Source of the DNA: a virus
Length of the DNA: 64,000 bases
Direction: 5' to 3' (one strand)
IMG/VR virus record: IMGVR_UViG_3300020469_003811
Location: 3,795-67,794 of that record
The notes under the pieces were generated by a model, which saw only the letters and a program-made list of their open reading frames with translations, did not search any database and had not been told where the DNA came from. The position numbers and the translations under genes are program-made. Positions 1 through 64,000 of this stretch are shown one piece after another (positions within the stretch are counted from its first letter, which is position 1; each line of letters begins with the position of its first letter).

Positions 1-128
1 AAACAAGTGACAATATGCAATATTACCCAAAATGTTCTAATGATTAAAACTTGTCTGTCATAATCTTTAGTTTTATCATCTGAGAATGATCCTAATGCAT
101 ACTGCCATATTTTTAGTAAACTTTTCAT
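1..128 (-). CDS. small hypothetical membrane protein (partial, runs off window)
   Basis: Read manually: MKSLLKIWQYALGSFSDDKTKDYDRQVLIIRTFWVILHIVTC..., ATG overlaps the TGA of the upstream gene (ATGA). Confidence 0.6.
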   Translation of the reverse strand, partial: MKSLLKIWQYALGSFSDDKTKDYDRQVLIIRTFWVILHIVTC

Positions 129-508
129 AATTTTTCTATATACTTTTTTAATTCTTTGTCTTGCACATCTTTTGGTATTTCATTCTTGTAAAATATTTTA
201 TAACTATCACTGCCATACTTGCCTATTCCGTATAAGTCAGATGCTTCTTTTCCATTCCAACTCAAGAAGTCTACACTCATACCTCTTAATCTCTTAGCCC
301 TAACTTTCCACATACCAAGTGGCTTCAATATTCTTTGTTGTGTTTTTACTCTGCCACGTATAAATTTTACAGCATTTGGATATCTTTTGAATAACTCTGG
401 CAACACCTGTTTAACTTGTTTTCTATAAGTTTGATTAAGGCATATGACACCAACCATGTGTTGCCATTTGCTTTTGACTTGTTGTTGTACCATTAAATGT
501 TCTACCAT
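125..508 (-). CDS. HhH-GPD (MBD4-like) DNA glycosylase
   Basis: ICLNQT...LFKRYP...LGM..RA and HhH hairpin LYGIGKYGSDSY. Confidence 0.7.
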   Translation of the reverse strand: MVEHLMVQQQVKSKWQHMVGVICLNQTYRKQVKQVLPELFKRYPNAVKFIRGRVKTQQRILKPLGMWKVRAKRLRGMSVDFLSWNGKEASDLYGIGKYGSDSYKIFYKNEIPKDVQDKELKKYIEKL

Positions 509-648
509 AACTTAAATCTTTCTAGCTTTTTTAATAGTTCTTTTATGGGTTTATAAACCGTCCATATTTCTTCAATATGGCTATCAAGTTTCTTTTCCAA
601 CTTGTCTAACTTCTTCTCAATTCTGTCTAATTGTTTTTTATCGATCAT
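502..648 (-). CDS. small coiled-coil hypothetical protein (48 aa, not in ORF track)
   Basis: MIDKKQLDRIEKKLDKLEKKLDSHIEEIW...RFKLW*; fills the gap and overlaps both neighbours. Confidence 0.6.
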   Translation of the reverse strand: MIDKKQLDRIEKKLDKLEKKLDSHIEEIWTVYKPIKELLKKLERFKLW

Positions 649-1121
649 TTTATCAACTTAATGTCTTTATCTGAATAGCCAGCATCTTTGGCTAATTGTG
701 AAATTTCTTTTTTTGTTAATGTGGATTTCAATAACTGTAGTTCATCGTTTTTTGCATTTGGATAAACTTCTGATAGAAATTCTTCTACTTTTCCTTTTTT
801 ACGTTTGTTTCCTTTAGGTGCTTTGATCCATGGATGAAACATTTTCTTTCCTGATCCACATAAGCATAATAACTTCCAAAATAACCTACTAGTATCATGA
901 TGTTTCTGTAACGTAGAAAAGTCTCTATTACAGAATTCATTGATATTTTCAATATATGATTCTTGTAAATATTTGTTTCCTTTGATACTTGATACAAAAC
1001 GCATAGCTACATATGGTGAAAATGACTTTTTTTCTTCTTCATCTAAACTGTCATACCAATCCATATTACCAATATCGATATTGTATAGCATTTGATTTAG
1101 GTTTAATTGTTTTTTTGCCAT
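645..1121 (-). CDS. probable clamp-loader small subunit (T4 gp62-like)
   Basis: FSPY.AMRF motif, K.FHPWIK segment, size and replication-gene context. Confidence 0.5.
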   Translation of the reverse strand: MAKKQLNLNQMLYNIDIGNMDWYDSLDEEEKKSFSPYVAMRFVSSIKGNKYLQESYIENINEFCNRDFSTLQKHHDTSRLFWKLLCLCGSGKKMFHPWIKAPKGNKRKKGKVEEFLSEVYPNAKNDELQLLKSTLTKKEISQLAKDAGYSDKDIKLIK

Positions 1122-1621
1122 TAAAAGAAAGATCCTACATCCATTGTATCTGGTAATTGATTAATATCTTTTGCAAAATACAAACAGTCTGGATTTTCTC
1201 CTTCACCTAGTGGAACAGCAATAATATGTCCAAATTTAAGTTTTGGAAAATACCATTTAACCTCTTGAAATACATTTACTACTTTTATTTCTGCTGAATT
1301 TATTAGTCCTGTTGTTAATGGGTTCATTGTTAATGCTTCAAAGCCTCTATCATTTAAACTTGTTAATGGAACCATCTCACATTGTCCTAACTCTCTTTCA
1401 ATCACCATTATGCTCCAATCAATTGGCATTTGAATATTAACACCTTTTATTTCTAGTACCATGCTAGGTGCATTAAATGACTCTAAAAAAATTAATGGAA
1501 TAAAAAAGAAATCAATATTTTTTGGATTTGTAGTATCTAATACACAGTACTGAAGATCATCAACGAGTTCAGGAACTTTGTTTAGATTATAACTATGGTT
1601 GTCTGGTGTTAAAATTTTCAT
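1121..1621 (-). CDS. hypothetical phage protein
   Basis: 166-aa ORF translationally coupled to uvsW; no motif recognised. Confidence 0.6.
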   Translation of the reverse strand: MKILTPDNHSYNLNKVPELVDDLQYCVLDTTNPKNIDFFFIPLIFLESFNAPSMVLEIKGVNIQMPIDWSIMVIERELGQCEMVPLTSLNDRGFEALTMNPLTTGLINSAEIKVVNVFQEVKWYFPKLKFGHIIAVPLGEGENPDCLYFAKDINQLPDTMDVGSFF

Positions 1622-3069
1622 ATGTTTACCTTACTTACAGTATACGGGTAATTGGCTTCTTTGTAAAACCTTTTTCTTGTTGTTAAGTGTCTTTTTGAAT
1701 ACTTGCATTTAGAAGTTATGTCCCAAATTTGTACATGGTCTTTATCTTCTGCTTTTCTTATGCCCCTTCCGATACTTTGTATTACCCTTACAAAGCTCTT
1801 TCCGGGTTCTACAAGCACCAAGTTAAATATTCTTGGTATATTGATACCCACAGCCGCGACACCGTATGTTGCAATTAATACTTTGTGTTTTTCTGTTGCT
1901 ACTTCGCTATATTCTTCTTCTCTATCTTCTAGTTTTGTTTTACCTTGTATAAAAACTGCGTCTGGAATTAGGTCTGCTAGTACTTCACCCGACTTAATTC
2001 TATCAACTAGTATTAGAGTATTTCCGCCCGGACGCATTTCTTCAATTAGATTGCTTAAAAATTGTAATCTGGTTGGATCACTTACTAGATATGCTACTTC
2101 TTCTGGATAGCTTCTAAATGATCTCATGTCTTGTGTTTGTATAACATTAACATGACATTGTGCTAGTACACCTCTTTCTTGTAATTCTCTTGCTGACAGT
2201 TTGTTTGACACTTTGCCAATTGATGCTTCTAAACTTACTTGTTCAAATTCTTCTTTTGGTATCGTTCCTGTTAGTCCCCATCTAATAGGTATACCCGCAA
2301 AAGGCCCCGTTAATAACGTTTTAAGCACGTCTGCACGTGCCATGTGTACTTCATCTATCATAACGCACGATACATTATCTAAAAATTCATCAATAGGAAA
2401 ATCAGCTTCTGATTTTTTTGATTTCTTGTGTAAGTTATTCAAACTTTGCCAAGTACAAATAGTATGTGTGTGTCCTAGTTCTTTACGTTCTCCAAAATAC
2501 ACACCAACGTCTAAACCAACTGTTTTATAGTCTGCTTCTGTTTGTGTTACCAAACTTTTATTAGGAACAATTACAATAGTTCTTCCAAACTTTTCACACA
2601 TCTTAGATAGTGCGGCTGTTATAATTGTTTTACCAGCACCTGTGGCTACTTCTTGTAAACTCTGTGGATTACTGATATAATCATTAATTACTTGTACTTG
2701 ATAATCTCTTAACACAATTGGTTCTCCTGCTACTGGATGATTCGCTGGCCATACTTTGTCAGCAAAATATTGTTTGTCAATTTTATCAAAAGAAATATCT
2801 ATATTTTTTCTATAATCCTCAATTTTAATTTCGTATCCATTTTCTTCAATAGTAGGCAACACCCTGTCTAACAAATTCAAATAGGTTCTTGCTCCTATAT
2901 CACAAAAACGTATGTTACCATCCCATCTACCTAGCTTGTATGCAGGTAAATGATATGCATACGGTACGAAAAACTTTAACTTATCAGAAATTTTACGTCT
3001 AGTAGATACATCTAGACCTTCAAATTTGACGTTTACTTCGTCTTTAATCTTTAATATTGCCGTGCTCAT
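1618..3069 (-). CDS. uvsW: UvsW-like SF2 DNA helicase
   Basis: LRDYQ Q-motif, ATGAGKT Walker A, DEVH, GLTGT, QSIGRGIR; adjacent to uvsY/uvsX. Confidence 0.9.
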   Translation of the reverse strand: MSTAILKIKDEVNVKFEGLDVSTRRKISDKLKFFVPYAYHLPAYKLGRWDGNIRFCDIGARTYLNLLDRVLPTIEENGYEIKIEDYRKNIDISFDKIDKQYFADKVWPANHPVAGEPIVLRDYQVQVINDYISNPQSLQEVATGAGKTIITAALSKMCEKFGRTIVIVPNKSLVTQTEADYKTVGLDVGVYFGERKELGHTHTICTWQSLNNLHKKSKKSEADFPIDEFLDNVSCVMIDEVHMARADVLKTLLTGPFAGIPIRWGLTGTIPKEEFEQVSLEASIGKVSNKLSARELQERGVLAQCHVNVIQTQDMRSFRSYPEEVAYLVSDPTRLQFLSNLIEEMRPGGNTLILVDRIKSGEVLADLIPDAVFIQGKTKLEDREEEYSEVATEKHKVLIATYGVAAVGINIPRIFNLVLVEPGKSFVRVIQSIGRGIRKAEDKDHVQIWDITSKCKYSKRHLTTRKRFYKEANYPYTVSKVNI

Positions 3070-3685
3070 CTAGATATGTCTCATTTAATTGATATATTGT
3101 AGTTTCAATTCTTCGTGTATATGTTTGTCCTAGTTCACTAAATTCAGTTAAAAATTTTGCTAGTGTTATAGCATCTGCTTTTTCTTCAAACTTTAACATC
3201 ATTCCTCTAGCCGTTCTAAAACCTTCATATGCTGGATGACGATTTAACAAATCATAATAATATGCTGTACAGTCACACCAATCACTAAAAACTTTTATTC
3301 CCCATTTTGCGTCTGGATTGCCTCTAGCTTTTATTTGCTCCTCGTTTTTATCCCAAGTACGAATGCCAAAAATATTATATGCTTCTTTGGCAAATCTAGA
3401 TGTTCCCCAACCTGACTCATGTGCCGCTTGAGCTATTATTAATGCAGTTGGTATTAGTTGATCTTTCGGCATATCTTTTTCTATTTCATTTAAGCATTTT
3501 TTTATTGCATGAATAAACTTATGCTTGTCGTCCTTATACTGTACTACTTCAATTACAGAGTGTTCTGTTTTAATAATTTTTTGAACTTTTTTAGTTTGTT
3601 TTTTGGGCGTATCTTCTATTAAATCAGTTGTCCAAAATAATATTGGTATTACCAACAGTATTGCTATAAAAAGTATTGTTCTCAT
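3044..3685 (-). CDS. GH73 glucosaminidase (Bax/FlgJ-like peptidoglycan hydrolase) with N-terminal membrane anchor
   Basis: AQAAHESGWGTSRFA..YNIFGI motif; hydrophobic N-terminus. Confidence 0.8.
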   Translation of the reverse strand: MRTILFIAILLVIPILFWTTDLIEDTPKKQTKKVQKIIKTEHSVIEVVQYKDDKHKFIHAIKKCLNEIEKDMPKDQLIPTALIIAQAAHESGWGTSRFAKEAYNIFGIRTWDKNEEQIKARGNPDAKWGIKVFSDWCDCTAYYYDLLNRHPAYEGFRTARGMMLKFEEKADAITLAKFLTEFSELGQTYTRRIETTIYQLNETYLDEHGNIKD

Positions 3686-3704
3686 ATATTATTATAACAC
3701 AAAA

Positions 3705-4175
3705 TTATTTTTTTGCAAATAATTCCGCATCATCTAACCCTGCTACCCTTAATTTTACAATGTTATTAATTTGAAACTGCTTTGAATCAATAGCTTTTAA
3801 CAATCCTAAAAACTTATTCCTCAATAATGCAAACTCATTTACTAGATTCGAAGTGTCTACTACTTCCTGTTCTCCTTCAATATAGTTTTTTACATCATTT
3901 GATGTTAATGCTCGTTGATAGTTTTCTAAATATGTTCTATAGTATTTGCTTTTTACTTGCCTTAATTTAATATTTAGAAATTCTAAGATGGCTTCAATTT
4001 CTTGCAATTGGTTAAACCTATGTTCTACTATTCCTGGAACATTACTAGCATTCTTTTCAATATTTCCTTTCATGCCAGTTTCTACTCTAGCTTCTTCCAA
4101 CTGATCTTCAAAATGGTCTATACAGTCAGGAAGTTTACTCAAGTTTTGTGAAACTATATTATACCATTTTGCCAT
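3705..4175 (-). CDS. uvsY: recombination mediator UvsY
   Basis: Helical 156-aa protein, KQFQINNIVKLRVAG C-terminus, between uvsX and uvsW. Confidence 0.75.
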   Translation of the reverse strand: MAKWYNIVSQNLSKLPDCIDHFEDQLEEARVETGMKGNIEKNASNVPGIVEHRFNQLQEIEAILEFLNIKLRQVKSKYYRTYLENYQRALTSNDVKNYIEGEQEVVDTSNLVNEFALLRNKFLGLLKAIDSKQFQINNIVKLRVAGLDDAELFAKK

Positions 4176-4438
4176 TAATAATCATCACTTTCTGCATCAC
4201 TTCCATAATCTTCTGAATAGTCTTCATCATCATCTGTATCAAGATAGTAACCATCAATAGCATCAGCTAGATAATCATCAACATCTTTAAACTCTTGCTG
4301 AGCTTGATCATCTAACCCATACTCGTCTAATAATAGCACAAAGGCTTTAGCGGCATCTAACCTGTCTTTTGCAGGAACGTAGTTACTCAGTTTCTGCCAT
4401 GTCTCTATTAGAAGCTCGATTTCCGTCTGTGTCATCAT
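4175..4438 (-). CDS. acidic hypothetical protein
   Basis: 87-aa ORF with D/E-rich tail in uvsX-uvsY operon. Confidence 0.6.
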   Translation of the reverse strand: MMTQTEIELLIETWQKLSNYVPAKDRLDAAKAFVLLLDEYGLDDQAQQEFKDVDDYLADAIDGYYLDTDDDEDYSEDYGSDAESDDY

Positions 4439-5492
4439 TCTCTACATCCTTTGTTTTACTTGATGGTGTTGGTTCTTTAAATTCAGCCATTACTAAATCT
4501 AAATTTTCACCTGTCCATTGTTTTCTAAAATGAATATGTTCTTTACCCATTCTATCAATATATTTTAGTCTATTTCCTTGTTTTACTAGCAATCCTTTTT
4601 TCTCAAAAAGTTCTACCATACCACTATATGGATCCATTCCTGCCCCATAAGGAATTTTTACTTGTACTCCTTCAAAAGGTTTATTGAATCTAGTTTTCAT
4701 TACTTTACAAGCGGCTCGTATTCCCATGACATCAGTTATTTTATTGCCATCTTCATCTTCTTTAAGTTTTAATTTACGCATAGCAACTACTACACTTGAT
4801 GCATAAACAAAGCCTTGTCCGCCTGATATTTTATCATCTGGATCAAACATATCTTGTGATGCATACGTGTGGTTGGTACAAACTAATCCAATATTTAAAG
4901 CACCAATTAAGTTTACTGTGTTTCTGATTAGTGCTGTCAATGATTTGGCTTTTCTTCCTAAATCACCTTTCATTTCACCTTTTTGAAATTGATCTCTATC
5001 TGTTGGTGTTAGTAACATACCTAAACTGTCAACCACAAATAAAATTTTTGGTCTTTCTTCTGCTGGTTTGTCTTCATAATCTTTTTTATAATTTATAATG
5101 AAGTCACTAATAATTTTAGCAACATCATCTACCATTGCAACACTAATTCTTAAAAGTTTTTCTGGTGATGTGTCTACTTCTAATGCATTTAACCATGCTT
5201 CGTCTAATGCATTTTCCGAATCCATCACTATACAAAAAACTCCTTGTTTTTGTGCATTAGCAATAAGGTTACCTGATGCAATCAAACTCTTACCTGAACC
5301 TGATTCACCTGCTAACATTGTTACCCTACCTAGAGGTATTCCTTTATTAAAATCTCCACTAATCAAATAATTGAGTGTGTGGTTTCCTGTTGATACCCAA
5401 TCTGTAGGATCAGAATCAAAACCTGTAGAGATTCCTTGTATACTTTTTGTTAAACTTGTTCTAAATTTACTTACATCAAATGGTCTTACCAT
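4383..5492 (-). CDS. uvsX: RecA-like recombinase UvsX
   Basis: GESGSGKS Walker A, DSENA, VVDSLG Walker B, SGGQGFVYASS. Confidence 0.92.
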   Translation of the reverse strand: MVRPFDVSKFRTSLTKSIQGISTGFDSDPTDWVSTGNHTLNYLISGDFNKGIPLGRVTMLAGESGSGKSLIASGNLIANAQKQGVFCIVMDSENALDEAWLNALEVDTSPEKLLRISVAMVDDVAKIISDFIINYKKDYEDKPAEERPKILFVVDSLGMLLTPTDRDQFQKGEMKGDLGRKAKSLTALIRNTVNLIGALNIGLVCTNHTYASQDMFDPDDKISGGQGFVYASSVVVAMRKLKLKEDEDGNKITDVMGIRAACKVMKTRFNKPFEGVQVKIPYGAGMDPYSGMVELFEKKGLLVKQGNRLKYIDRMGKEHIHFRKQWTGENLDLVMAEFKEPTPSSKTKDVENDDTDGNRASNRDMAETE

Positions 5493-5559
5493 AATATCTC
5501 CTTGCTGATTCTTGTGGAGAAATAAATTAATACTTCTCCACTTGAATACATTTTAACTT

Positions 5560-6624
5560 TTATTTGTTAGCTTGTCTACTTCTGATCATTGCTAAGATGT
5601 CGTCTGCTGATACTCCAGCGGCCGGTTTAGCTGTGTCAGTTGCCGTTGCTGTTACTGTTTCATTAACAGTTACCTGTGCAGGTGCAGGTGCTACTGGAGT
5701 AGCTACTGCTGGTTGTACTGCTGGTTGTACTGCTTCTGTTTGTACAGGTTGGGCAGGTGTAGTAGCAACAGGAGTTTCAACAGTTTTGTTAACTGTAGTT
5801 GTTGTACTAGCAGAGCTAGATGTGTTTCCACCTCTAGAATTAAAACCTGCTGGCTTATAGTATTGACCAAATCTATCTGGATCATACAGTTCACCATCTA
5901 CAGATGCTTTAAACATTTCTTGCATTACACCAAGTTCTTCTGCTGAAGGTTTCTTTGGCATAAAGTCTGAAAGATTAAACAAACCATACTGGTCTATAGC
6001 ACCTCTTTCTGATTCACTTAATGATCTTGCTTTGAACGACCAAGTAGATGTTGAATAATCTGCATAGCCACCTTTTTGTGTTTTAGTCAATTTAAAATCT
6101 CTACCTGATTCTAAATCAGTTGGTAGATCTTCCATATCAGGATTCATTAATGCTGATCTGATAATGTTAAAGATTGACGGATTAATCACAAAACGTCTAA
6201 TTGGATTTTCCGGTGTCTCTTGTTCGTCTAATGTAGAATTAACTACATAACCTTGGAAAATGTAACTTCTTTTTTTCCAATATTTTCTTCCCATATCTTC
6301 TAGTGCAGGATCTTTAAACCAAGTCCTTACTTCAGATAAAATTGGGCATGGTTCATTAAACATCTCCATACAAGGAATTTGTACTAGAGTAGGTTTTGTA
6401 TCTTGTGAACCTTTAATACCAGGAAATGGTAATTTGATCATAGCTCTTTCTTGCCAAAAGAATGTATTATCTTTATTGCCGTCTGGTAAAAATCTTAGTG
6501 TTGATGTTGTGCCTTCTGGAATATTCCAGAATGGATAAATTGCATTATCCCCTACTGTGCTACCACCTTTTTGTTTTGTTTCTTGTTCTGATAGCTTCGC
6601 TCTTATTTCTGCTAAAGTCGCCAT
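5560..6624 (-). CDS. gp32: single-stranded DNA-binding protein (T4 gp32-like)
   Basis: LRFLPD, CPI, YWKKRSY, GRDFKL.K...YADYS.S motifs; low-complexity C-terminal linker. Confidence 0.85.
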   Translation of the reverse strand: MATLAEIRAKLSEQETKQKGGSTVGDNAIYPFWNIPEGTTSTLRFLPDGNKDNTFFWQERAMIKLPFPGIKGSQDTKPTLVQIPCMEMFNEPCPILSEVRTWFKDPALEDMGRKYWKKRSYIFQGYVVNSTLDEQETPENPIRRFVINPSIFNIIRSALMNPDMEDLPTDLESGRDFKLTKTQKGGYADYSTSTWSFKARSLSESERGAIDQYGLFNLSDFMPKKPSAEELGVMQEMFKASVDGELYDPDRFGQYYKPAGFNSRGGNTSSSASTTTTVNKTVETPVATTPAQPVQTEAVQPAVQPAVATPVAPAPAQVTVNETVTATATDTAKPAAGVSADDILAMIRSRQANK

Positions 6625-6637
6625 ATTATTTCTCCTT

Positions 6638-6730
6638 TGCCTATATTAGCCTTTGTTAGCCTTTGTTAGCCTATGTTTGCCTATGTTTGTATATAATAGT
6701 GTTCAATATCATTACTAACATTAAACACTA
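6638..6730 (-). promoter_or_regulatory. gp32 leader: 15-bp GNRA-capped hairpin followed by ~5 tandem 10-nt repeats up to the SD; putative autogenous translational operator
   Basis: Minus strand TAGTGTTTAATGTTA-GTAA-TGATATTGAACACTA (6730-6697), then ACAAACAT AGGCAAACAT AGGCTAACAA AGGCTAACAA AGGCTAATAT AGGCAAAGGAG. Confidence 0.65.
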
Positions 6731-6758
6731 GTATATCTATTTATGACGGAAATGTCAA
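6730..6758 (-). promoter_or_regulatory. sigma70-type promoter for gp32, with embedded late-type ATAAATA
   Basis: TTGACA-17 bp-TATACT. Confidence 0.75.
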
Positions 6759-6767
6759 CCTAAAAAA

Positions 6768-8633
6768 TTAAAAGTTCTTTTTAAAGGTTAACATAAAATT
6801 ACGTCCATCTTGGTTATATCCGTCTGGTCTTTCATACGTTTTGTCTGTTATATTGTTTAAAGACAACACAATATTGGTATCTTTTGCTACTTCATATTTG
6901 GTATGAAAATTGGCTACGCCTACTGCTGGTTTAGTAATTGTAGCATAAGTTGATGAATCAATGTCTAGATGTTCTCCCATATACACATATTCAAGTGAAT
7001 TGTTTGATTTACCTAGTATCCAATCAACTGCTGAAAATGATTGCCACCTAGGTCTTCTTGTAACTTGTTTGTTATTGCTGTCTTGTGCAATCGTCCAAGT
7101 CAATCCATTTCTAAGAAATACATTTTCATTTATCGTTGATGTTGTTTTTATTTCAGCACCATGTCTATTGGATTTGCCTGATGCATTAGAATATGTACTA
7201 TTACCATATGTGATCATATTATCTAAGTCTGTATCAAAATATACAAAGTCCAACGAATGATTGTTAAACTTATATTCAAACCCTATATCAATTGTTTGTG
7301 CTTCTTCTGGTTGTAAGTTAGCATTACCACTGTAACCATAGCTGTCTGCCCCGTACAGTTCGTATAACGTAGGTGTTTTTACTGCTGTTGTGTAATTACT
7401 TTTTAATTTAAAGTTATTTGTTACGGTATATACTCCACCCAATCTATAAGTTGTGTAGTCGCCAAACAAACTTGGATTGTCATGTCTTATACCTATTGAG
7501 TATAAAAAGTCTTCTCCAACATTGACATTACTGTTTAAAAAAACAGATGCATTGTTTCCTTCTTTGTCTACAGATGATGTGTATGAACCTGTGTTATTAA
7601 ACGTACCGTCAAACTGTTCATATTCAATTCCTGGGGTAAAATCAATTTCTTCATTTTGTATTGTGTTAGTAAAAATAAAAGTATTTGAATTGGAATCATA
7701 TGTATCAATTTCAGTACCATTAACATATTCTCTATCGTATTCTGTTCTAGAGAATGTAAAATTACTAAAACCTAATGAGTTATCAATTTTGCTACCAACT
7801 TGATAAAGATTCATATCACTTTTGGATGTGTAATCTAAGTCATCTGATGTGCCGCTGTCTAAGTCAGCATCACTAGTTCGTTTCATTATTGTGGTTCTTA
7901 AATCAAAACCATCATATTTACTTTCAGTATCTAATGTAAAATTGTTTGCATCAAATCCGTCTTTTTCAGTTCCAGTTGGTGCAACTGATATACCATCAGA
8001 TGTTGTTCCATCTGCTGTAAAACTAATAGAATGATTGTTGATATATTTGTGTACTTTTAAAGTTAGACTTTTTGTATCGTTAGATCCTACAGTTGTTGAA
8101 ATTGAGTTTTCGTGTTTGCCTGTAGTGATAAAGTTAATTACACCACCAACTGCGTTTGCACCAAATAGTGTTCCTTGTGAACCTTTTACAACTTGTATTG
8201 CTGTAACGTGTTTGATAAAATCAGAACCTATGTCGTGCAATCCACCTGTTGTAGAGTGATCTTTTATTGCGACACCATTTATTGCAACCATAGTATGATT
8301 AGAATTAGTTCCTCTCATGAATACTGACGTTTGTTGTCCTGTTGATCCTGATTGTATAACTGTCAGTCCGGTAATTCTTTTAATTGCTTGTACTGTGTCT
8401 TGTGTGTTTGTGTTTTGTATTGTATAACTGTCAACGTAATCTACACTCATTGATTCTGTTGTTTTTGATGTAGGATCTCTTAATACGTAAACTGTTATAG
8501 TGACAACTGGTGTGTCATCTTTTTCATATAAAGATTCTGAATTCCAATTATTTGTTTCTTCTGCATTTACGGAATTAAAAATAAATCCCCATGTAAAGAA
8601 TAGTAGTATTACAAGTATTGTCTTTTTAGCCAT
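6768..8633 (-). CDS. btuB: TonB-dependent outer-membrane receptor, BtuB-like (cobalamin)
   Basis: Signal peptide, plug motifs MRGTNSNHT..INGV and VVKGSQGTLFGANAVGGVINFIT, C-terminal GRNFMLTFKKNF; downstream of a cobalamin riboswitch. Confidence 0.8.
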   Translation of the reverse strand: MAKKTILVILLFFTWGFIFNSVNAEETNNWNSESLYEKDDTPVVTITVYVLRDPTSKTTESMSVDYVDSYTIQNTNTQDTVQAIKRITGLTVIQSGSTGQQTSVFMRGTNSNHTMVAINGVAIKDHSTTGGLHDIGSDFIKHVTAIQVVKGSQGTLFGANAVGGVINFITTGKHENSISTTVGSNDTKSLTLKVHKYINNHSISFTADGTTSDGISVAPTGTEKDGFDANNFTLDTESKYDGFDLRTTIMKRTSDADLDSGTSDDLDYTSKSDMNLYQVGSKIDNSLGFSNFTFSRTEYDREYVNGTEIDTYDSNSNTFIFTNTIQNEEIDFTPGIEYEQFDGTFNNTGSYTSSVDKEGNNASVFLNSNVNVGEDFLYSIGIRHDNPSLFGDYTTYRLGGVYTVTNNFKLKSNYTTAVKTPTLYELYGADSYGYSGNANLQPEEAQTIDIGFEYKFNNHSLDFVYFDTDLDNMITYGNSTYSNASGKSNRHGAEIKTTSTINENVFLRNGLTWTIAQDSNNKQVTRRPRWQSFSAVDWILGKSNNSLEYVYMGEHLDIDSSTYATITKPAVGVANFHTKYEVAKDTNIVLSLNNITDKTYERPDGYNQDGRNFMLTFKKNF

Positions 8634-9133
8634 GAATAACTCCTTTTAGCTGTTTCATATATTGCAAATAATACAGAAACATATAAAATAGTACTCACGA
8701 ATGTATTTTGAAAAAATGGAATAGCCATCGTGTAACACATAACTAATCCTTCTAATGTTTTTGGATACATTGTTGACGTCAACCATACAGCAAAATTTGT
8801 TATCACATAAAACATTACTGCTGATCCTACTGATACTGATGCCAAATGTGTTAAGGATTTTTGTTTTAATGTTGATGTACTTAATAGTGTACATAACATT
8901 ATACTTCCATAAACCCAAAACATCGATGAATGCATACCCAAATATAAATCAGATATAAACATCGCCACTAGTGGAATCAACATCGCTGTATAAACATCAC
9001 GGATCATGTATGGCATGAAAACAGCCATGGCTATGATTGGTGTGAAGTTAGGTGGATGTGGTATCAATCTACTTAAAGCAAGAATGCCTGAGTAGTATAA
9101 TATCATTAATAATGTTTTTTTTGTTGTACTCAT
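8609..9133 (-). CDS. polytopic membrane protein, DUF6580/ECF S-component-like putative cobalamin transporter
   Basis: SRLIPHPPNFTPI, SD, TNFAVW, CYTMAIPFF motifs; about 5-6 TM helices; first gene under the riboswitch. Confidence 0.7.
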   Translation of the reverse strand: MSTTKKTLLMILYYSGILALSRLIPHPPNFTPIIAMAVFMPYMIRDVYTAMLIPLVAMFISDLYLGMHSSMFWVYGSIMLCTLLSTSTLKQKSLTHLASVSVGSAVMFYVITNFAVWLTSTMYPKTLEGLVMCYTMAIPFFQNTFVSTILYVSVLFAIYETAKRSYSWLKRQYL

Positions 9134-9184
9134 AACAGTTTTATTTACGTTTCCGTATTGCCACTGTTAACTTTACATTGTAGA

Positions 9185-9302
9185 ACTAGACTTTTCCAGG
9201 CCTTCATTCGACAGCGGACTGTACCGGGTGGCGCTCCGACTTTACGGTTCCTGGAAGAGCCAAGGAATTACACCTTGATTTCCCACCATGCATTTCGGTA
9301 CT
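9185..9302 (-). ncRNA. class II (AdoCbl-variant type) cobalamin riboswitch
   Basis: Minus strand GTACCGAAATGCATGGTGGGAAAT CAAGG-TGTAATT-CCTTG GCTCTTCCAGGAACCGTAAAGTCGGAGCGCCACCCGGTAC AGTCCGCTGTCGAATGA AGGC-CTGGAAAA-GTCT: GGGAA, T-loop hairpin, GCCAC box, closing GTACCG/CGGTAC stem, kissing loops TTCCAG/CTGGAA. Confidence 0.88.
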
Positions 9303-9313
9303 AATTATTCTTT

Positions 9314-9342
9314 AGTATACCTTTTTGTTGCTCCGAAGTCAA
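9314..9342 (-). promoter_or_regulatory. sigma70-type promoter driving the riboswitch-B12 uptake operon
   Basis: TTGACT-17 bp-TATACT ending 11 nt before the aptamer. Confidence 0.8.
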
Positions 9343-9343
9343 T

Positions 9344-9523
9344 CTATTTTTTAAATGGATTTAAGTTCTTAATTGCACCAGTAACTTTTTTTGATGTTCC
9401 TGATACTGCGCCTTTTACTTTATCAGTTGCTCCTGATACTGCGCCTGTTACTTTACCTTTTGCTTCATTGGCCATCTTACCAACATTTGGCATTTTTGGC
9501 ATTTTAAACTTTGGTAATTTCAT
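9344..9523 (-). CDS. small basic amphipathic 11-mer repeat protein (59 aa, not in ORF track)
   Basis: AGGAGAG SD; MKLPKFKMPKMPNVGKMANEAKGKVTGAVSGATDKVKGAVSGTSKKVTGAIKNLNPFKK*. Confidence 0.7.
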   Translation of the reverse strand: MKLPKFKMPKMPNVGKMANEAKGKVTGAVSGATDKVKGAVSGTSKKVTGAIKNLNPFKK

Positions 9524-9543
9524 AAACTCTCCTAAGATTTGGT

Positions 9544-11490
9544 TTATCTAATTCCTGATAATGCTACCATTCTAGCTAATTCATCTGAATGATGTGGTAA
9601 TTTATCTGTACCTTGCATATTTTCTGCATTAACAGTTTCCGGTGAAGCTTCTTCTTTTGACATTTCATCAGCAATTCTGTTTAACCAGTCTGGTTCTGAT
9701 GGGTGTCTGTCACCGTCTGATACATCTGCATATCCAATTGAGTCTGCTTCTTTTCTTAACATATCAATAATTTCTTCTTTTGATTTACCCTGGTAATGAG
9801 CATCTGTTTTGATTGAATCATGTACTGCATCTCTGTACTCTTCAAAATCATGCTCTAAATCTGCCGCATCATTTTCTGAAAAGTCACCTTGTGGTATATC
9901 ACTTGTTTCAACTGGTGCTTCTGTTTCACCTTCAGCTTCTGCTTTGTAGGCTCTATATTCTTGTGACCATTTAGCATGGTTATCACCTGATACACCATAC
10001 GCACCTTTGTTTTGAATTCTATCTTTTAATTGTGGATCATCAATTTCTTTTGATTTAATATCTTTTAACCAACTGTTGTAACTTACTTTTGGATTTACAT
10101 TTTTACCAATGTAAGTAAACTTGTCTTTTGCTTTAGCTAAAGTTTCAGCATCTTCAAAATTCATTGTATCTGAATACATACCTAAAATTCTATCGAAGCT
10201 TTCATCTAATTTTGATAGCTCTGGTAAATCTTTTGATTCATTACTAGCTACATCTTTTTGTTCTGCTGGATCTTTTACTTTTGCAAGAATTGATCTAATA
10301 GTTGCAACATCATCTTGCACCATTGGGTCTTTGTCAATGCCTGTTAGTTTGTCTGACATTCTAGCTAAGAATACAGAAACTTCATCGTTTTTAGCTCTTG
10401 CGGCTAAATCTGAAATCTTGTAAGCCAACTCAGCTTTGCTATCATTAAACTTCATTATGTTTGATGGTGCATACTCTGATTGTCCTGCTGATCTAGGATG
10501 CATTTCTATTGCACCTTTTTCTAATTCTTTTGCGATACGATTTCTTAATGACGCATTGTCATTGATTTCTTCATCATGTATTTCTTGTATCATTGGAAGT
10601 AGTTCAGCAACTCTGTTGTCCATTGAACTAACTGTAAATTTTTCTTTTAGTTTGTTTAGAGTGTCTTGATCATATTCTTTGCTTTCGTGTCTAGCAAAAT
10701 TTTCTACATAGTTGTTGTAACCTTCAATAGTAGTTAATTTTTTGATCGTTTCTCTTAATCTGTCTTGTCTTGTTAACATAGAATTATAAACAGAACCACC
10801 TTGTTCTTGTATTGCAGGAGAACGTCTCATTACATTTAATACTTCTCTGATCTTACTCATTTGTTCACTCATGTTTACAATACTTTGACCAACTTCATCG
10901 TAAAGGTTACCACCATTTTGTACGTGACGTGTCATCGCTCTTGCACCATTCAAGTGAATGAAAGGATATTTAAATCTTTCACCTTGACCGTTTTCAATGT
11001 ATAATGCTGAAATGTTTCTTGATCTTGCACCAGGAATTTCTTCATTCACTGGAGATCTGTGTTTAATTAATAGCTTGGCATTTTCTAGTTTTTGAGTACT
11101 AGTTTTTACCGTGCCTGCAATGGCTGAATAGCCTTCTGTTTTAATCTGTTCCATATTGTTATTTAACCTAAAACTATAATTTTTAGGCTTAATTTCCCTT
11201 CCAAATTCACGTAAATCAAAGTCTAATAAGTTATCTCTGGCTAATTTCTTTAAAGAAGCCACTGTAGATGCTACTTCATCTATAGATTCTGGTCCTTTAT
11301 GTAGCTTTACTTCACTATTTTCTATACTTAGATTTACCATTAAATTAGGCTCCTGTATATAAAAGAATCTTGCTTTTTTTGGATCAACAATTTCATTGCC
11401 ATCTTCTGCATCAAATAATTGTACAGAATAACCACGTCCTTTTAGAATACGAAATATTTTTTCAGCTACTATGTTATAATCTACTGCCAT
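9544..11490 (-). CDS. large hypothetical protein, probable head/core-associated
   Basis: 648 aa, late-type promoter, C-terminal LARMVALSGIR resembles the scaffold C-terminus IKRLAGLRS. Confidence 0.55.
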   Translation of the reverse strand: MAVDYNIVAEKIFRILKGRGYSVQLFDAEDGNEIVDPKKARFFYIQEPNLMVNLSIENSEVKLHKGPESIDEVASTVASLKKLARDNLLDFDLREFGREIKPKNYSFRLNNNMEQIKTEGYSAIAGTVKTSTQKLENAKLLIKHRSPVNEEIPGARSRNISALYIENGQGERFKYPFIHLNGARAMTRHVQNGGNLYDEVGQSIVNMSEQMSKIREVLNVMRRSPAIQEQGGSVYNSMLTRQDRLRETIKKLTTIEGYNNYVENFARHESKEYDQDTLNKLKEKFTVSSMDNRVAELLPMIQEIHDEEINDNASLRNRIAKELEKGAIEMHPRSAGQSEYAPSNIMKFNDSKAELAYKISDLAARAKNDEVSVFLARMSDKLTGIDKDPMVQDDVATIRSILAKVKDPAEQKDVASNESKDLPELSKLDESFDRILGMYSDTMNFEDAETLAKAKDKFTYIGKNVNPKVSYNSWLKDIKSKEIDDPQLKDRIQNKGAYGVSGDNHAKWSQEYRAYKAEAEGETEAPVETSDIPQGDFSENDAADLEHDFEEYRDAVHDSIKTDAHYQGKSKEEIIDMLRKEADSIGYADVSDGDRHPSEPDWLNRIADEMSKEEASPETVNAENMQGTDKLPHHSDELARMVALSGIR

Positions 11491-11506
11491 ATTGTTATTT
11501 ATCTAT

Positions 11507-13114
11507 CTATATAATCATTGGCATAGGCACAATATTACCTTCACCATCTTCATCATCACGTTGTCCTAAACTTTGTTCAAATATAGGATCATATTTTGCT
11601 AAATTTCCGACTAATCTACAACACAGTAAACTAGCAGATACCAAATCATCATTTTCTCCTAATTTAGCTGAGAATGAATTTCCTTTTGCAACAAATACTT
11701 TAAGCTCTCTAATTAAGTTTCTACTATGTATTTGTAACTTACCTGTTTCAACCCAATTTTTTAATCTTGAACAAGCAGATAGTTTTGCTTTGTGTGTTGT
11801 ATTAAATCCTTTACGTTTATGTACATCACGTCTTTGTTGTCCAGCACGTCTAGGTTCATGTGTAAAGAAACCTGGAAATCTATCTTCACCCATTTCTTCA
11901 ATAGCAACAATGGCCGCTTCACCTAAAGTATTATTTTCTATAGTCCAATAAATTTCCGGTTGCGGTGTTCCTTGTTCTTTTAATTGAGTATCTAAATCTT
12001 TTAAAATACCTAGTAGTGTTCTAACTTGTCCTTGTACTGTTGTTTTGTTATGTTGCCATTCAGCTACCTGTGTAAACTCCGGTAAACTAAAAACTTGTAT
12101 TGCTGAATAATCTCCTCCTGTACCTAAACTAGGATCTAAGGCTACAACATAAGTGTTTCCTTTTCTAGGCCTTTCATACCAACGTACTTGACCTGTTTTG
12201 TATAAAGGATCTTTTCCTGCTAATGTGATTAATTTTAATCCATCGATTAGTGTTTCATCAAATGCGATAAATTCACAATCATGCTCACGTCTAAATCTTT
12301 CTTCACCTATTCTTGCACGTTCATCTTTGGCCCATTGTTCATCTCTATCTGGATGTTCTGACCAATGTACATTTATTGCTCTAAAGCCATTGATACCTGT
12401 ACCATCTCTAGTAGGTTGACCAAATTCGTCAACTTTTTTATTTGCACTTCTCCATAGTCCTGCAAACACATCGTCATCATTGTTTGGTGTTGATGTAATA
12501 ATACACTTACCACCTGTTGACAATGTTGGAGATAGTGAAGTCCAAAACTCACTGGCCTTCTGTTGTGGTTCAACGAATGCAAACTCATCCATGTAAACTA
12601 AAGATATAGACATACCCCTACCTGTTGTTTCAGTTGTGGTTTGTGCTATAATCCTAGAACCATTATCAAAATCCATTGATCCTTTATTATAACTTGTTAC
12701 TCCACATCTGATATAGTCAGGTGATTCTTCATAAGCAAATCTTACACGTTGCATGATATCCTGGGCACCTTGATATTTGTGTGCCGCAATCAATATTAAA
12801 ACATCTGGATGAAACATAGCATACCATAACAAGTATCCTGCCGCACAGGTTGTTTTACCAGTTTGCCTTGCACACATGGCGATTGCAAATCTATTATTAT
12901 TATATGTTTCTAACAATCTCTCTTGGTACTCAAATGGCTCAAATTTCATACGTCCTTTAGTAGGATGTTGAATCCACATATGATTTTTCATGAATTGCAA
13001 ATAACCAGTTTTCTTGTCAGCACATTGTTTTAGATCAAGTAACTGAGCTTCTGTATACTTGGTTTTTGCGTATGCTTTTTTAGTTAAATTTCCGTCTAGA
13101 CTTTTATGTACCAT
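11507..13114 (-). CDS. gp17: terminase large subunit (T4 gp17-like)
   Basis: ARQTGKTT Walker A, YMDEFAFV Walker B, ITSTPN, LDPS.G.GGDYS nuclease motif, NDDLV. Confidence 0.93.
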   Translation of the reverse strand: MVHKSLDGNLTKKAYAKTKYTEAQLLDLKQCADKKTGYLQFMKNHMWIQHPTKGRMKFEPFEYQERLLETYNNNRFAIAMCARQTGKTTCAAGYLLWYAMFHPDVLILIAAHKYQGAQDIMQRVRFAYEESPDYIRCGVTSYNKGSMDFDNGSRIIAQTTTETTGRGMSISLVYMDEFAFVEPQQKASEFWTSLSPTLSTGGKCIITSTPNNDDDVFAGLWRSANKKVDEFGQPTRDGTGINGFRAINVHWSEHPDRDEQWAKDERARIGEERFRREHDCEFIAFDETLIDGLKLITLAGKDPLYKTGQVRWYERPRKGNTYVVALDPSLGTGGDYSAIQVFSLPEFTQVAEWQHNKTTVQGQVRTLLGILKDLDTQLKEQGTPQPEIYWTIENNTLGEAAIVAIEEMGEDRFPGFFTHEPRRAGQQRRDVHKRKGFNTTHKAKLSACSRLKNWVETGKLQIHSRNLIRELKVFVAKGNSFSAKLGENDDLVSASLLCCRLVGNLAKYDPIFEQSLGQRDDEDGEGNIVPMPMII

Positions 13115-13134
13115 ACGTATATTTATATACGCAG

Positions 13135-13575
13135 TTAATGACGTAGATTAAAATACTGGTTTCTATTGTCTATTCCAATAGACATATTAATGAATCTACA
13201 CAAATATTCAAACTTATCTGATAATTCAGCAAATAATTCCCCGTTTAAACCAAATTTAACGTGGCTGTAGCTACTCTTTCCAACAAATGTATAGTAAGAC
13301 ACATCTAAACCACTAGAGGCGTTGTACGTGGGGAATACACCGGTTACAAACAAACAAACATCACCCAAATCCTTTGCAGGTAATGAACTATATTTGTTTA
13401 ACTTTAATAAATTTTCTGCAAAGGATAACTTGGGTAAGAAGTCTGGCTTGTCCACAAATGATGATAATAACATCACGATGTATGCTTCGAGATGAATAGG
13501 CAGTTCTAGGGAATGAATATCTTTTGTCTCGCGAACAATGTCATAAAAGATTTTTGTGTACTCATCTCGTAACAT
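13135..13575 (-). CDS. hypothetical protein
   Basis: 146-aa ORF, YIVMLL / LGDVCLFVTGVFP segments; TAAATA-N5-ATG start. Confidence 0.6.
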   Translation of the reverse strand: MLRDEYTKIFYDIVRETKDIHSLELPIHLEAYIVMLLSSFVDKPDFLPKLSFAENLLKLNKYSSLPAKDLGDVCLFVTGVFPTYNASSGLDVSYYTFVGKSSYSHVKFGLNGELFAELSDKFEYLCRFINMSIGIDNRNQYFNLRH

Positions 13576-13590
13576 AAAAATATTTACGGA

Positions 13591-14685
13591 CTAATCACGT
13601 TTAGATATATTACAAGTTAACTTCCATTTACTATTTGAACATTTATCGTAACACAACTGCATTTTTAAACTTCCATCATTATTTCTTTTTTCAGTTTCCC
13701 ATGCATCAGTCATTTGTTTCCAAAGTCGTGAACTGGCAATTTCTTTTAATGAATATTTGGTATAGTCATTAAATCTTTTTTCAATAAAAGGTATCATCCA
13801 TGGTTCAGTTTTTTGTAACATAAGTTTAGTTGTGTCATATTCTAACGAATGCCAACAGCATGGCCAAACTCTACCATGTGAGTTTATGTATATTTTATTT
13901 TTTACAAAAGATTTGCATTCAATATCATTAGTTGGATTTTTTAAATCAATATTCAATCTACGTGCTTCTTCTTCAATTACTTTATCAACATCAGATGATA
14001 AAAAATTTCCTTCTTTTTCTCTTAATTCAATCTGTTCATCATCATAAATGTCGTCACTGTATCTGGTCGAATACTGAGGAAGAAACTTTGTAAATCCTAA
14101 TTTCTTAGCAAGTCTTTCTGCTTCATCTACTTGATGTTTGTTATGCTCAAAGACCAAATACTTCCAAGTAGCATCGCCACCAGCATTGATGTAGGCTTCA
14201 ACATTGGCTATTAGTCTATCCCAATCTACTCCTTTTCTATACAAGTGATTAGTGTCTTTTAATCCATCAATAGCAAAAGTCATTGTAGCTGGGTCACTGG
14301 CTTTTTGGCTTTCTTCTTTGCTGATTCTACCTGCTTCTTGCCAAAACTTAATAGGTCTAATACCGCCATTAGTTTCTACTTCTATTTTTCCAAAATTCTT
14401 AACACAGTACTCCCATATCTGTGGCAACTGTGGATGCATTATTACATCTCCTAAATTTCCAACAAACCAAAGCTCTACATCTTTTGATTTATTGCGGGAT
14501 GTAAAATCTAAATCTTCTCGTAATTGATTAAACACTTCAAACGGAATATGTCTCAAAGGCAACGACTCTATTGTTTTACTAGTGCCATGATCGTGTCTAG
14601 CACAATAAGGACATCCTGCATTACAATATGTTGTTGCTTCAATTTCAACTATTTCAATGTTGTTAATATCTATCTTGTTAAACAT
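13591..14685 (-). CDS. radical SAM protein with SPASM/twitch-like C-terminus
   Basis: CNAGCPYC, ETNGG, FAIDG, GRVWPCC and C..KC. Confidence 0.85.
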   Translation of the reverse strand: MFNKIDINNIEIVEIEATTYCNAGCPYCARHDHGTSKTIESLPLRHIPFEVFNQLREDLDFTSRNKSKDVELWFVGNLGDVIMHPQLPQIWEYCVKNFGKIEVETNGGIRPIKFWQEAGRISKEESQKASDPATMTFAIDGLKDTNHLYRKGVDWDRLIANVEAYINAGGDATWKYLVFEHNKHQVDEAERLAKKLGFTKFLPQYSTRYSDDIYDDEQIELREKEGNFLSSDVDKVIEEEARRLNIDLKNPTNDIECKSFVKNKIYINSHGRVWPCCWHSLEYDTTKLMLQKTEPWMIPFIEKRFNDYTKYSLKEIASSRLWKQMTDAWETEKRNNDGSLKMQLCYDKCSNSKWKLTCNISKRD

Positions 14686-14720
14686 ACACTTATTTAAATT
14701 GTGTGTGTAGGTTTTAAATT

Positions 14721-14918
14721 ATGTTATATTTTTGTATGCGACTTTTTGTATGTGTTGTATGCGATTTATGTGTATGTGTTATATATGTTGTATGCGATTT
14801 ATGTGTATGTGTTGTATTAGCTTTTGTGTATGTGTTTTGTATGTTCGCGGTCGAAATCATGGGTGTCTTGGCCGCTCCGCCTCGCGGGTGGTTTCCTTAA
14901 CTGTGTCTTAATGCTTGT
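14721..14918. repeat. bipartite element copy A: TGTATG repeat array plus GC-rich box
   Basis: 8 TGTATG in 14733-14843; perfect 28-bp direct repeat at 14753-14780 and 14786-14813; followed by CCGCCTCGCGGGTGGTTTCCTTAACTGTGTCT. Confidence 0.8.
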
Positions 14919-15500
14919 TTATTGATCTACTATAGATTGATAGTTACCAGTGTTTGTGCCAACTGCCTGTGCCGCTCTATCAAATGCACCGCCTACTTTG
15001 CCTGGTATGTCTTTTGCTTTGCCTGGATCTAATCTACTAGATAGTTCCATTTGCGACAATATGTTCAAATACAAATTTCTAATACGTACTATTTTGTAAG
15101 CATCTTCTTTAGTTTCAATGTATCCTTCCATGTTACTAAATGGCTCTCCTGATGGAATGGATTTTATTCTGTTTTTGATCACGTTTGGATCCAGCTGTTT
15201 TAGTGCCTGTGGTTGGAAACCTGCTATGGACACACCCAACTGTATATCTTTTAGATTACGTGTTAGGTCTTCAATTCCACCAATTGCTTTTAGGCCTGGT
15301 TGTCCGCCTCCACGTCTACCCATACGAAAAATTGATTCTGCTGACTTGGTAAACAACGGTTCTGACATTATGTTGAATGGTTCTTCTACACCTGCCGCTT
15401 TAAAATCATCTTGGATCTTTGCCTGTGTACGTGCCACATGATTGCCGTAATCCCTTTGTAGGATTTGTGCTATTTGTCCAGCTTCACTGATTATTGAGTC
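14919..15500 (-). CDS. hypothetical protein; possibly the -1 frameshift extension of the upstream ORF
   Basis: Frame is open from the A9 run at 15509-15501 (DSIISEAGQIAQILQRDYGNHVARTQ...); track start is a GTG at 15437 with no clear SD. Confidence 0.55.
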   Translation of the reverse strand, partial: DSIISEAGQIAQILQRDYGNHVARTQAKIQDDFKAAGVEEPFNIMSEPLFTKSAESIFRMGRRGGGQPGLKAIGGIEDLTRNLKDIQLGVSIAGFQPQALKQLDPNVIKNRIKSIPSGEPFSNMEGYIETKEDAYKIVRIRNLYLNILSQMELSSRLDPGKAKDIPGKVGGAFDRAAQAVGTNTGNYQSIVDQ

Positions 15501-15961
15501 TTTTTTTTTGAGTCGCTTTCAGCAACAAATGATTTATATTCACTCATCAAAGCCTCAAAGCGATCTTCTGTCACAGCTTCGTCTTCGTTGGTTAATGGAT
15601 TGTCTCCATGTTTAGCTGGAACGTATTTGAATTTCTTTTGTGCTTTAACGCCTGAAGTGAAATCATCTTGCTTGAACTGACCGGCTGGTGAATGTACCAT
15701 CTCTTCATTGTCTTCGTTCATAGATACCTCTGCTTGTAAATCGTCTCTTTGTAAAGCTCTTTCAAGCTCGTCTTGTGTAGCTGTTGTTACAACTTCTACC
15801 ATAGATGAATTAAATTCGTTTTGATCAACTACTGCATCTGCAACACCACTTTGCTTTAAAGCAAATTCAATTGATGGTGCAATTGATCTATCTTCGTCTA
15901 GATCAAAACTTCCTAGATCTTCAACTGTGATTGTGTATGATTTTGCTTGAGCTTCCATCAT
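15491..15961 (-). CDS. acidic hypothetical protein, probable head internal protein
   Basis: 156 aa, HGDNPL motif, ends ESDSKKKTQ at a slippery site. Confidence 0.6.
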   Translation of the reverse strand: MMEAQAKSYTITVEDLGSFDLDEDRSIAPSIEFALKQSGVADAVVDQNEFNSSMVEVVTTATQDELERALQRDDLQAEVSMNEDNEEMVHSPAGQFKQDDFTSGVKAQKKFKYVPAKHGDNPLTNEDEAVTEDRFEALMSEYKSFVAESDSKKKTQ

Positions 15962-16599
15962 TATTTTTTACCTCTATTGTCATTTGACAAAGGTGATTTG
16001 GCACCTTTCTCTGACTCTCTTGGTTCACTTGAATCTTTTGCATCTGTTTTAGTTGCGACACTCAATGGTCCTTCAACTTCAACGTTTGCTCTGTCTGGAT
16101 CTTTTGCTTTGTTATCGATCAATGTTTGTAGGAAATTCTTTTTGTGTTCTTCACCAGCAATTTTATCTGCGTCTTTGTACTGCTCATCTTCGCTGTACTC
16201 TTTACCCATTTTAGGTTGATAGTCTTCTGCATTGGCTTGTTGTCTTGCCACTTCTGCTTCGTTCTCTGCCTCAATAGGATCATTAGGACCTTTGACTACA
16301 ACGTAGTCATAAACTAAACCTAACTTGTCGGAAAGGTTTCTTCTAATTGTTTCATGCGATACTGGTAAGTGTACTACTGCATCAATTATATAAACTTCAG
16401 TGTTTCTAATCTTTGTACCAAAGTCCAATGGATGCTCTTGCATAATAGTTTTAGTTGGTTTAGAAACAGATACTACATCAAATCTAGATAATTCTGTTTC
16501 AATAACGTTCATCATGTCATCAGTAACTTCTGCCGCTATTTTAATTCTTAACGGAATCTCTTTTACTGCTTCAGATAGATATGATTTAAAACTCTTCAT
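15961..16599 (-). CDS. probable head internal protein (start revised to 16599)
   Basis: AAGGAGG SD and TAAATA-N5-ATG; N-terminus MKSFKSYLSE resembles T4 capsid-targeting sequences. Confidence 0.6.
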   Translation of the reverse strand: MKSFKSYLSEAVKEIPLRIKIAAEVTDDMMNVIETELSRFDVVSVSKPTKTIMQEHPLDFGTKIRNTEVYIIDAVVHLPVSHETIRRNLSDKLGLVYDYVVVKGPNDPIEAENEAEVARQQANAEDYQPKMGKEYSEDEQYKDADKIAGEEHKKNFLQTLIDNKAKDPDRANVEVEGPLSVATKTDAKDSSEPRESEKGAKSPLSNDNRGKK

Positions 16600-16603
16600 A
16601 TTT

Positions 16604-17185
16604 TTATTTATCCTCCTTATCGGATTTATCATCGGTTTCATTTACCTTTTGAATCAGCTGATCTAGTAGTTTATTGCGGTCTCCTACCACATATCCTTCG
16701 CCTTCTATGACTTCATCAGTGCTTGTACCCTTGTTATCCCACTGATCTACACGTTGTTTTTTCAACTGTAGCTCAATCATTCTTAGCTTTTTGTCAGCTT
16801 TTGCGTTCTTGGCTTCTACGGCATTTTTCAGCATTGTAGAAGCTACTTCAAACATTTTACCGGCGTGTCTAGCCTCAGAATTCATACCTAAATCCATTAG
16901 TTCACGATATGACTTCATTGCTTCATCTGAAAAATCATCCATATCACCATCATGTGCTTCCAAGTTTTTAACTTGCGGTAAAGCATTGTCAATTTTTTGA
17001 GCTGTTGATAATGCTTTTTTTATTACTGCTTCATCTGGTTGTTCTGGTTGTTCTACTGTTTCTTCAACTACTTCTGTAGTTTTATTTTCAGATGCTTCTT
17101 GTTGATTTTCCTCTGCAGATTCTTGTTCCGCTATCATATCTTCTATGTTTGGTAAATCAAATGTATCTTCTAATTTTTTATTCAT
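16604..17185 (-). CDS. probable terminase small subunit (T4 gp16-like)
   Basis: Helical; AGKMFEVASTMLKNAVEA resembles the gp16 core; C-terminal GDRNKLL. Confidence 0.55.
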   Translation of the reverse strand: MNKKLEDTFDLPNIEDMIAEQESAEENQQEASENKTTEVVEETVEQPEQPDEAVIKKALSTAQKIDNALPQVKNLEAHDGDMDDFSDEAMKSYRELMDLGMNSEARHAGKMFEVASTMLKNAVEAKNAKADKKLRMIELQLKKQRVDQWDNKGTSTDEVIEGEGYVVGDRNKLLDQLIQKVNETDDKSDKEDK

Positions 17186-17186
17186 A

Positions 17187-17615
17187 TTACTTTATAGCAT
17201 AGATTGAGTCTTCATTCAAGACCCTAAATCTAATTCCTTTTCTTTTTGTCCATTCAGCCGCCGCTTTCCACTTTGCTTGATTAATTATAACATCAGCTTT
17301 TTCTTTTTGCGACTTAATACTTTCCATTGTTGTCTGACTTTTTGGTTTTATTTCCACCATCTCAGCAATTTTTTTACCACGTTTATTTACATATATCATA
17401 ATAAAGTCTGGAACATACATCGTCCACTTTCCTGTAAACGGATGTCTATATGGTATTCTTACCGGTTCACTTGCCCAACTTAAAACACTTGGGTGATTAT
17501 CACACATTCTCATAAATGTTGCTTCCCATCCAGATCTAAACCTAGGTGCGTGTTTACCTACATACTTTTGTGGGTTTTTTAAATTATATAAACCTTTATG
17601 AAATCTTCTAGCCAT
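17187..17615 (-). CDS. gp4: head completion nuclease (T4 gp4-like, TnsA-type fold)
   Basis: KNPQKYVG, RSGWE, WASE, IPY, YVPDF, EIKP, NQAKW.AA. Confidence 0.85.
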   Translation of the reverse strand: MARRFHKGLYNLKNPQKYVGKHAPRFRSGWEATFMRMCDNHPSVLSWASEPVRIPYRHPFTGKWTMYVPDFIMIYVNKRGKKIAEMVEIKPKSQTTMESIKSQKEKADVIINQAKWKAAAEWTKRKGIRFRVLNEDSIYAIK

Positions 17616-17623
17616 GCTAGTAT

Positions 17624-18061
17624 TTAAGCAATAATATGTCTACCAATAAATGAATTGGGTGTTTGTGCTTTTCTAATGGCTACTTGGCTTGTGGACGGTC
17701 TATAATTATTCAATAACGCAATACCCAAATCACTAAACTCAATTCCGTTAGTTACTTCTGTAAACAAGTCTTCGATATTAGTATTAAACTTTTTCATAGC
17801 ATCCATTGTTAATAAACTATATGCTTGAGCCAATGAATCGCTTTCAACATATTTTCTAAAGATACCATATACTAATTCATATTTTCTGCCATCGATAAAT
17901 TCTCTTTCTAAATTTAAATTAGAAAGTATTGATGAAGAAAGATCTTCACCTTTGTTGCCTGGTTGGCCTCCTACAATATTTTCTGTTATAGAACCAAACT
18001 GTCTAATAACTTGTTTGATTCCACCAACTGCTTCAATTGTTCTTGTACTGTTTCTACTCAT
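17624..18061 (-). CDS. hypothetical protein
   Basis: 145-aa ORF coupled to the upstream tube-like gene. Confidence 0.55.
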   Translation of the reverse strand: MSRNSTRTIEAVGGIKQVIRQFGSITENIVGGQPGNKGEDLSSSILSNLNLEREFIDGRKYELVYGIFRKYVESDSLAQAYSLLTMDAMKKFNTNIEDLFTEVTNGIEFSDLGIALLNNYRPSTSQVAIRKAQTPNSFIGRHIIA

Positions 18062-19083
18062 TAGTTTTTACCAAATCCTAAAAATCCTGCAACACTTTTT
18101 CCTGCATCTTTAACACCACTAATTACCGATGCTTTTGCATTTGATGTTGCATTTAAAATATCATTAGTGTTAAAGCCTTGACCTTTTGCTTGTGACAATG
18201 AAGATTGAGCTGAACTGTTAACTGCTTTTGCTAAACCCGGATCAACTTTACCTTCTCCATAACCTATCTTGTCTTTTGAAATTTTTGTTGGCGGTGCGGC
18301 GTCTGGTCCACCTGTAACTTCTTTGAAGTCAGATGTTGATGACATCATGCCTGTTAAATCTGCTTCAGCTTCTCCAATGTCAACATTTGTTTCTTCAAAC
18401 ATAAAGTTTTCATATTGGAATGCTAATGAAATATTAACAATAGCAGATGAACTATAATCCAACGTATCTAAATCTAATCTAGACAAACGTGGATAGACAC
18501 ATCTTACTTTACTAAACTGACCACCTGCAACTTGATATATGTCTATGTATTTTAAAATTCTACTATCTCTTCCTAAGTGTGGTGCTAAACCAAAATGATG
18601 GTGTTGTTTAAACTGCTCATCTGTTTGAAAAAGATCGTCTTGATAATTGTGTTTTTCTGACATTTCATCTTCTGCACCCATATTCTTTTTATATAATCTT
18701 GCACCTTGAAATTCAAACTCGTATAAAAATCTTGCTAACTTGATTCCTAAACCATCATGTGTATCATACATTCTCATTGATATTGGATCAAATGAAACTG
18801 TTCTATTAACAATTCTTTTTCTGTTGTATTGATTTAATACTGATTGATCAACAGACATTTTTGGTTGATCAACTACATTAACTAGAAAATGTAATCTGTC
18901 TTTAAATTCTTTAAGTTCTGTGAAAGTTTGTTTTAAATGAGGAGGTATTCCGCCAAACTCCTGTAACCCGAATGCCACAACAAACTGGTGTGCTTGTCTT
19001 GGTGCTTCGTGCGAAGCCGAACCGCTTTGATAAACAATAGCGGCTCGGTTTGCGGGTTTTAATACGATTTTTTCATCAGCCAT
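18061..19083 (-). CDS. tail tube-like protein (gp19/gp54 family paralogue)
   Basis: DQPK, NQYNRKR, FDPI.M.MYD, LDYS...I.L.FQYE tube-fold motifs. Confidence 0.65.
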   Translation of the reverse strand: MADEKIVLKPANRAAIVYQSGSASHEAPRQAHQFVVAFGLQEFGGIPPHLKQTFTELKEFKDRLHFLVNVVDQPKMSVDQSVLNQYNRKRIVNRTVSFDPISMRMYDTHDGLGIKLARFLYEFEFQGARLYKKNMGAEDEMSEKHNYQDDLFQTDEQFKQHHHFGLAPHLGRDSRILKYIDIYQVAGGQFSKVRCVYPRLSRLDLDTLDYSSSAIVNISLAFQYENFMFEETNVDIGEAEADLTGMMSSTSDFKEVTGGPDAAPPTKISKDKIGYGEGKVDPGLAKAVNSSAQSSLSQAKGQGFNTNDILNATSNAKASVISGVKDAGKSVAGFLGFGKN

Positions 19084-19116
19084 TAGTATTTCCCAATCTT
19101 TTAGTTAATGGTAGTA

Positions 19117-19710
19117 CTATGCTATAGTACCTGAACCACCAATACCAAATAATGGGAATATAGTGTCGCCTGGTGCTGAGTGAATTGCGTTATCATATTT
19201 CAATGTCAAGATAACTTGAACTGGTTCTGATACTGCATAATCACCATCTGAATAATCAACGTTTTGCAAGAAACAACCTTCTAAATCCCATTGTTCTAAT
19301 TCAGTATCATTAGTACCATCTAATATTTCAATTTTAGTATTAAATTTGTACACTGATCCTGAAACAGCTGACGTTTGTTCAAAGTGGTTTAATTGCTTCT
19401 GAACTTGCTGTCCAACTAATTTAGAAATGTTGTTGTTAATGTCATCACGTAAAGTTAAGTTTACTGATTCCCATGTGTGTTTACCTTGCATATATGCAAC
19501 TGAGTTGTATGAATGAATTGGCACTTCTTCATGGTTAATCTTTGGTCTTGTTGCTGACATAACTTGCTGAGTTAATTGTAATGGAGATGCACCTAAATTA
19601 CCGAAATTAGTGAATCTAACTCTAAAACGATATTTTAGTTTTGGCTGTAATATACCACCACGGCCTGTTGAACCGTCTATTGGTACTCCAAATTTTGATA
19701 ATGTTGCCAT
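19117..19710 (-). CDS. gp19: tail tube protein (T4 gp19-like)
   Basis: PKLKYRFRV, GKHTWE, LRDD, WDLEGCF, LTLKYDNA; directly after sheath. Confidence 0.85.
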   Translation of the reverse strand: MATLSKFGVPIDGSTGRGGILQPKLKYRFRVRFTNFGNLGASPLQLTQQVMSATRPKINHEEVPIHSYNSVAYMQGKHTWESVNLTLRDDINNNISKLVGQQVQKQLNHFEQTSAVSGSVYKFNTKIEILDGTNDTELEQWDLEGCFLQNVDYSDGDYAVSEPVQVILTLKYDNAIHSAPGDTIFPLFGIGGSGTIA

Positions 19711-19792
19711 CTTTTTCTACTCCTAATATACTGTTTATTTACACTTTAACCTTTAATTTTTTCAAAAAATTAAAAACTAAAGGTAAATTTAA

Positions 19793-19816
19793 AGGGATTG
19801 CTTTTACACAATCCCT
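19793..19816 (-). terminator. stem-loop after the sheath gene (possible terminator/processing hairpin)
   Basis: AGGGATTG-N8-CAATCCCT inverted repeat followed by TTAAATTT. Confidence 0.5.
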
Positions 19817-19829
19817 CAAATTAAATTAA

Positions 19830-22800
19830 TTAACTAGTAAGTGACTCACCAGTATTTTTGATTCTCAATGGAATATAGATAAATTCAATTGCTTTTACAG
19901 GTTGTATAGCAATATCAATCCATAATTCATTTCTATCAATTCTTGTACCAGTGTTGTTACTTTCGTCACAAACTACTAAGAAATCAAACAAACCTCTTTT
20001 AGAAACTAGATCTTCCATAAATCTGTTAAATGTATCAGTTACTTGATCTCTTGTAATTCTATCATTTGGTTCAAACAAGAATGATTTTGCTAAAGTATCT
20101 AATTGATATCTTAGGTAAACAACCAATCTTGCTACATTAATTCTATCCATTGCTGAAGCTGTTGCGGCCAATGTTTTTTGTCCGTATACTGTTAAGCCTC
20201 TGTTTGGAATAAACGCAATTGGATTAACTCTGTTAGAATATAATGTGTCTCTTTGACCTTCTGACAATGTTACTGCTTTAAATTCTCCTTCGTTTGAAAT
20301 GTAACCAACTGATGTTGAGTTGTCTACAAGTCCTCTAGAGAAACCAGCTGGAGCAAACCATGGAAACGAAACTGTATCATTAAATGCTAAAGTTCTTAAC
20401 GCGATATGCGTTGCTGGAACTGTTACATTTGAACCTGATAAGTCTGATGTGAATCCTGATGGATAGTAAATTCCCGCATATGGTGAAGCTGATGTTAAAC
20501 CATTTTCATCATTAGTTGGAGATTTAGCTGTGTTAGTTGCCCATGCTTGTATTGATGTACCATCTGGTTTTAATCTTAATGGTGTATCACCTAATACAAA
20601 TGCTGTAAGTTTTCTATCTGTACTTAATGTAATCATTTCATCTAACAATTCTGGATAACCAGGTGCACAAATCAAGTTAAAGTATCTTGACTCTGCTCTA
20701 ATATCATCATTGCTTTGAAGAGATGCCTGCATCGCTGTTACAACAACTTTTCTTTGTGCGTGTCTACCCATGTAAGGTGAGCCATCAGTTTTTAAACCTG
20801 ACTCAGTTACCCAAGTGTCGCCGTTGTTTGTACCATCGAAAGTATAGTTTGTTACATATTTTTTAACATTGTAACCTGAAAGTCTAGTATTGAACAATAA
20901 AATACCTGCTGGATATACTGATGGGTTTGGAGCATCTGAATCAAATGATGCGTATGCCGTTCCCCAACTTTGTGCATCTTCGCCTGTACCGCCTGGGTTA
21001 CCAGCCGCGTCTGCAAATACTACACCGTCTGCTGTACTTTGATCAGTATTGTCTAACAATACCCATTTAGAAGTACTTGAGTTGTATTTGTATATCTTAG
21101 GATAAGCATCTAGTTCATCTGAATCAATCCAAATGTCACCATTTTGTAATGCTGTTCCATCTGATTGTACAGTTGGTTGTGCTGAAACTATTTGTAAGTC
21201 TCTTAAACCACCTGATGCAATTGAACCTGATGTTCCATTGTCTTTACTGTTAGCATAAGCAAACCATTTCATTGTACCACCGTCGTTTTCAGCGATAAAA
21301 ATGTCTGCGTCCATGCTAGACTTGTACCACAAAGTGCCGTTAACAGGATCTTTAGTTGGTGCTGAAGCTGAACCTTCATAAGTCAAGTCTTGCCATAATG
21401 ATTTATAGAAAAATGCTTTTGAAGATATTCCAGTTGCCGTGTTATCCACGAAACCTAACTGTGCTGTTGTTATTCCTACTTTGTTACCAGCAGTCGTACC
21501 ATCATGTATGTAGACAGCTTTACCGCCAGTTCTTGTTAATCTTAGATATTCTTTAGTTGCACTAACATAAGATGAATCTGCTACCACACCGCCTGTTGCT
21601 GTTTGGTTGGCTGATTTATTAATCTCAGTTATGATTTCAGCAAGTGTTACATTTGAACCTGCACCGCCTGCCGCTGTTACTTCAATTGTTTGACCATTAA
21701 GTTCAAATATAACATGAGTTTGTGAACCAGTTAAGTCAATACCATTACCATGTAATGATGTTGTACCAGTTGCAACTGTGTTTTCGCCTGATGATCTAAT
21801 TCTTAATTTGTATTCAATTTCTTGTACTGATGAAGCCGCACCTGAGTATTGCATTAAAGATTTTTTACCATAATCAGCTGATGTTACTTGGCTTGACGTA
21901 TGGAAAAAGTTTGCTTTCATTTCATCTGAAATGTGACCTGCATCAAAATCATCAAATCTTACGTAAACTGATGAGTTACCAACTAGACCTGTTTCTTGGC
22001 TAGTTGCCGCATCATCTCTTGAATATACGTTAGCTGATACTGATGACCATGCACTTGTTGAAGTTGAATAATTTTTAACAACAATGTTAGCACCTTGACC
22101 ACCTGGTGTTGATTTTAACCAAACGTCACTGTAACCATTGTTAACTGCTAATGCTGGTGCTGTACCGTTTCCTGATTGGATATACGTTTTACCGTTACCA
22201 TCTGAACCTGCCGCTCCAACAGCCGCTTGCCATGATGCTGATCCAACAACTTCCCATGAAGTACCAACTTTTTGGTATAATCTTGCTGGTGATGTTGAAG
22301 CAACCAAGGCGTAATCTTTTGCCCCACCGTAAGTAGTTACGGGGTCACCATTTGAAGCGACTAGACCGCCACTTGCTCCTGGTGTGTCTGTTAATACTGT
22401 AGGATTCAATTTGTCCCAAGTACTTGAAGTAGTATTTGCTGTAAATACTCCCCAATCTGTATTTGTTGTATCTAACCAATATGTTCCGTTAGCTGGTGTA
22501 AGTTTAGGAGCTGAAGATGAACCTTCTAATTCTGTTAAGTTTACATCTGCTCTAACTACATAAGCTCTATTAGAGATACCTAAAAATGAGTATGTTGATA
22601 GCAAACCATATTCGTTTCTTTCATCTCCATGTAACTGTGTACCTTGAAGTGAGTGAAACTTAGGTTCGCCAAAGGTTGTAATCAATTCACGTTGTGATGT
22701 GATCAAGTACGGAGTACCTGCCGTAGCACTTGTTGTACCAATTGCTGTGTTGCTAGTGCTTGGGTCAATTTTATCTTGACCTGTGGCTACTACAACCAGT

Positions 22801-22883
22801 GGTACTGTGCCTTGTCCGGCTGGTGAGTACATAGATTCATCAGAAACTGAAACTGATACACCTGGTGATACTAATGTTGGCAT
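19830..22883 (-). CDS. gp18: contractile tail sheath protein (T4 gp18-like), enlarged
   Basis: LVSPGVSV N-terminus; PWFAPAG..RG, RDTLY.NRVNPI, GQKT, DRINVARL, FEPND, PVKAIEFIYI. Confidence 0.93.
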   Translation of the reverse strand: MPTLVSPGVSVSVSDESMYSPAGQGTVPLVVVATGQDKIDPSTSNTAIGTTSATAGTPYLITSQRELITTFGEPKFHSLQGTQLHGDERNEYGLLSTYSFLGISNRAYVVRADVNLTELEGSSSAPKLTPANGTYWLDTTNTDWGVFTANTTSSTWDKLNPTVLTDTPGASGGLVASNGDPVTTYGGAKDYALVASTSPARLYQKVGTSWEVVGSASWQAAVGAAGSDGNGKTYIQSGNGTAPALAVNNGYSDVWLKSTPGGQGANIVVKNYSTSTSAWSSVSANVYSRDDAATSQETGLVGNSSVYVRFDDFDAGHISDEMKANFFHTSSQVTSADYGKKSLMQYSGAASSVQEIEYKLRIRSSGENTVATGTTSLHGNGIDLTGSQTHVIFELNGQTIEVTAAGGAGSNVTLAEIITEINKSANQTATGGVVADSSYVSATKEYLRLTRTGGKAVYIHDGTTAGNKVGITTAQLGFVDNTATGISSKAFFYKSLWQDLTYEGSASAPTKDPVNGTLWYKSSMDADIFIAENDGGTMKWFAYANSKDNGTSGSIASGGLRDLQIVSAQPTVQSDGTALQNGDIWIDSDELDAYPKIYKYNSSTSKWVLLDNTDQSTADGVVFADAAGNPGGTGEDAQSWGTAYASFDSDAPNPSVYPAGILLFNTRLSGYNVKKYVTNYTFDGTNNGDTWVTESGLKTDGSPYMGRHAQRKVVVTAMQASLQSNDDIRAESRYFNLICAPGYPELLDEMITLSTDRKLTAFVLGDTPLRLKPDGTSIQAWATNTAKSPTNDENGLTSASPYAGIYYPSGFTSDLSGSNVTVPATHIALRTLAFNDTVSFPWFAPAGFSRGLVDNSTSVGYISNEGEFKAVTLSEGQRDTLYSNRVNPIAFIPNRGLTVYGQKTLAATASAMDRINVARLVVYLRYQLDTLAKSFLFEPNDRITRDQVTDTFNRFMEDLVSKRGLFDFLVVCDESNNTGTRIDRNELWIDIAIQPVKAIEFIYIPLRIKNTGESLTS

Positions 22884-23029
22884 TTTGTATTTCTCCCTGC
22901 TATGTTGTATATGAGTATTTTAAAACCTATATACTACTTTTAAGTTTTACTATATTAATGTTAATATTTATTAGATATTGGAAATAAAGTGCGATTGTAA
23001 TCCACCTTTAAAGGTATTAAATACAAGTG

Positions 23030-23446
23030 ATGACTAAATTAGACGATAATAAAACTAAACACGTTAGACCATTGTGTACACGTTGTAAAACACGGCCTTC
23101 GGCTTTTAATTACAGACGTAAAGGCAAGATCTATTATCGTAGTAAATGCGATAGCTGTATAAAAGAAGATCTAGGTATGCGTACAGGTTTTAAATATTCA
23201 TGGGAAAAAAGTGGATTTAGAAAAAAACATATATGCGAAAAATGTGGTTTTAAATCTAAACATCCTTCACAAATGGATGTCTATCATATAGACGGCAACT
23301 TAAAAAATGCTAGTTGGAACAACTTAAAAACTATATGTGCTAATTGTAGTCGTATTAAAAGCATTGAAGAAGTTGGTTGGGCACAGGGTGATTTACAGCC
23401 TGATGCTCCGCCTGTTAGTAAAAAAATAGGTTTGAAAAAATATTAA
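23030..23446 (+). CDS. HNH/zinc-finger protein
   Basis: CTRC, CDSC, CEKC, HIDGNLKN...NL..ICANC. Confidence 0.7.
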   Translation: MTKLDDNKTKHVRPLCTRCKTRPSAFNYRRKGKIYYRSKCDSCIKEDLGMRTGFKYSWEKSGFRKKHICEKCGFKSKHPSQMDVYHIDGNLKNASWNNLKTICANCSRIKSIEEVGWAQGDLQPDAPPVSKKIGLKKY

Positions 23447-23482
23447 AATTGTATATAATTACAATATTAAACAAAGGAATTT

Positions 23483-23911
23483 ATGGCAAAAAAAGAAGTT
23501 ATTGGCTTAATAAAATTACAAATACAAGCAGGTAAGGCCAACCCTGCTCCACCAGTAGGACCAGCACTTGGTCAAAAAGGAGTCAACATCATGGACTTCT
23601 GTAAATCATTTAATGACAAAACTAAAAACAGTATGGGTAAACTTATACCTGTGGTAATAACTGTTTATAAAGATAAAAGTTTTACATTTGTATTAAAAAA
23701 ACCACCCACATCATTTTTAATTAAGGAAAAATTAAAACTTAAAAAAGGTGGTAAAACTCCTGGTAGATCTAGAATTGCATCAATTAGTAAAGCTCAAGTA
23801 GAAGAAATAGCTAAAGAGAAAATGGAAGATTTAAATGCGTTGGACCTGGAAGCCGCTGTTAAAATTGTAGCGGGTCAAGCCAGATCCATGGGCATTGATA
23901 TTAAAAGTTAA
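23483..23911 (+). CDS. rplK: 50S ribosomal protein L11 (uL11)
   Basis: [64 protein letters not shown]; full length with SD. Confidence 0.95.
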
Positions 23912-24147
23912 TTACTAACTTCTTTAATATTTTCTTGTTCTAAAAACTTGCGGAGTTCTTTCATTGAACTTTTAGTTAACTTATCAACATCATATATGAT
24001 CCATTGTTTACTAATGGTATTATAAAATCCTACCTCACGAACTTTAGTTGTTTTTTTATCACGATCAATACAAGATTGAATGTGTTGAGGTTTTAACTTT
24101 TTTACAATAGTAAAATATTCGCCGATAAATTGATTATTCGTAGACAT
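23908..24147 (-). CDS. hypothetical protein
   Basis: 79 aa with AGGAG SD. Confidence 0.55.
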
Positions 24148-24195
24148 TGTGTTGCTCCTGCTGATGATGAAATCTACTATGTTAGAATAATACGG

Positions 24196-24879
24196 TTAAC
24201 TAGATCTGTCAACCAATTTTTGCTGATTATTTTTATCTTGTTTATCTTTTTGTGATTTTTTAATTTGTTGTACTACTTCTTCTACGTTGTGATTTAAATC
24301 TTCTAATGTTCCGGAATTATCTATTGTGTAATCTACACGAGAATTAACCCAGTTCCACTCACTTTCATGTACTCCCATTTCATACAAACTATGTTGTGCA
24401 AACGTATCTCCACCAGCGGCTTCAACTGCCATTTCATACCAATGCGGCTCTGGTCCTCGTTTGACTCTAATAACTAATCCGCCCATAGTTTTAATTAGAC
24501 CTACTTCATTTTTAAATCTGCAATCACTAACAACTGTATTTTTCATACCATGTGATACATATCTATTTTCTAAACTGAATAACCAAATGTTTGGATTAAA
24601 ATGTTCTCTTAATACATCAGTGCCAATAATTTGTAATGCATATCTAGGTGAAAATCTTCTATTTGCTAATTTACTGCTCCACCACTGATCGACTTCTTCT
24701 CTATACTTCCTGCTTTTGTCAGAGTCTCCTTCAAGTAGTTCTCTAGGCCAACCAAAGATATTTGCTACTGCATCTTTAAGAGGAGCCGCAAATGAATCTC
24801 TAACAAAACCATGCTTGATAAATCTTTCAGCAACTGTGTCTTTTCCCGAACCTATAAATCCTACTAAACCTACGATCAT
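24196..24879 (-). CDS. deoxynucleoside monophosphate kinase (T4 gp1-like)
   Basis: GFIGSGKDT, FAAPLKD, PR..LQ.IGTD, SDCRF.NE, HESE. Confidence 0.88.
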   Translation of the reverse strand: MIVGLVGFIGSGKDTVAERFIKHGFVRDSFAAPLKDAVANIFGWPRELLEGDSDKSRKYREEVDQWWSSKLANRRFSPRYALQIIGTDVLREHFNPNIWLFSLENRYVSHGMKNTVVSDCRFKNEVGLIKTMGGLVIRVKRGPEPHWYEMAVEAAGGDTFAQHSLYEMGVHESEWNWVNSRVDYTIDNSGTLEDLNHNVEEVVQQIKKSQKDKQDKNNQQKLVDRSS

Positions 24880-24884
24880 TTTTT

Positions 24885-24913
24885 ATTATAACTTTTCCTG
24901 TTCTATAAGTCAA
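24885..24913 (-). promoter_or_regulatory. sigma70-type promoter, 5 nt from the dNMP kinase ATG
   Basis: TTGACT-17 bp-TATAAT-AAAAA-ATG. Confidence 0.75.
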
Positions 24914-24922
24914 CGACTAATA

Positions 24923-25336
24923 TTAAGCGTCATCTTTGTGTTTTGGTATATTTGCTACTGGAATACCTTCTTCACGCAACTGTTGGGCCTCTATGTCCGT
25001 GCATTCGCCATATATTTTGTCGTCACGTATGCCATTCATTGCCATCCTAGCTTCTTCCGGAAACCTGTCTCCTACATTTTCAAAGTTCTTTTCAATATAC
25101 TTGTTGAAGCTACGAGCCATTGTTTTCATTTCATGTTGTTTATTTTTAACAAAGTCTTTGCTGTTCAATTTGCTTGATATGTTTGGTGCCATTATACCTT
25201 TGGTAACATTTTTTGATTCACATTTGATACACTCTAGCAGATTCTTTTTTTGTAATTTTGAAAATTCTTTACTACTAGCAAACCAACTTTTGAATTCGTA
25301 TTCGCAGTCTTGACATATTAAATTATAATTTATCAT
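24923..25336 (-). CDS. DUF1178 family protein (start revised to 25336)
   Basis: MINYNLIC...FKSWFASS, C..C.S..V.K.IMAP, ENVGDRFPEEAR, IYGE, L.EEGI; TTGACA-16-TACAGT promoter 6 nt upstream. Confidence 0.8.
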   Translation of the reverse strand: MINYNLICQDCEYEFKSWFASSKEFSKLQKKNLLECIKCESKNVTKGIMAPNISSKLNSKDFVKNKQHEMKTMARSFNKYIEKNFENVGDRFPEEARMAMNGIRDDKIYGECTDIEAQQLREEGIPVANIPKHKDDA

Positions 25337-25377
25337 AATATAACTGTAGCACAATTATATATTTTGTCAAATGATTT

Positions 25378-26124
25378 TTAGCCAATAACGAATGTTAATG
25401 GATCTTCACCAGTACCGTATGTTTCAATTTCTCTTTCTAATTTTTCTATGGCTGTTTGAGCTTCATTTTTTAAATCTGCACCATTCATTGAAACGTTACC
25501 TTGGGCACCTGGTAAACTATTGAATTTAGATCTTGCTTCACCTAACATCATTTTACATTGTGCTAATGCATAATCTCTGATCCAAGGTCTGCTGTATCTT
25601 TGTGTTATTAGTGTTTCGGCTGGTTTTTCCATGTAAACTTGTAACAATACGTTTTCAGCATTTCTTGGTCTTCTCATTAATATTAGTTTTTGTTTTTCTG
25701 TAACATATTTAAAATTTAGATAACCACCAAAAAGTCTTTTAACAACTTCTTGGTATTGAGCAAAAGCATCCCACGTCATAAGTCCACCAATTCTACCACC
25801 TTGTAAAAAGTACAAATTAGTGTATGCTAATTCAAAAGGATCCATGTCAACACCACCTGTTGATCCTGCTACTGATCTTCTGTATATTTCTTTTACTTCA
25901 ATTACTTCTTTCGCTAGTGTATATTCGTTTACATCAGCTTGTAATTGTAAAAAGATATATGCTTCTTCTGTAGAATTACCAGATTTTTGTCTATATCTAT
26001 CTACAGCTAAATCAATACCTTGCTCGTAGTGTTTTGGATCTAATTCTACGTCAACCATACCATCACCTAAGATGTTACGTATATCCGTGATTAATTCCTG
26101 TCTTTGTGATTTCTGTTTTGCCAT
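25378..26124 (-). CDS. gp13: neck protein (T4 gp13-like)
   Basis: LG.GMVDVELD..HY, WIRDYALA.CK..LGEARSKF..LPG. Confidence 0.8.
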   Translation of the reverse strand: MAKQKSQRQELITDIRNILGDGMVDVELDPKHYEQGIDLAVDRYRQKSGNSTEEAYIFLQLQADVNEYTLAKEVIEVKEIYRRSVAGSTGGVDMDPFELAYTNLYFLQGGRIGGLMTWDAFAQYQEVVKRLFGGYLNFKYVTEKQKLILMRRPRNAENVLLQVYMEKPAETLITQRYSRPWIRDYALAQCKMMLGEARSKFNSLPGAQGNVSMNGADLKNEAQTAIEKLEREIETYGTGEDPLTFVIG

Positions 26125-26190
26125 GTTATAGTTATTTATTCGTATGGATTAGTTTCAATAAATACTTAGACAAAGGATATTAACAAAATT

Positions 26191-27438
26191 ATGCCAAGAC
26201 TCAGTTTATGGAAGCCAAATAAGGGCAATGATTACAAATTTGCTGATCGTACTATAGCAGAACACTTCTATATAGGCGGTACGGGCGTCTTTATACACAA
26301 ATACCTAGGACCTCATACGCAAACAGGTAGTATAGCCGGTGATCAACCTAAAAATTCAGTAGTACATCCAACAGGTATACAAGATATGCTATTTGGTGAA
26401 AATAGAGATAGAAAATACGATTCTGATGTCTATGATTTACGTGGAGTATATTCTGTACAAGATCAAGATTTTGATATGACACAATTTGGATTGTTTCAAA
26501 CAGCAGACACACTCTATATAACATTTCATTTAAATGCTATGGTTGAACAACTTGGTAGAAAAATAATGCCAGGTGATGTTTTTGAATTACCGCATATGGC
26601 TGACGATCTAAGATTAGAAGCAAGTTCAATTACATTAAACAATAAGCCAAGTAAAAAATTTAGAAAAGGTGAAACAATTACTGGTGGTACTTCAGGTACA
26701 ACAGGTACAGTTGTAAGTTATAATCATAATGCAAAAGTTGTAAGACTTGCTACCAATGGTATTTTTACAGTAGGTGAAACATTAACAGGTGGCGATAGTA
26801 CTGCTACACAATCAATTGCACAATTTGAACCAAAAGAAAAAATGAAAATTAATAAATTCTTTGTTGTAGAAGATGCCGCAAGAGGATCAGATGGTTACGA
26901 TCCAGGTTGGTGGCCACATATTTGGAGATGTAAAGCAACTGCCTTACAAGACACACAAGAATTTAGAGATATACTTGGTAGCGGTGATGATAAAGAAGAT
27001 TTAAAAAATATTATATCTACATATCAATCCGAGATTGATCTTAATGACGGTATTATTGAAGAAGCTAAACGAAATGTTCCTACTAAAGGAATGGAAGTTG
27101 GCCACTTATATACTCATAAAGATGATATGCACAAAGTTAATCCTAGGAACCAAGATGGAACTCCAGGTAAAGGTATAACAATAACACATACTGGTAACAG
27201 CTTCCCAGGATCAATTACAGAAGGTCAATACGTATTACGTACTGATTATTCTCCAAGCAGATTATTTAGAAAAACAGGAAATAGATATATTAAAATTTCT
27301 GATAACTTTAGAGGATCATATGTTTCAAGTAATAAAGGATTGGGTAGTTTTGTTAATAACAATGCCTCGTCTACAGTCACAGATGATAATAAAGAGCAAC
27401 AATATTTAAGTAAGGTAGTTAAACCTAAAACGGATTAA
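26191..27438 (+). CDS. gp14: neck protein (T4 gp14-like) with inserted beta-repeat domain
   Basis: D.LF.ENRDRKY, QFGLF, PGDVFELPH, WWPHIWR; GETITGGTSG / GETLTGG repeats; between gp13 and gp15. Confidence 0.65.
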   Translation: MPRLSLWKPNKGNDYKFADRTIAEHFYIGGTGVFIHKYLGPHTQTGSIAGDQPKNSVVHPTGIQDMLFGENRDRKYDSDVYDLRGVYSVQDQDFDMTQFGLFQTADTLYITFHLNAMVEQLGRKIMPGDVFELPHMADDLRLEASSITLNNKPSKKFRKGETITGGTSGTTGTVVSYNHNAKVVRLATNGIFTVGETLTGGDSTATQSIAQFEPKEKMKINKFFVVEDAARGSDGYDPGWWPHIWRCKATALQDTQEFRDILGSGDDKEDLKNIISTYQSEIDLNDGIIEEAKRNVPTKGMEVGHLYTHKDDMHKVNPRNQDGTPGKGITITHTGNSFPGSITEGQYVLRTDYSPSRLFRKTGNRYIKISDNFRGSYVSSNKGLGSFVNNNASSTVTDDNKEQQYLSKVVKPKTD

Positions 27439-27443
27439 AAATT

Positions 27444-28808
27444 ATGGATTACTGGTACGACCAACAGATAAGAAGATATATTTTACAATTCATGAGATTG
27501 TTTGATAACTTCAAAGTAAAAACAGGCAAAACAGATAATAGCAATTCAGAAAGCTATATAAGAACTCCTGTAAGATATGCCGATATGAGTAGAATGGTGG
27601 CTCATATATTGAGACATAATTCAGAAAACGTTGTTTCATCTGCTCCATTTATGTCAGTTTATATTACTAATTTACAATTGGCTAGAGATAGATTACAAGA
27701 ACCAAGAATGGTGGATAAGGTACAAGTTGCTGAAAGAAAATACGATACAACTTCTAAATCTTACATGGCTGAAATTGGTAACACGTATACCGTTGAAAGA
27801 TTTATGCCCGTTCCATATAACTTAAATATGGGATTAGATATTTGGTGTTCAAATACAGATCAAAAATTACAGTTAATGGAACAAATATTAGTGTTGTTTA
27901 ATCCAGCTGTTGAAATACAAGCAAATGACAATCCATTAGATTGGACTAATATTACTAATGTAGAACTAGTAGATGTTAACTGGAGTTCAAGAGCTGTGCC
28001 GCAAGGTGTTGACACACAATTAGATGTTGCTTCACTAACTTTTAGTTTACCTATTTGGGTTAACCCACCTGCTAAAGTTAAAAAACAATCTATCATTAGA
28101 CAGATTGTAGCTAGAGTAAATCAAACAGATTCAATTGACGACTTAGATTATGATCCTAGATTTATAGATTTCTTTGAAAGTTTTGGTGGACAAATTGGTA
28201 ACGTTATAGTTACGCCTGAGAATGCTCAAATTTCTGTAGCAGGAAATAAAGTTGCGTTGCTTGGTGCTTACGGTGTTAATGATAATGAAAAATGGAAAGA
28301 GTTTTTAGAAACATATGGTAAATTGCAAGATGGAATATCTAAATTAATTTTAAGACAATCAAGTGACATTGAATCAAGCACAGGAGATGTGTTTGGAACA
28401 TTGGCTTTTGATCCGTCAGATGAAAATAAATTAATATTCACTATTGATACAGCAACATTACCATCAAATACTTTATCCGCAGTTGATAAAATTATAGATC
28501 CTGAAACCACTTTTCCCGGAACAGGGCTGTCAGCCGCGGCAACTGGACAAAGATATTTGTTAGTTAATGATATTGCAAAAAATACAAGTGCTTGGGGAAA
28601 TGGATTTGAAGCTTCTGCAAACGATGTAATTAAATATGACGGTACTAATTGGTCTGTTGATTTTGATGCTAGTGCAAATGGTTCTACTGTACAATATGTT
28701 ACTAATACCAACACTGGTGTACAGTACAAATGGACAGGAACACAGTGGATTGACAGTTACCAAGGACAATATAAAAATGGTTTTTGGAAATTAGATCTTG
28801 CACCTTAG
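27444..28808 (+). CDS. gp15: tail sheath stabiliser/terminator (T4 gp15-like) with C-terminal extension
   Basis: YD.QIRRYI.QF..LF, P.RYA, PVPYNL, QL.EQIL.LFNP, P.W..PPAKVK. Confidence 0.75.
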   Translation: MDYWYDQQIRRYILQFMRLFDNFKVKTGKTDNSNSESYIRTPVRYADMSRMVAHILRHNSENVVSSAPFMSVYITNLQLARDRLQEPRMVDKVQVAERKYDTTSKSYMAEIGNTYTVERFMPVPYNLNMGLDIWCSNTDQKLQLMEQILVLFNPAVEIQANDNPLDWTNITNVELVDVNWSSRAVPQGVDTQLDVASLTFSLPIWVNPPAKVKKQSIIRQIVARVNQTDSIDDLDYDPRFIDFFESFGGQIGNVIVTPENAQISVAGNKVALLGAYGVNDNEKWKEFLETYGKLQDGISKLILRQSSDIESSTGDVFGTLAFDPSDENKLIFTIDTATLPSNTLSAVDKIIDPETTFPGTGLSAAATGQRYLLVNDIAKNTSAWGNGFEASANDVIKYDGTNWSVDFDASANGSTVQYVTNTNTGVQYKWTGTQWIDSYQGQYKNGFWKLDLAP

Positions 28809-28853
28809 ACAATAATAAAGTAAAATAAAGAATAAAAACAAGGTGAATTAAAA

Positions 28854-29279
28854 ATGTATACCGCAGTAGGTACAACTTTTGTCGCACAAGACACAGGCAG
28901 AATGCTTCTTAATTTAAGAAGTAAAGATGTTTCGTATCCCTACACATGGAGTTTCTGGGGTGGCAAGATTGAAAAGGGTGAACAACCTTTAGATGCTTTA
29001 CGTAGAGAATTAAAAGAAGAAATGGGTTTTGTTCCTCCTATGGAAAAATTAAATCCACTTGATACATTTAAATCAAAAGACAAAGGATTTATATATTACA
29101 CCTATGTCATTGTTACTCCAATAGAATTTAAACCAAATCTTAATCGTGAAAGTAGTGGCTATGCTTGGGTTGATATTGGCAGATATCCCAAGCCTTTACA
29201 CAATGGAGCAAAAATAACATTAAGCAATAAAAAGAATATTCAAAAATTAAAAAAAATTCTTACACCTGCTGATGATTAA
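28854..29279 (+). CDS. NUDIX hydrolase
   Basis: Nudix box GGKIEKGEQPLDALRRELKEEMG. Confidence 0.88.
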   Translation: MYTAVGTTFVAQDTGRMLLNLRSKDVSYPYTWSFWGGKIEKGEQPLDALRRELKEEMGFVPPMEKLNPLDTFKSKDKGFIYYTYVIVTPIEFKPNLNRESSGYAWVDIGRYPKPLHNGAKITLSNKKNIQKLKKILTPADD

Positions 29280-29293
29280 AAGTAAATACGATT

Positions 29294-29962
29294 ATGGGAA
29301 AAATCTACAAAATTGAGCAATTAAGATTAATGAAAGATCTACAAACTTGGAAAGAAGAAGGTAGAACAGAAAAAAGTCTTATTCAATATTTTGATACTAA
29401 CGGAATAAACAAAAAAAACTATTACAATTTTTGTAATGGAATGACTAAAATTGAATCTAGAGCATTGTACAAAACTCTTGTAAATGCTTATCATGACTAC
29501 ACTAAAAACTCAAAAGAAATTGATTTACAATTACGTTATGATTTAGAAGATGTATATTTTACCATTATTAGTAATTTAAAAACAAATCAACCTAAGTATA
29601 AGTTTAAAAATATACTTGTAAATTATAGAAAAAACATAAATCCAATTAGGGCATTTTATTTTTTATTACAAGAAATGCAGGCAGGTGAGTTTGACGAAGA
29701 AAATCAAGAACATACTTTTATTAGAGACAAACTAAAAGATGAAGATTTTTTTAAAGAATTGATGTATGATATTGAAACTGATTTAGATAGTTTATCAAAC
29801 TTAGAAACTAGATACAGACAAAGTAAGATAGCTTATCCATTTTTTACAATGCCAATTACATTTGTTCATACACAAGAAATGGTAAAAGATATTAGAAAAT
29901 GGTTTTCAGTGTTTACAATTTATCATAATAAATTGACTTCGCACACACATAAGTATGAATAG
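29294..29962 (+). CDS. hypothetical protein
   Basis: 222-aa helical ORF with TAAATA-N5-ATG start. Confidence 0.6.
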   Translation: MGKIYKIEQLRLMKDLQTWKEEGRTEKSLIQYFDTNGINKKNYYNFCNGMTKIESRALYKTLVNAYHDYTKNSKEIDLQLRYDLEDVYFTIISNLKTNQPKYKFKNILVNYRKNINPIRAFYFLLQEMQAGEFDEENQEHTFIRDKLKDEDFFKELMYDIETDLDSLSNLETRYRQSKIAYPFFTMPITFVHTQEMVKDIRKWFSVFTIYHNKLTSHTHKYE

Positions 29963-29971
29963 GAAAAAATA

Positions 29972-30496
29972 ATGAACTATAAAGAACATATAATTGAAGT
30001 AAAAGATTATCCAAAAGAAGGTATTAGTTTTAAAGATCTTACACCATTATGGCAAGACAAAAAAGTTTTTAAATCAATGATATCAGATTTATGCAAACCT
30101 TTTGAAACATCAAAAGTTGATATTATTGCATCTGTTGAATCTCGTGGTTTTGTTACCGGAGCTCCCATGGCAGTACATATGAACGCAGGTTTTGTGCCAT
30201 TAAGAAAACCTGGCAAATTACCAAGAGATACATTTAAAGAATCGTTTGAATTAGAGTATGGATCATCAGAAATACATATTCATGAAGATGCTATTAGTAA
30301 TCAAAATATACTAATTGCTGATGATCTATTAGCAACAGGTGGTACGGCAATTGCGGCTTATAATTTAATTACAAAACATTTTCCTAATGCAAATATTGTG
30401 GGATTTAGTTTTATTGTAGCACTTGATTATCTAGATGGATTGACTGATCTACAAACTTTAGGAATACCAATACATTCACTAGTGGAGTACGCATAG
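29972..30496 (+). CDS. apt: adenine phosphoribosyltransferase
   Basis: DYPKEGISFKDLTP, ESRGF, RKPGKLP, LEYG, IADDLLATGGT PRPP-binding motif. Confidence 0.92.
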   Translation: MNYKEHIIEVKDYPKEGISFKDLTPLWQDKKVFKSMISDLCKPFETSKVDIIASVESRGFVTGAPMAVHMNAGFVPLRKPGKLPRDTFKESFELEYGSSEIHIHEDAISNQNILIADDLLATGGTAIAAYNLITKHFPNANIVGFSFIVALDYLDGLTDLQTLGIPIHSLVEYA

Positions 30497-31251
30497 TGAA
30501 AATAACAATAGCAGGTTATGGATATGTTGGAAAAGCCATGCATGAGCTTTTAAAATCAAACTACGATATTAGTATAGTTGATCCAATTATTAATAACACC
30601 ACTATAGCAGAAACCAATCCAGAAGCAGTAATAATATGTGTATCAACTCCACAAGGTTTACATGGCGAATGTGATGTAAGTAACGTTATTCAAGTTATCG
30701 ATGATACACCAACCAATGTGCCAATTTTAATTAAAAGTACAATAAGTTTAGAAGGTTGGCAAGAAATTATAAAATGTCCAGCACCTTTGCGTGTTAGTTT
30801 TTCTCCAGAATTTCTAAGAGCCAAAACAGCAATAGAAGATTGTTTGAACAGTACTACTATGTATATAGGACACGGTGGAACTGCATACTGGTCTGATATA
30901 TTTTTAAAAGCAAAGCCAAATTTGGAAATTAAAACATATGATGTTAAAGAATTAATACTAGCAAAGTATTTTAGAAATAGTTTTTTAGCAACTAAAGTTA
31001 GTTTTTTCAATCAAATATTTGACTTATGCAAAAAAATGAATATTGATTATGAACCTGTTAGACAAGTAATAACTGATGATAAAAGAATTGGCGGAGGACA
31101 TTCATTGATCACAGATGAGCGTGGCTTTGGTGGACATTGTTTTCCTAAAGATACTAATGCTATAAGTGAAACAGCTAAACTTTATGGTTCAGAATTAACA
31201 ATAATTGATGAAGCTATATATTATAATAAAATTATTAAATCACGCAAGTAA
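30496..31251 (+). CDS. UDP-glucose/GDP-mannose dehydrogenase family protein (short, lacks C-terminal domain)
   Basis: GYGYVG, CVSTP, KSTI, SPEFL, K..RNSFLA.KV.F.N, GFGGHCFPKD. Confidence 0.8.
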   Translation: MKITIAGYGYVGKAMHELLKSNYDISIVDPIINNTTIAETNPEAVIICVSTPQGLHGECDVSNVIQVIDDTPTNVPILIKSTISLEGWQEIIKCPAPLRVSFSPEFLRAKTAIEDCLNSTTMYIGHGGTAYWSDIFLKAKPNLEIKTYDVKELILAKYFRNSFLATKVSFFNQIFDLCKKMNIDYEPVRQVITDDKRIGGGHSLITDERGFGGHCFPKDTNAISETAKLYGSELTIIDEAIYYNKIIKSRK

Positions 31252-33595
31252 TTAGTCTTACTAAATTTTCTGTATCATCATCTTCAATACATTTACCAAT
31301 TACATAAACGGAACTACAAGCACTTGGGTGAGCTTGTCCTACTCCTGGTGTATCACTAGTTACAATTAAGTCACCTTTTTTAACTGGACCAATTACATTA
31401 ACTTGTACTTTACCACGTAAAGCTACTGGAGATGTTAGTCCTTGTTCTGTGCTGTTCATTAAGTAAGCTGGTGATAAAGATACAACCCCTGCTACTCTGT
31501 GATCCATTTTTTCTGTTGACTCTGTGACTTCTGCTTCTCCGCCAAATATTAAAACTGTGCCTGGTTCATACTCTTTGTCAGTTCTGTAAAGCTCAGCCAA
31601 GTCAGCATATTGAGCCGAAGTTGCTTTGGCGTAAACTGTGTTATATTTTGCTGAACTTGAACCAATATCGTATGTTGTGTTTGCGTCTGGCAAAATATTT
31701 TTAGTTTTTACGTCTCCAGCTCTAACATTGGAATAAACCATTCCAGTTACAGTTGTTGTTGATGCTGTGATATTTGGTGATGTGAAAAAAGCAAATTCAT
31801 CTGCAGATTCATCCCAAATCATACCTGCGTGGTTTTGATTACCACCATCATATCTTTCAATTAGTATACCTGAATCATATGTTGCACTATTTTCTTGTCC
31901 TGATCTATTTAGATAAATCATTGGATCTTCAACTTCTAATTGAGTTACATCAACTGTTGTCGTGTCTCCTGAAACTGTTAAATTTCCATTTATAATTACG
32001 TTACCGCCAAAATCACCATCTCTAGCATTAACAATATCAAAATTACTTGCATTTAAATGACCACCTAATTCTGGTGATGTATCTTCATTAACATTATTAA
32101 GACCATCATCATAGTTGTCGTCTGATATTTCCCATTTGCTTGATGTACTGTTGTATTTTAAAATTTTGTTATTAGCAATACCTGTAGTATCAACATCATT
32201 CATTTCAGCAATAGTGTTCTCTGATGCGACTTGAGTATCAACATAAGTTTTAGTTGCGGCGTCTGTGCCTGCTGTTGGTGTTCCTAAATTTTGTATCTTG
32301 TTAGTTTGTGCATCTAATACTCCACCAAGTTGTGGCGTTGTATCTTCAACTATGTTTGCTAGAATCGATGAGTTAACTAAAACTTCAATAGCTTGAATGT
32401 AGTTTGCTGGCGTACCGGACCCTGTACTAAATGCTGGGTTTGGTGTCAATGTAGCATTGTTATCACTTGCATGATAGTATACTGAATAAGTGTGTGCCGC
32501 TACTGTGCCTGGTGTGTCATAAAAATCAAATGATGCTGTAAATTTTTTTGCAGTTGAATTGCAATCTTCTGCTGTCCATTCTGAAAGTAGTGCTTCAGGC
32601 GAACCACCTTTGTTTCTATATAATCTAATATTGATATCTGATGAACCTGTTGATGAACCTGTAAATCTTACCTGTGCTGTCACACGTATTTTTGTTGAAG
32701 CATCTTGTACAGATATTGCTGAACTTAATCCACTAGCCGCTTCACTGCCTAATGTGGCACCTGAAACTGATGATGTTGCTGTGTCATTGTCAACTATCCA
32801 ATTAGCAACTGTATATCCAAGTTTTTTGTTTTCCCATTTAGATGAACCTGTGTTGTATTGTAGTATATCATCATTAGCCAATGATGTAAAATTAACATCT
32901 TGGTGTTTGTCAAATGATACTGTACCTAAATAACTTTCAACCCTTGTGTTTGTAAAGTAAAGATTACTCGAACCTTCTGCAATTTCATCTGTGTTGTCTT
33001 TTGTTAAAATTTGTGCGTCAACATAAGCCTTGACCGATTGCTGTGATGGCAATTTGGTTGCACTATTGGATGCCATGTTGTCTTCATCTATCAATGCATT
33101 TGTAATACGTGCATCTGCTCTGGCATTGGTGAAATATAAATTTGTGCCTTCTGATAAATTTGTAGTTGACTTGGTTGCTAATCTTGTATCAAAGTCTGCA
33201 TTGGCTCTTGCTGATGTGTAATATAAATTTGTCTGTTCTGGTATATCTGCTGTACTAACTTGATTAGCACTTGTACCAAAATCAATGTGTGTGTCATTAA
33301 CAGAATTGGCTGTTAAACTCAATGAACCTGTGACTGTTCCTGTTGTAGTAATATTTCTATTACCAAAATTCCAACCGCCACTATCAGTATATCCTATTGT
33401 AGCTACTATTGAACCACCAGATTCTATTTCTATACCTGATGTATTGCTACCTAAACTACCGCCTTTGTTTAATGTGATTAAACGATCTTTGGTAGTTAAA
33501 TCAGTAGTAGTTACTTTTACAACGTCATCCACGAAACTTACATTCGTATCAAACGAAATAGTTCCTGATGATAATCTACGAGTTTTTGCCGCCAT
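31235..33595 (-). CDS. fibre-like virion structural protein
   Basis: Three NLY(Y/F)T..R repeats, two EDT.P.LGG.L repeats, C-terminal SAQYADLAE.Y..D..YEPGTV domain. Confidence 0.7.
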   Translation of the reverse strand: MAAKTRRLSSGTISFDTNVSFVDDVVKVTTTDLTTKDRLITLNKGGSLGSNTSGIEIESGGSIVATIGYTDSGGWNFGNRNITTTGTVTGSLSLTANSVNDTHIDFGTSANQVSTADIPEQTNLYYTSARANADFDTRLATKSTTNLSEGTNLYFTNARADARITNALIDEDNMASNSATKLPSQQSVKAYVDAQILTKDNTDEIAEGSSNLYFTNTRVESYLGTVSFDKHQDVNFTSLANDDILQYNTGSSKWENKKLGYTVANWIVDNDTATSSVSGATLGSEAASGLSSAISVQDASTKIRVTAQVRFTGSSTGSSDINIRLYRNKGGSPEALLSEWTAEDCNSTAKKFTASFDFYDTPGTVAAHTYSVYYHASDNNATLTPNPAFSTGSGTPANYIQAIEVLVNSSILANIVEDTTPQLGGVLDAQTNKIQNLGTPTAGTDAATKTYVDTQVASENTIAEMNDVDTTGIANNKILKYNSTSSKWEISDDNYDDGLNNVNEDTSPELGGHLNASNFDIVNARDGDFGGNVIINGNLTVSGDTTTVDVTQLEVEDPMIYLNRSGQENSATYDSGILIERYDGGNQNHAGMIWDESADEFAFFTSPNITASTTTVTGMVYSNVRAGDVKTKNILPDANTTYDIGSSSAKYNTVYAKATSAQYADLAELYRTDKEYEPGTVLIFGGEAEVTESTEKMDHRVAGVVSLSPAYLMNSTEQGLTSPVALRGKVQVNVIGPVKKGDLIVTSDTPGVGQAHPSACSSVYVIGKCIEDDDTENLVRLITCVI

Positions 33596-33644
33596 ATTGA
33601 ATTTCTGCTCCTATAATATTATTTATCTTTATAGATTACTATAG

Positions 33645-33677
33645 AAAAAGCCCCCTACTATTTCTAGTAGAGGGCTT
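33645..33677 (-). terminator. Rho-independent terminator after MCP
   Basis: AAGCCCTCTACTA-GAAA-TAGTAGGGGGC-TTTTT. Confidence 0.85.
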
Positions 33678-33712
33678 AAAATATTATATCTTACAACTTT
33701 TGTAATCTAGGA

Positions 33713-34876
33713 TTACGCAAATGATAAGTTAGCTACTGCGATTTTAGAAACGTAGTCGCCTGCATTACCAAGTGATGAAGCAGTATTGTTTAACTCTACA
33801 TAACCGTATCTAGTCATGAAAGAAACTACTGGCTCAAAAGTTGCTGGATCAATTACAACGCCTGATGACATTAATGGGATGTATGGGCAATAAAACGCCG
33901 CCGCATCCACTTCACCTGGACCTTTGTAACCAACAAGCACGTTAGCTGTTGAGTTTGCATATGAGTTAACATATACTCTCATAGCACCATTTAAAGTACC
34001 TACAAATTTAGTATTTGTTGGCGCTTCAAAAGTACCTTCAGTTGTTCTTGCGAACGCTGAAGTTGTCGCTGATTGAAGAACTGTTAAAGCCGCTGGTGAC
34101 ATTACTGCCCAGTTACCTGCACCTCTTCTAGTTCTTTGTGCGATTAAGTTAGCTTGTTCATTGATCATGATAGCCAATACTGCGTGTCTGTCACCAACGA
34201 AAGTTGGAGTACCAGTGAACGTACCGTTCATGTCATAAGTTGACGCGGCTGTACCTGCTAATGTATCTAATGAATTGATAACTTCTTGATCGATCTCAGC
34301 TGTGATCTCTTGTGCTAAAGCGGCCATAATTTCTGCTTCTACATCTAAACCGTGCATAGCATTGGCATCTTGAGCTGACTCAAAAGTCCATCTCGCTGAT
34401 AGTTTTCTTGTCTTAGCTTCAACAGTTTGTTTCAATACTTGGATTGATAATCTGTTACCTGCTTGACCTTCTAATGTACTTGTTCCTGCCGCATTGTCAC
34501 CAGATGTGTTACCTGCGTAACCTCTTGAAATTGCAAATGGTGATAGTGCTTCTGAACCTGCAGTTACACCTGCTGATGAATCTGCATATCTTACTCTTAA
34601 TGTGTGGATCTGTCCTACAGGACCCGTCATAGGTTGTACACCAACGATTTCGTTAGCGATAACTGTAGGCATAACACGTCTGATTACTGGAAGGATAACT
34701 TTGTTTAATGCCGCAACATTACCAGCACCTGTGGCGCCGGCTGTAGCCGCTTCAGCCAAATATGATTGTGTATTTTCTAATACAGCATCCATAGTTTGTC
34801 TTTTTTGGCCTTCAAGACCTTCTAGTAACGCAGATTTTGTGTCATTCCATGCTTCTGTAATTACTTTGTCTGTCAT
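33713..34876 (-). CDS. gp23: major capsid protein (T4 gp23-like)
   Basis: RRVMP..IANEIVGVQPMTGP, EAKTRKL.ARWT.E.AQD, RTRRGAGNW, FYCPYIPL, FMTRYG. Confidence 0.95.
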   Translation of the reverse strand: MTDKVITEAWNDTKSALLEGLEGQKRQTMDAVLENTQSYLAEAATAGATGAGNVAALNKVILPVIRRVMPTVIANEIVGVQPMTGPVGQIHTLRVRYADSSAGVTAGSEALSPFAISRGYAGNTSGDNAAGTSTLEGQAGNRLSIQVLKQTVEAKTRKLSARWTFESAQDANAMHGLDVEAEIMAALAQEITAEIDQEVINSLDTLAGTAASTYDMNGTFTGTPTFVGDRHAVLAIMINEQANLIAQRTRRGAGNWAVMSPAALTVLQSATTSAFARTTEGTFEAPTNTKFVGTLNGAMRVYVNSYANSTANVLVGYKGPGEVDAAAFYCPYIPLMSSGVVIDPATFEPVVSFMTRYGYVELNNTASSLGNAGDYVSKIAVANLSFA

Positions 34877-34878
34877 GT

Positions 34879-35976
34879 TTAACTCCTTAGACCTGCTAGT
34901 CTTTTTATATTAATGATATCTTCGTTTTCAGATTTGATCGTTTCAGTTGTTTCTCTGTCACCTGTATGTTCTGTAATGATAACTTTGTCTGTATCATTAG
35001 CAGACTCCGTTGATTCATTTAATACAGCTGGTAGATACTTGTCAAACTGCTTTTTTAAATTTGCTGTTTGAACTGATTCTAGCAATTCTGTCATTACTTC
35101 ACGCTTAGATTTTGATAATGGTGAGATAAGTTCGTTTAGAGTTCTTTCTCTATTGATCTTATCTTCGGCTATTTTAACCTTAGTCTCCATTGTTTCGATT
35201 TCAGCGTCTTTTTCAGCTAATTTTCCTTCCAATTTCTCGTTAGAACCTTGCTGATCAGTAAGTTGTGTTTGTAACTTACGAATTTCTCCACCTTCTGAAA
35301 GGTAAGAACTCATGTATTCACCTGCAAATGCTTCAAACACTTTTCTACCAAAGTTGTTTTCTTTAGCAACTTTAATATCATCTTTAAGTGTTTTCATTTC
35401 ATTTTTAAGTGTCGAGCTAATTGTGTTTTCAACTAGACCAGCCGCTCTCTTAACAAATGCCGCTTTAGTATCTTCAATAATTTTCTTACCTTCTGATACT
35501 AATTTAACTTTTGTTTCAACAACGCCTTTTTTGTCTTCGTTAAATTCACCTAACTCTTTGGAGAGTTGTCTGACTACAAACTCTTCTAAGTTTGTAAATT
35601 GACCTTTGAGTGAATCTCTGTCACCATGTAATTCTTTAACTTCTTTAACAAGAATTTCATTGATGAACTTTGTCAACGTGCCTGCGTGTTCTCTCATTTT
35701 GTTTTTGTAAGCAACTCTTTCAGCTACTAATGATTTTTTGTCTTCAGCAAATTCTGAAATTTCTTTCTTCAGTTGCTCACCCATCATAGTATCCATTGCT
35801 TCAACAATATGAGATTTATCGTTTTCGTAACGTTGTGCGAACTCTTCTCTTAGTTCCGCAGAGATTTCCTCACGAGCCTCAGACAGCTTCTTCTCCCATG
35901 CTTCTTGAAGTGAAACTTTCACTTCTTCAGAAAGTGCATCGGATGTACCAAAAATTTCTGTTATATTACTTGCCAT
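34879..35976 (-). CDS. gp22: prohead core scaffolding protein (T4 gp22-like)
   Basis: Long coiled coil between protease and MCP; LSEE, IFEAF-like motif. Confidence 0.75.
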   Translation of the reverse strand: MASNITEIFGTSDALSEEVKVSLQEAWEKKLSEAREEISAELREEFAQRYENDKSHIVEAMDTMMGEQLKKEISEFAEDKKSLVAERVAYKNKMREHAGTLTKFINEILVKEVKELHGDRDSLKGQFTNLEEFVVRQLSKELGEFNEDKKGVVETKVKLVSEGKKIIEDTKAAFVKRAAGLVENTISSTLKNEMKTLKDDIKVAKENNFGRKVFEAFAGEYMSSYLSEGGEIRKLQTQLTDQQGSNEKLEGKLAEKDAEIETMETKVKIAEDKINRERTLNELISPLSKSKREVMTELLESVQTANLKKQFDKYLPAVLNESTESANDTDKVIITEHTGDRETTETIKSENEDIINIKRLAGLRS

Positions 35977-35985
35977 CTGAATCTC

Positions 35986-36612
35986 CTATTTCTTCAGCTC
36001 ACTTATTAGTTTTGTAATTTCGGTAGCTAAAAACTTTTCAGCTCCACGATCGTACAATGCGGCTTGGCTTAAACCAAAAAGGTTCATTCCGCCTCGCATA
36101 TTAAGTAAGTTCTCGTATATTGCTTTTGGATATGCATCCGGTGCCGAAGGTTGTGCAACAATGTCCACAGTTTGTATTTCAAAACCATTTACTTCGCCGC
36201 TCTCGTTTACATTTCCAGAGCCTCTTGAACTTACTCCTAGTTTGGCACCACTTTCTAACAAAGTGGTAACAATTTTTCCCATTGGTGTTGGCATAATCTT
36301 AAGACTGCCGAAACCGTCAGGCCCATCCATCCACATATTTTCAATCATGTGTGATACACGATCAAGATTAACTGTTAAGTTATCTGGATGGTCTGCCTCA
36401 CCCAACACACTAAATCCTGAGTCTAAACGTTCTTTGATTGAAGTCACTGCTTTAGTGATTTCATTCACAGGATAAACACGTTGGTTCTGATTCTTAACAC
36501 CACCTTGAATAAAAACTCCCTTCATATGAAGAAACTTCTTATCGTCTTTGCCTTCTGATACAACTTCCATTTTGGCTTGATCAAAAGTCAATTGTTCTGT
36601 TAATCGAATCAT
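35986..36612 (-). CDS. gp21: prohead core protease (T4 gp21-like)
   Basis: NQNQRVYP, GEADHP, VSH, LGVSSRGSG, DIVAQPSAPDA. Confidence 0.92.
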   Translation of the reverse strand: MIRLTEQLTFDQAKMEVVSEGKDDKKFLHMKGVFIQGGVKNQNQRVYPVNEITKAVTSIKERLDSGFSVLGEADHPDNLTVNLDRVSHMIENMWMDGPDGFGSLKIMPTPMGKIVTTLLESGAKLGVSSRGSGNVNESGEVNGFEIQTVDIVAQPSAPDAYPKAIYENLLNMRGGMNLFGLSQAALYDRGAEKFLATEITKLISELKK

Positions 36613-36642
36613 ATTTGTTTCCTTCCTCTCCTATTGCAAGTA

Positions 36643-37560
36643 TTAGCCTGCAATAGACGATTTTGCTGATGAGTCTGACCCATCTGTTGCATCTGCTTTA
36701 GCTGGAGATAGTTTAGCTTCTTGTGAAACTCCCATATCTTTTGCCGCTGGTGCTTTACCACCTGCTTCAGCTGTTGAATTAGAAATACTTGGAGCCGCCC
36801 CCATGTCTTTCATATTTGCTGATGCTACTGGTGATTTTGCTGATGAATCTGCTTCGGCTTTAGCTGGTGTCGCCACTGCTTTCATTTCCGTTGCTTCTTC
36901 TACTGCTTCTGCTTCTTTGTCTTCTGACTCAACTGCTGGTACAACTTCTTCTGTTGACTCTTCAGCTGGCATTTCCATTTCAGCTTCTGCTTCTGCATCA
37001 CCTTCTTCTTCGCCTTCACCTGACATAATTTTATCAAATTGTGCTTTAAGATCTTCTAATGCTGATTCAAGATCGTCTACTCTTTCCTCAGTATTTTCGT
37101 GATCGTGATCATCGGCTTCACCGTCTTCATCACCATCATCATCTTCATTAGTTTCTTCGTATTCAATTTCTTCAGCGTCTTCTACTGCTTTGTCTTTTAA
37201 CTCAGCTTTAAGATCAGCTTCTTGGTCACCTGTACCACCTACAGTTTCTTCAACTGCTTCTTCAGTAGTTTCTTCTTTGGCTTCTGTTGTAGCTTCTTCT
37301 TTAGCGTCTTCGTCTTTAGCTTCTGTAGTAGTTTCTTCTGTAGTCTCTTCTGCTACTGCTTCTTTTGAATCAGTAGTTTCTGCAACTGCTTCTTCAGTAG
37401 TTTCTTCAGCTACTGTTTCTTCTTGTGAATTAACGATTTCTTCGTGGATGTCTCTAGCTTTTTCAACTATTGCTGTGTGCAATAATGTTTCCGCTTTATC
37501 CTGCTCGCCGTTCACTAGAAATTCAAGCACTTGCTCTAGTTTTGAACTCATTTCTGACAT
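36643..37560 (-). CDS. highly acidic prohead core protein (start revised to 37560)
   Basis: AGGAG SD before MSEMSSKLEQ; E/A/T-rich repeats; between portal and protease. Confidence 0.65.
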   Translation of the reverse strand: MSEMSSKLEQVLEFLVNGEQDKAETLLHTAIVEKARDIHEEIVNSQEETVAEETTEEAVAETTDSKEAVAEETTEETTTEAKDEDAKEEATTEAKEETTEEAVEETVGGTGDQEADLKAELKDKAVEDAEEIEYEETNEDDDGDEDGEADDHDHENTEERVDDLESALEDLKAQFDKIMSGEGEEEGDAEAEAEMEMPAEESTEEVVPAVESEDKEAEAVEEATEMKAVATPAKAEADSSAKSPVASANMKDMGAAPSISNSTAEAGGKAPAAKDMGVSQEAKLSPAKADATDGSDSSAKSSIAG

Positions 37561-37704
37561 GATATTTCTCCTGTTCGCGAATTTGTTAACTATTAATAGT
37601 AATATAGATATATTTAACAAAATATCAGAAGATACGGGAATAATAGGCGATTTTTTGCGATTTTGGATCGTGTCTCGCCAAAAGTATGTATTATAGTAGC
37701 TGTT

Positions 37705-37908
37705 TTATACTTCCATTGGTGGTTGGCCGTACATCTTAGCTACAAATTCTTTATTTGTTTCTTCGTCTTGTTTTCTTATTTCACGCACTTTACGTAATTT
37801 ATTAAGATGTTTAAGAGTCAGTCTTGTTTTACGTGATGAACCAATTTGTGCTTTATGGTAATCATCTTCATTTGGTAAGTATGTTTCTTTTAGTTCAATA
37901 TAACGCAT
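37705..37908 (-). CDS. small head-module protein
   Basis: RKTRLTLKHLNKLRK...MYG; late promoter; downstream of portal. Confidence 0.6.
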   Translation of the reverse strand: MRYIELKETYLPNEDDYHKAQIGSSRKTRLTLKHLNKLRKVREIRKQDEETNKEFVAKMYGQPPMEV

Positions 37909-37937
37909 AACAAACTTATTTAGTAAATAACTTTACA

Positions 37938-38162
37938 ATGGACGACTACTATAACGAAAATGATAAAATTGAAGAAGTAATTCAGTGGGAATTGGATGCA
38001 ATAAACAATTATATAGTGTCTGTAGAAAATAGATCTAAAAAATTATCTAAAGACCAAAAAGCTACGATTAAAAAAATGAAAATTGTTGCTGAATATCTTA
38101 TTGCTAGATTAAATCAAAATATTGCTATTGATGTTTCAACTGAAAATCAAACTATTCACTAA
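37938..38162 (+). CDS. hypothetical protein
   Basis: 74-aa ORF with own TAAATA promoter, opposite strand within head cluster. Confidence 0.5.
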   Translation: MDDYYNENDKIEEVIQWELDAINNYIVSVENRSKKLSKDQKATIKKMKIVAEYLIARLNQNIAIDVSTENQTIH

Positions 38163-38167
38163 TTAGT

Positions 38168-39913
38168 TTATTCTGGTGCAACGTCTGTAGGAGGTGCTGT
38201 TCCACTAATTGGTGATGCTCCACCGCCTTCATTATCTTGCACATCTTCACCTGGATCTAGTTCTGGCGCCGCCGGTACAGGACTTGCTCCCACTGAGCCT
38301 AATCCTTCTGCACCTGGTCCCATAGACTGAGGCATTGTATCTTTATTTTCTTCTGCCCACATTTTCTCATTTTCAAAAATTTCTTCTTGTGACATTTTTA
38401 AGAATCTCTTCATTGCAAATCGTTTACTAATGTAAGGTGCAGTATTAACTTGATTGAATATGTTAACAAGTTGTGTGTCTAATTCAATTTGTCTGTACTT
38501 GCCAAAGTTTTGTGGTTCATTGAATTGTAATTCAAATGATCCTGAATCAATTTCAATTCCTCTATGCTTCAAGAACATTTTAAATTCTCTGTCAATGGCA
38601 GGTTGAATAAATGATTGTAGACGTTTACAGAATTTTGTAAATCTATATTCTTGTATGTAGGCTGTACCTACTCTACCATCTGTGAAAGCTGTTTGTGGAT
38701 CATTTGGTGTTGAAGGCAAGTATGCACTTGGCACTCTTAGACCTTTCATCAATTTATCATTGAAATATCTCAAGTCATCTATTTCACCTAATTGTGTTCC
38801 ACCTGGTAATGTTTCAACTTTAGATCCTCTGCCCTCTGCCGTTTGAGCAAAGAAATAATCTTCAATCATTGATAATGGATTGTATGTTGCGTCCATTATG
38901 TTTGTTCCACCACCTGATTGGTTTGGAATTCTTCTTTGGTGTATTTCGTTTTTAACTCTTTCAATAAAGCCCATTGCTTTAGTTGTTGGCATATTACCTA
39001 CATCAATATAGAACACTCTTCTTTCAGGTGCTCTTTGTACTCTGTAGATTATAATTGCGTCTTCTAGTAATTCTTTTTGTTTAAAAGTTTTAAAGATTGG
39101 TTCAAGTATTGATATACCAAAAGGCCAAAATCTATCCATGCCTTCTGTCATACTTAAATGTACAACGTGTGATGCATCAATTGGATGTACTGTAGCATCT
39201 TTTTGAAATCTTGAACCGTAAGTACCACCTTGTCCTGATGTTTGCGGTCCACCGCCCATTGATCCACCTCTAGCTTGAGTTGAACCAAAGCCACCAATTG
39301 GCATTGGTGATGTAGTTGCATATCCCATTGGCGTATTAAACTTTGAATATGAGTCTGATGTTAAGTTAAGATTTTTAACATTAAGATCTAAGTTTCTAAT
39401 AAAGTAGGCTTCAGGTCTTTTACCTTTACCTTCGTTGACAACAATCTTGTCTACAAAACTTTGATCAACCCAATACCATTTGTATGTTTGTGGGTCTCTT
39501 ACAAAGATTTGATCTCCATACTTTAGAGTGTTACGAACCATTTTGAAACAACGTTTGTTCCATTGGTTAATTTTGTTCCACTGATTTAGTGCATCACTTA
39601 ATAACGATACTTCAGTGTCTGTTGGATCATCTTTATAATGTACATTAAAAGGTGATTTGTTTTTTTCATCAATCTGTGTACAAAATTCTGCAATGGTATC
39701 TAGTGCTGAATTGATTTCAGTATCTAGGTCCATCATGTCATATTGATAATAACGTTCAACCCTGTTTGGTTGTCCAGCATATACTTCTGGTAACCATGAA
39801 TTGTATTTGGAATTTGATGCTGTATTTGGGTTGACCGTAGGTGTGATACTGCCCATCGCTGAACGCGAACCAGTTGCTGTATCGTAGGGTTTAAAGTATT
39901 TTCTCCAACTCAT
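38168..39913 (-). CDS. gp20: portal protein (T4 gp20-like)
   Basis: LEDAIIIYRVQRAPERRVFYIDVGNMP, EDYFF..EGRGS.VETLPGG, L.VP..YL. Confidence 0.95.
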   Translation of the reverse strand: MSWRKYFKPYDTATGSRSAMGSITPTVNPNTASNSKYNSWLPEVYAGQPNRVERYYQYDMMDLDTEINSALDTIAEFCTQIDEKNKSPFNVHYKDDPTDTEVSLLSDALNQWNKINQWNKRCFKMVRNTLKYGDQIFVRDPQTYKWYWVDQSFVDKIVVNEGKGKRPEAYFIRNLDLNVKNLNLTSDSYSKFNTPMGYATTSPMPIGGFGSTQARGGSMGGGPQTSGQGGTYGSRFQKDATVHPIDASHVVHLSMTEGMDRFWPFGISILEPIFKTFKQKELLEDAIIIYRVQRAPERRVFYIDVGNMPTTKAMGFIERVKNEIHQRRIPNQSGGGTNIMDATYNPLSMIEDYFFAQTAEGRGSKVETLPGGTQLGEIDDLRYFNDKLMKGLRVPSAYLPSTPNDPQTAFTDGRVGTAYIQEYRFTKFCKRLQSFIQPAIDREFKMFLKHRGIEIDSGSFELQFNEPQNFGKYRQIELDTQLVNIFNQVNTAPYISKRFAMKRFLKMSQEEIFENEKMWAEENKDTMPQSMGPGAEGLGSVGASPVPAAPELDPGEDVQDNEGGGASPISGTAPPTDVAPE

Positions 39914-39952
39914 GCTACTATTTATAATACCTTTTAATTGTTTGACTCTTGT

Positions 39953-39981
39953 AGTGTAGCTGAATTACCAATATATGTCAA
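39953..39981 (-). promoter_or_regulatory. sigma70-type promoter upstream of portal
   Basis: TTGACA-17 bp-TACACT. Confidence 0.55.
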
Positions 39982-39990
39982 GTGATTTTA

Positions 39991-42216
39991 TTATTTGTGT
40001 AATACAGTTTGTATGTTGGTATTGGATTTTTTCAATAGATCAATCAATGTTGTCATCTGTTCTTGGGTAATAACACCGTTTGCCGCAATCTCTTTCAGGT
40101 AATCTTCTGGTTTTTTCTCTTGATTAACATAACTTTGTGCATCACCAAACATTGGCATTATTCTAATTTTGCTTCTAGATCTTGCAGAAGAACCAACTCC
40201 GGCAGACCCTTGTCCACTATAATTGGAGCCATCTATATTAAAATTACCAGTACTTGTATTTCCTCCAAGTACTTTTCCTGAAGAATAATATTGACCATCA
40301 TTTTCATTTAATTTTTTTATTGCCGCGGCCACGTGTTCGGGATCAACCATTCCATCTTTTGCCGCTTTAAAACCGGCAGTTCCTGGTGTGGTCTGCATAT
40401 AACCAAGCATACTCATATTACCAGTTACTCTCATCATCTCGTAAAGAATTTTTCTTCGTTCTGCATCAGCTTGGCCTGGTCTACCGGTCGCAACATTATT
40501 ATATTGATCTCGTAATGCATCAAGTTTACCTAGTTTTTCTTTATTCATTCCTGTTGGTAATTTTTCAGCTAAACTTCTTTGCAGTGACGCACCTATGGCA
40601 CCTGCCGCTGTGTGGAACATACCACTCATGAATCTAGTAATACCATTCATAATTTTATTGATCATGCCAAATATTCCATTGTTTGGATCTGAGATAAAGT
40701 TTGCTAATTTATTTCCTAGGTCTGCAATATAGTTTCCAAAATTTTCAATTGCTTTGATCACACCATCTGTTAAAAATGCTAATGCCAATTTGTTAAATGC
40801 AACTCTTAATATTGTCATTGTTCTAGATAGTCTTGATTGTACCTGTGCTAACTCGCCTGGTTTTAATTCAGCTTGTGCTCTGGCCATCTCTTTGAAGTCA
40901 TTGGTAACAACATCAATGTTTTCAGACAAATTAGAAAGTTTGATAACTGCATCTGCCATTGGCACCCCAGCTATCTCTAATGCTTGTAATCTTCTTCTAT
41001 CAATTTTTCCAACCCTAATTACATTTTCTCTAAATGCATCTAGTCCTGCCGCAACATCATCTGTTCCTCCTCCACCGGAAATAATTTTATTCAATTTTTC
41101 CAATGAAGAATAAAGTCTAGGTGATACAGTTAGTAGTTGTCTTGCTGATTCATCAAATGCCAATGTACCTCTACCAATACCTTGTGACAACATACTAGAC
41201 AGTTGTCCACCTATCTCAGGACCAAATGCGGCCAAACCTGCAAAACCAACCTGTGCTGATTTCAAAGAATTCTGTCTCATAAAGTCTGGTAGCATTCTCA
41301 TTCTATTTGTGAACGATGCCATTATTGATGCTTGAGCCACCATGGATCTAATTACATCTGCTGATACTTTAGTAAGTGAAGAGAACTGCTGAGTTACTCT
41401 TAAAACTTCTACTGTATGATCTGCAAGATTTTGTCCATCGGCTTGAACAGCAATACCCATTCTTCTAAATAGTTCTGCTTGTTCACCAACTTGTTCATTT
41501 AACTCTGCTACAGACAAACCTAATAGTCCTTGTGAGTCTAATGTTTTTTGAACCACGTTAGAGGCATCAAACAATGTTGTGCCAAACACATCTATTGCTT
41601 TGCTGTATTGTGTCACGTATTCTGCCGCTTCGTCTACTGTCATACCTGCTTTTGCGGCCGACACACCCAGTGATGCTATTCCGTTTGCCACACCTTCTGT
41701 GGCCTGGAAATCAAAGAAACCTCCTCTAAATAGTGTTGCTTCTAATCTTCCCAACTTCATTAAAAACTTGAATGCTGTTGTTACTCCATGTACAAGTCCA
41801 ACTAGTGCCGCAACACCAACATTTAAAAATCTTGTGAACTTGCCAAGACTACCAAACACATTACTAAAAGCACTCCCAACGGTTCCACTAGGTGAAGCCA
41901 TTTTTTCTACTGCTGATACTAGTTTGGAATTGCCTTTTGACTGTTCTTGAAGTGCTTTCTTTTGAAGTTTGATTTCTTCTTGATCATTTCTTTTTTGTCG
42001 TGCGTCTTCTTTTGTTTGTTGCTGATGTGCTTTTTTTGTAGCTGTTGCTTCGGCTTTATTTCCTTCTCTGAGTATTTTAGAAATAAGTTTGCTATCGCCA
42101 GCGGCCACTCTAAGCTGTTCTTTAAGAATCTTTGCAATTTGCTGTATGCTCTCTTCATAGGCAAATTCTGGTATTCTTACCTGTTTTCCATCTAATTCTA
42201 TATCAATATATTTCAT
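39991..42216 (-). CDS. tape-measure-like protein
   Basis: 741-aa A/G/L-rich helical protein with a hydrophobic segment; divergent from a gp26-like gene. Confidence 0.6.
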   Translation of the reverse strand: MKYIDIELDGKQVRIPEFAYEESIQQIAKILKEQLRVAAGDSKLISKILREGNKAEATATKKAHQQQTKEDARQKRNDQEEIKLQKKALQEQSKGNSKLVSAVEKMASPSGTVGSAFSNVFGSLGKFTRFLNVGVAALVGLVHGVTTAFKFLMKLGRLEATLFRGGFFDFQATEGVANGIASLGVSAAKAGMTVDEAAEYVTQYSKAIDVFGTTLFDASNVVQKTLDSQGLLGLSVAELNEQVGEQAELFRRMGIAVQADGQNLADHTVEVLRVTQQFSSLTKVSADVIRSMVAQASIMASFTNRMRMLPDFMRQNSLKSAQVGFAGLAAFGPEIGGQLSSMLSQGIGRGTLAFDESARQLLTVSPRLYSSLEKLNKIISGGGGTDDVAAGLDAFRENVIRVGKIDRRRLQALEIAGVPMADAVIKLSNLSENIDVVTNDFKEMARAQAELKPGELAQVQSRLSRTMTILRVAFNKLALAFLTDGVIKAIENFGNYIADLGNKLANFISDPNNGIFGMINKIMNGITRFMSGMFHTAAGAIGASLQRSLAEKLPTGMNKEKLGKLDALRDQYNNVATGRPGQADAERRKILYEMMRVTGNMSMLGYMQTTPGTAGFKAAKDGMVDPEHVAAAIKKLNENDGQYYSSGKVLGGNTSTGNFNIDGSNYSGQGSAGVGSSARSRSKIRIMPMFGDAQSYVNQEKKPEDYLKEIAANGVITQEQMTTLIDLLKKSNTNIQTVLHK

Positions 42217-42318
42217 CGTGATAAATAATTAAGTACGCACTTAATAATCCTTATAAGTATCATTATAAAGATATTTATATAGACCTTTAAATACGTACTT
42301 TATATACTAGGAAAAAAA

Positions 42319-43173
42319 ATGACAACAAACGAAAAACCAAGTAACCCACTAAAGCAATATTATAGAGCACCTAAACTTTATACTAGTTTGCCATCTGCGG
42401 GTCAATACGACAGCACAGAAGAAAAGTCAGCTTCAGGTGAAGTGGCTGTGTATGCCATGACTTCTAAAGATGAATTGACTTTGAGAAATCCAGATGCATT
42501 GTTAAATGGCGAAGCTGTTATACAACTTATTAAAAGTTGTGTTCCAGATATTGCTAATGCAAGAGCATTGCCAGTATGCGATGTTGACATATTGTTAATT
42601 GCAATACGTATGGCAACATATGGAGAAATCATGGAGACAAAAATTAGATCTCCACATGGTGCCAAAAGAGAAGATGAATATAGTGTGAACTTGAACGTCA
42701 TACTTGAAAATGTACGACCAATAATGCCTGATCCAAATGTTGTTTTGAGCAACGGCATTGTTTGTTATGTTCGTCCGTTTACATATAATACACAAACAAA
42801 ATTAAATCTGTTGGCTTACGACCAAGCCAAAGCAATTCGTAACATTGAAGATGCTGGTGGCGAAGGATCTAATCCTGAACTGTCGCAATTTAAAACCATG
42901 TTTGTGAAATTAGCTGATCAGAACACAGACTCCATGGTTGAATCTGTTGTTAAAATTACCACACCTGATGGTGATACTGTTCTTGATAAAGCACAAATCA
43001 AAGAATTCTTATTAAATTTAGATGCTGTCAGCATCAAAAAAATTGATAATAAGATAATTGAGCTCAACCAATCCTCAAGCACCGTAAAACAAAAATTTGT
43101 TTGTAAAGAGACCAACGAAGAATTCGAATCGGAAGTGAGGCTCGACCCTGCGGATTTTTTCGTAGCTTCTTAA
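42319..43173 (+). CDS. baseplate hub assembly / tail assembly chaperone (T4 gp26-like)
   Basis: NPL.QY.R.P, LPS.G, MT..DE...PDALLNG, D.D.LLIAIR.ATYG, DP..FF C-terminus. Confidence 0.7.
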   Translation: MTTNEKPSNPLKQYYRAPKLYTSLPSAGQYDSTEEKSASGEVAVYAMTSKDELTLRNPDALLNGEAVIQLIKSCVPDIANARALPVCDVDILLIAIRMATYGEIMETKIRSPHGAKREDEYSVNLNVILENVRPIMPDPNVVLSNGIVCYVRPFTYNTQTKLNLLAYDQAKAIRNIEDAGGEGSNPELSQFKTMFVKLADQNTDSMVESVVKITTPDGDTVLDKAQIKEFLLNLDAVSIKKIDNKIIELNQSSSTVKQKFVCKETNEEFESEVRLDPADFFVAS

Positions 43174-43391
43174 TAACACACTCTCCTTCTGAGATAGCGA
43201 CGTACTTCGAAGAGTTGCAAAACGATCAACGACAGATCAGACAAAGTGTTTGGGAAGTGATGTGGTATATGCGTGGATCAATATCAATGAATGAGGCATG
43301 GGGACTTACGTTTGAAGATAAAAAACAAATACAAGAATTCTTAAAAGAAAATCAAGAAAGATTTAAAGGTGCCATGTCACCAATTGTTTAA
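43161..43391 (+). CDS. unannotated -1-frame extension of the gp26-like gene
   Basis: Open frame RSFLITHSPSEIATYFEELQNDQRQIRQSVWEVMWYMRGSISMNEAWGLTFEDKKQIQEFLKENQERFKGAMSPIV* begins at slippery T TTT TTC (43155-43161). Confidence 0.65.
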   Translation, partial: RSFLITHSPSEIATYFEELQNDQRQIRQSVWEVMWYMRGSISMNEAWGLTFEDKKQIQEFLKENQERFKGAMSPIV

Positions 43392-43645
43392 TTTGTTTTA
43401 GAAGATACCAATTTCATAGTCAACTGATAATCTTTGTATGCTTGATTGACTGCTGGATATTTTTTACGCAACTGTTTTTCTTCTTTTAGTTTTGTTTCAA
43501 ATCTACGTAATTTATTTTTTAAACTGTATTCTTCGTTTTTGTGAGAAGTTTTTACTATTGTTCTTCTGGTTATGATTGCTTGATTTTTGACTTCTTTTTT
43601 CAAAGCAAGGATTTCATTTTTAAGTGTTTTGTTGCTGTTTGGCAT
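43388..43645 (-). CDS. basic hypothetical protein
   Basis: 85 aa, LRKKYPAVNQAY.DYQ motif. Confidence 0.55.
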   Translation of the reverse strand: MPNSNKTLKNEILALKKEVKNQAIITRRTIVKTSHKNEEYSLKNKLRRFETKLKEEKQLRKKYPAVNQAYKDYQLTMKLVSSKTN

Positions 43646-43646
43646 T

Positions 43647-43970
43647 TTACTTTATATATAAACTAAAAAGAAAAGCATCTTTTCTGTTTGAAAAACTTAT
43701 TATTGCCTGTTGGTCGTTCCAATGTGTTCCATCTTCGTAGTCTTCGTATGTGTTTTCTGTGTCTTCAAAGTGCCAACCAAACTTTCCTTTGCAATGATCA
43801 CTGCACCAGTCAATATATTCTCCATTCACTCCATGTGCAGGCAGTCTTACTTTGTACTTGAACTCTTTTAGGTATCCGCAAGTTTTAGGAATAAGGCCGT
43901 TGTTCTCTAACCGGCAATCTCTGTAATCCCACTCGTTATCTAGTGGATCTGCTATTCTTGGTATTGTCAT
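43647..43970 (-). CDS. hypothetical protein
   Basis: 107 aa, WC...CKG.FGWHF and F....DA.LF motifs. Confidence 0.55.
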   Translation of the reverse strand: MTIPRIADPLDNEWDYRDCRLENNGLIPKTCGYLKEFKYKVRLPAHGVNGEYIDWCSDHCKGKFGWHFEDTENTYEDYEDGTHWNDQQAIISFSNRKDAFLFSLYIK

Positions 43971-44085
43971 CTTCTTGTGTTTCTTTCCACTTCCAATAAC
44001 CAGTTAACCAGTCTTTGTGACTAGTTTCTTTTTTTGAAATTTTAGTAGGTTTACTTTTTTTGTTTACTGTTTTTTTCTTCTTCAT
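43936..44085 (-). CDS. small basic protein (49 aa, not in ORF track)
   Basis: MKKKKTVNKKSKPTKISKKETSHKDWLTGYWKWKETQEDDNTKNSRSTR*; TTGACT-17-TATATT promoter (44093-44121) 7 nt upstream. Confidence 0.55.
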   Translation of the reverse strand: MKKKKTVNKKSKPTKISKKETSHKDWLTGYWKWKETQEDDNTKNSRSTR

Positions 44086-44138
44086 ACACTATAATATACT
44101 TGTTTATTGTGACAAAGTCAACACAATAAATAGAGTAA

Positions 44139-45602
44139 ATGACTAAGAAATCAAACAAAAATATAGATAAACCTATCTGCAACGCACCATTTACATCAGC
44201 TTATTACTTTGGGCTGAGAGGTAATTTGGGTTTTTGCTGTGCATGGGAAGATGACGAACAGCCGTATTACAAAGTACACAAAGACGGAGCTCCGGAAGAT
44301 TTTTGGACTAGCAAATACGCCCAAGACATCAGACAACAAATGCTTGACGGTGAATGGCCCAAGGGATGTTCTGGTTGTAAGTGGCACGTTGAACGAGGAC
44401 TAGAATCAGATATAGCTGGGTTTGAATCAATACCTGTAGATAAAAAAGACTTTGATGTTGTGTACGGAAATACCACACATAAAAAACCAGTGTATTTGGA
44501 TTACAGGCCAGACAATTTATGTAACTTGTCGTGTATACAATGTAGTCCCGCCAATAGCTCAATAATTGAAAACTTTGGAGACAAAGAAACATGGGGCATA
44601 GGTCAAGACACATGGCGTGGCTCTTTAAAAACACTTAAAGAAAATAAGGATAGACATCATGAAATAGAACAGTTTGTAAATGAACATCTTTTACATCAAG
44701 GATTGTTACAAATAAAAGTACTTGGTGGAGAGCCTACTATCAATGCTGGTGTGCAAAGAACTTTAAAACATTTGATTGATAAGGACTATGCTAAAGATAT
44801 TAGATTAAAGGTTACAACAAATTTTACTAATCTTAATAAAACATACGAACTGTTTTCTCATTTCAAAGAAGTTAGTGTAACTGCTAGTATCGATGGTGCA
44901 GGAAAAACATACGAATATGTCAGACACCCAGCCAAATGGAAAGTTGTTAAAAAAAACATATTGACTTTCATGGAAAAATATCTAACCAAGCCAGGATATT
45001 CACTTTCCGTAAACACCTGTATGATGGCCCACATGGCTTTTACGTTAACAGATTGGTTATCTGAATTGTCAGATATTTGGTTTCGAGAAAGACTTCATAT
45101 TGTGGGTAAACAAGGTATAGATAACTTGTGGGGAAATATTTCTATAATACCTGTACTTGAGCCTCACTCAACCATTAATGCAATACCCAGTAAATTCATA
45201 AATGATATTTTACATGAATTAGAAACATTAAAGAAAACACTAAATGGAAGAAACAAAACGTTTGTAGATGAAATAACTAAATTAGGCTTGAAGCCAAACG
45301 ACTGGCCGTACGTAGGCACACCAGACTACCTCATTGACAAACTGATAAAAGTATTTCAAGATCACAAGTATGATGAACAGGCTCACTATGCATGGGCAGT
45401 AATGGCCGTGGCACAGCACAACTTTAAAAATTGTGATCTCACAAAATTAGATCCACGTTTCCTAGAGATGTTTGATATGCTTGACGAAGGAACCGTGTTT
45501 ATAAAACATAAATTTTATTATCCAGATACTTACAAATCATGGAAGAAAAACAAAGAAAAAGATCCTAATTTTAAATTTTTTCCAACTGCAAAAAAGCCCT
45601 AA
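44139..45602 (+). CDS. radical SAM protein with N-terminal twitch-like Cys cluster
   Basis: CNAPF...FCC...CSGC N-terminus; NLCNLSCIQC; LGGEP; TTN; SIDG; YVRHPAKW. Confidence 0.85.
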   Translation: MTKKSNKNIDKPICNAPFTSAYYFGLRGNLGFCCAWEDDEQPYYKVHKDGAPEDFWTSKYAQDIRQQMLDGEWPKGCSGCKWHVERGLESDIAGFESIPVDKKDFDVVYGNTTHKKPVYLDYRPDNLCNLSCIQCSPANSSIIENFGDKETWGIGQDTWRGSLKTLKENKDRHHEIEQFVNEHLLHQGLLQIKVLGGEPTINAGVQRTLKHLIDKDYAKDIRLKVTTNFTNLNKTYELFSHFKEVSVTASIDGAGKTYEYVRHPAKWKVVKKNILTFMEKYLTKPGYSLSVNTCMMAHMAFTLTDWLSELSDIWFRERLHIVGKQGIDNLWGNISIIPVLEPHSTINAIPSKFINDILHELETLKKTLNGRNKTFVDEITKLGLKPNDWPYVGTPDYLIDKLIKVFQDHKYDEQAHYAWAVMAVAQHNFKNCDLTKLDPRFLEMFDMLDEGTVFIKHKFYYPDTYKSWKKNKEKDPNFKFFPTAKKP

Positions 45603-45625
45603 ATCAAACATCTTAAAAAAAGAGG

Positions 45626-45658
45626 TTGACTATATTTCCTATTCTGTCTTAATATAAT
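45626..45658 (+). promoter_or_regulatory. sigma70-type promoter for the candidate ncRNA
   Basis: TTGACT-18 bp-TAATAT (overlapping TATAAT at 45653). Confidence 0.6.
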
Positions 45659-45661
45659 GTT

Positions 45662-46150
45662 ATTAGGCACATTATAGGCAAACATAGGCAATATAGCATC
45701 TCTACAAAAAGCGAATTACGGTGTAACAACACAGGCGAATCGCACGATGCAAGACAAGTGTTAACTCAGGCACAAATGACAATGGCTCTGCTAGAGAAAG
45801 AAATGCAACCATTATCTTATACATAGACGGTCAGTTTTGGATATGTATAGGTCCCGTTGGATGAAGTAGGATTGATAGGGGTACAGGCCAACCGCCTCTT
45901 TAGGATCCGTAAGCTGGATGACTAATCTCTGGTAATATATAAAGCAATTTAATATTAACAAAGAAAAGTTCTTCACCCGTAGCAGGGTGAAGTATGGCCA
46001 AATCTTGGTAATAAGTGATACAAACAAATATCTAAGTAATCAAATAGAAAACAAAAAAGCTAATACAAAGTACACTATCCAATATGATAACATTCTCCTA
46101 AGAGAATAGAGCATTCCGCCGAAGAGGTGATACGGGTCCGCAAAGAAGGC
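45662..46150 (+). ncRNA. candidate large structured non-coding RNA
   Basis: No credible ORF in ~600 bp; stems GCATC/GATGC, AATGG/CCATT, CTTATACATA/TATGTATAGG, CTTCACCC/GGGTGAAG, ATTCTC/GAGAAT; AGGC repeats at 5' end. Confidence 0.6.
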
Positions 46151-46214
46151 TTGCAAATTTTAATTAAGTATTGTATAGTAAACATAATGACGAAGATTTT
46201 TTTTAGGGGCACCC

Positions 46215-46727
46215 ATGGGTAGTAAATCAAAAACCAAAGGCAAAATTTACGAAAGAGAAATTGCTAATTTTTTAAGTGACTTGTACAACGAGTCATTTAC
46301 CAGAGTACCGCATTCAGGTGCTTTCATTGGCGGACAGAATTTTTCTAGAATACAAAATTTATCAGAAAATCAAACAAGAGGTTTCAAGGGCGATATTATT
46401 CCACCTGACTCTTTTCCACTATTAGTGATTGAAGCAAAAAACTACGGAGAGTTTCGTTGGAATCATCTAGCACTAGGACAACAAGTCAAACAGCTAGACG
46501 AATGGATTGGTCAAGCAGAAGACAGTTGCGAAGACAAAGACAAATGGTTGTTGTGTGTAAAGATCACAAGACAAGGCGAATTTGTGTTATGGGATCCAAC
46601 ACGTTTTACCAATTTAGATCATGATTTGACTTACGGTAAGTATTGTTATATTGAAACAAGTAAGTTTTGGAAAGCCAACAGCGATAAAATCAAAGAACAA
46701 AGTAAAAAACAAAATGTCACAGAATAA
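46215..46727 (+). CDS. Holliday junction resolvase-like PD-(D/E)xK nuclease
   Basis: SKTKG..YERE.A, R.P.SGA, GDI, IEAKN; TTGCAA-17-TATAGT promoter at 46151-46179. Confidence 0.75.
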   Translation: MGSKSKTKGKIYEREIANFLSDLYNESFTRVPHSGAFIGGQNFSRIQNLSENQTRGFKGDIIPPDSFPLLVIEAKNYGEFRWNHLALGQQVKQLDEWIGQAEDSCEDKDKWLLCVKITRQGEFVLWDPTRFTNLDHDLTYGKYCYIETSKFWKANSDKIKEQSKKQNVTE

Positions 46728-47931
46728 ACTAACAGTAGTCATAGTTAAAAACAAAACTCTTTTATCAAGTATTAGAGATTACTTTTATCAAAGACTTTAT
46801 TTTGAGCCAGGCATGGATTATGAGCTGGGTTGGCGTGTTGACGGTCCTGTGTATTGTGAAGACGAAGAAGATTTACATACAGTACTAAAACAGCTGAAAT
46901 CAAATTTTGCAATGGTTATACAAGAAGGCAATTTCTTTTATGAGCATTTACACAATAACTTTATTTTACCACTTATCAAAAGTGGTGACCTAGACAAATA
47001 TTCATTAATAGGACACATACTAGATCGCAAAGAGCGTTATTATCAACTCCACAAACAATGTTTTATCATCAATTTAGATCATTGGAATAAAGTTGGTGCA
47101 CCTGATTTTAACTCTAGCGAACATCAAACTTTTATTGACGTTAGAAGATCAGAATCAAATTTTCATGATGATTATACTCCACATTGGATCGAAGCTGACA
47201 ACGGAATGAATGATTACAAAAAATGTAAAACCGGAGCCAAAGTGATTGGTGCGTTATTAAAAGAAAAATTTAAAGTAAGACCATTTAATCAATACGAAAG
47301 AATATTAAAAACTTTTGTATATTATTTCAAAGAAGAACAAGTAAGTCATTTACTAACAAGCAGTTATGTAACAGACAATTCGTATTACTATCCCAAAGCA
47401 ACATCTAAAAAAAACAAAAAGTTTAAAAAAAATCCGGAGCAGTTCATATCGGTTGCTAACGGTTTACAAAGTTTACAAACAATTTCCAACTGTTATGAGT
47501 CTATAAAAGAGATTTCATTTTATGATATATCAATGCCAGCATTGATCTTTACTGAACTATTGCTCAATCATTATCACTTTGATGACTATGTTGAGTTTGT
47601 AAAAGAATTTGATACAAAATACAATGGAGAAAAGTTTACAACATTACCTATACATAACAATACATATCAAGACTTGCTTGGCGATATAGATATGTCAGAA
47701 TATATTCCAATTATAAAACACATAAAAGATAACGTGAAAGTAAACTATTATGTTGGAGATATAACAAGAACGTCAATCATTGAAAATTTGGATAAACCAA
47801 CTGCTATCTATATATCCAATAGTTTCCACTACTCGCATAGCCTAATTAGAAAATCTGAATTAGACTATTACGAAAGTAAAATTGATCAACAATGTAAAAT
47901 TAAATATATTAATATTGAAACTATGCGTTAG
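46714..47931 (+). CDS. hypothetical protein (start revised to 46714)
   Basis: GHILDR...YY.LH.QCF.INL, RS..NFHDDYTP.W motifs; long ORF. Confidence 0.6.
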   Translation: MSQNKLTVVIVKNKTLLSSIRDYFYQRLYFEPGMDYELGWRVDGPVYCEDEEDLHTVLKQLKSNFAMVIQEGNFFYEHLHNNFILPLIKSGDLDKYSLIGHILDRKERYYQLHKQCFIINLDHWNKVGAPDFNSSEHQTFIDVRRSESNFHDDYTPHWIEADNGMNDYKKCKTGAKVIGALLKEKFKVRPFNQYERILKTFVYYFKEEQVSHLLTSSYVTDNSYYYPKATSKKNKKFKKNPEQFISVANGLQSLQTISNCYESIKEISFYDISMPALIFTELLLNHYHFDDYVEFVKEFDTKYNGEKFTTLPIHNNTYQDLLGDIDMSEYIPIIKHIKDNVKVNYYVGDITRTSIIENLDKPTAIYISNSFHYSHSLIRKSELDYYESKIDQQCKIKYINIETMR

Positions 47932-47934
47932 AGA

Positions 47935-48309
47935 TTATTTCAATCTCATGTGAAATAATAGTTCATTAATACTATGTACAATGTCATCGATGATGTCTTC
48001 AATATCAATGTAACCTAGATCGGTTATTGTTTCTTTAAATTTTTCGTATGCTGATCTTAAAGCTTCTAAAGACTCGATAACTTCTGGTACACCGTTATAA
48101 TCAACCAATTCAACTTTGCCTTGATCAATACTAATTTTTGTACCAGTTCTACCTGCCATTGCCTCAACCATTTTATCAACTGATTCACTAAAAGAATTAT
48201 AAAACTCACCTAGTGCTTCATGGTGTGCATAACTTTCAGTTTGCCAATGATAATATCTGCTTTGGTTTAAGTATTCCAAAGAATATCGTACTATTTGATT
48301 AAAGTTCAT
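47935..48309 (-). CDS. ferritin/Dps-like four-helix protein (DUF5856-like)
   Basis: HWQTESYAHHEAL.EFY...D...E..G. Confidence 0.7.
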   Translation of the reverse strand: MNFNQIVRYSLEYLNQSRYYHWQTESYAHHEALGEFYNSFSESVDKMVEAMAGRTGTKISIDQGKVELVDYNGVPEVIESLEALRSAYEKFKETITDLGYIDIEDIIDDIVHSINELLFHMRLK

Positions 48310-48341
48310 AAATTGCTCCTGTGTATTAAGTATGTTGTTTA

Positions 48342-49421
48342 CTATTTATTCCAGCCGTACCTCTTCCAGCTGTTTGGCATCAATGCATTTAATTTTTCTT
48401 TATCTGGGTCTCCGTGTATAATCATATGTAATCTTGCTTTGTTTGAATTGTTATGTACCCAATGTATTGTGCCCACATTCCATATAAAAGCTGTGCCAGG
48501 TGCATACGGAATCATTCCCCAATCTTTAACATAAACGCCAGCACCATTTGGATTACTAATAGCTAGATTAAAACCCATGCATCTATTTTCAGCATCTTGG
48601 TGAGGTAAAATATATCCACCGGGTTCAATCCATGAAAATCTAATTCTAGAATAATTTTTTAACGGAAAATCATGCATAAAAAATCTTTTAGTTATTGGAC
48701 ATTCGTCTGCCAGTTCAGTCCAATCTGGTTTTGGTTTGGTTGGATATTTTGTTTTGTCAACACCAACATAGTCATAGCCAGATGTGATATCAGAAGCCAA
48801 ACCAAATAGTGTTGTTGCATTCCAAGTACCACCAGCTTCATCTGATCTATGCATAAGCGATTTGTTTTTTACATTAATGGCTTCCATATACATTTTTTCA
48901 TGCGGAACTTTTAAATCTAACTGTAGCCATGGGTATGGGCAGTCATCACTCTCAAACCAATTCCACAAATCTTTATCTTTTTTTGGAAAATTATATGGCC
49001 TTTCGATGTAAGCTTCTTTCCATAATTTTAACATTTTTTCTGCAGTCAAGTTTTTTACCAATTTACTATTAATATAATCCGAATTGTTATATCCTAAAAT
49101 TAATTGAAATATAGGACTTAAACCATACTTTGCTTCCAACGTAGGCATTCTTTTATTATCTATTTCATTAGGAATAAAGAAATCAATTTGTTGTTTTTGG
49201 CAATAAGACCTTACGTATTTGTTGATAGCAGATTCTCCTGGGTTACAAACGAACACCAAATCTTTCCCCTCAACAAATTTTGCTACAGAATTTTTGTTAT
49301 AAGGCATTTCCAAAAAGTCAAACTGAAATCTTTTTTCGTTTTTCAATAAATTTGCAATAGCCTCGCTCAACCTAGGACCTTCAATATGACCTATAACTCC
49401 AACTTTAATCTGCATAACCAA
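48342..49421 (-). CDS. Asp/Asn beta-hydroxylase-like 2OG-Fe(II) oxygenase with extra N-terminal domain
   Basis: RIRF..IEPGGYILPHQD ... HWVHNNSNKARLHMI. Confidence 0.75.
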   Translation of the reverse strand: MVMQIKVGVIGHIEGPRLSEAIANLLKNEKRFQFDFLEMPYNKNSVAKFVEGKDLVFVCNPGESAINKYVRSYCQKQQIDFFIPNEIDNKRMPTLEAKYGLSPIFQLILGYNNSDYINSKLVKNLTAEKMLKLWKEAYIERPYNFPKKDKDLWNWFESDDCPYPWLQLDLKVPHEKMYMEAINVKNKSLMHRSDEAGGTWNATTLFGLASDITSGYDYVGVDKTKYPTKPKPDWTELADECPITKRFFMHDFPLKNYSRIRFSWIEPGGYILPHQDAENRCMGFNLAISNPNGAGVYVKDWGMIPYAPGTAFIWNVGTIHWVHNNSNKARLHMIIHGDPDKEKLNALMPNSWKRYGWNK

Positions 49422-50058
49422 ATTTCTCCCAACTTCTTTCTAATATATCAATCCATTCTTTGTAATGTCTTTTACCATGTGCAATAATATGTAATCTAAC
49501 TTTATTGGAGTTATTAATAACTTCATGATGTTGTCCAACATCAATTAAAAATGCTACTCCGGGTTTAAATGGTACTGTGCCTTTGTTTTTAAAATTAAAA
49601 TCACAACCATCCGGATTATTAATTGCTATATTAACCGGCGTGAATGTTCTTTGTTCGCTGTCTCTATGCAAACTAATTTTTCCACCTGGTTCAAGCCACA
49701 TAAATCTTAGTCTTTTGTATTGTCTATATGGAAATTTATTTTTAAAATATTCTGTAGTAGTAGGACATTGATCAGCAATATCTGTCCATTTGTAATCAAT
49801 TTGATCTTCTGTTAAACCTTTGTTTTCTTCGTACTGTTCCCAAGCATTGGTTTTAGTAGAACTAATACCATGCAGGCAAAGACTAGACCAGCCGCCTCCC
49901 TGGCCATAATCTCTATGTGAGACAGCCTGATCTTTAACCGCTGATGCTTCTTTATAAATTTCTTCATAAGGAATATCATTAATATCTAGTTGCAAATACG
50001 GAATAGTTTTATCTTGCTCTAACCATTCCCAAATATCTTTGTCTGTGTTTGGGTTCAT
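49405..50058 (-). CDS. Asp/Asn beta-hydroxylase-like 2OG-Fe(II) oxygenase (start revised to 50058)
   Basis: RLRFMWLEPGGKISLHRD ... HEVINNSNKVRLHII; TAAATA-N5-ATG. Confidence 0.8.
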   Translation of the reverse strand: MNPNTDKDIWEWLEQDKTIPYLQLDINDIPYEEIYKEASAVKDQAVSHRDYGQGGGWSSLCLHGISSTKTNAWEQYEENKGLTEDQIDYKWTDIADQCPTTTEYFKNKFPYRQYKRLRFMWLEPGGKISLHRDSEQRTFTPVNIAINNPDGCDFNFKNKGTVPFKPGVAFLIDVGQHHEVINNSNKVRLHIIAHGKRHYKEWIDILERSWEKFGYAD

Positions 50059-50097
50059 ACACATATTTACTCAGTGCATGAACCCATTAAGTTAGTT

Positions 50098-50349
50098 TTA
50101 GATATAAAAGCGATTGTGTGATTGTTTAAAATTTATTGATGACATTTCTTCATTTAGTTTTTCGTTGTCATGTCTTGCGGCAGGATCACTGTTATATAAT
50201 GCCAACACGTAGTTTAGCATAGTTTTTGTAGTCTTTCTTGATATTTTTTTATATTTAGGCATGGATTTTGTCTCTCTGTTCTTGTTGTTAGCGAGAACGT
50301 GTGTAGCAAGTAATAATCCATTACCCAAAGATCTAAATATGTGTTCCAT
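50098..50349 (-). CDS. hypothetical protein
   Basis: 83 aa, AAGGA SD. Confidence 0.5.
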   Translation of the reverse strand: MEHIFRSLGNGLLLATHVLANNKNRETKSMPKYKKISRKTTKTMLNYVLALYNSDPAARHDNEKLNEEMSSINFKQSHNRFYI

Positions 50350-50506
50350 CTTGTTCCTTTTGTTTAATTTTTAATTGTTGATATGCATATAAACGATCTT
50401 GTTTAGACCATTCTGTTGATGCATATATCCACATAGGATCATGCTGGTAATCTTTTTCATTTGTCACCCAAATTGCATGGCAGAACTGTTTTATTATTCT
50501 TAACAT
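50333..50506 (-). CDS. small hypothetical protein (57 aa, not in ORF track)
   Basis: MLRIIKQFCHAIWVTNEKDYQHDPMWIYASTEWSKQDRLYAYQQLKIKQKEQDGTHI*; overlaps next start. Confidence 0.55.
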   Translation of the reverse strand: MLRIIKQFCHAIWVTNEKDYQHDPMWIYASTEWSKQDRLYAYQQLKIKQKEQDGTHI

Positions 50507-50658
50507 TATTACTCTTTCTTTTGCTTACGAGCCCTTCAGATTAAATCTGTGTAAGGCTACACCTTGTTTCTCAGTTGCTCCATGTTTGATATAAAGTAGC
50601 GGGAATATCCGTTACCGCAGGTATTTATAAATTGAACATTCGAACATTAACTGACGTT

Positions 50659-51009
50659 TTATTCTTTAGATAATTTGTTAAATTCTGCACAACCATCGTC
50701 GGTGCAATTATCATCCGAATCTAATTCTTTCCACTCCTTGTCATTTTGTTCATTATATTCTTTTTGAGTTTGGTGTGGTGTTTCTTCTATTTTTTCTTTT
50801 TTAAATTTTTCACAGTCTTCACTTGCAGGTGCCAATGCACAACCTAAGATGTTTGCAATAGAATCCATTTTACTAATAGTATCTAGTAAAGTTCCGCGGT
50901 CATATGAGTCCTTTTCAGCTTCTACATTTTTATTTGGAATTGTACTGCACGAAACCACAAATAAAAAAGCCGATAAAATGCTTAATTTAAGAAATGTTTT
51001 ACTAGTCAT
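50659..51009 (-). CDS. predicted lipoprotein
   Basis: Basic N-terminus, hydrophobic stretch, VVSC lipobox. Confidence 0.6.
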   Translation of the reverse strand: MTSKTFLKLSILSAFLFVVSCSTIPNKNVEAEKDSYDRGTLLDTISKMDSIANILGCALAPASEDCEKFKKEKIEETPHQTQKEYNEQNDKEWKELDSDDNCTDDGCAEFNKLSKE

Positions 51010-51032
51010 GCGTGTATTTATAAAATGATGTT

Positions 51033-52820
51033 TTAATGAATGGAAACTACTTCAACGTCTTCTGATAACGAAGTAAATCCATTTTCTTTTGTCACAGTCA
51101 ATATTGAATTTACTCTACCTGTTAACTCGTCTTTGTGCGAAATTAAGAATATGTTTTTATGTCTTTCTCTAGTCATTTTTTTCAAAATGCTCATCGACGA
51201 TTCAACACCTTGCATATCCATACCGGAATCAATTAGCTCATCAATGAATAATAAATTAATAGGAGTACTTGTTGATTCAAATATATCTCTAAATGCCCAA
51301 CTCAAACCTAATATTAATCTGTTACGTTCACCTCTACTCAAGTTATCAAAGTCCAACTCTCTACCTAGTTCTGTAATATTGACTGATAAATCAGATTGGA
51401 ATATAACTTCATGTGGTAATGAAAGCAATTCTAGATAATGATTCAATCTTTGATTCAAATACATCAAATTTTGATCAATAATTTTCTTTCTAATAAATGA
51501 ATCTTTGCTTGTTAATAACCTATATAGAAACTCTTGGTGTTCTTTGAGTTTTGTTAAGCTATTCATAAAAGCATAATCAATATCTTCAATGTTTTTTTCT
51601 TTTAATGTTTCAATTTGTTCAATATGAGGATTTTCAGCATTGTTTTCTGCTTCTAAATCTCTTTGTAAGTTCTCTAAATTTTGCTTATGTTCATATGCAT
51701 CGTTAATATTGTTATAAGATGTGCTAGGCATAGGTCCCAGATCGCCTAACTGTTGTATGCGATTTTTTGTATGTGTTATATTTTGTTGTATGTGTATGTG
51801 TTTTTCGGTGTACTGTTGTATGCTACTTTTTTTATGTGCTACGATTTTTTCGATCTCTTGACCATCCACCTTCTGCAATCCTTGTTTACATAACGGGCAA
51901 GTCTCCCCGCCCAGCTGGGTCATTTCCTCAGTTAGTGTGTCTATGCTGTCCTGTATGCCCTGTGCTTCACGCACATCATAATCCAGTTGCTTGTTTAATG
52001 TAGTACGTTCTTGTTCTTGTTCTTTCCATGTAGCTAGTGCATTATGGTTTTCAATCTCTTTGTTCATATCAATTGAATCAAGCTCACTGATAGCTTTTTT
52101 TAGTCTAGCTATGTTGTTTGTGTGCTGTTCATTCCATGCAGTACTTTTGATTTTAAACTTTCTAATAGTTTCTTCGATACGCTCATTGCTGGCCTTGACT
52201 GCTTGTATTCTCAGTTCTTCGCCTTTAATATCCTCTTTAGTAAGCCGTACTTGCTCTTTAAGACGGTCTGCTTTGTCAGATAGCCTTGTGATGCCCAAAA
52301 GCTCTTCGATCACTGCACGTTGCTCTGTAGCCTTCATAGCCAAGAATGGCATATTGTAAGTGTTCAATGCTATGATCTGCTTGAACAACGGCTGGCTCAT
52401 GCCCAGTATTCTATTAACTTCGTCTTGTGTTAGTCGGTTTTCACCCTGTGCTTCGTCGGTGTCTTTTTCGTTCACCACTTCATCATCACAGATGAATCTA
52501 AAATATGCTGGTTTTCTACCACGTTCCACTTTGTATTTTTTGCCGTCCACTTCAAATGTACAGCTCACACTCATGTTTTTTTGATTGGTCTTGTTGATCA
52601 GGTTATCACGTTTGATCTGTGTGATAGCATCACCAAACAAACAGAAGCTCAATGCATTAAGTATTGTGGTTTTACCCGTACCATTACGTGAGCCTTCACC
52701 TCCTAGGTCCAAGTTGTTACCCAACACTAGGGTAAGTCCTGGTTGATCCAGTCTAACTGCCTGTGTGGCGTTGCCCACACTCATGAAGTTTTTCATGGTC
52801 AGTGTTTTTAAAACTATCAT
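51033..52820 (-). CDS. gp46: recombination exonuclease ATPase subunit (T4 gp46 / Rad50-like)
   Basis: KNFMSVGN, NGTGKTT, CPLC zinc hook, LSRGE signature, FIDE, ISH. Confidence 0.93.
   Translation of the reverse strand: MIVLKTLTMKNFMSVGNATQAVRLDQPGLTLVLGNNLDLGGEGSRNGTGKTTILNALSFCLFGDAITQIKRDNLINKTNQKNMSVSCTFEVDGKKYKVERGRKPAYFRFICDDEVVNEKDTDEAQGENRLTQDEVNRILGMSQPLFKQIIALNTYNMPFLAMKATEQRAVIEELLGITRLSDKADRLKEQVRLTKEDIKGEELRIQAVKASNERIEETIRKFKIKSTAWNEQHTNNIARLKKAISELDSIDMNKEIENHNALATWKEQEQERTTLNKQLDYDVREAQGIQDSIDTLTEEMTQLGGETCPLCKQGLQKVDGQEIEKIVAHKKSSIQQYTEKHIHIQQNITHTKNRIQQLGDLGPMPSTSYNNINDAYEHKQNLENLQRDLEAENNAENPHIEQIETLKEKNIEDIDYAFMNSLTKLKEHQEFLYRLLTSKDSFIRKKIIDQNLMYLNQRLNHYLELLSLPHEVIFQSDLSVNITELGRELDFDNLSRGERNRLILGLSWAFRDIFESTSTPINLLFIDELIDSGMDMQGVESSMSILKKMTRERHKNIFLISHKDELTGRVNSILTVTKENGFTSLSEDVEVVSIH
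51751..51950. repeat. bipartite element copy B embedded in gp46
   Basis: 51753-51781 matches 14732-14760 at 27/29 nt; 5 TGTATG in 70 bp; CCGCCCAGCTGGGTCATTTCCTCAGTTAGTGTGTCTATGC box. Confidence 0.7.
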
Positions 52821-53821
52821 AGTCGGTTATAAATCTCTACTAGTACGTTGTTGTCAAATGTTTCTGACTCAATATGCTTCAATTGATCCAACACAATTTC
52901 ATCAACTGACTGGAACTTGATCTCTCCTTTGAAATCAATTTCGTCTTCAGCTTCTTTGTGTGGTAGTAAACTTATTTCTCTTAACGAATAAGTTTGTTGA
53001 AAATTCTCTTTGATAAAGTTGGCTTCTTCATAACTGACATCTATGTCAATTTTGACTCTTACATGACATTCCGGTTCCAAAAACTCATCTGGATTCTTTA
53101 ATAGATCACTCAAATTCAATGTTCTGTATTTTGGACCTGCTGGCCATATCTTGTATTGTGGATCTTTGTCCATTTCCAAAAACATACAACCACGATTGTT
53201 ATCCCAAGCATCTGCGTAATTGTGTGCAAAAGGATTACCTATATAAGACACATTGCCTCTGGTTTGTCTTTTGTGAAAATGTCCTGTAAACACTTGCCCT
53301 ATATTTGCAAAGTGTGATTGGTTTAGTTCTCCAATATCAGGCATCTCGACCATGGCATTCATTTTAAAGTTTGGTAATTCAAAATGACCAAACATATATT
53401 TTGCTTTGATTTTTTTAATGCCTTTCCATTCGTCACCTATCAACCATGGAATTAACGCAACATCATCTTGTACCATGATTTCGTTGACTACTTTTATATT
53501 TGGAATTTCCTCGGCAAAGACAACACTAGAGATTTCACGTTTATCTCTATAAAACAAGTCATGATTTCCAACAATGAAATACGTTTGTTCGAATGCGTCA
53601 CTCAATCGTTTGAGATTGCTGATTGAATAGTTGAGTGTACTAATGTTAATTGACGATCTATGATGATGCCAGTCGCCGAGGAAGATGCAGGTTTCTGCAC
53701 CAAACTCTTTGGCTTCTTTTATAAACCACTTCACGAAATTTTCACAATCATTATTGTGCTGTCGTGAGTTGTTTTTTAAACCAAAGTGAATATCTGTAAA
53801 ACAGGCCGCTTTTTTAAACAT
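52817..53821 (-). CDS. gp47: recombination exonuclease nuclease subunit (T4 gp47 / Mre11-like)
   Basis: TDIHFG, LGDW, GNHD, GHFE, GHFH. Confidence 0.92.
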   Translation of the reverse strand: MFKKAACFTDIHFGLKNNSRQHNNDCENFVKWFIKEAKEFGAETCIFLGDWHHHRSSINISTLNYSISNLKRLSDAFEQTYFIVGNHDLFYRDKREISSVVFAEEIPNIKVVNEIMVQDDVALIPWLIGDEWKGIKKIKAKYMFGHFELPNFKMNAMVEMPDIGELNQSHFANIGQVFTGHFHKRQTRGNVSYIGNPFAHNYADAWDNNRGCMFLEMDKDPQYKIWPAGPKYRTLNLSDLLKNPDEFLEPECHVRVKIDIDVSYEEANFIKENFQQTYSLREISLLPHKEAEDEIDFKGEIKFQSVDEIVLDQLKHIESETFDNNVLVEIYNRL

Positions 53822-53847
53822 AATTTTGCAATCTCAACTTTATTAAT

Positions 53848-53876
53848 ATTATAGTTGAAATACAACCTTTAGTCAA
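53848..53876 (-). promoter_or_regulatory. sigma70-type promoter for gp47-gp46
   Basis: TTGACT-17 bp-TATAAT. Confidence 0.75.
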
Positions 53877-53886
53877 GTGCAAATGT

Positions 53887-54759
53887 TTATTTTTTTGCCG
53901 GCCTTCCAAACATTCTTTTTTTGGGTGCAAACTGTTTTTTTGGTTGGGCATAACTTGGAATTTCACCGGCCGCAATTCTGGATTGAGCTTCGTGTTCAAG
54001 TTGTCTAGTATATGATGGATTTTGTCCTGCCTCCTGCAATAGGTCATCTCGTAAACTTTGATGTTTCTTTTCTACATTCAAGATTCTAGTGAACGAATTG
54101 GTAATGGCCGCAGTATAATATGCAAAAGGATTTTCACTTTTGAATTCATCAAATTGCAATCCAATTTGTGATAATTGTAAAAGTGCTTGAGATCTCATCT
54201 CATCATTGTAAGTGTATCCTCTCCAGTTACCTCTGGATCCATAACGTTCACAAAGTTTCATAAACATCATTGCCAATTTGTTTGTCATCTTGCCGTGATC
54301 TAAACTAAATTCATTATGAGATGCATAATGGCTTTTGCCAACTTCTTCCCATGCACCTTTATCACTTAACTTATAATGTTTAAAAGGAATAAAGTTCAAT
54401 TTGACTTTAGTATCTGCAACTGTTTTTGGATTTGTTTTTCTTTCAAAGTCATCTGGAATATGATCCCATGTAACAACCCTAATTATAACATCTGTTTCTT
54501 TAACATCTTTGGTTTTAATTTCGTGTTCTTTTACTTGACTCTTTTTTAAACCCAATTCATCAACTTTTAGTTTGGTAAGTCTGGTAGCTCGTAGACGTCT
54601 AGCCTCCATGAGCTTTGTTTTATTCATTTTTTTAATACTTTCGTGGATAATCATATCATAAGCATTGTATTCTGGTTTCACATAGAAACAGTAACTTGCT
54701 TTGGATTTATGTATTTCCTTCAGTATATCTTTATTATTTAGGTAATTTGTTCTAGCCAT
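53887..54759 (-). CDS. gp55: late-transcription sigma factor (T4 gp55-like; start revised to 54759)
   Basis: NYLNNKD.L, NWRGYTYNDEM, FD..KS.NPFAYYT, NSF.R...EKK; TTGACC-17-TATATT promoter 6 nt upstream. Confidence 0.85.
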   Translation of the reverse strand: MARTNYLNNKDILKEIHKSKASYCFYVKPEYNAYDMIIHESIKKMNKTKLMEARRLRATRLTKLKVDELGLKKSQVKEHEIKTKDVKETDVIIRVVTWDHIPDDFERKTNPKTVADTKVKLNFIPFKHYKLSDKGAWEEVGKSHYASHNEFSLDHGKMTNKLAMMFMKLCERYGSRGNWRGYTYNDEMRSQALLQLSQIGLQFDEFKSENPFAYYTAAITNSFTRILNVEKKHQSLRDDLLQEAGQNPSYTRQLEHEAQSRIAAGEIPSYAQPKKQFAPKKRMFGRPAKK

Positions 54760-54854
54760 ATTCACAATATATGGCTTTTTACCAAATTGGTCAACCTTTT
54801 TTGTATATTTTTTTTAAATTAAATACAGCTTTAAAGAAAGCTATAAATATCAGT

Positions 54855-55616
54855 ATGAGTATTAATAATGATTTTAGAGGTAAGCTACAAGCCAAGCCCG
54901 GAGCCAAGGAAGAAATATATGGCAGTAAAGATGCCACTAGTAATTTATTGGCCCCAATAGCTGAAACGAATGGTATGATAATGCCATATACTCCAGCAAT
55001 ACAAGTGCAACACGCCTCTGTAGAATATACACAATATAATATACCGCAAACAAACTTTGATTATATGGCTTATGCTAGAAGAGCCTCTCCGAGACTATCT
55101 GTTACTATGCCATTTACAGCTAACAATGTGTACGAAGCAAGATATATGTTGGCAGTTATACATTTTTTAAGAACTGTTACAATGTCATATTATGGAATAC
55201 AGAATGACAAAAGAAGAGGTGTACCACCACCAATTTTATTATTTTCAGCTTATGGTCCATATATGTTTGACAAGATACCTGTATTGATACAAAACGTATC
55301 TTTTGGTTTAGAACAAGATGTAGATTATGTTCCAGCGGGAATGCCAGCTGATTATCAAGTAGCTGAAAGCGATAGAAGTCCGGGCCACCCTGCTATGCAG
55401 ACAATGGCAAATGAAAGAAAATCAGGAGCAGACAATTTTGGTAGTATTGACCAAGCCGTACAACAAACTTATGTACCAACAGTATGTAATATTTTCATGG
55501 ATGTAGTATATGCTCCAGTACCAAGTGTACAACGAGATCAATTTGATTTAGATTCTTTTAGAAAAGGAAAGCATTTACTTAAAGGTAACAAAAATGGTAA
55601 CAGAGGATTCATTTAA
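54855..55616 (+). CDS. baseplate tail-tube cap-like protein (T4 gp48/gp54-like; start revised to 54855)
   Basis: G.I.PYTP.I, HFLRTVT..YYG, G.PPP.L.FSAYG; TATAAATA-N5-ATG. Confidence 0.65.
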   Translation: MSINNDFRGKLQAKPGAKEEIYGSKDATSNLLAPIAETNGMIMPYTPAIQVQHASVEYTQYNIPQTNFDYMAYARRASPRLSVTMPFTANNVYEARYMLAVIHFLRTVTMSYYGIQNDKRRGVPPPILLFSAYGPYMFDKIPVLIQNVSFGLEQDVDYVPAGMPADYQVAESDRSPGHPAMQTMANERKSGADNFGSIDQAVQQTYVPTVCNIFMDVVYAPVPSVQRDQFDLDSFRKGKHLLKGNKNGNRGFI

Positions 55617-55912
55617 TGTCACAATATAAAAAAAATTCTCCATATGGTACTACAAGATTAGTAAACGATTACTTAGATATAATGTCAGCACCAAATATGG
55701 CTTATTCAGATGCTGATGAATATTACACAATTGAAACGAAATATGAAAAACGTCCAGACCTGTTGGCTTATGCACTTTACGGTGACACTAGATTATGGTG
55801 GGTGTTTATAAAAAGAAATATGAACGTGATGGAAGATCCTATTGCAGACTTCAAAGCAGGTTTGGTTATTAGGTTACCAAGTCGATCCTCAGTTTCACAG
55901 TTCGCTAATTAA
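55616..55912 (+). CDS. LysM-like baseplate wedge protein (T4 gp53-like)
   Basis: RPDLLAY.LYGD.RLWWVF..RN, G..I.LP. Confidence 0.8.
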   Translation: MSQYKKNSPYGTTRLVNDYLDIMSAPNMAYSDADEYYTIETKYEKRPDLLAYALYGDTRLWWVFIKRNMNVMEDPIADFKAGLVIRLPSRSSVSQFAN

Positions 55913-55923
55913 AGGAAACAAAA

Positions 55924-58806
55924 ATGCCAGGTAAAGGAATTGGATTTAATCCTCTAAAAAATAAAATTTTAGATACAAAAAAAGCATTTAGCGAATCTGT
56001 TGATGTAACTGACATAAAAAATTTTGTAGGATCTGACAGTTTAAAAAATTTAGATCTAAACAAAACCGAGTTGTTAACAAATGATCTAGCTTCTACAATG
56101 ATTAATACCAAACCTATGAATTTTAAACATAGTGCCGCAATAAAAAATAAAGTAAATTCTTTAAAATCACATATGGATCAAGACATAGTTCCAGTAGTGT
56201 CAGATGGAATAGAAGCCGCCAAATCAAGTGCATTTAAAACGTTTGAAAATTTTAAAAATAAAAGTAGTAGCTCAGTAGAAGATAAAATTACAAGTGTTAC
56301 AGCTGATGACGGATTTACTCCTGCTAATTTATTAAAATCAGGTGATGCTGTTGCAACAGAGCAAAGTGCTACAGCCGATGATGGCTTTGTTAATGATCAA
56401 GAAAAAACTACACACGACGAAGAATCAGAAGAGGAAATGAATGAAAGACTTTATGAAGGCTCCGGTGTTGATTACAAATTTAAAAACGTAGTGCCAAACC
56501 CTGTACATGAATACGAACATTACACATATGACATCACACTAGCTATAGCTGATTTAAAACTTACCAAAAAATGGCTAGACGCAGAAGCAACAACCAAAGC
56601 AGGTAGTTTAAAAACCAAAGAGCCCGATACAGATTTAAGTAAAATTTCTGAATCAGATCCAAACAGCTTTGATAGTTCTTGGTTTAATTATGGTAAAGAT
56701 GAACAAACTACATTTATAGTACTTGCCAAATCTGGACAAACAAATACACAGGTTACCAATCTTAGTATGAAAAGTATTATTGGTCCCACGCAAGAAACAG
56801 GAATGGGAAATACTACTAATTTTAACTTTGAAATTACTCAACCATTGGGGGCTAGTTTTGTTAAAGATCTGTACAAAGCATCAAAGATACTAGGTATCGA
56901 AGAATATAAAGTACATCCTTTTTTTATACAAGTATATCTAAAAGGTAGAAAACAAGATGGCAGTATTGGCGACGACGTAGAGATTCCAGGCACAAGACGT
57001 GTGTATGCTATGATGATTAACAATATAACTTATAGTGTTAACAGTGGTGGATCAGTATATTCTGTGCAAGGTGTACGTGCTGGAGATTTAGGGTTAGCAG
57101 ATGATCACCAATTAGTACAAGATATTGAGATTAGTGATATTGTAACATTCGAAGATTTCCGTAAAGGATTTGAAGTTGCATTAAACAAACAAGAACAACA
57201 TCATTTAGGTGTTACAAAATATATTTTAGATCAATATGAGGTTGAAGTTGAATGTGAAAATCCTAGTGAAACAAAAGATATAAAATCATCTCCAATTATC
57301 TCAGATCTAGAAATGATTAGTAACGTTGACTTAAAAAACCAAAAACTTCGTTCAGTTAGTAACTACGATGCTAGTATCAAAGAAATTATTACCAAACACG
57401 TGTCAAGGACAGAATTTTTTCAAAAGAAATTAAAAGGTTTCAAAGAAAAAGTAATTGATGCAACAGCCGGCGACGAGGATGCTAAGAAAAAATGGGATGA
57501 TATAGATATGACAAAAAAACTTATCATTATCAAACCATATGCTGTGCCATTTCAGTGGGATCCGTTGAGACAAGATTATGCTAGAAAATTAAAGTATGTC
57601 ATTAGAATCAAAAATGTAATGACAAAACTAGCTATCAAAGAAGAACTATTGGCACCAAAAGAATATAATCAAAAAAGAGTAAAAACAATGGAAGAGAGAA
57701 AAGTGTTAACTAAACACTACAAGTATCATTTCACTGGTGAAAACTTAGATGTATTAAATTTTGATATTCAATATAATTTTCAATATGTTTATCCATATGA
57801 TTCTTTGCAAGGACTATACAACAAGTATCCAAGCCACTTTAGATTATCCAAAGAAGATAGAGAATTTATTAATACCAGAAATAAATTAAAAGAAACAATG
57901 GACAACTCAGCCACCAAATGGAACGCCTCTACCAAAGATGGAAAAGTAGATCGTGCCGAAGAACATGATTTATTAGTATCCAGAAGACTATTTTTAGAAA
58001 ACTATTTGGCAAAAGTTCAATCAGGCGAAGTTGAACCTGATTCAAATACAGCAGAAGCATTTCAAAAGTTAGCAGATCAATATAATAATGATACTGCAAA
58101 GGTAAACGAAAAATGGAATTATGGTAACCCCAATATTCCACCAGCCGCAAGAATGGTTGCATTAAAAACTCTTGACGTTTCCAGTTTTGAGTCTAGTATA
58201 AAATCTTCAAAATTAAATGAAAAATCCGAAAGTCAATTAAAAGGTCGGAAAATTGCAGAAACAATCAGTGACGCAGAATGGTTAAAATATGCAAACAGAT
58301 ATCAAGGTGATAGAGCCAAAGCATTTAACATTCAATTTTATGATAGAAAAATTATATCAGACGGTGTTGATGTTGGATCAGAAGCAGGTGGCGAATACAT
58401 GGCTTTGTTGGAAAATTCAAAAGCTGGTCCTGTTGAAATGATGAATATCAGTATGGAAATCATAGGAGATCCTTATTGGCTAGAAGATGCATTTGGACAA
58501 GCTGATAAAAAAGGCTCTGTTGACGATACAATGGTTGACTATTCCAAAGAAACTGCTGTATTATTTACAAGTCTTGCTCCAGCTGAACCAGATCCAGAAA
58601 CAGGATTCTTAAAAGCAGGTTCGGAAAGAGCAGATGAATTTATACAAGGAATATATGTTCCATATGAAGTTGAAAGTACATTTAACAATGGACAGTTTAC
58701 ACAAAGAGTACAAATGATTAGAGACCCACTAACAAATATTGAAGACTTAAAAATAAGATCAGAAAATGATTATGCAGAAGTTAAAGAAAATGCGAGGAAC
58801 AAATAA
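55924..58806 (+). CDS. large baseplate hub protein (gp27-like)
   Basis: I.QP.G..F, IIGDPYWL, GIY...VES.F.NGQFTQ.V; between gp53 and gp5. Confidence 0.6.
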   Translation: MPGKGIGFNPLKNKILDTKKAFSESVDVTDIKNFVGSDSLKNLDLNKTELLTNDLASTMINTKPMNFKHSAAIKNKVNSLKSHMDQDIVPVVSDGIEAAKSSAFKTFENFKNKSSSSVEDKITSVTADDGFTPANLLKSGDAVATEQSATADDGFVNDQEKTTHDEESEEEMNERLYEGSGVDYKFKNVVPNPVHEYEHYTYDITLAIADLKLTKKWLDAEATTKAGSLKTKEPDTDLSKISESDPNSFDSSWFNYGKDEQTTFIVLAKSGQTNTQVTNLSMKSIIGPTQETGMGNTTNFNFEITQPLGASFVKDLYKASKILGIEEYKVHPFFIQVYLKGRKQDGSIGDDVEIPGTRRVYAMMINNITYSVNSGGSVYSVQGVRAGDLGLADDHQLVQDIEISDIVTFEDFRKGFEVALNKQEQHHLGVTKYILDQYEVEVECENPSETKDIKSSPIISDLEMISNVDLKNQKLRSVSNYDASIKEIITKHVSRTEFFQKKLKGFKEKVIDATAGDEDAKKKWDDIDMTKKLIIIKPYAVPFQWDPLRQDYARKLKYVIRIKNVMTKLAIKEELLAPKEYNQKRVKTMEERKVLTKHYKYHFTGENLDVLNFDIQYNFQYVYPYDSLQGLYNKYPSHFRLSKEDREFINTRNKLKETMDNSATKWNASTKDGKVDRAEEHDLLVSRRLFLENYLAKVQSGEVEPDSNTAEAFQKLADQYNNDTAKVNEKWNYGNPNIPPAARMVALKTLDVSSFESSIKSSKLNEKSESQLKGRKIAETISDAEWLKYANRYQGDRAKAFNIQFYDRKIISDGVDVGSEAGGEYMALLENSKAGPVEMMNISMEIIGDPYWLEDAFGQADKKGSVDDTMVDYSKETAVLFTSLAPAEPDPETGFLKAGSERADEFIQGIYVPYEVESTFNNGQFTQRVQMIRDPLTNIEDLKIRSENDYAEVKENARNK

Positions 58807-60227
58807 TGGCAAGTAAGTCAGATTCGTTTGCAAAAAGTTTTATAAAACGACAAACAGGAAATTCTAAAAGCACACAATACAACACCATTCAATTAGCAGA
58901 AGTAATGGAAAATGTTGATGGTGCTAAAATGGGAAGATTACGTGTACACTTGTTGGGTTCACAAACTCCGTCAACTGATAAAAATACTTGGAAAACAGTA
59001 CAATGGGTATCTCCATTTGCGGGTGCCAGTACTCCAAGCACAATGTTAGCAGGTGGTGACGCAGAAAACACATACCAAGGAACACAAGATGCTTACGGAA
59101 TGTGGATGATTCCACCCGATGTTGGTAATATTGTTGCAGTTGCTTTTGTTAATGGCCAAGATGCTATGGGTTTATGTTTAGGTTGTTTATATCAACCAGG
59201 TGTTAACCATATGATTCCTGGTATTGCAAAAGGTACAACATTTAGTGACAATGACGATGCACCAATTGTTCCAGTTTCAGAAGTTAATAGAAGATCTGTA
59301 GAAGCTCAAAATTTAGATGTGTTTGATGATTCTACAACAGGTCCAAAAGACAAAGTAAAAAGAGCAACACATACTCCAATGTATAATTCTTTAACCACAC
59401 AAGGTTTAGAAAATGACAACATTAGAGGATTAACAGATTCATCAGCTAGAAGAGAATCTCCATCAAAAGTATTTGGATTTTTAACACCAGGTGGTCATCA
59501 GTTTGTAATGGATGACGTGAGTCAAAAATATATTAGACTTAGAACAATAGGCGGTGCTCAATTATTGTTAGATGATTCACATAGTGTGGTTTATGTGATT
59601 AACAGCAAAGGCACAGGTTGGGTAGAAATTACTGAATCAGGAAAAATAGAAGTGTTTGGTGCAGACTCAATATCAATGAGATCAGAAAAAGACATCAACA
59701 TAAGAGCTGACAGAGATATTAATATTGAATCTGGTAGACACACAAATATCAAAGCCAACAACACATTGGATAAAAAAGATGATGAGTTTACACAACCAAT
59801 CTCAACAAGAAACTTAGGAGATATCAAAGGTAATGTACATATACATAGTGCTGGTAATTTTAAAGTAACTGGTGGTAGTGGTATTGATTTAAGCACAACA
59901 ACATTTAATTCATTTTCTACTTTAGCACAAAAATTTACAACAGACGGTGAATCTCATATTAACGCAGGAACGTTCCATCATGAAACTGCTCCTAAGATAC
60001 ACATGAACGGACCAATAGCATTGAAGGCCACAGAAGTTGCTGGCATATCCTTCCAAACAGATGCTGATGGCAATTTACTTTATACAAATATATTATCAGA
60101 AAGAACTGGAGAATCATTAAACAGTCCAAAATCTACAGAAGCTAAACGTGGATCAATATTGACTAGATTTATAACAAGAGAGCCTTATCCAGATCACGAA
60201 CAATCTAATTTAGAAAATCAATCATAA
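58806..60227 (+). CDS. baseplate central spike protein (T4 gp5/VgrG-like), no lysozyme domain
   Basis: D..MGRLRV OB-fold, YGMWMIPPD.G..V.V.F, TPGGH.F.MDD, beta-helix repeats, IHMNGP. Confidence 0.8.
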   Translation: MASKSDSFAKSFIKRQTGNSKSTQYNTIQLAEVMENVDGAKMGRLRVHLLGSQTPSTDKNTWKTVQWVSPFAGASTPSTMLAGGDAENTYQGTQDAYGMWMIPPDVGNIVAVAFVNGQDAMGLCLGCLYQPGVNHMIPGIAKGTTFSDNDDAPIVPVSEVNRRSVEAQNLDVFDDSTTGPKDKVKRATHTPMYNSLTTQGLENDNIRGLTDSSARRESPSKVFGFLTPGGHQFVMDDVSQKYIRLRTIGGAQLLLDDSHSVVYVINSKGTGWVEITESGKIEVFGADSISMRSEKDINIRADRDINIESGRHTNIKANNTLDKKDDEFTQPISTRNLGDIKGNVHIHSAGNFKVTGGSGIDLSTTTFNSFSTLAQKFTTDGESHINAGTFHHETAPKIHMNGPIALKATEVAGISFQTDADGNLLYTNILSERTGESLNSPKSTEAKRGSILTRFITREPYPDHEQSNLENQS

Positions 60228-60235
60228 AAAGTCAC

Positions 60236-60264
60236 AAAAAAAGGGCGATAGTTTCCTACCGCCC
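60236..60264 (-). terminator. Rho-independent terminator
   Basis: GGGCGGTAG-GAAA-CTATCGCCC-TTTTTTT. Confidence 0.85.
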
Positions 60265-60297
60265 AATAATTGCAATTAATTTTAAAATTAATTAGTA

Positions 60298-60612
60298 TTA
60301 CGCCGCTTTGTTAATCAAAGTCTTACCACTTGTTGATAGTAAGTTGATTAAAGCTGATTTCGTTGCCATTGCTGTTTGCAATGATCCTGTAGAGATTACT
60401 CTAACATTGAAATCATAACCTTTTGACACTAGAGCAGACGTTGGTGTCGCTCTTTTCATGTTAAGGTTTTTGTACTTAATAACACCACCGTTTACTTCGC
60501 CGTTGTTATCAATTGCGTTTTTGGCTTCTTCTACGAATACGCCAACTTTATTTTTAACGTTGCCTTTTACAAACTCTCTTGTATATACAACGTATTGTTT
60601 AGTTCTAGCCAT
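60298..60612 (-). CDS. early hypothetical protein (start revised to 60612)
   Basis: GGAGG SD before MARTKQY; own promoter and terminator. Confidence 0.65.
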   Translation of the reverse strand: MARTKQYVVYTREFVKGNVKNKVGVFVEEAKNAIDNNGEVNGGVIKYKNLNMKRATPTSALVSKGYDFNVRVISTGSLQTAMATKSALINLLSTSGKTLINKAA

Positions 60613-60666
60613 CTTTGTTTTCCCTCCTAACAGGTTTTTTAAGATTAAATTAAACATAACAAATAC

Positions 60667-60695
60667 ACTATAGCATTAGAATACAACTATGTCAA
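60667..60695 (-). promoter_or_regulatory. strong sigma70-type promoter
   Basis: TTGACA-17 bp-(TGC)TATAGT with AT-rich upstream region. Confidence 0.75.
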
Positions 60696-60724
60696 GCATT
60701 TTTTTTGGATTTTGGAAAATTATT

Positions 60725-61024
60725 TTAATAAGTCTCAGGATCTTCAGGATCATATTGGGTAACATGGTTGGATTTATCCAATTTTATTCCAACTTTTTTA
60801 TAAACAATTTCTGGATTGGTTTGTAATTCGTAAGTTAGGTTGTCCAATGCACTTTCAATTTCATCATACACCACTTCAGCAGTATGGTCATTTAGCTCAA
60901 CACCAATATTTCGTAATCTGGCATGATACATTTCACTGATTATTTCAATAAGGTGAATTCCTTTTTCACGATTCATGTACCACCAGTCTTTGCCAGAGGC
61001 AAAGTTCTTTAATTCGTTACTCAT
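60725..61024 (-). CDS. hypothetical protein
   Basis: 99-aa ORF downstream of clpP. Confidence 0.55.
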   Translation of the reverse strand: MSNELKNFASGKDWWYMNREKGIHLIEIISEMYHARLRNIGVELNDHTAEVVYDEIESALDNLTYELQTNPEIVYKKVGIKLDKSNHVTQYDPEDPETY

Positions 61025-61028
61025 GTTA

Positions 61029-61589
61029 TTATAATATATGATCAGCTATGCCAAGGTCAATCAATTGTTTTGCCGTAAAGTATTGATCACTAGGCGAATC
61101 TAATTTTTTCTTAACAGAAGCCATTGTTTTTCCAGTTGCTTCTTTTAATATTCTAAAACATCTCTCTTCACAATTATGGTTTTCTTGCATTTGAGATTTC
61201 ATATCATGCATTTTAGATTCCATTGCATCTGAATGCTGATGATTCATGATACCAGTATTTTGTCCAATATATCTTTCGCCATGTTTACCACAAGCAAATA
61301 TTAAAAAAGCGGCACTCATTACAGCACCAACTCCGATAGTACTAATGTTGTGATAGCTGTCTCTCATGACATCAATCAACGCAAACGACTCGTATAGATC
61401 ACCACCTGTTGAGTTGATATACAACTTTAAAGTACGTTTTGGTTTTTTATTTAGGTTAGCAGTCACTATCCATTTGATAGCACGAGCTATATTCTCTTCG
61501 CCAATTTCGCCTGATAGATAATGAATATCGTTATCAAGTAGCAACGACTCAATTTTATCATCAGCACTAAAATTTTCAAATTTCTTCAT
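61029..61589 (-). CDS. clpP: ClpP-like protease proteolytic subunit
   Basis: LYINSTGG, G.VMSAA (Ser), MNHQ (His), DQYFTA (Asp), GIADHI. Confidence 0.85.
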   Translation of the reverse strand: MKKFENFSADDKIESLLLDNDIHYLSGEIGEENIARAIKWIVTANLNKKPKRTLKLYINSTGGDLYESFALIDVMRDSYHNISTIGVGAVMSAAFLIFACGKHGERYIGQNTGIMNHQHSDAMESKMHDMKSQMQENHNCEERCFRILKEATGKTMASVKKKLDSPSDQYFTAKQLIDLGIADHIL

Positions 61590-61715
61590 TAATTGTTGCC
61601 TATTATTGATTGTATTAAATATATTTATAATAATTTAGTTGGGCTAATTTGGCCTAATATTAGGATAATTAAAGTAGTATATAATAATGTCTATAAATAT
61701 CAATAAGGATACATA

Positions 61716-62144
61716 ATGGCAACAACATATTCAACATCAACTGCTAATAACACTTCTGCTACTGTGGCAGAATCTCGTGTCTCTAGTAGAGTTTACAGAG
61801 GATTTTCATCAGTAGCAGGGGTAAAATCTAATCAATTATATGATGTTGATTTGATCAAACAAGATTTAATTAATCATTTTTACACTAGAAAAGGTGAAAG
61901 AGTGATGGATCCGGAATTTGGTTCGATAATATGGGATTTACTTTATGAGCCAATTGATGAAAGTACTAAGGAAGATCTAGTTGAAGATTGCAAAACTATA
62001 ATTGCATCAGATCCAAGAGTACAATTAATAGATTTAATTTTAGACGATGTTGGAAATGGTATAAGAGTAGACATACAATTGAATGTGTTACCCTTCAACC
62101 AACAGGCGTCAATGCAAGTTAACTTTGAAAGAGAAACATTATAA
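61716..62144 (+). CDS. gp25: baseplate wedge protein (T4 gp25-like)
   Basis: LIKQDL.NHF.TRKGERVM.PEFGS..WD.L.EP, DPRV. Confidence 0.88.
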   Translation: MATTYSTSTANNTSATVAESRVSSRVYRGFSSVAGVKSNQLYDVDLIKQDLINHFYTRKGERVMDPEFGSIIWDLLYEPIDESTKEDLVEDCKTIIASDPRVQLIDLILDDVGNGIRVDIQLNVLPFNQQASMQVNFERETL

Positions 62145-64000
62145 TGAGTCAAATAATTAGACAGAACAATTTATTCTCAGCAGAAGATTGGAAAACAATT
62201 TATAGAAGTTTCTCTCAGGCAAACTTCACAGCATATGATTTTGATACTATCAGATCAGCTATGCTCAATTACATTCAAGTAAACTATCCAGAAGATTTCA
62301 ATGACTATATTCAATCAAGTGAATTTATTGCAATAATAGATTTATTATCTTACTTGGGTCAGTCACTTGCATTTAGAACTGACTTAAATGCTAGAGAAAA
62401 CTTTTTAGATACAGCTGAAAGAAGAGATTCAATTATTAGATTAGCAAAACTAATCAATTACAAAACTAGAAGAAACACTCCAGCAAGAGGTTTATTAAAA
62501 ATTACAAAAATTAGAACTACTGAACCAATTACAGATTCGGATGGTGCTGATCTTTCTAACACAAATGTTGTATGGAATGATCCTAACAATGCAAACTGGT
62601 ATGACCAATGGTTAACAGTTTGTAATGCATTGTTCAACACCACAAACCAATTTGGTAATCCAACCAAATCTGCAACAGTGGGTTCAGTGGCAAGTGAAAT
62701 TTATGCAACGTCATCAACAAGTGATCAAAGTGTTGTTAAAAATATGCAAACTTCTATCGATGGAGTATCGACGTCAATTGATATTGTAAAAGCAGATATC
62801 CATCCAGATAATTATTTTTATGAAAAAGCACCGGATGCCTCTGAAGCATTTAATCTAATTTATAGAAATGATAATCAAGGATTTGGTTCTGTTAACACAG
62901 GATTCTTTGTATATTTTAAAGAAGGAACGTTACAGTATCAAGATCATGAATTTGTAAATCCGTTACCAAACAGACAAGTTGATATTGATGTTAGTGATAT
63001 TAACGACATAGATGTATGGGTACAAAAAGTAGGAACAATGGGGACACCATTAGAAAAATGGACATCAGTTCCATCACTCAATGGACAAAATACAATTTAT
63101 AATTCATTAGCTCTAGCAACTAGAAACATATACACAGTTAATTCTAGAAACAATGATAATGTTACAGTACAATTCAGTGATGGTAACTTTGGTAATTCAC
63201 CAAAAGGAACTTTTAGAATTTACTTTAGAAAATCATCTGGTAAAGGACAAGTACTAAAAGCAAACAGAATTCAAAATGAAGAAGTTTCTTTTAACTATCA
63301 AAATTCAGCTGGACAAACATTTACAGCAACAATGTCTTTGACATTGAATTATACTGTTGATAATTCATCAGCTACAGAAACAAATACAGCAATTAAAAAT
63401 AATGCACCGCAGGCGTTTTACTCACAGGATAGAATGGTTAATGCTGAAGATTACAGTATATTTCCTTTAACACAAAGTACAACGATCCAAAAAATTAAAG
63501 CTATGAACAGAACACACATTGGTCATTCACGATATTTAGATGTAAATGATCCAACTGGTACTGTTAAAAGTGTAAACGTAGTGGGCGAAGATGCCATAGT
63601 GTACAAGTCACCGGACTTTACATTAACAACTGAAGAAGTCACCGGCACAGTAGTTGACACTTCTAGTTACAGCTATATTATACAAAACAAATTAGCACCG
63701 TTATTGAAAAAAATACAATTACAAAATTTTTATTTTGATGATTACAAGAAATCAGTTGAAACACATCATGATTCAGATCAATTTGAGATGGATCTAACAT
63801 CAGTGAACAGAGTATTATGGAAACCTTATCCTACATCAGGTGAGAGCGAAACTGGATACTTTTACATTGGTGGTAATGATGCGCCTTCACAAGCAATTAC
63901 AGTTTACAATAATCCAAACAGTTCGGATGAAAAACTTGGTCTAATTAGACCAGGTACAAAATTAGAATTTGTTAATGATTATTCATCGCCTACTACTATT
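62144..64000 (+). CDS. gp6: baseplate wedge protein (T4 gp6-like), partial
   Basis: MSQIIRQNNLF...YDFDTIR...YPEDFNDYIQSSE...ENFLDTAERRDS..RLAK; FSDGNFG; QDRMVNAEDY; open to window end. Confidence 0.88.
   Translation, partial: MSQIIRQNNLFSAEDWKTIYRSFSQANFTAYDFDTIRSAMLNYIQVNYPEDFNDYIQSSEFIAIIDLLSYLGQSLAFRTDLNARENFLDTAERRDSIIRLAKLINYKTRRNTPARGLLKITKIRTTEPITDSDGADLSNTNVVWNDPNNANWYDQWLTVCNALFNTTNQFGNPTKSATVGSVASEIYATSSTSDQSVVKNMQTSIDGVSTSIDIVKADIHPDNYFYEKAPDASEAFNLIYRNDNQGFGSVNTGFFVYFKEGTLQYQDHEFVNPLPNRQVDIDVSDINDIDVWVQKVGTMGTPLEKWTSVPSLNGQNTIYNSLALATRNIYTVNSRNNDNVTVQFSDGNFGNSPKGTFRIYFRKSSGKGQVLKANRIQNEEVSFNYQNSAGQTFTATMSLTLNYTVDNSSATETNTAIKNNAPQAFYSQDRMVNAEDYSIFPLTQSTTIQKIKAMNRTHIGHSRYLDVNDPTGTVKSVNVVGEDAIVYKSPDFTLTTEEVTGTVVDTSSYSYIIQNKLAPLLKKIQLQNFYFDDYKKSVETHHDSDQFEMDLTSVNRVLWKPYPTSGESETGYFYIGGNDAPSQAITVYNNPNSSDEKLGLIRPGTKLEFVNDYSSPTTI

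Follow-up and report, generated by a model that had tools for sequence, protein, structure and literature searches.

A candidate cassette for corrinoid uptake, preceded by a riboswitch, in an uncultured marine T4-like jumbo myovirus

The cassette and its phage setting

The window analysed here is a stretch of 64,000 nucleotides (positions 3,795 to 67,794 of the 67,794-base IMG/VR record IMGVR_UViG_3300020469_003811). Its minus strand carries, between packaging/structural genes and gp32, a promoter, a structured leader and two genes. The genes, promoters and neighbours are as follows, in window coordinates.

5560–6624, minus strand: gp32-like single-stranded DNA-binding protein (phrog_1192, 220.8 bits), the downstream neighbour, beyond which lie UvsX, UvsY and UvsW
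6758–6730, minus strand: the gp32 gene's own promoter, 11/12 matches
6768–8633, minus strand: BtuB-like TonB-dependent outer-membrane receptor, 621 aa, overlapping the DUF6580 gene by 25 bases
8609–9133, minus strand: DUF6580 protein, 174 aa (PF20221, predicted S-component fold), candidate inner-membrane corrinoid carrier
9314–9342, minus strand: sigma70-type promoter, TTGACT-17-TATACT, 10/12 matches
9344–9523, minus strand: Lys/Gly-rich small ORF, 59 aa, the upstream neighbour, stopping 2 bases ahead of the promoter
9544–11490: virion structural protein, flanking the cassette
11507–13114: TerL, flanking the cassette

Pfam and PHROG profiles type the whole window as a T4-like jumbo myovirus, with capsid, portal, sheath, terminase and recombination genes throughout (Gp23, 333.9 bits; Portal_T4, 361.5 bits); other T4-type genes are those for the sheath, gp15, TerL, gp32, UvsX/Y/W and the baseplate proteins gp25 and gp5. 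The nearest isolates by capsid (69%) and TerL (54%) are myoviruses with genomes of 280–490 kb, and CheckV puts the completeness of the record at 18%. The placement between head genes and gp32 described in the original prediction holds, with the structural gene and TerL on one side and gp32 on the other. The 59-aa ORF is kept at 59–96% identity across the loci of context A. No tRNA genes were found in the window, and megablast of positions 6000–10000 against phage records returned no match.

We found the cassette to be conserved as a unit. The receptor is 51–100% identical in 14 IMG/VR contigs, and all 11 of these that extend far enough upstream also carry the riboswitch and the DUF6580 gene. 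A metagenome search gave 206 relatives, 80 of which were retained; the leader is present in 75 of these loci, the remaining 5 having no upstream DNA, and the DUF6580 gene in 79. The insertion site, with the structural gene on one side and gp32 on the other, is the same in phages whose receptors are only 51% identical although their capsids are 86% identical. As to the junction continuity raised in the original prediction, both junctions are spanned, with 0–4 differing letters, by contigs from an independent DNA run and from a virome. Fourteen DNA runs, of which 7 carry the label viral metagenome, contain half or more of the words sampled. The receptor has dN/dS values of 0.063 and 0.108, DUF6580 has values of 0.057 and 0.091, and GC3 is 0.20–0.26 in the cassette and 0.16–0.25 in phage core genes. 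Together, the conserved gene order, the contigs across the junctions and the purifying selection exclude a chimeric assembly. RNA-library contigs span parts of the cassette, which proves neither transcription nor its absence; in library X15, 5 of 30 bins are uncovered, and the long contig of library X16 comes from a relative at ~95%.

Promoter, aptamer and expression platform

The near-consensus promoter of the original prediction belongs to a set: the window has 5 sites with the strict motif TTGACW-N16-18-TAYAMT where 0.75 are expected, a count reached in 0 of 100 shuffles, and all 5 are on the minus strand directly upstream of minus-strand genes. Among 61 distinct leaders the –35 element TTGAC is unchanged in every one, and the spacer is variable. 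The elements of the leader are listed here.

9221–9301, minus strand: AdoCbl-II (class II, AdoCbl-variant) cobalamin riboswitch aptamer, RF01689
9252–9255, minus strand: L5 loop UCCA, one arm of the kissing loop, both C-G pairs invariant
9211–9219, minus strand: segment X, GUCCGCUGU, candidate anti-sequestor, its final 3 bases shared with the P13 base
9179–9213, minus strand: P13 hairpin, regulatory domain, 11 pairs, in the minimum-energy fold of the platform
9199–9192, minus strand: L13 loop, CUGGAAAA, second arm of the kissing loop, complementary to L5
9134–9168, minus strand: start-codon-proximal hairpin, AACAGU (9168–9163) with ACUGUU (9139–9134), the latter abutting the AUG
9157–9146, minus strand: inner hairpin UACG-GAAA-CGUA within the start-proximal hairpin, dispensable

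The class II aptamer, originally described as intact, matches RF01689 over positions 1–81 of the 81-position model at 93 bits (gathering score 36.5; E 1.9e-22), and the aptamers of relatives score 71.7–85.1 bits. Structured RNAs are usually richer in G+C, and the leader has a G+C content of 0.43 versus 0.34 for the window. In the alignment of 61 distinct leaders both-sided changes occur in 11 pairs, a number reached in 0 of 500 shuffles, and are present in each of P1, P3, P4, P5 and P6; 95.4% of cells are paired, versus 26–49% when the partners are slid. The complementary loops already pointed out (TTCCAG inside L5, CTGGAA at 9199–9194) have a core, CCA/UGG, that is invariant or covarying. The third kissing-loop pair is A-U in 56 of 61 leaders, U-A in 5 and unpaired in none, and the swapped leaders include that of L101, a locus with a receptor at 95% identity to the one in the window. 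We conclude that the kissing loop is real and that its central pair covaries. P13 is paired in 99.0% of cells, and 7 of its pairs vary on one side yet stay paired. By analogy with known members of the family, binding of cobalamin and repression are the candidate functions of this leader.

Downstream of the aptamer, X pairs with segment Y (9160–9167) through 8 pairs, 99.2% of cells being paired with 0 both-sided changes and one pair broken in 4 of 61 leaders. The start-proximal hairpin, which belongs to the minimum-energy fold, has 6 pairs with 100% of cells paired and 2 wobble-compatible one-sided changes, and its inner hairpin is swapped out or deleted in relatives. The X:Y and Y′:Z helices are thus conserved, but both-sided change is absent from both among the 61 leaders; folded alone, moreover, the leader is more stable in the form with the start-proximal hairpin (–20.9 versus –17.0 kcal/mol). 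For these reasons the direction and mechanism of the switch are proposed by analogy. A terminator scan of 6400–9700 found 0 terminators, so translational control is probable. An AUG-UAA mini-ORF 3′ of P13 was considered and rejected as unconserved, being missing in L073, L164, L165 and others.

In env8HyCbl, the model riboswitch for RF01689, PMC5028336 describes a kissing loop that is cobalamin-dependent and drives repression, within a family that favours small upper ligands (HyCbl, MeCbl) and represses translation via the kissing loop. The phage element resembles it, and the AdoCbl-variant family at large, in its full-length model match, L5–L13 kissing loop and purine-rich L13. In env8HyCbl, however, L13 contains the ribosome-binding site, whereas the phage L13 is 60 bases upstream of the AUG and is therefore not the ribosome-binding site of this start codon. 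Conserved X, Y and the start-proximal hairpin (its inner hairpin variable) intervene between L13 and AUG, which makes the phage platform a longer relay than that of env8HyCbl, and the phage element, unlike env8HyCbl, is virus-borne.

The receptor and the DUF6580 protein

The receptor is full length, as had been proposed, with a Plug domain (PF07715, 59.3 bits), a TonB_dep_Rec barrel (PF00593, 119.6 bits), an N-terminus resembling a signal peptide and Phe as its last residue; its mature size is ~597 aa. Of 16 NCBIfam families the best is TIGR01779 (TonB-B12) at 225 bits, and the next non-BtuB family scores 94.5; the clustering with iron or heme receptors contemplated in the original prediction was not seen. 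Among solved structures six BtuB sequences match best (E 1.2e-30 to 1.6e-29, residues 67–616), and non-BtuB solved receptors are weaker (CirA, 1.1e-15; FepA-type, ~1e-9). By sequence comparison, then, the receptor is more similar to BtuB than to receptors for iron, heme or siderophores. Both equivalog cut-offs are missed (TIGR01779, 225 versus 599.7; NF007926, 184.1 versus 836) and identity to enterobacterial BtuB is ~24%, so the substrate may be another corrinoid or something else. Residues 39–47 read DDTPVVTIT, a possible TonB box resembling that of E. coli, and relatives show P-C-I-T-I-T there. The AlphaFold model has a pLDDT of 54.1, below 50 in the plug.

Phage-type receptors form a single clade apart from cellular ones (SH-aLRT 96). 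A single-protein scan of species genomes gave no relative, and a profile scan with 57 loci found no copy above ~30% identity over the full length among 185,579 species; one 100-residue fragment among the profile-scan loci reached 56% identity. Compared with E. coli btuB, the phage gene shares a cobalamin riboswitch in the leader, the plug-and-barrel architecture and a best sequence match to BtuB, but it follows DUF6580 as the downstream member of a two-gene operon, and the phage, so far as sequenced, brings no TonB-ExbBD.

The DUF6580 protein matches PF20221 at 159.4 bits (cut-off 27) over residues 6–166. The suggestion that it is ECF-S-like agrees with its predicted fold: the model (pLDDT 83.5) has the six-helix architecture of an ECF S-component, and VIA-align places S-components in all of its best 23 rows (Z 9.7–13.2 over ~150–164 residues), the next row scoring 7.8. 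BtuM is tied for best (Z 13.0, rmsd 3.1, 158 residues aligned), and Foldseek gives RibU a probability of 0.99, yet an E of only 0.22. At the sequence level DUF6580 had no match among solved structures, and as a profile it drew rows at E 0.6–1.2 only, among them a weak match to 6fnp_A (E 1.2), a chain of ECF-CbrT. Neither single-sequence nor profile searches found any homology to BtuM at E values up to 10, and named clusters of the ESM Atlas outside PF20221 gave no usable match.

BtuM of Thiobacillus denitrificans is a solitary S-component B12 transporter that, according to PMC6072759, is tied genomically to a BtuB-type receptor and has an invariant Cys in loop L3, with a role for Cys80. DUF6580 is likewise small, predicted to have an S-component fold and tied genomically to a BtuB-type receptor. 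Unlike BtuM, it has an invariant His68 and no Cys in loop L3 of the model (residues 66–70); H26 and D62 are also invariant, and C133 nearly so. No ABC ATPase appears among the Pfam matches of 61 ORFs in the window.

In a sample of 301 alphaproteobacterial genomes DUF6580 is present in 11. A cobalamin riboswitch lies within 5 kb at 5 of the 11 cellular DUF6580 loci, and 3 have the order riboswitch-TBDR-DUF6580. These cellular operons, from small marine Alphaproteobacteria (L096, L098 and L099), contain the same three parts as the phage cassette, but with the TBDR ahead of DUF6580, whereas in the phage DUF6580 comes first; phage and cellular proteins are only 24–30% (TBDR) and 36–43% (DUF6580) identical, and the L096 aptamer is a classical RF00174 where that of the phage is RF01689. 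A Pelagibacteraceae single-cell genome (L011) has TBDR-DUF6580 adjoining a B12-binding radical SAM gene and no riboswitch.

Candidate function and alternatives

We favour, with a probability of about 0.7, a phage-owned, cobalamin-repressed corrinoid uptake cassette spanning both membranes, carried by a jumbo T4-like myovirus from the sea that is uncultured. Transcription by the host's sigma70 RNA polymerase would initiate at the promoter, and the class II aptamer would come almost at the start of the transcript. At low cobalamin the leader would permit ribosomes to start on the DUF6580 gene and, via the 25-base overlap, on the receptor. The receptor would import cobalamin across the outer membrane with host TonB-ExbBD, and DUF6580, as a solitary S-component-type carrier, would pass it through the inner membrane. 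Once cobalamin is sufficient, the L5–L13 kissing loop would be locked and P13 stabilised, its base taking the last bases of X; segment Y, thus freed, would pair with the bases abutting the AUG, and translation would drop. The imported cofactor would most likely serve virus-encoded B12-binding radical SAM enzymes. That the phage senses and imports B12 during infection, as the original prediction held, is a well-supported reading of these features. At somewhat worse than even odds, DUF6580 may represent a new family of cobalamin carriers of the solitary S-component type, which probably ligate cobalt via the invariant loop-3 His and are partnered by a BtuB-type receptor, and by which a widespread group of giant marine phages would re-equip their hosts with complete, self-regulated B12 import fuelling viral B12-dependent radical SAM chemistry.

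A purpose in dNTP synthesis through NrdJ, also raised originally, is unsupported, since the best-covered relative (242,646 bases, syntenic cassette) has a class Ia reductase, made up of an NrdA bearing an ATP-cone and an NrdB, rather than NrdJ; no ribonucleotide reductase was found in the window's record. PF02310 was matched in 0 of 5 viral records at E 0.01, and no B12-dependent enzyme was found in the 67.8-kb record. B12-binding radical SAM genes adjoin the cassette or its cellular form at L011, L076, L142, L154 and L137, and the 242-kb relative with the syntenic cassette has a homologue (E 1e-38). A 487-aa radical SAM protein encoded in the window was considered as a B12-binding type and rejected, showing no similarity to B12-binding ones. 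As originally noted for the window, no tonB or exbBD was found: TonB_C, MotA_ExbB and ExbD have no match in the 67,794-base record, and TonB_C and ExbD each match in 0 of 5 viral records. A MotA/ExbB-like ORF of the 242-kb relative (35 bits) was rejected as a TonB system, the next ORFs being without an ExbD or TonB signature.

Cobalamin import might instead keep host B12-dependent enzymes (MetH, class II reductase and others) going during a long infection, with virus-encoded enzymes not being fed. This would fit the lack of a B12-dependent enzyme in the 67.8-kb record, a riboswitch logic equal to that of cellular btuB operons, and the occurrence of cellular DUF6580-TBDR operons in small marine alphaproteobacterial genomes; we consider it unlikely, however, because B12-binding radical SAM genes recur right beside the cassette in related loci, with one in the 242-kb relative, and because that relative has a B12-independent class Ia reductase of its own. 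The retention of riboswitch and S-component-type carrier with the receptor (11/11 viral contigs; 75/80 and 79/80 metagenome loci), the riboswitch control of the same pair in cells and the purifying selection on both genes speak against a receptor kept for phage-phage or phage-host conflict, whether as a decoy or as a replacement against superinfection or colicin-like attack through host BtuB, and against a non-cobalamin substrate. We regard such roles as quite improbable, although the receptor is distantly BtuB-like and under the equivalog cut-offs, evolves much faster than the capsid (51% versus 86% identity between two syntenic phages), and BtuB is a known phage receptor (listed under PMC8624392 and PMC10644984).

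Hardly credible is host DNA mis-assembled onto phage DNA, or a recent useless passenger, for which cellular-type genes and the raised G+C of the leader could be cited: the same junctions recur across numerous independent contigs and runs, some of them from viromes, GC3 is like that of phage genes with dN/dS at ~0.06–0.11, the species scan gave no full-length copy above ~30% identity, and the phage-type receptors are a clade of their own.

Seawater contains little B12, and the majority of microbes rely on others for it. A virus with its own sensor, receptor and carrier would shift the competition of infected cells for B12, and a trace cofactor would join the list of phage-managed resources. If the wider reading of DUF6580 as a new carrier family of giant phages is true, a scarce ocean vitamin would be a resource for which viruses compete directly, and part of the marine AdoCbl-variant riboswitch family would be viral, not bacterial. 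The DUF6580 family, uncharacterised and also bacterial, gains a testable function; B12-dependent radical SAM enzymes are pointed to as a hidden activity of giant phages; and the class II leaders offer a natural series with a long conserved relay from kissing loop to start codon. PMC9723777 mentions marine megaphages that encode a putative TonB-dependent receptor, annotated as SusC, and PMC9004378 reports glutamine riboswitches in the myophage Melnitz and its pelagiphage relatives, with a cobalamin riboswitch before btuB in the OM43 host. A virus-encoded cobalamin riboswitch, a virus-encoded BtuB-type receptor under one, or DUF6580 was not described in the literature found, PMC11360552 included.

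The cassette is common, as its 206 metagenome relatives and the near-identical DNA in 14 DNA runs, 7 of them viromes, attest. A separate group of loci, context C, has genes 65–85% identical to those of two IMG/VR records. Neither a gp23-type capsid nor TerL was found in these two records, and 31 ORFs there without a Pfam match had no PHROG match either. The context C loci have a GC content of 0.38–0.45, and their neighbours encode Hsp20, ClpS, SufE, ThyX and a B12-radical SAM protein.

A probable cobalamin-uptake cassette in a giant phage

We found every element of the original prediction (promoter, RF01689 aptamer, DUF6580 gene and receptor gene) on the minus strand, at the positions listed here together with the other strict promoters of the window.

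Features of the cassette and strict promoters
9342..9314, minus strand: sigma70-type promoter, TTGACT-17-TATACT, 10/12 matches
9301..9221, minus strand: full-length AdoCbl-II riboswitch aptamer (RF01689, 93 bits, E 1.9e-22, model 1-81 of 81)
Aptamer to DUF6580 ORF, minus strand: linker, 87 bases
9133..8609, minus strand: DUF6580 ORF, 174 aa (159 bits vs 27)
8633..6768, minus strand: receptor ORF, 621 aa (Plug domain and TonB-dependent barrel)
6730-6758, minus strand: strict sigma70-type promoter upstream of gp32
24885-24913, minus strand: strict sigma70-type promoter upstream of a dNMP kinase gene
39953-39981, minus strand: strict sigma70-type promoter upstream of the portal gene
53848-53876, minus strand: strict sigma70-type promoter upstream of a gp47-like nuclease gene

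The covariance search proposed with that prediction gave the aptamer 93 bits, where the gathering score is 36.5. The receptor ORF overlaps the DUF6580 ORF by 25 bases, begins with a signal-peptide-like segment and ends in Phe. Its description as BtuB-like is borne out: the top NCBIfam family is TonB-B12 (225 bits, far under the equivalog cut-off of 599.7; next non-B12 family, 94.5), and the closest solved relatives are six BtuB sequences (E about 1e-30), followed by CirA (1e-15). Near the mature N-terminus, DDTPVVTIT resembles the TonB box motif of E. coli. Neither TonB, ExbB nor ExbD was found in the window's record, as the sequence-only reading had also noted for the window; the receptor would have to rely on the host's TonB system. 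A MotA/TolQ/ExbB-family protein (35 bits) is encoded in the 242-kb relative (L079:1228-1830, record G001), near an Hsp70 gene and followed by two single-pass membrane ORFs that show neither an ExbD nor a TonB signature.

The cassette sits in a giant phage: genes of T4 type extend over the entire window (gp23, portal, prohead protease, sheath, gp15, TerL, gp32, UvsX, UvsY, UvsW, gp46/47-like, gp5, gp25 and gp53), which spans bases 3795-67794 of an IMG/VR virus record with a CheckV completeness of 18%. Its closest isolates are myoviruses with genomes of 280-490 kb (69% for the capsid, 54% for TerL): PA5oct-like Pseudomonas phages, a Vibrio phage, Sinorhizobium phage Phosso and Agrobacterium phage Atu_ph07. 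For a syntenic relative of 242,646 bases the completeness rating is 55%. The strict motif TTGACW-N16-18-TAYAMT occurs at 5 sites in the window against 0.75 expected, a count reached in 0 of 100 shuffles, and all five lie directly upstream of minus-strand genes, gp32 included; the cassette thus relies on the type of host-polymerase promoter that belongs to the phage itself. Between the gp32 promoter and start, a 10-base unit, GCCTATGTTA (plus strand), is repeated 4.9 times (6639-6687) and may be a gp32 autoregulatory operator. One RNA-library contig has an 11-base insertion in this repeat region.

Receptors 51-100% identical to that of the window occur in 14 IMG/VR contigs, and the riboswitch (71.7-85.1 bits) and DUF6580 accompany them in all 11 that have enough upstream DNA. 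A metagenome scan gave 206 relatives, of which 80 were kept; the leader is present in 75 of these, the other 5 beginning too near the receptor gene, and DUF6580 in 79. Exactly the same site, with the order radical SAM, TerL, structural gene, small ORF, cassette, gp32, UvsX (context A), is occupied in the window, in the related loci L003/L004 and L070-L075 and in 12 metagenome loci. One context-A phage has a capsid 86% identical to that of the window and a receptor only 51% identical, so the cassette is old in this lineage and fast-evolving.

Two other origins, a chimeric assembly with host DNA and a passenger segment, were considered and rejected. The same cassette recurs in many viral contigs, and both junctions, whose continuity the original prediction had left to be confirmed, are bridged (gp32/receptor, 6294-7372; leader/structural gene, 9165-10600) by contigs of an independent DNA run and of a virome with 0-4 differing letters. 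Near-identical DNA was present in 14 DNA runs, each with at least half of the words sampled, and 7 of them are labelled viral metagenome. In addition, dN/dS relative to the two closest relatives is low (receptor, 0.063 and 0.108; DUF6580, 0.057 and 0.091), GC3 of the cassette (0.20, 0.26) matches that of phage core genes (0.16-0.25), and the cassette is kept across relatives. Among 185,579 species, no genome has a copy that exceeds about 30% identity over the full length. In a tree made by a quick method and with long outgroup branches, the 70 phage-type receptors group in a single clade (SH-aLRT 96), which a long branch separates from the four cellular sequences and a distant viral one. Some RNA-library contigs match parts of the cassette identically, which is no proof of transcription.

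The leader RNA and its expression platform

In an alignment of 61 distinct leaders, aptamer helices P1, P3, P4, P5 and P6 each contain pairs in which both partners have changed (11 such pairs and 83 such cells in all, either number being reached in 0 of 500 shuffles), and 95.4% of cells are paired, compared with 26-49% when partners are slid. The six-base kissing loop first proposed holds in its core of three pairs, L5 C-C-A with L13 U-G-G, which is conserved and covaries, and not in its outer U-A pair, which is unpaired in 45 of 61. Two C-G pairs of the core are invariant; the third is A-U in 56 leaders, U-A in 5 and never unpaired. This swap is found in the L073/L075/L179/L180 group of loci and recurs in L101, a locus with a receptor 95% identical to that of the window, so we take it to have had at least two origins. 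P13 forms a hairpin of 11 pairs (9213..9179) with 99.0% of cells paired, and seven of its pairs vary on one side only with pairing kept.

In env8HyCbl, the model riboswitch of RF01689, the kissing loop forms only with cobalamin and L13 contains the ribosome-binding site, so that repression results; the family favours HyCbl and MeCbl over AdoCbl (PMC5028336). In contrast, L13 of the window's leader lies 60 bases from the AUG, which requires the platform to operate in some other way. A search for terminator-like sites at the cassette gave none. Three conserved segments suggest how the platform works. X (GUCCGCUGU, 9219..9211), whose last three bases are shared with the base of P13, can pair with Y (ACAGUGGC, 9167..9160) through 8 pairs (99.2% paired). 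Alternatively, Y plus one extra base can pair with Z (ACUGUU, 9139..9134), immediately next to the AUG, through 6 pairs (100% paired). This pairing encloses an inner hairpin, which varies or is missing in relatives, together with an AGGA-like Shine-Dalgarno sequence in most of them. We infer that cobalamin would lock the kissing loop and stabilise P13 down to its base, occupying X and leaving Y to pair with Z, whereupon initiation would fall; when cobalamin is absent, X would capture Y once Y is made and the start would remain open. Neither X:Y nor Y:Z shows a both-side change, and one X:Y pair is broken in 4 leaders. For the isolated platform of the window the Y:Z fold is the more stable (-20.9 vs -17.0 kcal/mol), which would call for a kinetic switch.

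DUF6580 and the possible use of cobalamin

Sequence searches of DUF6580 against solved structures gave nothing convincing. The top 23 structural matches of an AlphaFold model built from 24 relatives (mean pLDDT 83.5, pTM 0.76) are all ECF S-components (Z 9.7-13.2, with about 150-164 of the 174 residues aligned), in keeping with the ECF-S-like character originally proposed; the next, unrelated match scores 7.8. Foldseek also ranks S-components first, with weak E-values. Among the matches is the solitary B12 carrier BtuM (Z 13.0, rmsd 3.1, 158 aligned), which needs no ECF module to work, co-localises with btuB and uses an invariant Cys of its loop L3 to bind cobalt (PMC6072759). Sequence homology between DUF6580 and BtuM is not detectable. 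In the DUF6580 model, L3 (residues 66-70) has an invariant His68, which, speculatively, might ligate cobalt. Conservation extends to H26, D62, an SR.IPHPPNFTP motif and C133, the last near-invariant.

Cellular loci give this reading of DUF6580 independent support. Of 301 genomes sampled from a single class, Alphaproteobacteria, 11 carry the family; a cobalamin riboswitch lies within the 5-kb flanks at 5 of these 11 loci, and 3 have the order riboswitch, TonB-dependent receptor, DUF6580, two of these with an AdoCbl-II type riboswitch in genomes of about 1.2 Mb. The phage cassette differs in that its two genes are in reversed order. In L011, a Pelagibacteraceae single-cell genome locus, genes for a B12-binding radical SAM protein, a receptor and DUF6580 stand side by side without a riboswitch (4311-8371), among glycosyltransferase genes near lepA and pheT.

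The suggestion that imported B12 might serve the reductase NrdJ fails where it can be tested: the 242-kb syntenic relative carries a class Ia enzyme (NrdA with ATP-cone, plus NrdB). The window's record holds no ribonucleotide reductase. B12-binding radical SAM genes lie directly downstream of the receptor in locus L142, near the cassette in L154, L137 and L106, beside a distant receptor in viral record L076 and beside the cellular pair in L011. Elsewhere in its genome, the 242-kb relative encodes a 598-aa homologue of the L142 protein (E 1e-38; Radical_SAM, 38.6 bits; B12-binding domain, only E 0.036). These enzymes are a reasoned guess at the consumer, because the window's own 67.8-kb record, about a fifth of the genome, contains none and its 487-aa radical SAM protein is unrelated by sequence. 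The window's radical SAM genes (13591-14685, minus strand; 44139-45602, plus strand), one with a SPASM domain, are not of the B12-binding type.

Riboswitch-controlled btuB operons, S-component B12 carriers and phage auxiliary genes are already known kinds; phage riboswitches of the glutamine type (PMC9004378) and a SusC-type receptor in marine megaphages (PMC9723777) have been described. A literature search covering few subscription journals returned no description of a virus-encoded cobalamin riboswitch or of a virus-encoded BtuB-type receptor under one, and no mention or function of DUF6580. The cassette is widely distributed, provides a clean natural series of compensatory changes in the kissing loop, has an unusual, long-range expression platform and suggests for an orphan family a function that can be tested.

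Other contexts and neighbouring genes

In context B, seen in two viral contig types and two metagenome loci, the cassette lies between a primase/DnaB-type helicase gene and an oxidoreductase or Pol III alpha gene. Most metagenome loci belong to context C (GC 0.38-0.45), with genes for Hsp20, ClpS, ferredoxin, SufE, a SufT-like protein, ThyX, a short UDP-glucose-dehydrogenase-like protein, AlgH, PstS and B12-binding radical SAM proteins. In the receptor tree, contexts B and C fall together in a clade (98) that is nested among three lineages of context A. Context C has genes in common with two IMG/VR records (65-85% identity), in which no T4-type capsid or TerL was found, and 31 of 33 proteins scanned match no PHROG family. 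We consider context C probably viral. A short UDP-glucose-dehydrogenase-like protein encoded in the window (30496-31251, plus strand) is 30% identical to the product of a gene kept beside the cassette in context C. The IMG/VR record of L076 (7980-11214; record G006, 137,583 bases) carries Hsp70, ThyX, SufB/C/D/E and a PurF-like gene, and its distant receptor (29% identity) is followed directly by the radical SAM gene. Neither a capsid nor a terminase turned up in this record, and a sister record bears a provirus flag.

The window also contains a complete ribosomal protein L11 gene (23483-23911, plus strand; both Pfam domains, 100 and 90 bits) adjoined by an HNH-like ORF (23027-23446), and, on the minus strand, two adjacent Asp/Arg beta-hydroxylase-type (2OG-Fe) genes (48342-50064), a ClpP protease (61029-61589) and a DUF1178 protein (24923-25354). 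An ORF with a TnsA-like endonuclease N-terminal domain (17187-17615, minus strand; 73.9 bits) is probably a homing-type nuclease.

Follow-up and report, generated by a model that had tools for sequence, protein, structure and literature searches.

Regulatory RNAs that act by occupying a protein are familiar from bacteria: CsrB and RsmZ titrate CsrA, and 6S RNA titrates RNA polymerase. One RNA target of a phage single-stranded DNA-binding protein (SSB) is the gene 32 operator of T4, which consists of a pseudoknot and UUAAA/UAAA repeats, both required for autogenous repression by cooperative gp32 binding; elsewhere T4 gp32 shows little sequence preference, according to PMC535899. In addition, a screen for structured RNAs in IMG/VR reports 12 candidates at most 25 bases upstream of GP32 genes (PMC10690425), and EGFOA RNA (RF02955) is described as sitting in intergenic regions that are unusually large and devoid of genes (bioRxiv 10.64898/2026.07.01.735769).

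We analysed a stretch of 64,000 nucleotides of viral DNA (IMG/VR record IMGVR_UViG_3300020469_003811, positions 3,795 to 67,794), referred to here as the window. It contains a gap at 45603-46214 between a radical-SAM-like ORF (44139-45602, + strand) and a PDDEXK_15 ORF (46215-46727, + strand), and we consider it nearly certain that this gap encodes a real, independent, stand-alone structured RNA of about 400-500 nt. What recurs among relatives is an RNA family with its own fold and promoter, independent of the neighbouring genes, and with conserved repeats in common with the leader of the gp32 gene.

The structured RNA and its locus

The full transcript of the ncRNA gene probably spans about 45662 to about 46160. 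Its features are as follows.

45626-45655, + strand: sigma-70-type promoter; -35 TTGACT at 45626-31, 18-nt spacer, -10 TAATAT at 45650-55, 9 of 12 matches
45662-45695, + strand: 5' tail, unpaired; its AGGC units, three in number, are at 45665-68, 45676-79 and 45686-89; it holds the 16-mer at 45674-89 and runs into AUAUAGC at the foot of P1
45694-46013, + strand: conserved core of the structured RNA, 320 nt
45696-45750, + strand: P1 domain; P1 (45696-700/45746-50), P1a (45711-14/45740-43), P1b (45721-24/45729-32)
45751-45777, + strand: J1/2 joining strand, containing one more AGGC (45768-71) and invariant AAAUGA
45778-45816, + strand: P2 hairpin (45780-85/45809-14), closed by G45778-C45816; apical loop with invariant GCAAC
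45818-45849, + strand: P3 hairpin (45818-25/45842-49, 8 bp counted); loop nucleotides 45831-37 supply the 5' side of pseudoknot PK1
45850-45868, + strand: 5' strand of P8 (45850-53), then invariant CCGUUGGAUGA; GUUGG at 45856-60 forms the 5' side of PK2
45869-45908, + strand: P4 (45869-73/45904-08) around P5 (45877-82/45894-99); the P5 loop GGCCAACC gives CCAAC (45888-92) to PK2
45911-45917, + strand: 3' strand of PK1, AAGCUGG, pairing with the P3 loop at 45831-37
45924-45970, + strand: internal direct repeat, copy 1, AAUCUCUGGUAAU (45924-36), followed by a hairpin insert specific to the clade (P6) and a linker rich in A, as placed by the alignments
45971-45992, + strand: P7 hairpin, CTTCACCC/GGGTGAAG (45971-78/45985-92)
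45996-46013, + strand: 3' strand of P8 (45996-99) and copy 2 of the internal repeat, AAUCUUGGUAAU (46001-12); the conserved core ends here
46014-46160, + strand: variable A-rich region with clade-specific 3' hairpins, the putative 3' part, where the alignment breaks down

The longest ORF within the gap is 71 aa long and lies on the minus strand. The preliminary description had seen no credible ORF in these ~600 bp, and this held when a coding test across relatives failed as well. An ORF of at least 70 aa over the RNA is absent in 14 of 21 representatives, and the remaining ones carry two minus-strand families of small ORFs, with three members each, and two unclustered ORFs. Inside the core the alignment contains gaps of 2, 19 and 26 columns, indel lengths that are not multiples of three. 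Since most representatives are without an ORF of at least 70 aa and the indels break the frame, the locus is not protein-coding, and no in-frame ORF is conserved across relatives. Nor is the RNA a cis-acting 5' leader or riboswitch, because the gene downstream varies between clades and is often convergent; in the distant clade the convergent gene begins about 240 nt past the core motif. Relative to the PDDEXK gene, the element has the same orientation in 11 of 24 loci and the opposite one in 13, so that no constant same-strand position upstream of one gene was found. The RNA of the window does lie directly upstream of the PDDEXK ORF on the same strand, and stop-free runs on the minus strand reach a median of 59 codons, although such long open runs would be expected from a T-rich antisense strand and a clustered ORF appears in only 6 of the 21 representatives. 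We therefore regard it as very improbable that the region serves the PDDEXK gene as a leader or riboswitch, or that it hides a small protein gene.

The PDDEXK gene downstream is resolvase-like, and the locus lies among replication and recombination genes. The radical-SAM-like neighbour was tried as a handle for finding relatives and rejected, being present only in a 97% twin of the window.

A start of transcription is predicted at about 45660-45663, and host-type RNA polymerase would transcribe the RNA from its own TTGAC/TAATAT promoter. We compared 43 distinct full-length copies of the RNA for conserved features, and the upstream TTGAC -35 box is kept in all of them. The preliminary description had flanked the RNA with two sigma70-type promoters; the one at 45626 gains from this conservation, whereas the promoter scan by itself found 21 sites against 17.2 in shuffles, which is not above chance. 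Parts of the RNA are covered by contigs assembled from four marine metatranscriptome studies. One of these contigs starts at 45660, and others cover 45908-46131 and 46041-46231. The contigs also span flanking protein genes, and neither strand nor level is derivable from them. No single RNA-library contig spans the whole RNA, and the interval from the upstream gene's end to the predicted start, 45556-45659, is bare except for a 31-nt piece (45591-45621); in both cases missing cover is not evidence.

Covariation supports ten nested helices (P8 weakly) and one pseudoknot, PK1. In alignment A2, 93.4% of cells pair, compared with at most 47% when the partners are slid, and both sides have changed in 24 of 51 pairs, compared with at most 8 when slid; in alignment A3, 83.8% of cells are paired versus at most 45%. 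The covariation check on related loci therefore supports the fold. Folding of the single sequence is only mildly better than that of shuffles, with z-scores of -2.14 (+ strand) and -1.22 (- strand). Helices of the P1 domain have 92-100% of their cells paired, with both-side changes in two pairs of P1, four of P1a and two of P1b, and the domain carries an additional GNRA-capped hairpin (P1x) in other clades. P2 is 81-82% paired with four pairs changed on both sides, the distant clade being one column out of register there in the MAFFT alignment. Both-side changes affect seven of the eight P3 pairs, four of the five P4 pairs and two of the six P5 pairs, and P4 and P5 are 100% paired. P7 is 93.6% paired, with two pairs changed on both sides, and the long-range helix P8 (45850-53/45996-99) is 94.7% paired with changes that are mainly one-sided. 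The P6 insert is missing or of another length in other clades, and the gap lengths are not multiples of three.

The best-supported tertiary contact is PK1, first detected by a helix scan: its seven pairs form in 100% of cells, and four have changed on both sides. The second pseudoknot, PK2 (GTTGG/CCAAC), can pair in 100% of cells and is invariant except for one G-U, which is consistent with this pairing. Several stems drawn in the preliminary description reappear as covariation-confirmed helices: GCATC/GATGC as P1, GCGA/TCGC as P1a, GTGT/ACAC as P1b, AATGG/CCATT as P2, the 10-bp hairpin as P3 (8 bp counted), AGGGGT/GCCTCT as P5 and CTTCACCC/GGGTGAAG as P7. Its CTCT/AGAG stem holds in the window's own clade only and is lacking elsewhere in the alignment, and its ATTCTC/GAGAAT stem is not conserved across clades. 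P4, P8 and PK1 were absent from that description. The P7 hairpin was also scored as terminator-like on the minus strand. As modelled, the folded body would be a compact pseudoknotted core (P1-P8, PK1 and PK2), with AGGC tracts flanking its first helix domain.

The RNA belongs to no Rfam 15 family, including GOLLD, ROOL, HEARO, OLE, raiA, tmRNA, RNase P, 6S, group I and II introns and EGFOA. At gathering score the whole window gave only an AdoCbl-II riboswitch (9221-9301) and nothing at the RNA; the interval 45500-46300 searched with E up to 10 gave two chance-level matches, both outside the RNA; and eight related loci searched with E up to 5 gave no match at its position. ARAGORN found no tRNA or tmRNA gene in the window. 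The suggested Infernal/Rfam search found no known family at the RNA, in line with the earlier statement that there is no tRNA, tmRNA, RNase P or intron signature. A blastn search with 45400-46400 against GenBank phages gave no match, and literature searches, mostly at the level of listings, gave no description of the present RNA or of any SSB-titrating RNA.

Using nhmmer, we found the element in 24 of 27 loci reached through the PDDEXK neighbour, the three misses having at most 462 nt of upstream DNA each. The core motif was located in 32 contigs of IMG/VR, always as a single copy, and of 80 metagenome loci 34 are matched by model R1. The strict motif had no matches in genomes of bacteria and archaea; the loose motif had 76 there, and R1 confirmed none of these 76 loci, so they were set aside as chance. 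R1 likewise reached only 13.9 bits (E 0.45) on the cultured relative PA5oct and 5.7 bits on the cultured relative Phosso with filters off. It had no match in five more gp32-bearing contigs, which are fragments of 12-22% and hence uninformative. The carriers are a family of marine giant (jumbo) phages with relatives of 107, 242 and 328 kb and no cultured member. The complete 328-kb relative carries its own tmRNA away from the RNA locus, and the 20-kb piece of it that holds the RNA has no tRNA gene.

AGGC repeats in the RNA and in the gp32 leader

The second place in the window where the repeats occur is the leader of a gp32-like gene.

5560-6624, - strand: gp32-like single-stranded DNA-binding protein gene, 354 aa
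6625-6759, - strand: gp32 leader; promoter TTGACA (6758-53) and TATACT (6735-30), hairpin segment about 6696-6729, AGGC units 6639-6682, Shine-Dalgarno AAGGAG

The Pfam gp32 score of the protein is 23.6 bits, over a slightly mis-set range and below the 26.8-bit cut-off. By tblastn it has 47-62% identity among the matches listed, several of which are annotated as jumbo-phage SSBs (Phosso, the PA5oct group, XaC1 and Atu_ph07). As would be expected of an operator, the leader (6625-6729) immediately precedes the SSB gene, includes the ribosome-binding site and combines a folded element on its 5' side, a hairpin, with short tandem repeats in its 3' portion, which is unstructured. In the window these repeats comprise five AGGC decamers, at 6639-6682, and a sixth, degenerate unit that extends to 6694. 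The 11-bp hairpin was placed by hand and then passed pairing counts: among 22 relatives 81.7% of cells are paired, compared with at most 48.5% when slid, and 5 of 11 pairs have changed on both sides. RNAalifold found no consensus structure in the gp32 leaders.

The 16-mer ATAGGCAAACATAGGC occurs exactly at 45674-45689 (+ strand) and at 6669-6684 (- strand), as had been reported for the 5' end of the RNA and the gp32 leader. With up to three mismatches there are six matches in the window, all within these two loci, where 0.57 were expected; none of 100 shuffles reached six. The pattern WAGGC-N5-WAGGC has five matches versus 0.15 expected. In four records holding both loci (746 kb in total), 14 of 15 AGGC-N6-AGGC sites fall within the RNA and gp32-leader loci, and the reversed-pattern control gave none. 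In the window, and likewise in the complete genome of 328 kb, arrays of at least three AGGC units are found only at the RNA and the gp32 leader. The motif is identical across the four genomes that hold both loci, and even where gp32 has diverged to 56% identity the word AGGC is unchanged.

The 5' tails of the 43 distinct RNAs contain three AGGC units in 29 members, two in 8, four in 3 and one in 3, spaced mainly by 10-12 nt. All 43 carry further units in J1/2, within 32 nt ahead of AAAUGA (one in 22 members and two in 21), and in the divergent member L269 the array is internal, in J1/2. All 38 distinct gp32 leaders have, in this order, a promoter, a hairpin, three to six AGGC decamers and a Shine-Dalgarno sequence; of the 106 intervals between units, 64 measure 10 nt. 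The order of the parts differs between the two RNAs: in the mRNA the fold is 5' of the repeats, which thus stand behind the hairpin, while in the ncRNA most repeats are 5' of P1 and the array begins a few nt past the start site. At both loci every unit is on the sense strand, and in many gp32 leaders the array merges with the Shine-Dalgarno sequence (AAGGAGGC). The earlier proposal of an ncRNA sharing repeats with the gp32 leader accordingly stands as far as the structured ncRNA, the missing Rfam match and the presence of AGGC in 43 of 43 RNAs and 38 of 38 leaders are concerned; its binding protein is a matter of probabilities, taken up below.

One lineage (L051 and L279) has a variant AGGGC tail. 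A pattern search for a link of this tail to gp32 matched at least 114 unrelated contigs, and the gp32 leader of the lineage was not found. Among 80 loci fetched in this search gp32 was near in two, where the match lay in a coding region and the leaders carry AGGC.

What may read the repeats

Taken together, the sequence comparisons favour an overall explanation in which one ligand, most likely gp32, would bind both the RNA and the gp32 leader, with a probability of roughly 0.45. A ligand common to both RNAs is in itself quite probable, and the chance that this ligand is gp32 is about even. Protein binding, the identity of gp32, the direction of the effect and the role of the core are what we infer. 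The units on the sense strand, the fusion with the Shine-Dalgarno sequence, the differing distance to the promoter and the internal array of L269 suggest that the repeats would be read as RNA rather than as DNA. A single trans-acting ligand would then read AGGC decamers on the RNA and on the gp32 mRNA. Free gp32 would load cooperatively on the decamers, and on its own mRNA leader it would repress gp32 translation. On the ncRNA, free gp32 would be drawn off, making the RNA a buffer or decoy that sets the threshold of repression; alternatively, gp32 would switch the activity of the folded RNA according to the amount of free gp32. In keeping with a decoy, the RNA has several copies of the target motif, with one to four in the tail and one or two in J1/2 in 43 of 43 members and the exact 16-mer. 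A titrating decoy in the strict sense is nevertheless a tentative and somewhat doubtful reading, and the core probably does something beyond the gp32-ligand model, since its conserved unpaired nucleotides and two pseudoknots exceed the needs of a simple sponge. Rather less likely is a version in which the folded core would have an activity of its own, as a ribozyme, an RNP scaffold or a self-assembling particle like other ornate phage RNAs, and the AGGC tracts flanking P1 would form a gp32-operated switch. In that version, free gp32 would rise when replication stalls, and its filaments would load on the AGGC tracts and alter the fold or availability of the core while gp32 translation shuts off.

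Unlikely, but deserving weight, is a different sequence-specific RNA-binding protein, a phage repressor or a ring or multi-domain host factor, that would read AGGC and be sequestered or delivered by the RNA, with gp32 as a mere target. Because T4 gp32 has little preference beyond its operator, a 4-nt core motif may indicate such a protein, and a core of this size with a period of 10-12 nt suits readers with repeated subunits better than a non-specific SSB. Moreover, small proteins without annotation (98-111 aa) adjoin the RNA in every clade, and the small ORFs neighbouring it gave no match in Pfam. More targets would be expected for a general repressor, however, than two places per genome with arrays of at least three units, one of them the gp32 leader. 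No match to the RegA family (PF01818) was found in G000-G003, which says little, as the control genomes were silent too. It is improbable that the repeats act on DNA instead, as phased operators for a regulator of both promoters, with a function of the RNA unrelated to gp32. With about 10 nt, their period matches a single turn of B-DNA, and the promoters that closely precede the two arrays are similar and of the TTGAC kind. Yet the core word is just 4 nt, each unit is on the transcribed sense strand, the array fuses with the Shine-Dalgarno sequence, its distance from the promoter differs between the RNA and the mRNA, and 43 of 43 members have extra units inside the RNA between P1 and P2.

ColE1 RNA II is a structured RNA, and a comparable role as an origin or primer RNA, in which transcription from the strong promoter would form an R-loop, gp32 would coat the displaced AGGC strand and the body would resemble RNA II, seems to us quite improbable. 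The neighbours with replication or recombination functions (PDDEXK resolvase-like here, RNase HI and an exonuclease in Phosso) would fit, as would the presence of the repeats on the displaced DNA strand. A persistent RNA-DNA hybrid, on the other hand, needs no compact pseudoknotted fold with invariant loops, and translation control accounts better for the repeats of the gp32 leader. In the 328-kb relative the cumulative GC skew rises near-monotonically without a switch at the locus, although in phages of this kind skew says little about origins. Of a similarly low order is the chance that the two RNAs have no specific ligand in common and that the tracts are generic 5' elements, such as decay stabilisers or stand-by sites for the ribosome or S1, on two highly expressed early transcripts. 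The tracts do lack structure and are rich in A, AGG looks like a piece of a Shine-Dalgarno sequence, and the final unit often is such a sequence. Against this, no start codon follows the array of the ncRNA, other GGTTGAC promoters in the window are without AGGC arrays after them, and the exact word persists to 56% gp32 identity.

Comparison with known regulatory RNAs

GOLLD and ROOL resemble the present RNA in being hundreds of nt long, complex in fold, phage-encoded and of unknown function. The RNA of the window differs from them in having no Rfam match and in not adjoining tRNA genes. It extends the small set of ornate phage RNAs by a large, pseudoknotted and well-supported family and, unlike GOLLD or ROOL, it bears the repeats that fill the operator-like leader of an SSB gene, which makes its function accessible to direct tests. 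EGFOA was matched nowhere in the window RNA. In Phosso the syntenic place is a gap of 1 kb without genes, where EGFOA scores 29 bits (E 0.005), below the 37.7-bit gathering score, and where R1 finds nothing. In Phosso and PA5oct, 9-mers common to the SSB leader and the gap upstream of the resolvase gene are at chance level, and GRCTC pairs, considered as a common motif of Phosso, were not supported (20 versus 12 in the control). The four published ncRNAs of PA5oct were rejected as counterparts because, by the coordinates in PMC7318152, they lie at 8.3, 22, 103 and 246 kb and none is at the syntenic 75.7-77.2 kb. The GP32 candidates of PMC10690425 come from the same IMG/VR collection and, unlike the present RNA, are 29-151 nt long and located in cis.

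As with CsrB, RsmZ and 6S RNA, the ncRNA would display the recognition element of the regulated targets of a protein, abundance being a property of those three. It differs from CsrB and RsmZ in having few motif copies (3-6), which are placed in unpaired tracts and not in hairpin loops, and from all of them in its large pseudoknotted core with invariant loops, which a sponge would not need.

The gp32 leader described here is like the gene 32 operator of T4 and RB69 in having a 5' fold and, after it, tandem short repeats within unstructured RNA that run into the ribosome-binding site. Its repeat is an AGGC decamer in place of UUAAA/UAAA, its fold is a simple hairpin in place of a pseudoknot, and its repeat tract is also found on a separate ncRNA, of which none is described for T4 in the available text of PMC535899. 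Judged by its sequence and arrangement, the AGGC-decamer leader would represent a natural variant, new in kind, among gene 32 operators, and it could help to explain how an SSB distinguishes its own mRNA from other single strands. If the proposed binding of gp32 to both RNAs is true, gp32 autoregulation, a textbook circuit of T4, gains a second RNA partner in some phages.

A conserved RNA gene beside the PDDEXK gene

We identified a real and new family of structured RNAs, one member of which lies in a long intergenic gap of the window. The window comes from a 67.8-kb viral contig in IMG/VR, with an estimated completeness of 18%. The features concerned are:

44139-45602 (+), radical-SAM-like ORF, 487 aa (Pfam 27.5 bits, slightly below the 29.5 cut-off)
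45603-46214, gap of 612 nt, flanked by that ORF and by a PDDEXK_15 ORF of "resolvase" type
5560-6624 (-), gp32-type SSB ORF, tblastn identity 47-62% to the listed jumbo-phage matches
45674-89 (+) and 6669-84 (-), exact 16-mer in the RNA tail and the gp32 leader

The preliminary description saw no credible ORF in the gap, and this was borne out: the longest, a minus-strand ORF, has 71 aa, and just 7 of 21 representatives have an ORF of at least 70 aa over the element, with six of those seven falling into two small minus-strand families. Gaps within the aligned core are not multiples of three. Minus-strand stop-free runs across the element have a median of 59 codons, and such long open runs are probably what a T-rich antisense strand would produce. 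The G+C content rises to 0.44 at 45700-45899, compared with 0.25-0.36 in the surroundings. The only relative of the radical-SAM-like ORF is in the window's 97% twin contig, and in other relatives a small divergent ORF directly precedes the RNA promoter, which suggests a recent insertion of this gene.

The element was found in 24 of 27 loci fetched through the PDDEXK gene, and in the remaining three the upstream DNA is 462 nt or shorter; it had the same orientation as that gene in 11 loci and the opposite one in 13. A strict core motif occurred exactly once per contig in 32 IMG/VR contigs (31 distinct sequences in 21 clusters at 97% identity, pairwise identity 33-97%) and not at all across the genomes of 185,579 species. 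R1, a covariance model of the core (148 positions), scored 155 bits on the window. Of 80 metagenome loci it confirmed 34, three of which are divergent members (73, 65.5 and 27 bits); of 76 loose-pattern matches in bacterial or archaeal genomes it confirmed none. Since the gene 3' of the RNA varies by clade, and in the most distant clade is convergent and starts about 240 nt past the core motif, the element cannot be the leader of a single gene, and that candidate was rejected. The element is a conserved, independent gene. A distant core copy (L252:3447-3588, minus strand; 27 bits, E 0.004) was found on a G+C-richer (0.54) metagenome contig, and thus the family may reach beyond the AT-rich marine clade; P2, CCGUUGGAUGA, GGCCAACC and P7 are recognisable in this copy, and the regular upstream AGGC array is absent.

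Rfam 15 gave no match on the gap region (E up to 10) or at the position of the RNA in eight related loci, and ARAGORN found no genes in the window, in agreement with the earlier impression that no tRNA, tmRNA, RNase P or intron signature was present. A literature search returned no description of this RNA. A large published IMG/VR screen for structured RNAs (PMC10690425) may contain fragments of the RNA or of the gp32 leader. The window's only Rfam match is an AdoCbl-II (cobalamin) riboswitch aptamer at 9221-9301 (-), scoring 93 bits (gathering score 36.5). In the complete 328-kb relative, ARAGORN predicted a tmRNA (L069:14952-15270, tag peptide ADENLALAA) and about 18 tRNA genes dispersed over the genome, with none in the 20-kb piece carrying the RNA.

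The PDDEXK protein indicates the same jumbo-phage relatives as the SSB, for which the listed tblastn matches are Phosso, the PA5oct group, XaC1 and Atu_ph07, several annotated as SSB. Syntenic gaps upstream of the resolvase gene were seen in Sinorhizobium phage Phosso (L164:2487-3500, 1.0 kb, no annotated genes) and Pseudomonas phage PA5oct (L082:4481-5995, 1.5 kb, annotations limited to four ORFs of 39-50 aa). Neither gap has a detectable homologue of the RNA, R1 had no match on either phage, and motif sharing between gap and SSB leader was not above chance. Other large RNAs may be encoded in these gaps; the Phosso gap has a sub-threshold EGFOA (RF02955) match at L164:2921-3050 (29 bits, E 0.005), on the strand opposite the resolvase gene.

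Fold, promoter and transcript

Single-sequence folding was only mildly unusual (z = -2.14), so the case for the fold is comparative. In A3, an alignment of 21 sequences with 12 helices, two of them out of register, 83.8% of cells were paired, against at most 45% with the 3' partners slid, and 35 pairs had changes on both sides, against at most 11. The proposed structure also withstood the covariation check in A2, where registers were corrected: 93.4% of cells were paired (at most 47% slid) and 24 of 51 pairs were doubly changed (at most 8 slid). P4, P5 and a pseudoknot joining the P3 loop (45831-37) to 45911-17 were each 100% paired, with four, two and four doubly changed pairs, respectively. 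The predicted pseudoknot of GUUGG (45856-60) with CCAAC (45888-92) stood in that it is always complementary; being invariant, it shows no covariation. A long-range helix (45850-53 with 45996-99) was 94.7% paired, chiefly with one-sided changes. The P1 domain exists in two versions, one with an additional GNRA-capped hairpin, and invariant unpaired positions are many (AAAUGA, CCGUUGGAUGA, GGCCAACC, GGGUGA). We also noted a 12-13-nt internal direct repeat, AAUCUCUGGUAAU (45924-36) and AAUCUUGGUAAU (46001-12); by eye in the alignment, the copies in the distant clade read GAUCUCGUAUGAU and GAUUCUGUAUGAU, a concerted change.

The sigma70-type promoter proposed at 45626 fared unevenly: its TTGAC is kept upstream of the RNA in 43/43 distinct full-length members, where the first AGGC follows the expected start by a few bases, whereas the window scan itself was at chance level (21 sites, 17.2 expected). 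The relative PA5oct is reported to rely on the host polymerase, with TTGAC/TATAATA promoters (PMC7318152). Four marine metatranscriptome studies yielded assembled contigs over 45660-45810, 45693-45870, 45697-45931, 45908-46131, 45925-46075 and 46041-46231; as the contigs also extend over the flanking genes and carry neither strand nor level, they lend weak support to transcription. Past 46013 the clades share no alignable sequence from which to place a 3' end.

AGGC repeats in the RNA tail and the gp32 leader

By sequence, there is a specific, conserved link between the RNA and the operator-like leader of the SSB gene. The exact 16-nt match reported earlier was upheld, and with up to three mismatches the 16-mer had six matches (0.57 expected), all in the RNA and gp32-leader loci. 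Three larger relatives with both loci, one of which is complete at 328 kb and has terminal repeats, have the window's gp32 leader plan of TTGAC promoter, hairpin, AGGC decamers and Shine-Dalgarno. In four records (746 kb), AGGC-N6-AGGC occurred at 15 sites, 14 of them in the gp32 leader or RNA tail, while the reversed-pattern control gave none. In the window and the complete genome, arrays of at least three AGGC units are confined to the gp32 leader and RNA tail. Eighty gp32 loci (protein identity 56-100%) yielded 38 distinct leaders that keep an intact start, and each of these carries 3-6 AGGC within its final 100 nt; the spacing is 10 in 64/106 intervals, and the last unit is often part of AAGGAGGC. 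Covariation supports the leader hairpin (81.7% paired, at most 48.5% slid). All 43 RNA members carry AGGC on both sides of P1, 1-4 units ahead of it and 1-2 behind, and one divergent member (L269) has its array between P1 and P2. The motif is identical in all four genomes holding both RNA and leader. Two tail units in one lineage (L051, L279) are AGGGC instead of AGGC; a search for its gp32 leader found none linked.

Candidate ligand and the T4 gene 32 operator

The repeats could be a DNA-level operator; their sense-strand restriction, fusion to the Shine-Dalgarno, variable distance from the promoter and internal copies point to a reading of the decamers at the RNA level. The repeats could also be generic 5' elements. 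In the simplest model, one ligand would serve both RNA and leader, and by analogy gp32 is the obvious candidate, with another RNA-binding protein reading the decamers as its rival. The RNA would then either buffer free gp32 or be switched by it. The elaborate conserved core suggests a role beyond soaking up protein. On a further rival reading, the transcript would be an origin RNA.

The putative mechanism involving gp32 and the RNA is plausible. In the published description of the T4 gene 32 operator (PMC535899), UUAAA/UAAA repeats and then the ribosome-binding site come after a folded element, and folded element and repeats are both needed for cooperative, autogenous repression; the layout of the gp32 leader matches this.

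Follow-up and report, generated by a model that had tools for sequence, protein, structure and literature searches.

Two probable copies of one bipartite DNA element, between genes and within the Rad50-like gene gp46, in an uncultured marine jumbo phage

The gp46 locus and the two copies of the element

The window analysed here is a stretch of 64,000 nt (positions 3,795-67,794 of the 67,794-nt record IMGVR_UViG_3300020469_003811) from an uncultured jumbo phage of marine origin with PA5oct and Atu_ph07 among its relatives. On its minus strand, gp46 (51033..52820) codes for a Rad50/SbcC-like ATPase of 595 aa (Pfam AAA_23, 3.2e-12; SMC_N, 2.5e-11). The SMC-type ATPase head is split between the N- and C-terminal parts, the SMC_N match extending from residue 4 to 581. 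Directly upstream on the same strand is gp47 (52817..53821), an Mre11/SbcD-like nuclease (Pfam Metallophos, 3.6e-5), which is 83% identical to its homologue adjoining gp46 in the 242-kb relative G001. The gp46 product shares 49% identity with a recombination endonuclease subunit of PA5oct, and for the phage group as a whole the gp46 identities to PA5oct and Atu_ph07 were 45-49%. The zinc hook is formed by CPLC at residues 308-311; CxxC was kept in 39/39 distinct homologues listed. The 5' half of the gene is GC-richer (0.409 vs 0.315), as an earlier note on this DNA had judged by eye.

Copy B of the element lies within gp46, on the plus strand and thus antisense to the gene. Its repeat module (51753..51850) is made up of TGTATGYG-type units and encodes gp46 residues ~324-357 including EKHIHIQQNITHTKNRIQQ. 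The TGTATG units start at 51754, 51768, 51787, 51793 and 51817 (5 units), are followed by T-rich spacers and contain a core dyad, TGTATGCGA-N5-TGTATGTGT. The box module CCGCCCAGCTGGGTCATTTCCTCAGTTAGTGTGTCTATGC (51907..51946, plus strand) is opposite the codons for residues ~292-305. The CPLC codons (51888..51899, minus strand) sit between the two modules, i.e. the element does overlap the zinc hook region as had been reported. The units are read in two frames (CAT ACA and ATA CA.), hence no peptide repeat arises. The protein does contain the stretch HIHIQQNITHTKNRIQQ, which had been remarked upon as odd and is explained by the element next to the zinc hook. gp46 is collinear with motif-less homologues and differs from them in length by 1-3 codons only; therefore, copy B is not an insertion. 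An inserted mobile repeat of the MITE type was rejected because gp46 has no extra length compared with homologues lacking the motif.

Copy A is intergenic, at about 14.7 kb, and ~37 kb away from copy B. Its repeat module (14732..14845, plus strand) has 8 TGTATG units with starts from 14733 to 14838, among them 3 copies of TTGTATGCGA. In the tail (14846..14918, plus strand) there are two GC-rich hairpins, one at ~14849-14877 and one at ~14870-14893, as well as the box CCGCCTCGCGGGTGGTTTCCTTAACTGTGTCTTAATGC and a plus-strand T-rich end. From the sequence, no clear AT-rich unwinding region is apparent beside copy A, where the GC-rich hairpins are located. The radical-SAM gene (13591..14685, minus strand) starts 48 nt from the first unit. 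Together with the variable island to which it belongs it is upstream of the large terminase gene (11507..13114); copy A is 1.6 kb upstream of the latter. A nucleotide search of deposited phages returned no match to gp46 or to copy A.

The two copies were originally linked by a match of 51753-51781 with 14732-14760; indeed, 27/29 nt are identical, further TGTATG units follow in B and all parts of A and B are on one strand. Unit spacing is irregular in both copies (9-23 nt). All four occurrences of TGTATGCGA in the 67,794-nt record are within A or B, as are all seven plus-strand occurrences of TGTATGTG. Local alignment of the repeat parts gave a score of 71, the next best among 892 genome windows being 34, and 0/2000 dinucleotide shuffles reached it (mean 33, maximum 61). 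In blastn the repeat part of A matched B with E = 8e-11. nhmmer led from A to B with E = 5.3e-5 (span 51730-51931) and uncovered no third copy within the window. The claimed alignment of the box fared less evenly. The core GGGTNNTTTCC, searched on both strands of the record, is present at 14886 and 51917 only, i.e. in A and B alone. Yet the whole box was weak against shuffles: its A-B score of 23 was reached by 9/2000, that of the core by 1/2000. Scores of 23-25 were also seen elsewhere in the genome; therefore, the box by itself is suggestive at most. CCGCC starts at 14877 in A and at 51907 in B. The distance from the first repeat is similar in both copies, as stated earlier, but a recount yielded 145 and 154 nt instead of 144 and 153. 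A small plus-strand protein encoded in A or B was considered and rejected. The frames are open, but the DNA is T/G-rich with few stops, and in the A tail ~5 changes are non-synonymous and 2 synonymous.

Synonymous constraint in gp46 and octamer arrays in relatives

The gp46 genes compared are ~72% identical in DNA. In 7 representative genes, examined in segments of 15 codons, the best 15/580 segments all start at residues 327-343. There the synonymous identity was 0.82-0.91 vs 0.555 gene-wide. The strongest peak of synonymous conservation in gp46 is thus the copy B region, as expected for a DNA motif under selection. Pairwise, the window gene is 72-73% identical in nucleotides to L001 and L002 overall. 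For segments from residues 321, 331 and 341, the same codon was used at identical residues in 8/8, 12/12 and 15/16 cases against L001 and in 9/9, 12/12 and 16/16 against L002; outside copy B this share was about half. The Arg codon CGC accounts for 1% of 729 Arg codons in the genome, yet each of the three sub-lineages has retained it within the motif.

The dyad was found in 10/39 distinct gp46 sequences belonging to three sub-lineages. The 8-nt core is invariant and the spacers are variable. In the more distant genes L061-L063, the 23-nt dyad alone is kept and its surroundings are all different. The box was present in 6/10 distinct sequences with the dyad and in 0/29 without it. In the L001-type lineage the GGGTCGTTTCC box is 9 codons away from the position in the window. 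The use of two codon positions suggests that the gp46 box was gained twice.

Conservation of copy B at the nucleotide level means that this stretch of gp46 does not only code for protein but bears a second signal as well. The similarity of A and B survived composition-matched shuffling and synonymous conservation within gp46 peaked here. With both tests passed, the proposal of the earlier note that this is dual-coding DNA, with selection acting on the DNA or RNA motif itself, is supported.

The further argument that two dispersed copies reflect selection on the motif held for the gp46 copy; copy A is fast-changing and complete only in close relatives. Origins, pac sites or genome-organising sites, as envisaged in the earlier note, are candidate roles. 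Protein-based scans for further copy A homologues yielded 3 usable upstream regions, all from close relatives (L186 = L055, L188 and L189), and unit number and arrangement differ among them. Compared with L188, identity was 0.82-0.88 within A and 0.97 at third codon positions of the flanking gene. Because copy A evolves fast, it may itself be under weak constraint.

In relatives, TGTATGYG octamers also form intergenic arrays of 5-8 units, 57-63 kb from gp46. Each genome has 2-3 octamer clusters, all on one strand. The clustered units number 7+5+2 among 20 matches in G001, 5+5 of 10 in G002 and 7+3 of 12 in G003. The intergenic arrays are the opening of a conserved noncoding region of 1-1.8 kb, and the flanking genes are radical-SAM genes or lack a family match. 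The G009 array has 8 units at a spacing of ~20 nt. It (L185) is the only result used from a three-unit pattern scan of viral contigs which returned at least 116 stretches, by spacing mostly regular TG-rich tandem repeats. Four relatives, 480 kb in total, contained just 2 other matches to GGGTNNTTTCC. The deeply conserved copies are the one in gp46 and the large intergenic array, the latter outside the window, in relatives. A clade at 68-69% gp46 protein identity possesses the intergenic array and has no gp46 copy, hence the gp46 site is dispensable in relatives. A general promoter class was rejected because clusters occur just 2-3 times per genome and single units at control frequency. Rfam searches gave no match for the arrays of relatives with E up to 1 and only an unrelated riboswitch for the window. 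A tRNA scan detected none in the window or in five loci (L055 and L072-L075, large noncoding regions included). The cumulative GC skew of G001 tracks gene orientation.

In all likelihood, copies A and B represent the same bipartite cis-acting element. It is laid out as a TGTATG(C/T)G octamer array and, 145-185 nt on, the GGGTNNTTTCC box with its short CCC...GGG stem, every part being on the same strand. Copy B was most probably written by substitutions, without insertion, into a part of the gp46 coiled coil beside the zinc hook which tolerates almost any residue. Selection on the nucleic acid very likely now fixes the synonymous sites there and dictates the odd His/Thr/Ile/Gln peptide.

Possible functions of the element

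Our preferred reading, adopted tentatively, is that the octamers may be protein-binding DNA of the iteron type, like that of SPP1 oriL/oriR or lambda ori. A sequence-specific, probably phage-encoded and multimeric DNA-binding protein would bind to them, and the same putative protein would also occupy the large octamer arrays between genes in this phage group. In such a multi-site system, which would serve origin or fork control in replication, packaging or the control of transcription, gp46 would host a secondary site. Several direct repeats in one orientation are present (5 units in B, 8 in A), and an invariant 8-nt core with variable spacers and few one-strand clusters per genome are consistent with protein binding of this type. 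On the other hand, iterons are located in or beside an initiator gene, and the host gene here is Rad50-like. The irregular spacing in A and B is unlike that of classical iterons, the GC skew in G001 marks none of the three loci, copy A evolves fast and the 68-69% clade does without a gp46 copy. In addition, the terminator-like plus-strand hairpin of A fits an RNA better than iterons.

A more far-reaching proposal is possible but rather unlikely. A Rad50-like gene may have been overwritten at least twice independently, with the box at two codon positions, to host a secondary site of multi-site genome control. Such a site could act as a secondary origin or as a fork barrier, or pair in pac-type synapsis with the intergenic arrays near the terminase gene; otherwise gp46 may carry an embedded antisense RNA gene by which it is tuned. 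Among the matches listed in literature searches, no TGTATG-type motif appeared for phage promoters (in titles and abstract openings), no element embedded in a phage Rad50 gene was described, and no such element emerged for jumbo phage direct repeats and origins.

Of the alternatives, a plus-strand RNA unit survives best, although we consider it unlikely. Copy A would then encode a small RNA on the strand opposite to its neighbours, its repeats forming a UG-rich body that is followed by two hairpins and a U-rich tail, and copy B would be either an antisense RNA unit in gp46 or the target of the A transcript. Either way gp46 would be regulated. A transcript of A would match the antisense strand of gp46 at 27/29 nt and hence be complementary to gp46 mRNA. 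The hairpin and T tail of A are one of only two plus-strand terminator-like loci in 64 kb and are situated in a block of minus-strand genes. Because of G-U pairs the hairpin is more stable on the plus strand (-15 vs -10.4 kcal/mol). A manual count of hairpin 1 pairs in four aligned A sequences gave 1 broken cell on the plus strand vs 7 on the minus strand. This comparison comprises just 4 closely related sequences with the plus-strand structure predicted first, and in L188 the hairpin 2 changes cost one pair whichever strand is considered. An arrangement of two like-oriented modules within 200 nt would fit a transcription unit. The nearest relative in culture, PA5oct, relies on host promoters of the sigma-70 type and makes four abundant non-coding RNAs (PMC7318152). 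By eye, the dyad and the next hexamer read as TTGTAT-N18-TATATT with TGTGn. A promoter tool found no sigma-70-type site at A or B. This AT-rich genome has many extended -10-like strings (10 in 68 kb, most of them intragenic), which therefore give no support. The other points against an RNA unit concern copy B and the relatives. In copy B the T-rich stretch is not preceded by a stable hairpin, there are 0 terminator-like sites and the fold z-score is -0.85. G001 has the gp46 box but an A-type box nowhere else, and there is no Rfam match. For a plus-strand RNA unit, discrete plus-strand RNAs would be expected, with starts just past the TGTGTTATATT strings and 3' limits at 14893-14900 or 51920-51930. 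Part of the stretch was present, in the form of contigs, in 24 sequencing runs (17 recorded as RNA) at shares of at most 0.16; four of them over 49000-55000 were short contigs without strand or ends.

It is improbable that the similarity reflects history and not function, i.e. that A is a decayed ectopic gp46 fragment or the product of A/B gene conversion, and that the identity within gp46 stems from recombination tracts. Some data point in this direction. A aligns to the gp46 antisense strand beyond the repeats (L186-A against L001-gp46, 1/500 shuffles; the window's A against its B, 2/500), and the A box in gp46 direction reads GAA ACC ACC C, cf. GAA ACG ACC C in L001 gp46. Moreover, A is plastic and fast-evolving, and L001 and L002 are 100% identical at residues 331-350, which is tract-like. 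However, retention of the dyad alone in L061-L063 is what one would see for a conserved site and not for a tract. The retained rare CGC codon, the box at two non-homologous codon positions and identical octamers filling unrelated intergenic arrays equally argue against mere history. Further, the A-B similarity within a genome is no higher than between genomes. The A copy of the window scores 71 against its own B but 73 against that of G001 and 81 against that of G002; concerted evolution of A and B within genomes was not seen.

Even less probable is a signal in sense-strand RNA, where CA-rich units (CRCAUACA and A tracts) would be a binding site or translation signal in some leaders and in gp46 mRNA. 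In 4 loci the arrays are just upstream of the start of an opposite-strand gene (the radical-SAM genes of the window and of G001, the second one of G002 and a 79-aa ORF in G001). Read directly, these genes are without Shine-Dalgarno sequence and have TAAATA 5 nt before ATG. Yet no conserved start codon follows the gp46 array; the M of the window is A in L004 and K in L001. We also know of no RNA-binding motif that fits. Finally, protein-level selection for a His/Thr-rich peptide by the zinc hook, or a chance low-complexity match, is hardly credible, even with His residues near the metal site and both regions T/G-rich, because synonymous sites are fixed, a 1% codon is retained, copy A is non-coding, no shuffle reached the observed score and homologues have unrelated residues at this gp46 position.

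About 30 residues in the coiled coil of a Rad50 protein are shaped by an 8-nt motif family, which holds synonymous sites fixed over deep divergence and reappears in intergenic arrays. Close to its hook, the Rad50 coiled coil has enough freedom in sequence to take up foreign information. In uncultured phages, signals within coding sequence seldom come to light, as annotation ends at the protein. If a binder or a transcript were found, this would open a first way to the sites of replication, packaging or regulation in a widespread group of marine jumbo phages. If the gp46 copy is a secondary site, control of replication or packaging would be physically tied to a gene which starts recombination-dependent replication.

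Comparison with known systems

In phage T4 there are the origins ori(34) and ori(uvsY), and genes 16 and 19 contain pac-like sequences of 24 bp. T4-type phages put origin or packaging signals into coding sequence, and one protein makes use of short homologous sequences at dispersed places; the location of copy A upstream of the large terminase gene is in line with this. In contrast, T4 origins consist of a middle promoter and an unwinding element, not of octamer arrays.

Intrinsically terminated phage small RNAs, e.g. the abundant non-coding RNAs of PA5oct (PMC7318152), are comparable to copy A, which has a hairpin and U tail on the strand opposite to the neighbouring genes. The element differs from them in that it has no similarity to any Rfam family and copy B is without a terminator.

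The lambda origin is in the middle of gene O and has four 19-bp iterons (PMC3985674). Common to both is a direct-repeat array in frame in a replication/recombination gene, i.e. a dual use of coding DNA. The lambda iterons are regular 19-bp repeats in an initiator gene, whereas here 8-nt cores are spaced by 9-23 nt and extra copies are outside the gene.

In SPP1, oriL is within gene 38 and oriR is intergenic; both have direct repeats as well as an AT-rich stretch and are bound by gp38 (PMC6316719). There the host gene is that of the origin-binding protein itself, the second module is an AT-rich unwinding element and the function is proven. The host gene of the putative site considered here is Rad50-like and the box contains GC. 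Nevertheless, the architecture is alike: two dispersed sites, each with direct repeats and then a second module, one coding and one intergenic, which in SPP1 are both bound by one protein.

Two related elements in a jumbo phage genome

An intergenic repeat element (copy A) was proposed in the earlier note to recur, hidden, inside gp46 (copy B). Copy A fills the gap 14686-14918 between a radical-SAM gene (13591..14685, minus strand) and an unnamed ORF (14919..15437, minus strand), 1.6 kb upstream of the large terminase gene; its repeats occupy 14732..14845 and its tail with the box 14846..14918. Copy B has a repeat module (51753..51850) and a box module (51907..51946), both on the plus strand and antisense to gp46. 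The two 29-mers initially compared are indeed identical at 27 of 29 positions, and the CPLC codons of the zinc hook (51888-51899) lie within the element, between its two modules. The odd peptide is encoded as first described. The 5' half of gp46 is GC-richer, as had been noticed by eye (0.409 vs 0.315 in the 3' half); of 11 relatives tested, L004 has the same asymmetry, L001 and L002 show it less strongly, and the remaining 8 lack or reverse it.

On the plus strand of the whole record TGTATGCGA occurs four times and TGTATGTG seven times, always inside A or B. The A and B repeats align locally with a score of 71; the match is reciprocal and the runner-up among 892 genome windows scored 34. None of 2000 dinucleotide shuffles reached 71 (mean 33, maximum 61). 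The repeat parts matched by blastn at 8e-11, and nhmmer connected A to B at 5.3e-5 in an alignment that spans both repeats and box (51730-51931). No third copy was detected in the window. The box alone is weaker than the repeats: its score of 23 was reached by 9 of 2000 shuffles (the core by 1), and box-level scores of 23-25 were also seen in other genome windows. The box core GGGTNNTTTCC was found in the record, both strands considered, only at 14886 and 51917.

The gp46 ORF (51033..52820, minus strand) encodes a 595-aa Rad50/SbcC-like protein (Pfam AAA_23, 3.2e-12; SMC_N at residues 4-581, 2.5e-11), and a gene for an Mre11-like phosphoesterase is directly upstream. For the Rad50-like protein, the closest cultured relatives come from the jumbo phages PA5oct (49.1% identity over 98%), Phosso and Atu_ph07. 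Uncultured marine relatives share 98%, 75%, 73%, 72%, 69% and about 52% identity, and one sits on a contig of 242 kb with an estimated completeness of 55%. The window covers bases 3795-67794 of a 67,794-nt virus record (34% G+C). Judged by these homologies, it represents part of the genome of an uncultured marine jumbo phage whose recombination module is T4-like. Downstream of gp46, at a distance of about 1 kb, is an Asp/Asn beta-hydroxylase-like gene (49405..50064, minus strand; Pfam Asp_Arg_Hydrox, 9.9e-12). Metatranscriptome contigs around gp46 had a depth peak at 50.0-50.6 kb; contig depth cannot rank genes.

Other features were noted in the window. An AdoCbl-II cobalamin riboswitch (9221-9301, minus strand; 93 bits, E 1.9e-22) precedes a DUF6580 gene (8609..9133, minus) and a TonB-dependent receptor gene with Plug and beta-barrel domains (6768..8633, minus); thus the phage seems to have an outer-membrane uptake cassette under B12 control. 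Homologues of both genes in G001, the genome of a relative, are 62-66% identical. About five copies of the 10-nt tandem repeat GCCTATGTTA (6639-6687) immediately precede the Shine-Dalgarno sequence and start of a gene (5560..6624, minus) for a gp32-like single-strand DNA-binding protein. T4 gene 32 is autoregulated, and by analogy the array may be of the leader or operator type. A variable island (13135-15437 vs 134-137 kb in G001) lies upstream of the large terminase gene: TerL is 89% identical, the radical-SAM gene only 42%. G001 has at least six radical-SAM matches and none for the 146-aa and 172-aa island ORFs. Long, imperfect 12/24/39-nt tandem repeats of the GCTTCTTC type (37116-37422), inside an apparent minus-strand coding region, probably encode an acidic or Ala/Glu-rich low-complexity segment.

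Selection on nucleotides within gp46

The gp46 proteins are collinear through the element region with gaps of 1-3 codons only, which ruled out an insertion. Motif-less homologues carry unrelated residues at this position. In a codon alignment L001, L010, L002 and L042 were 72-73% identical to the window gene at the DNA level and diverged freely around the hook, yet were nearly base-identical over GAA AAA CAC ATA CAC ATA CAA.AA AAT AT. ACA CAT ACA AAA AAT CGC ATA CA. In three 20-codon windows (first residue 321, 331 and 341, respectively), identical residues used identical codons in 8/8, 12/12 and 15/16 cases against L001 and in 9/9, 12/12 and 16/16 against L002; in the rest of the gene this held for about half. 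Synonymous identity was scanned in seven representative genes (the window's, L001, L002, L052, L003, L061 and L063; near-duplicates L004, L010, L054 and L062 omitted). The top 15 of 580 windows, of 15 codons each, all begin at residues 327-343, with values of 0.82-0.91 vs 0.555 for the whole gene. The predicted excess of synonymous conservation is therefore present, and the earlier reading withstood both this test and shuffling. The motif also forces an Arg codon, CGC, which accounts for 1% of 729 Arg codons in this genome. In the distant L061, L062 and L063 the dyad TGTATGCGA-N5-TGTATGTGT alone was kept, and the spacers (ATTAT, ACCTT-type) and flanks differ, a pattern indicative of a conserved site rather than a recombination tract.

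Arrays and box in relatives

The TGTATGYG units of relatives concentrate in a small number of clusters, all on one strand and antisense to local genes. G001 had 20 hits (reversed-pattern control 17): seven at 24.9-25.1 kb, five in gp46 and two upstream of a radical-SAM gene beside the terminase gene. G002 had 10 (control 7), five in gp46 and five at 64.5 kb; G003 had 12 (control 1), three in gp46 and seven at 5.7-6.1 kb; the eight in G009 (control 6) formed one array. With so few clusters in each genome, the units cannot be a general class of promoters. Among 62 TGTATG units in arrays, position 7 was C or T in 98% and position 8 was G in 90%. Large intergenic arrays lie 57-63 kb from gp46 at the start of a conserved noncoding stretch of 1-1.8 kb (L073 1489-2563 in G002; L074 about 445-1654 in G001; L185 12476-13636 in G009). 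This stretch has no ORF of at least 60 aa, tRNA or Rfam match and might function either as an origin region or as a long non-coding RNA. It contains blocks conserved across relatives, e.g. ATTCGCTTCGCTCAA and AATGGTAGGT.CGTTGTAA.TACCGCC.

The G009 clade (68-69% identity) lacks the motif in gp46, yet has an 8-unit array, spaced by about 20 nt, about 57 kb away. Together with the clusters across relatives this distribution indicates that intergenic arrays are the older, wider feature and that the gp46 copy originated within a single sub-clade. In the 52% clade, five contigs had scattered single hits only. Full copy A was present in close relatives only, where number and arrangement of units change quickly; its identity to the homologue L188 (0.82-0.88) is below the 0.97 at synonymous sites of the neighbour gene.

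The dyad was found in 10 of 39 distinct gp46 hook regions (the window's, L004, L001, L010, L002, L052, L054, L061, L062 and L063); in L003 it is decayed. Loci L001-L075 and L186-L189 (489,935 nt, both strands) contained GGGTNNTTTCC 14 times on 8 contigs, each following same-strand TGTATG units at a distance of 130-190 nt. It was present in six of the ten dyad-bearing genes (the window's, L004, L001, L010, L052, L054), in all three homologues of copy A and in 0 of 29 gp46 genes without the dyad. The L001-type box, CTCAAGGGTCGTTTCCAATGACTGTTCTT, encodes SLETTL; that of the window and L004 encodes EEMTQ, nine codons closer to the hook, and the alignment between both positions is gapless. Elsewhere in four relatives (480 kb) only two box matches were found, neither near an array. 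The displaced box independently confirms that box accompanies repeats, and it suggests that the box was acquired on two occasions. CCC stands 4-12 nt before GGG in all three box contexts, providing for a short stem.

Function of the element

The element is real: a bipartite cis element under selection, it overlaps the coiled coil next to the hook of this phage Rad50. Tentatively, with not quite an even chance, the octamers would be iteron-type protein-binding sites. This fits best because the 8-nt core is invariant between free spacers, units in G009 recur at about two helical turns, and arrays border a long conserved noncoding region. Against it, the units of A and B are irregularly spaced, no clear unwinding element was seen, gp46 is not an initiator gene and GC skew is uninformative. 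The main rival, a plus-strand RNA unit, is rather unlikely. Copy A is one of only two plus-strand terminator-like loci in 64 kb, within a minus-strand gene block, and its terminator-like hairpin is more stable on the plus strand. A second A hairpin keeps pairs via G-U changes, with 1 broken cell (plus) vs 7 (minus) in a hand count of four close sequences, and PA5oct has host-type promoters and abundant non-coding RNAs (PMC7318152). However, copy B is without a real terminator, and promoter-like strings are common in this genome. A relic or gene conversion, improbable as the source of the A-B likeness, may account for how copy A arose but leaves the frozen synonymous sites, the rare codon and the displaced box unexplained. 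The units fall into two different reading frames (CAT ACA and ATA CA.), which rules out a repeated peptide, and peptide-level selection or chance is scarcely credible.

For iteron-type sites inside a gene there is company. SPP1 has oriL inside gene 38 and oriR between genes, each with direct repeats and a second module; gp38 binds both, and fork-stalling is proposed for the second site (PMC6316719). In lambda, the ori sits midway within gene O (PMC3985674). Signals embedded in coding DNA are of a known kind, and the present element is a further variant; SPP1 oriL and lambda ori are direct precedents for a repeat site embedded in a gene.
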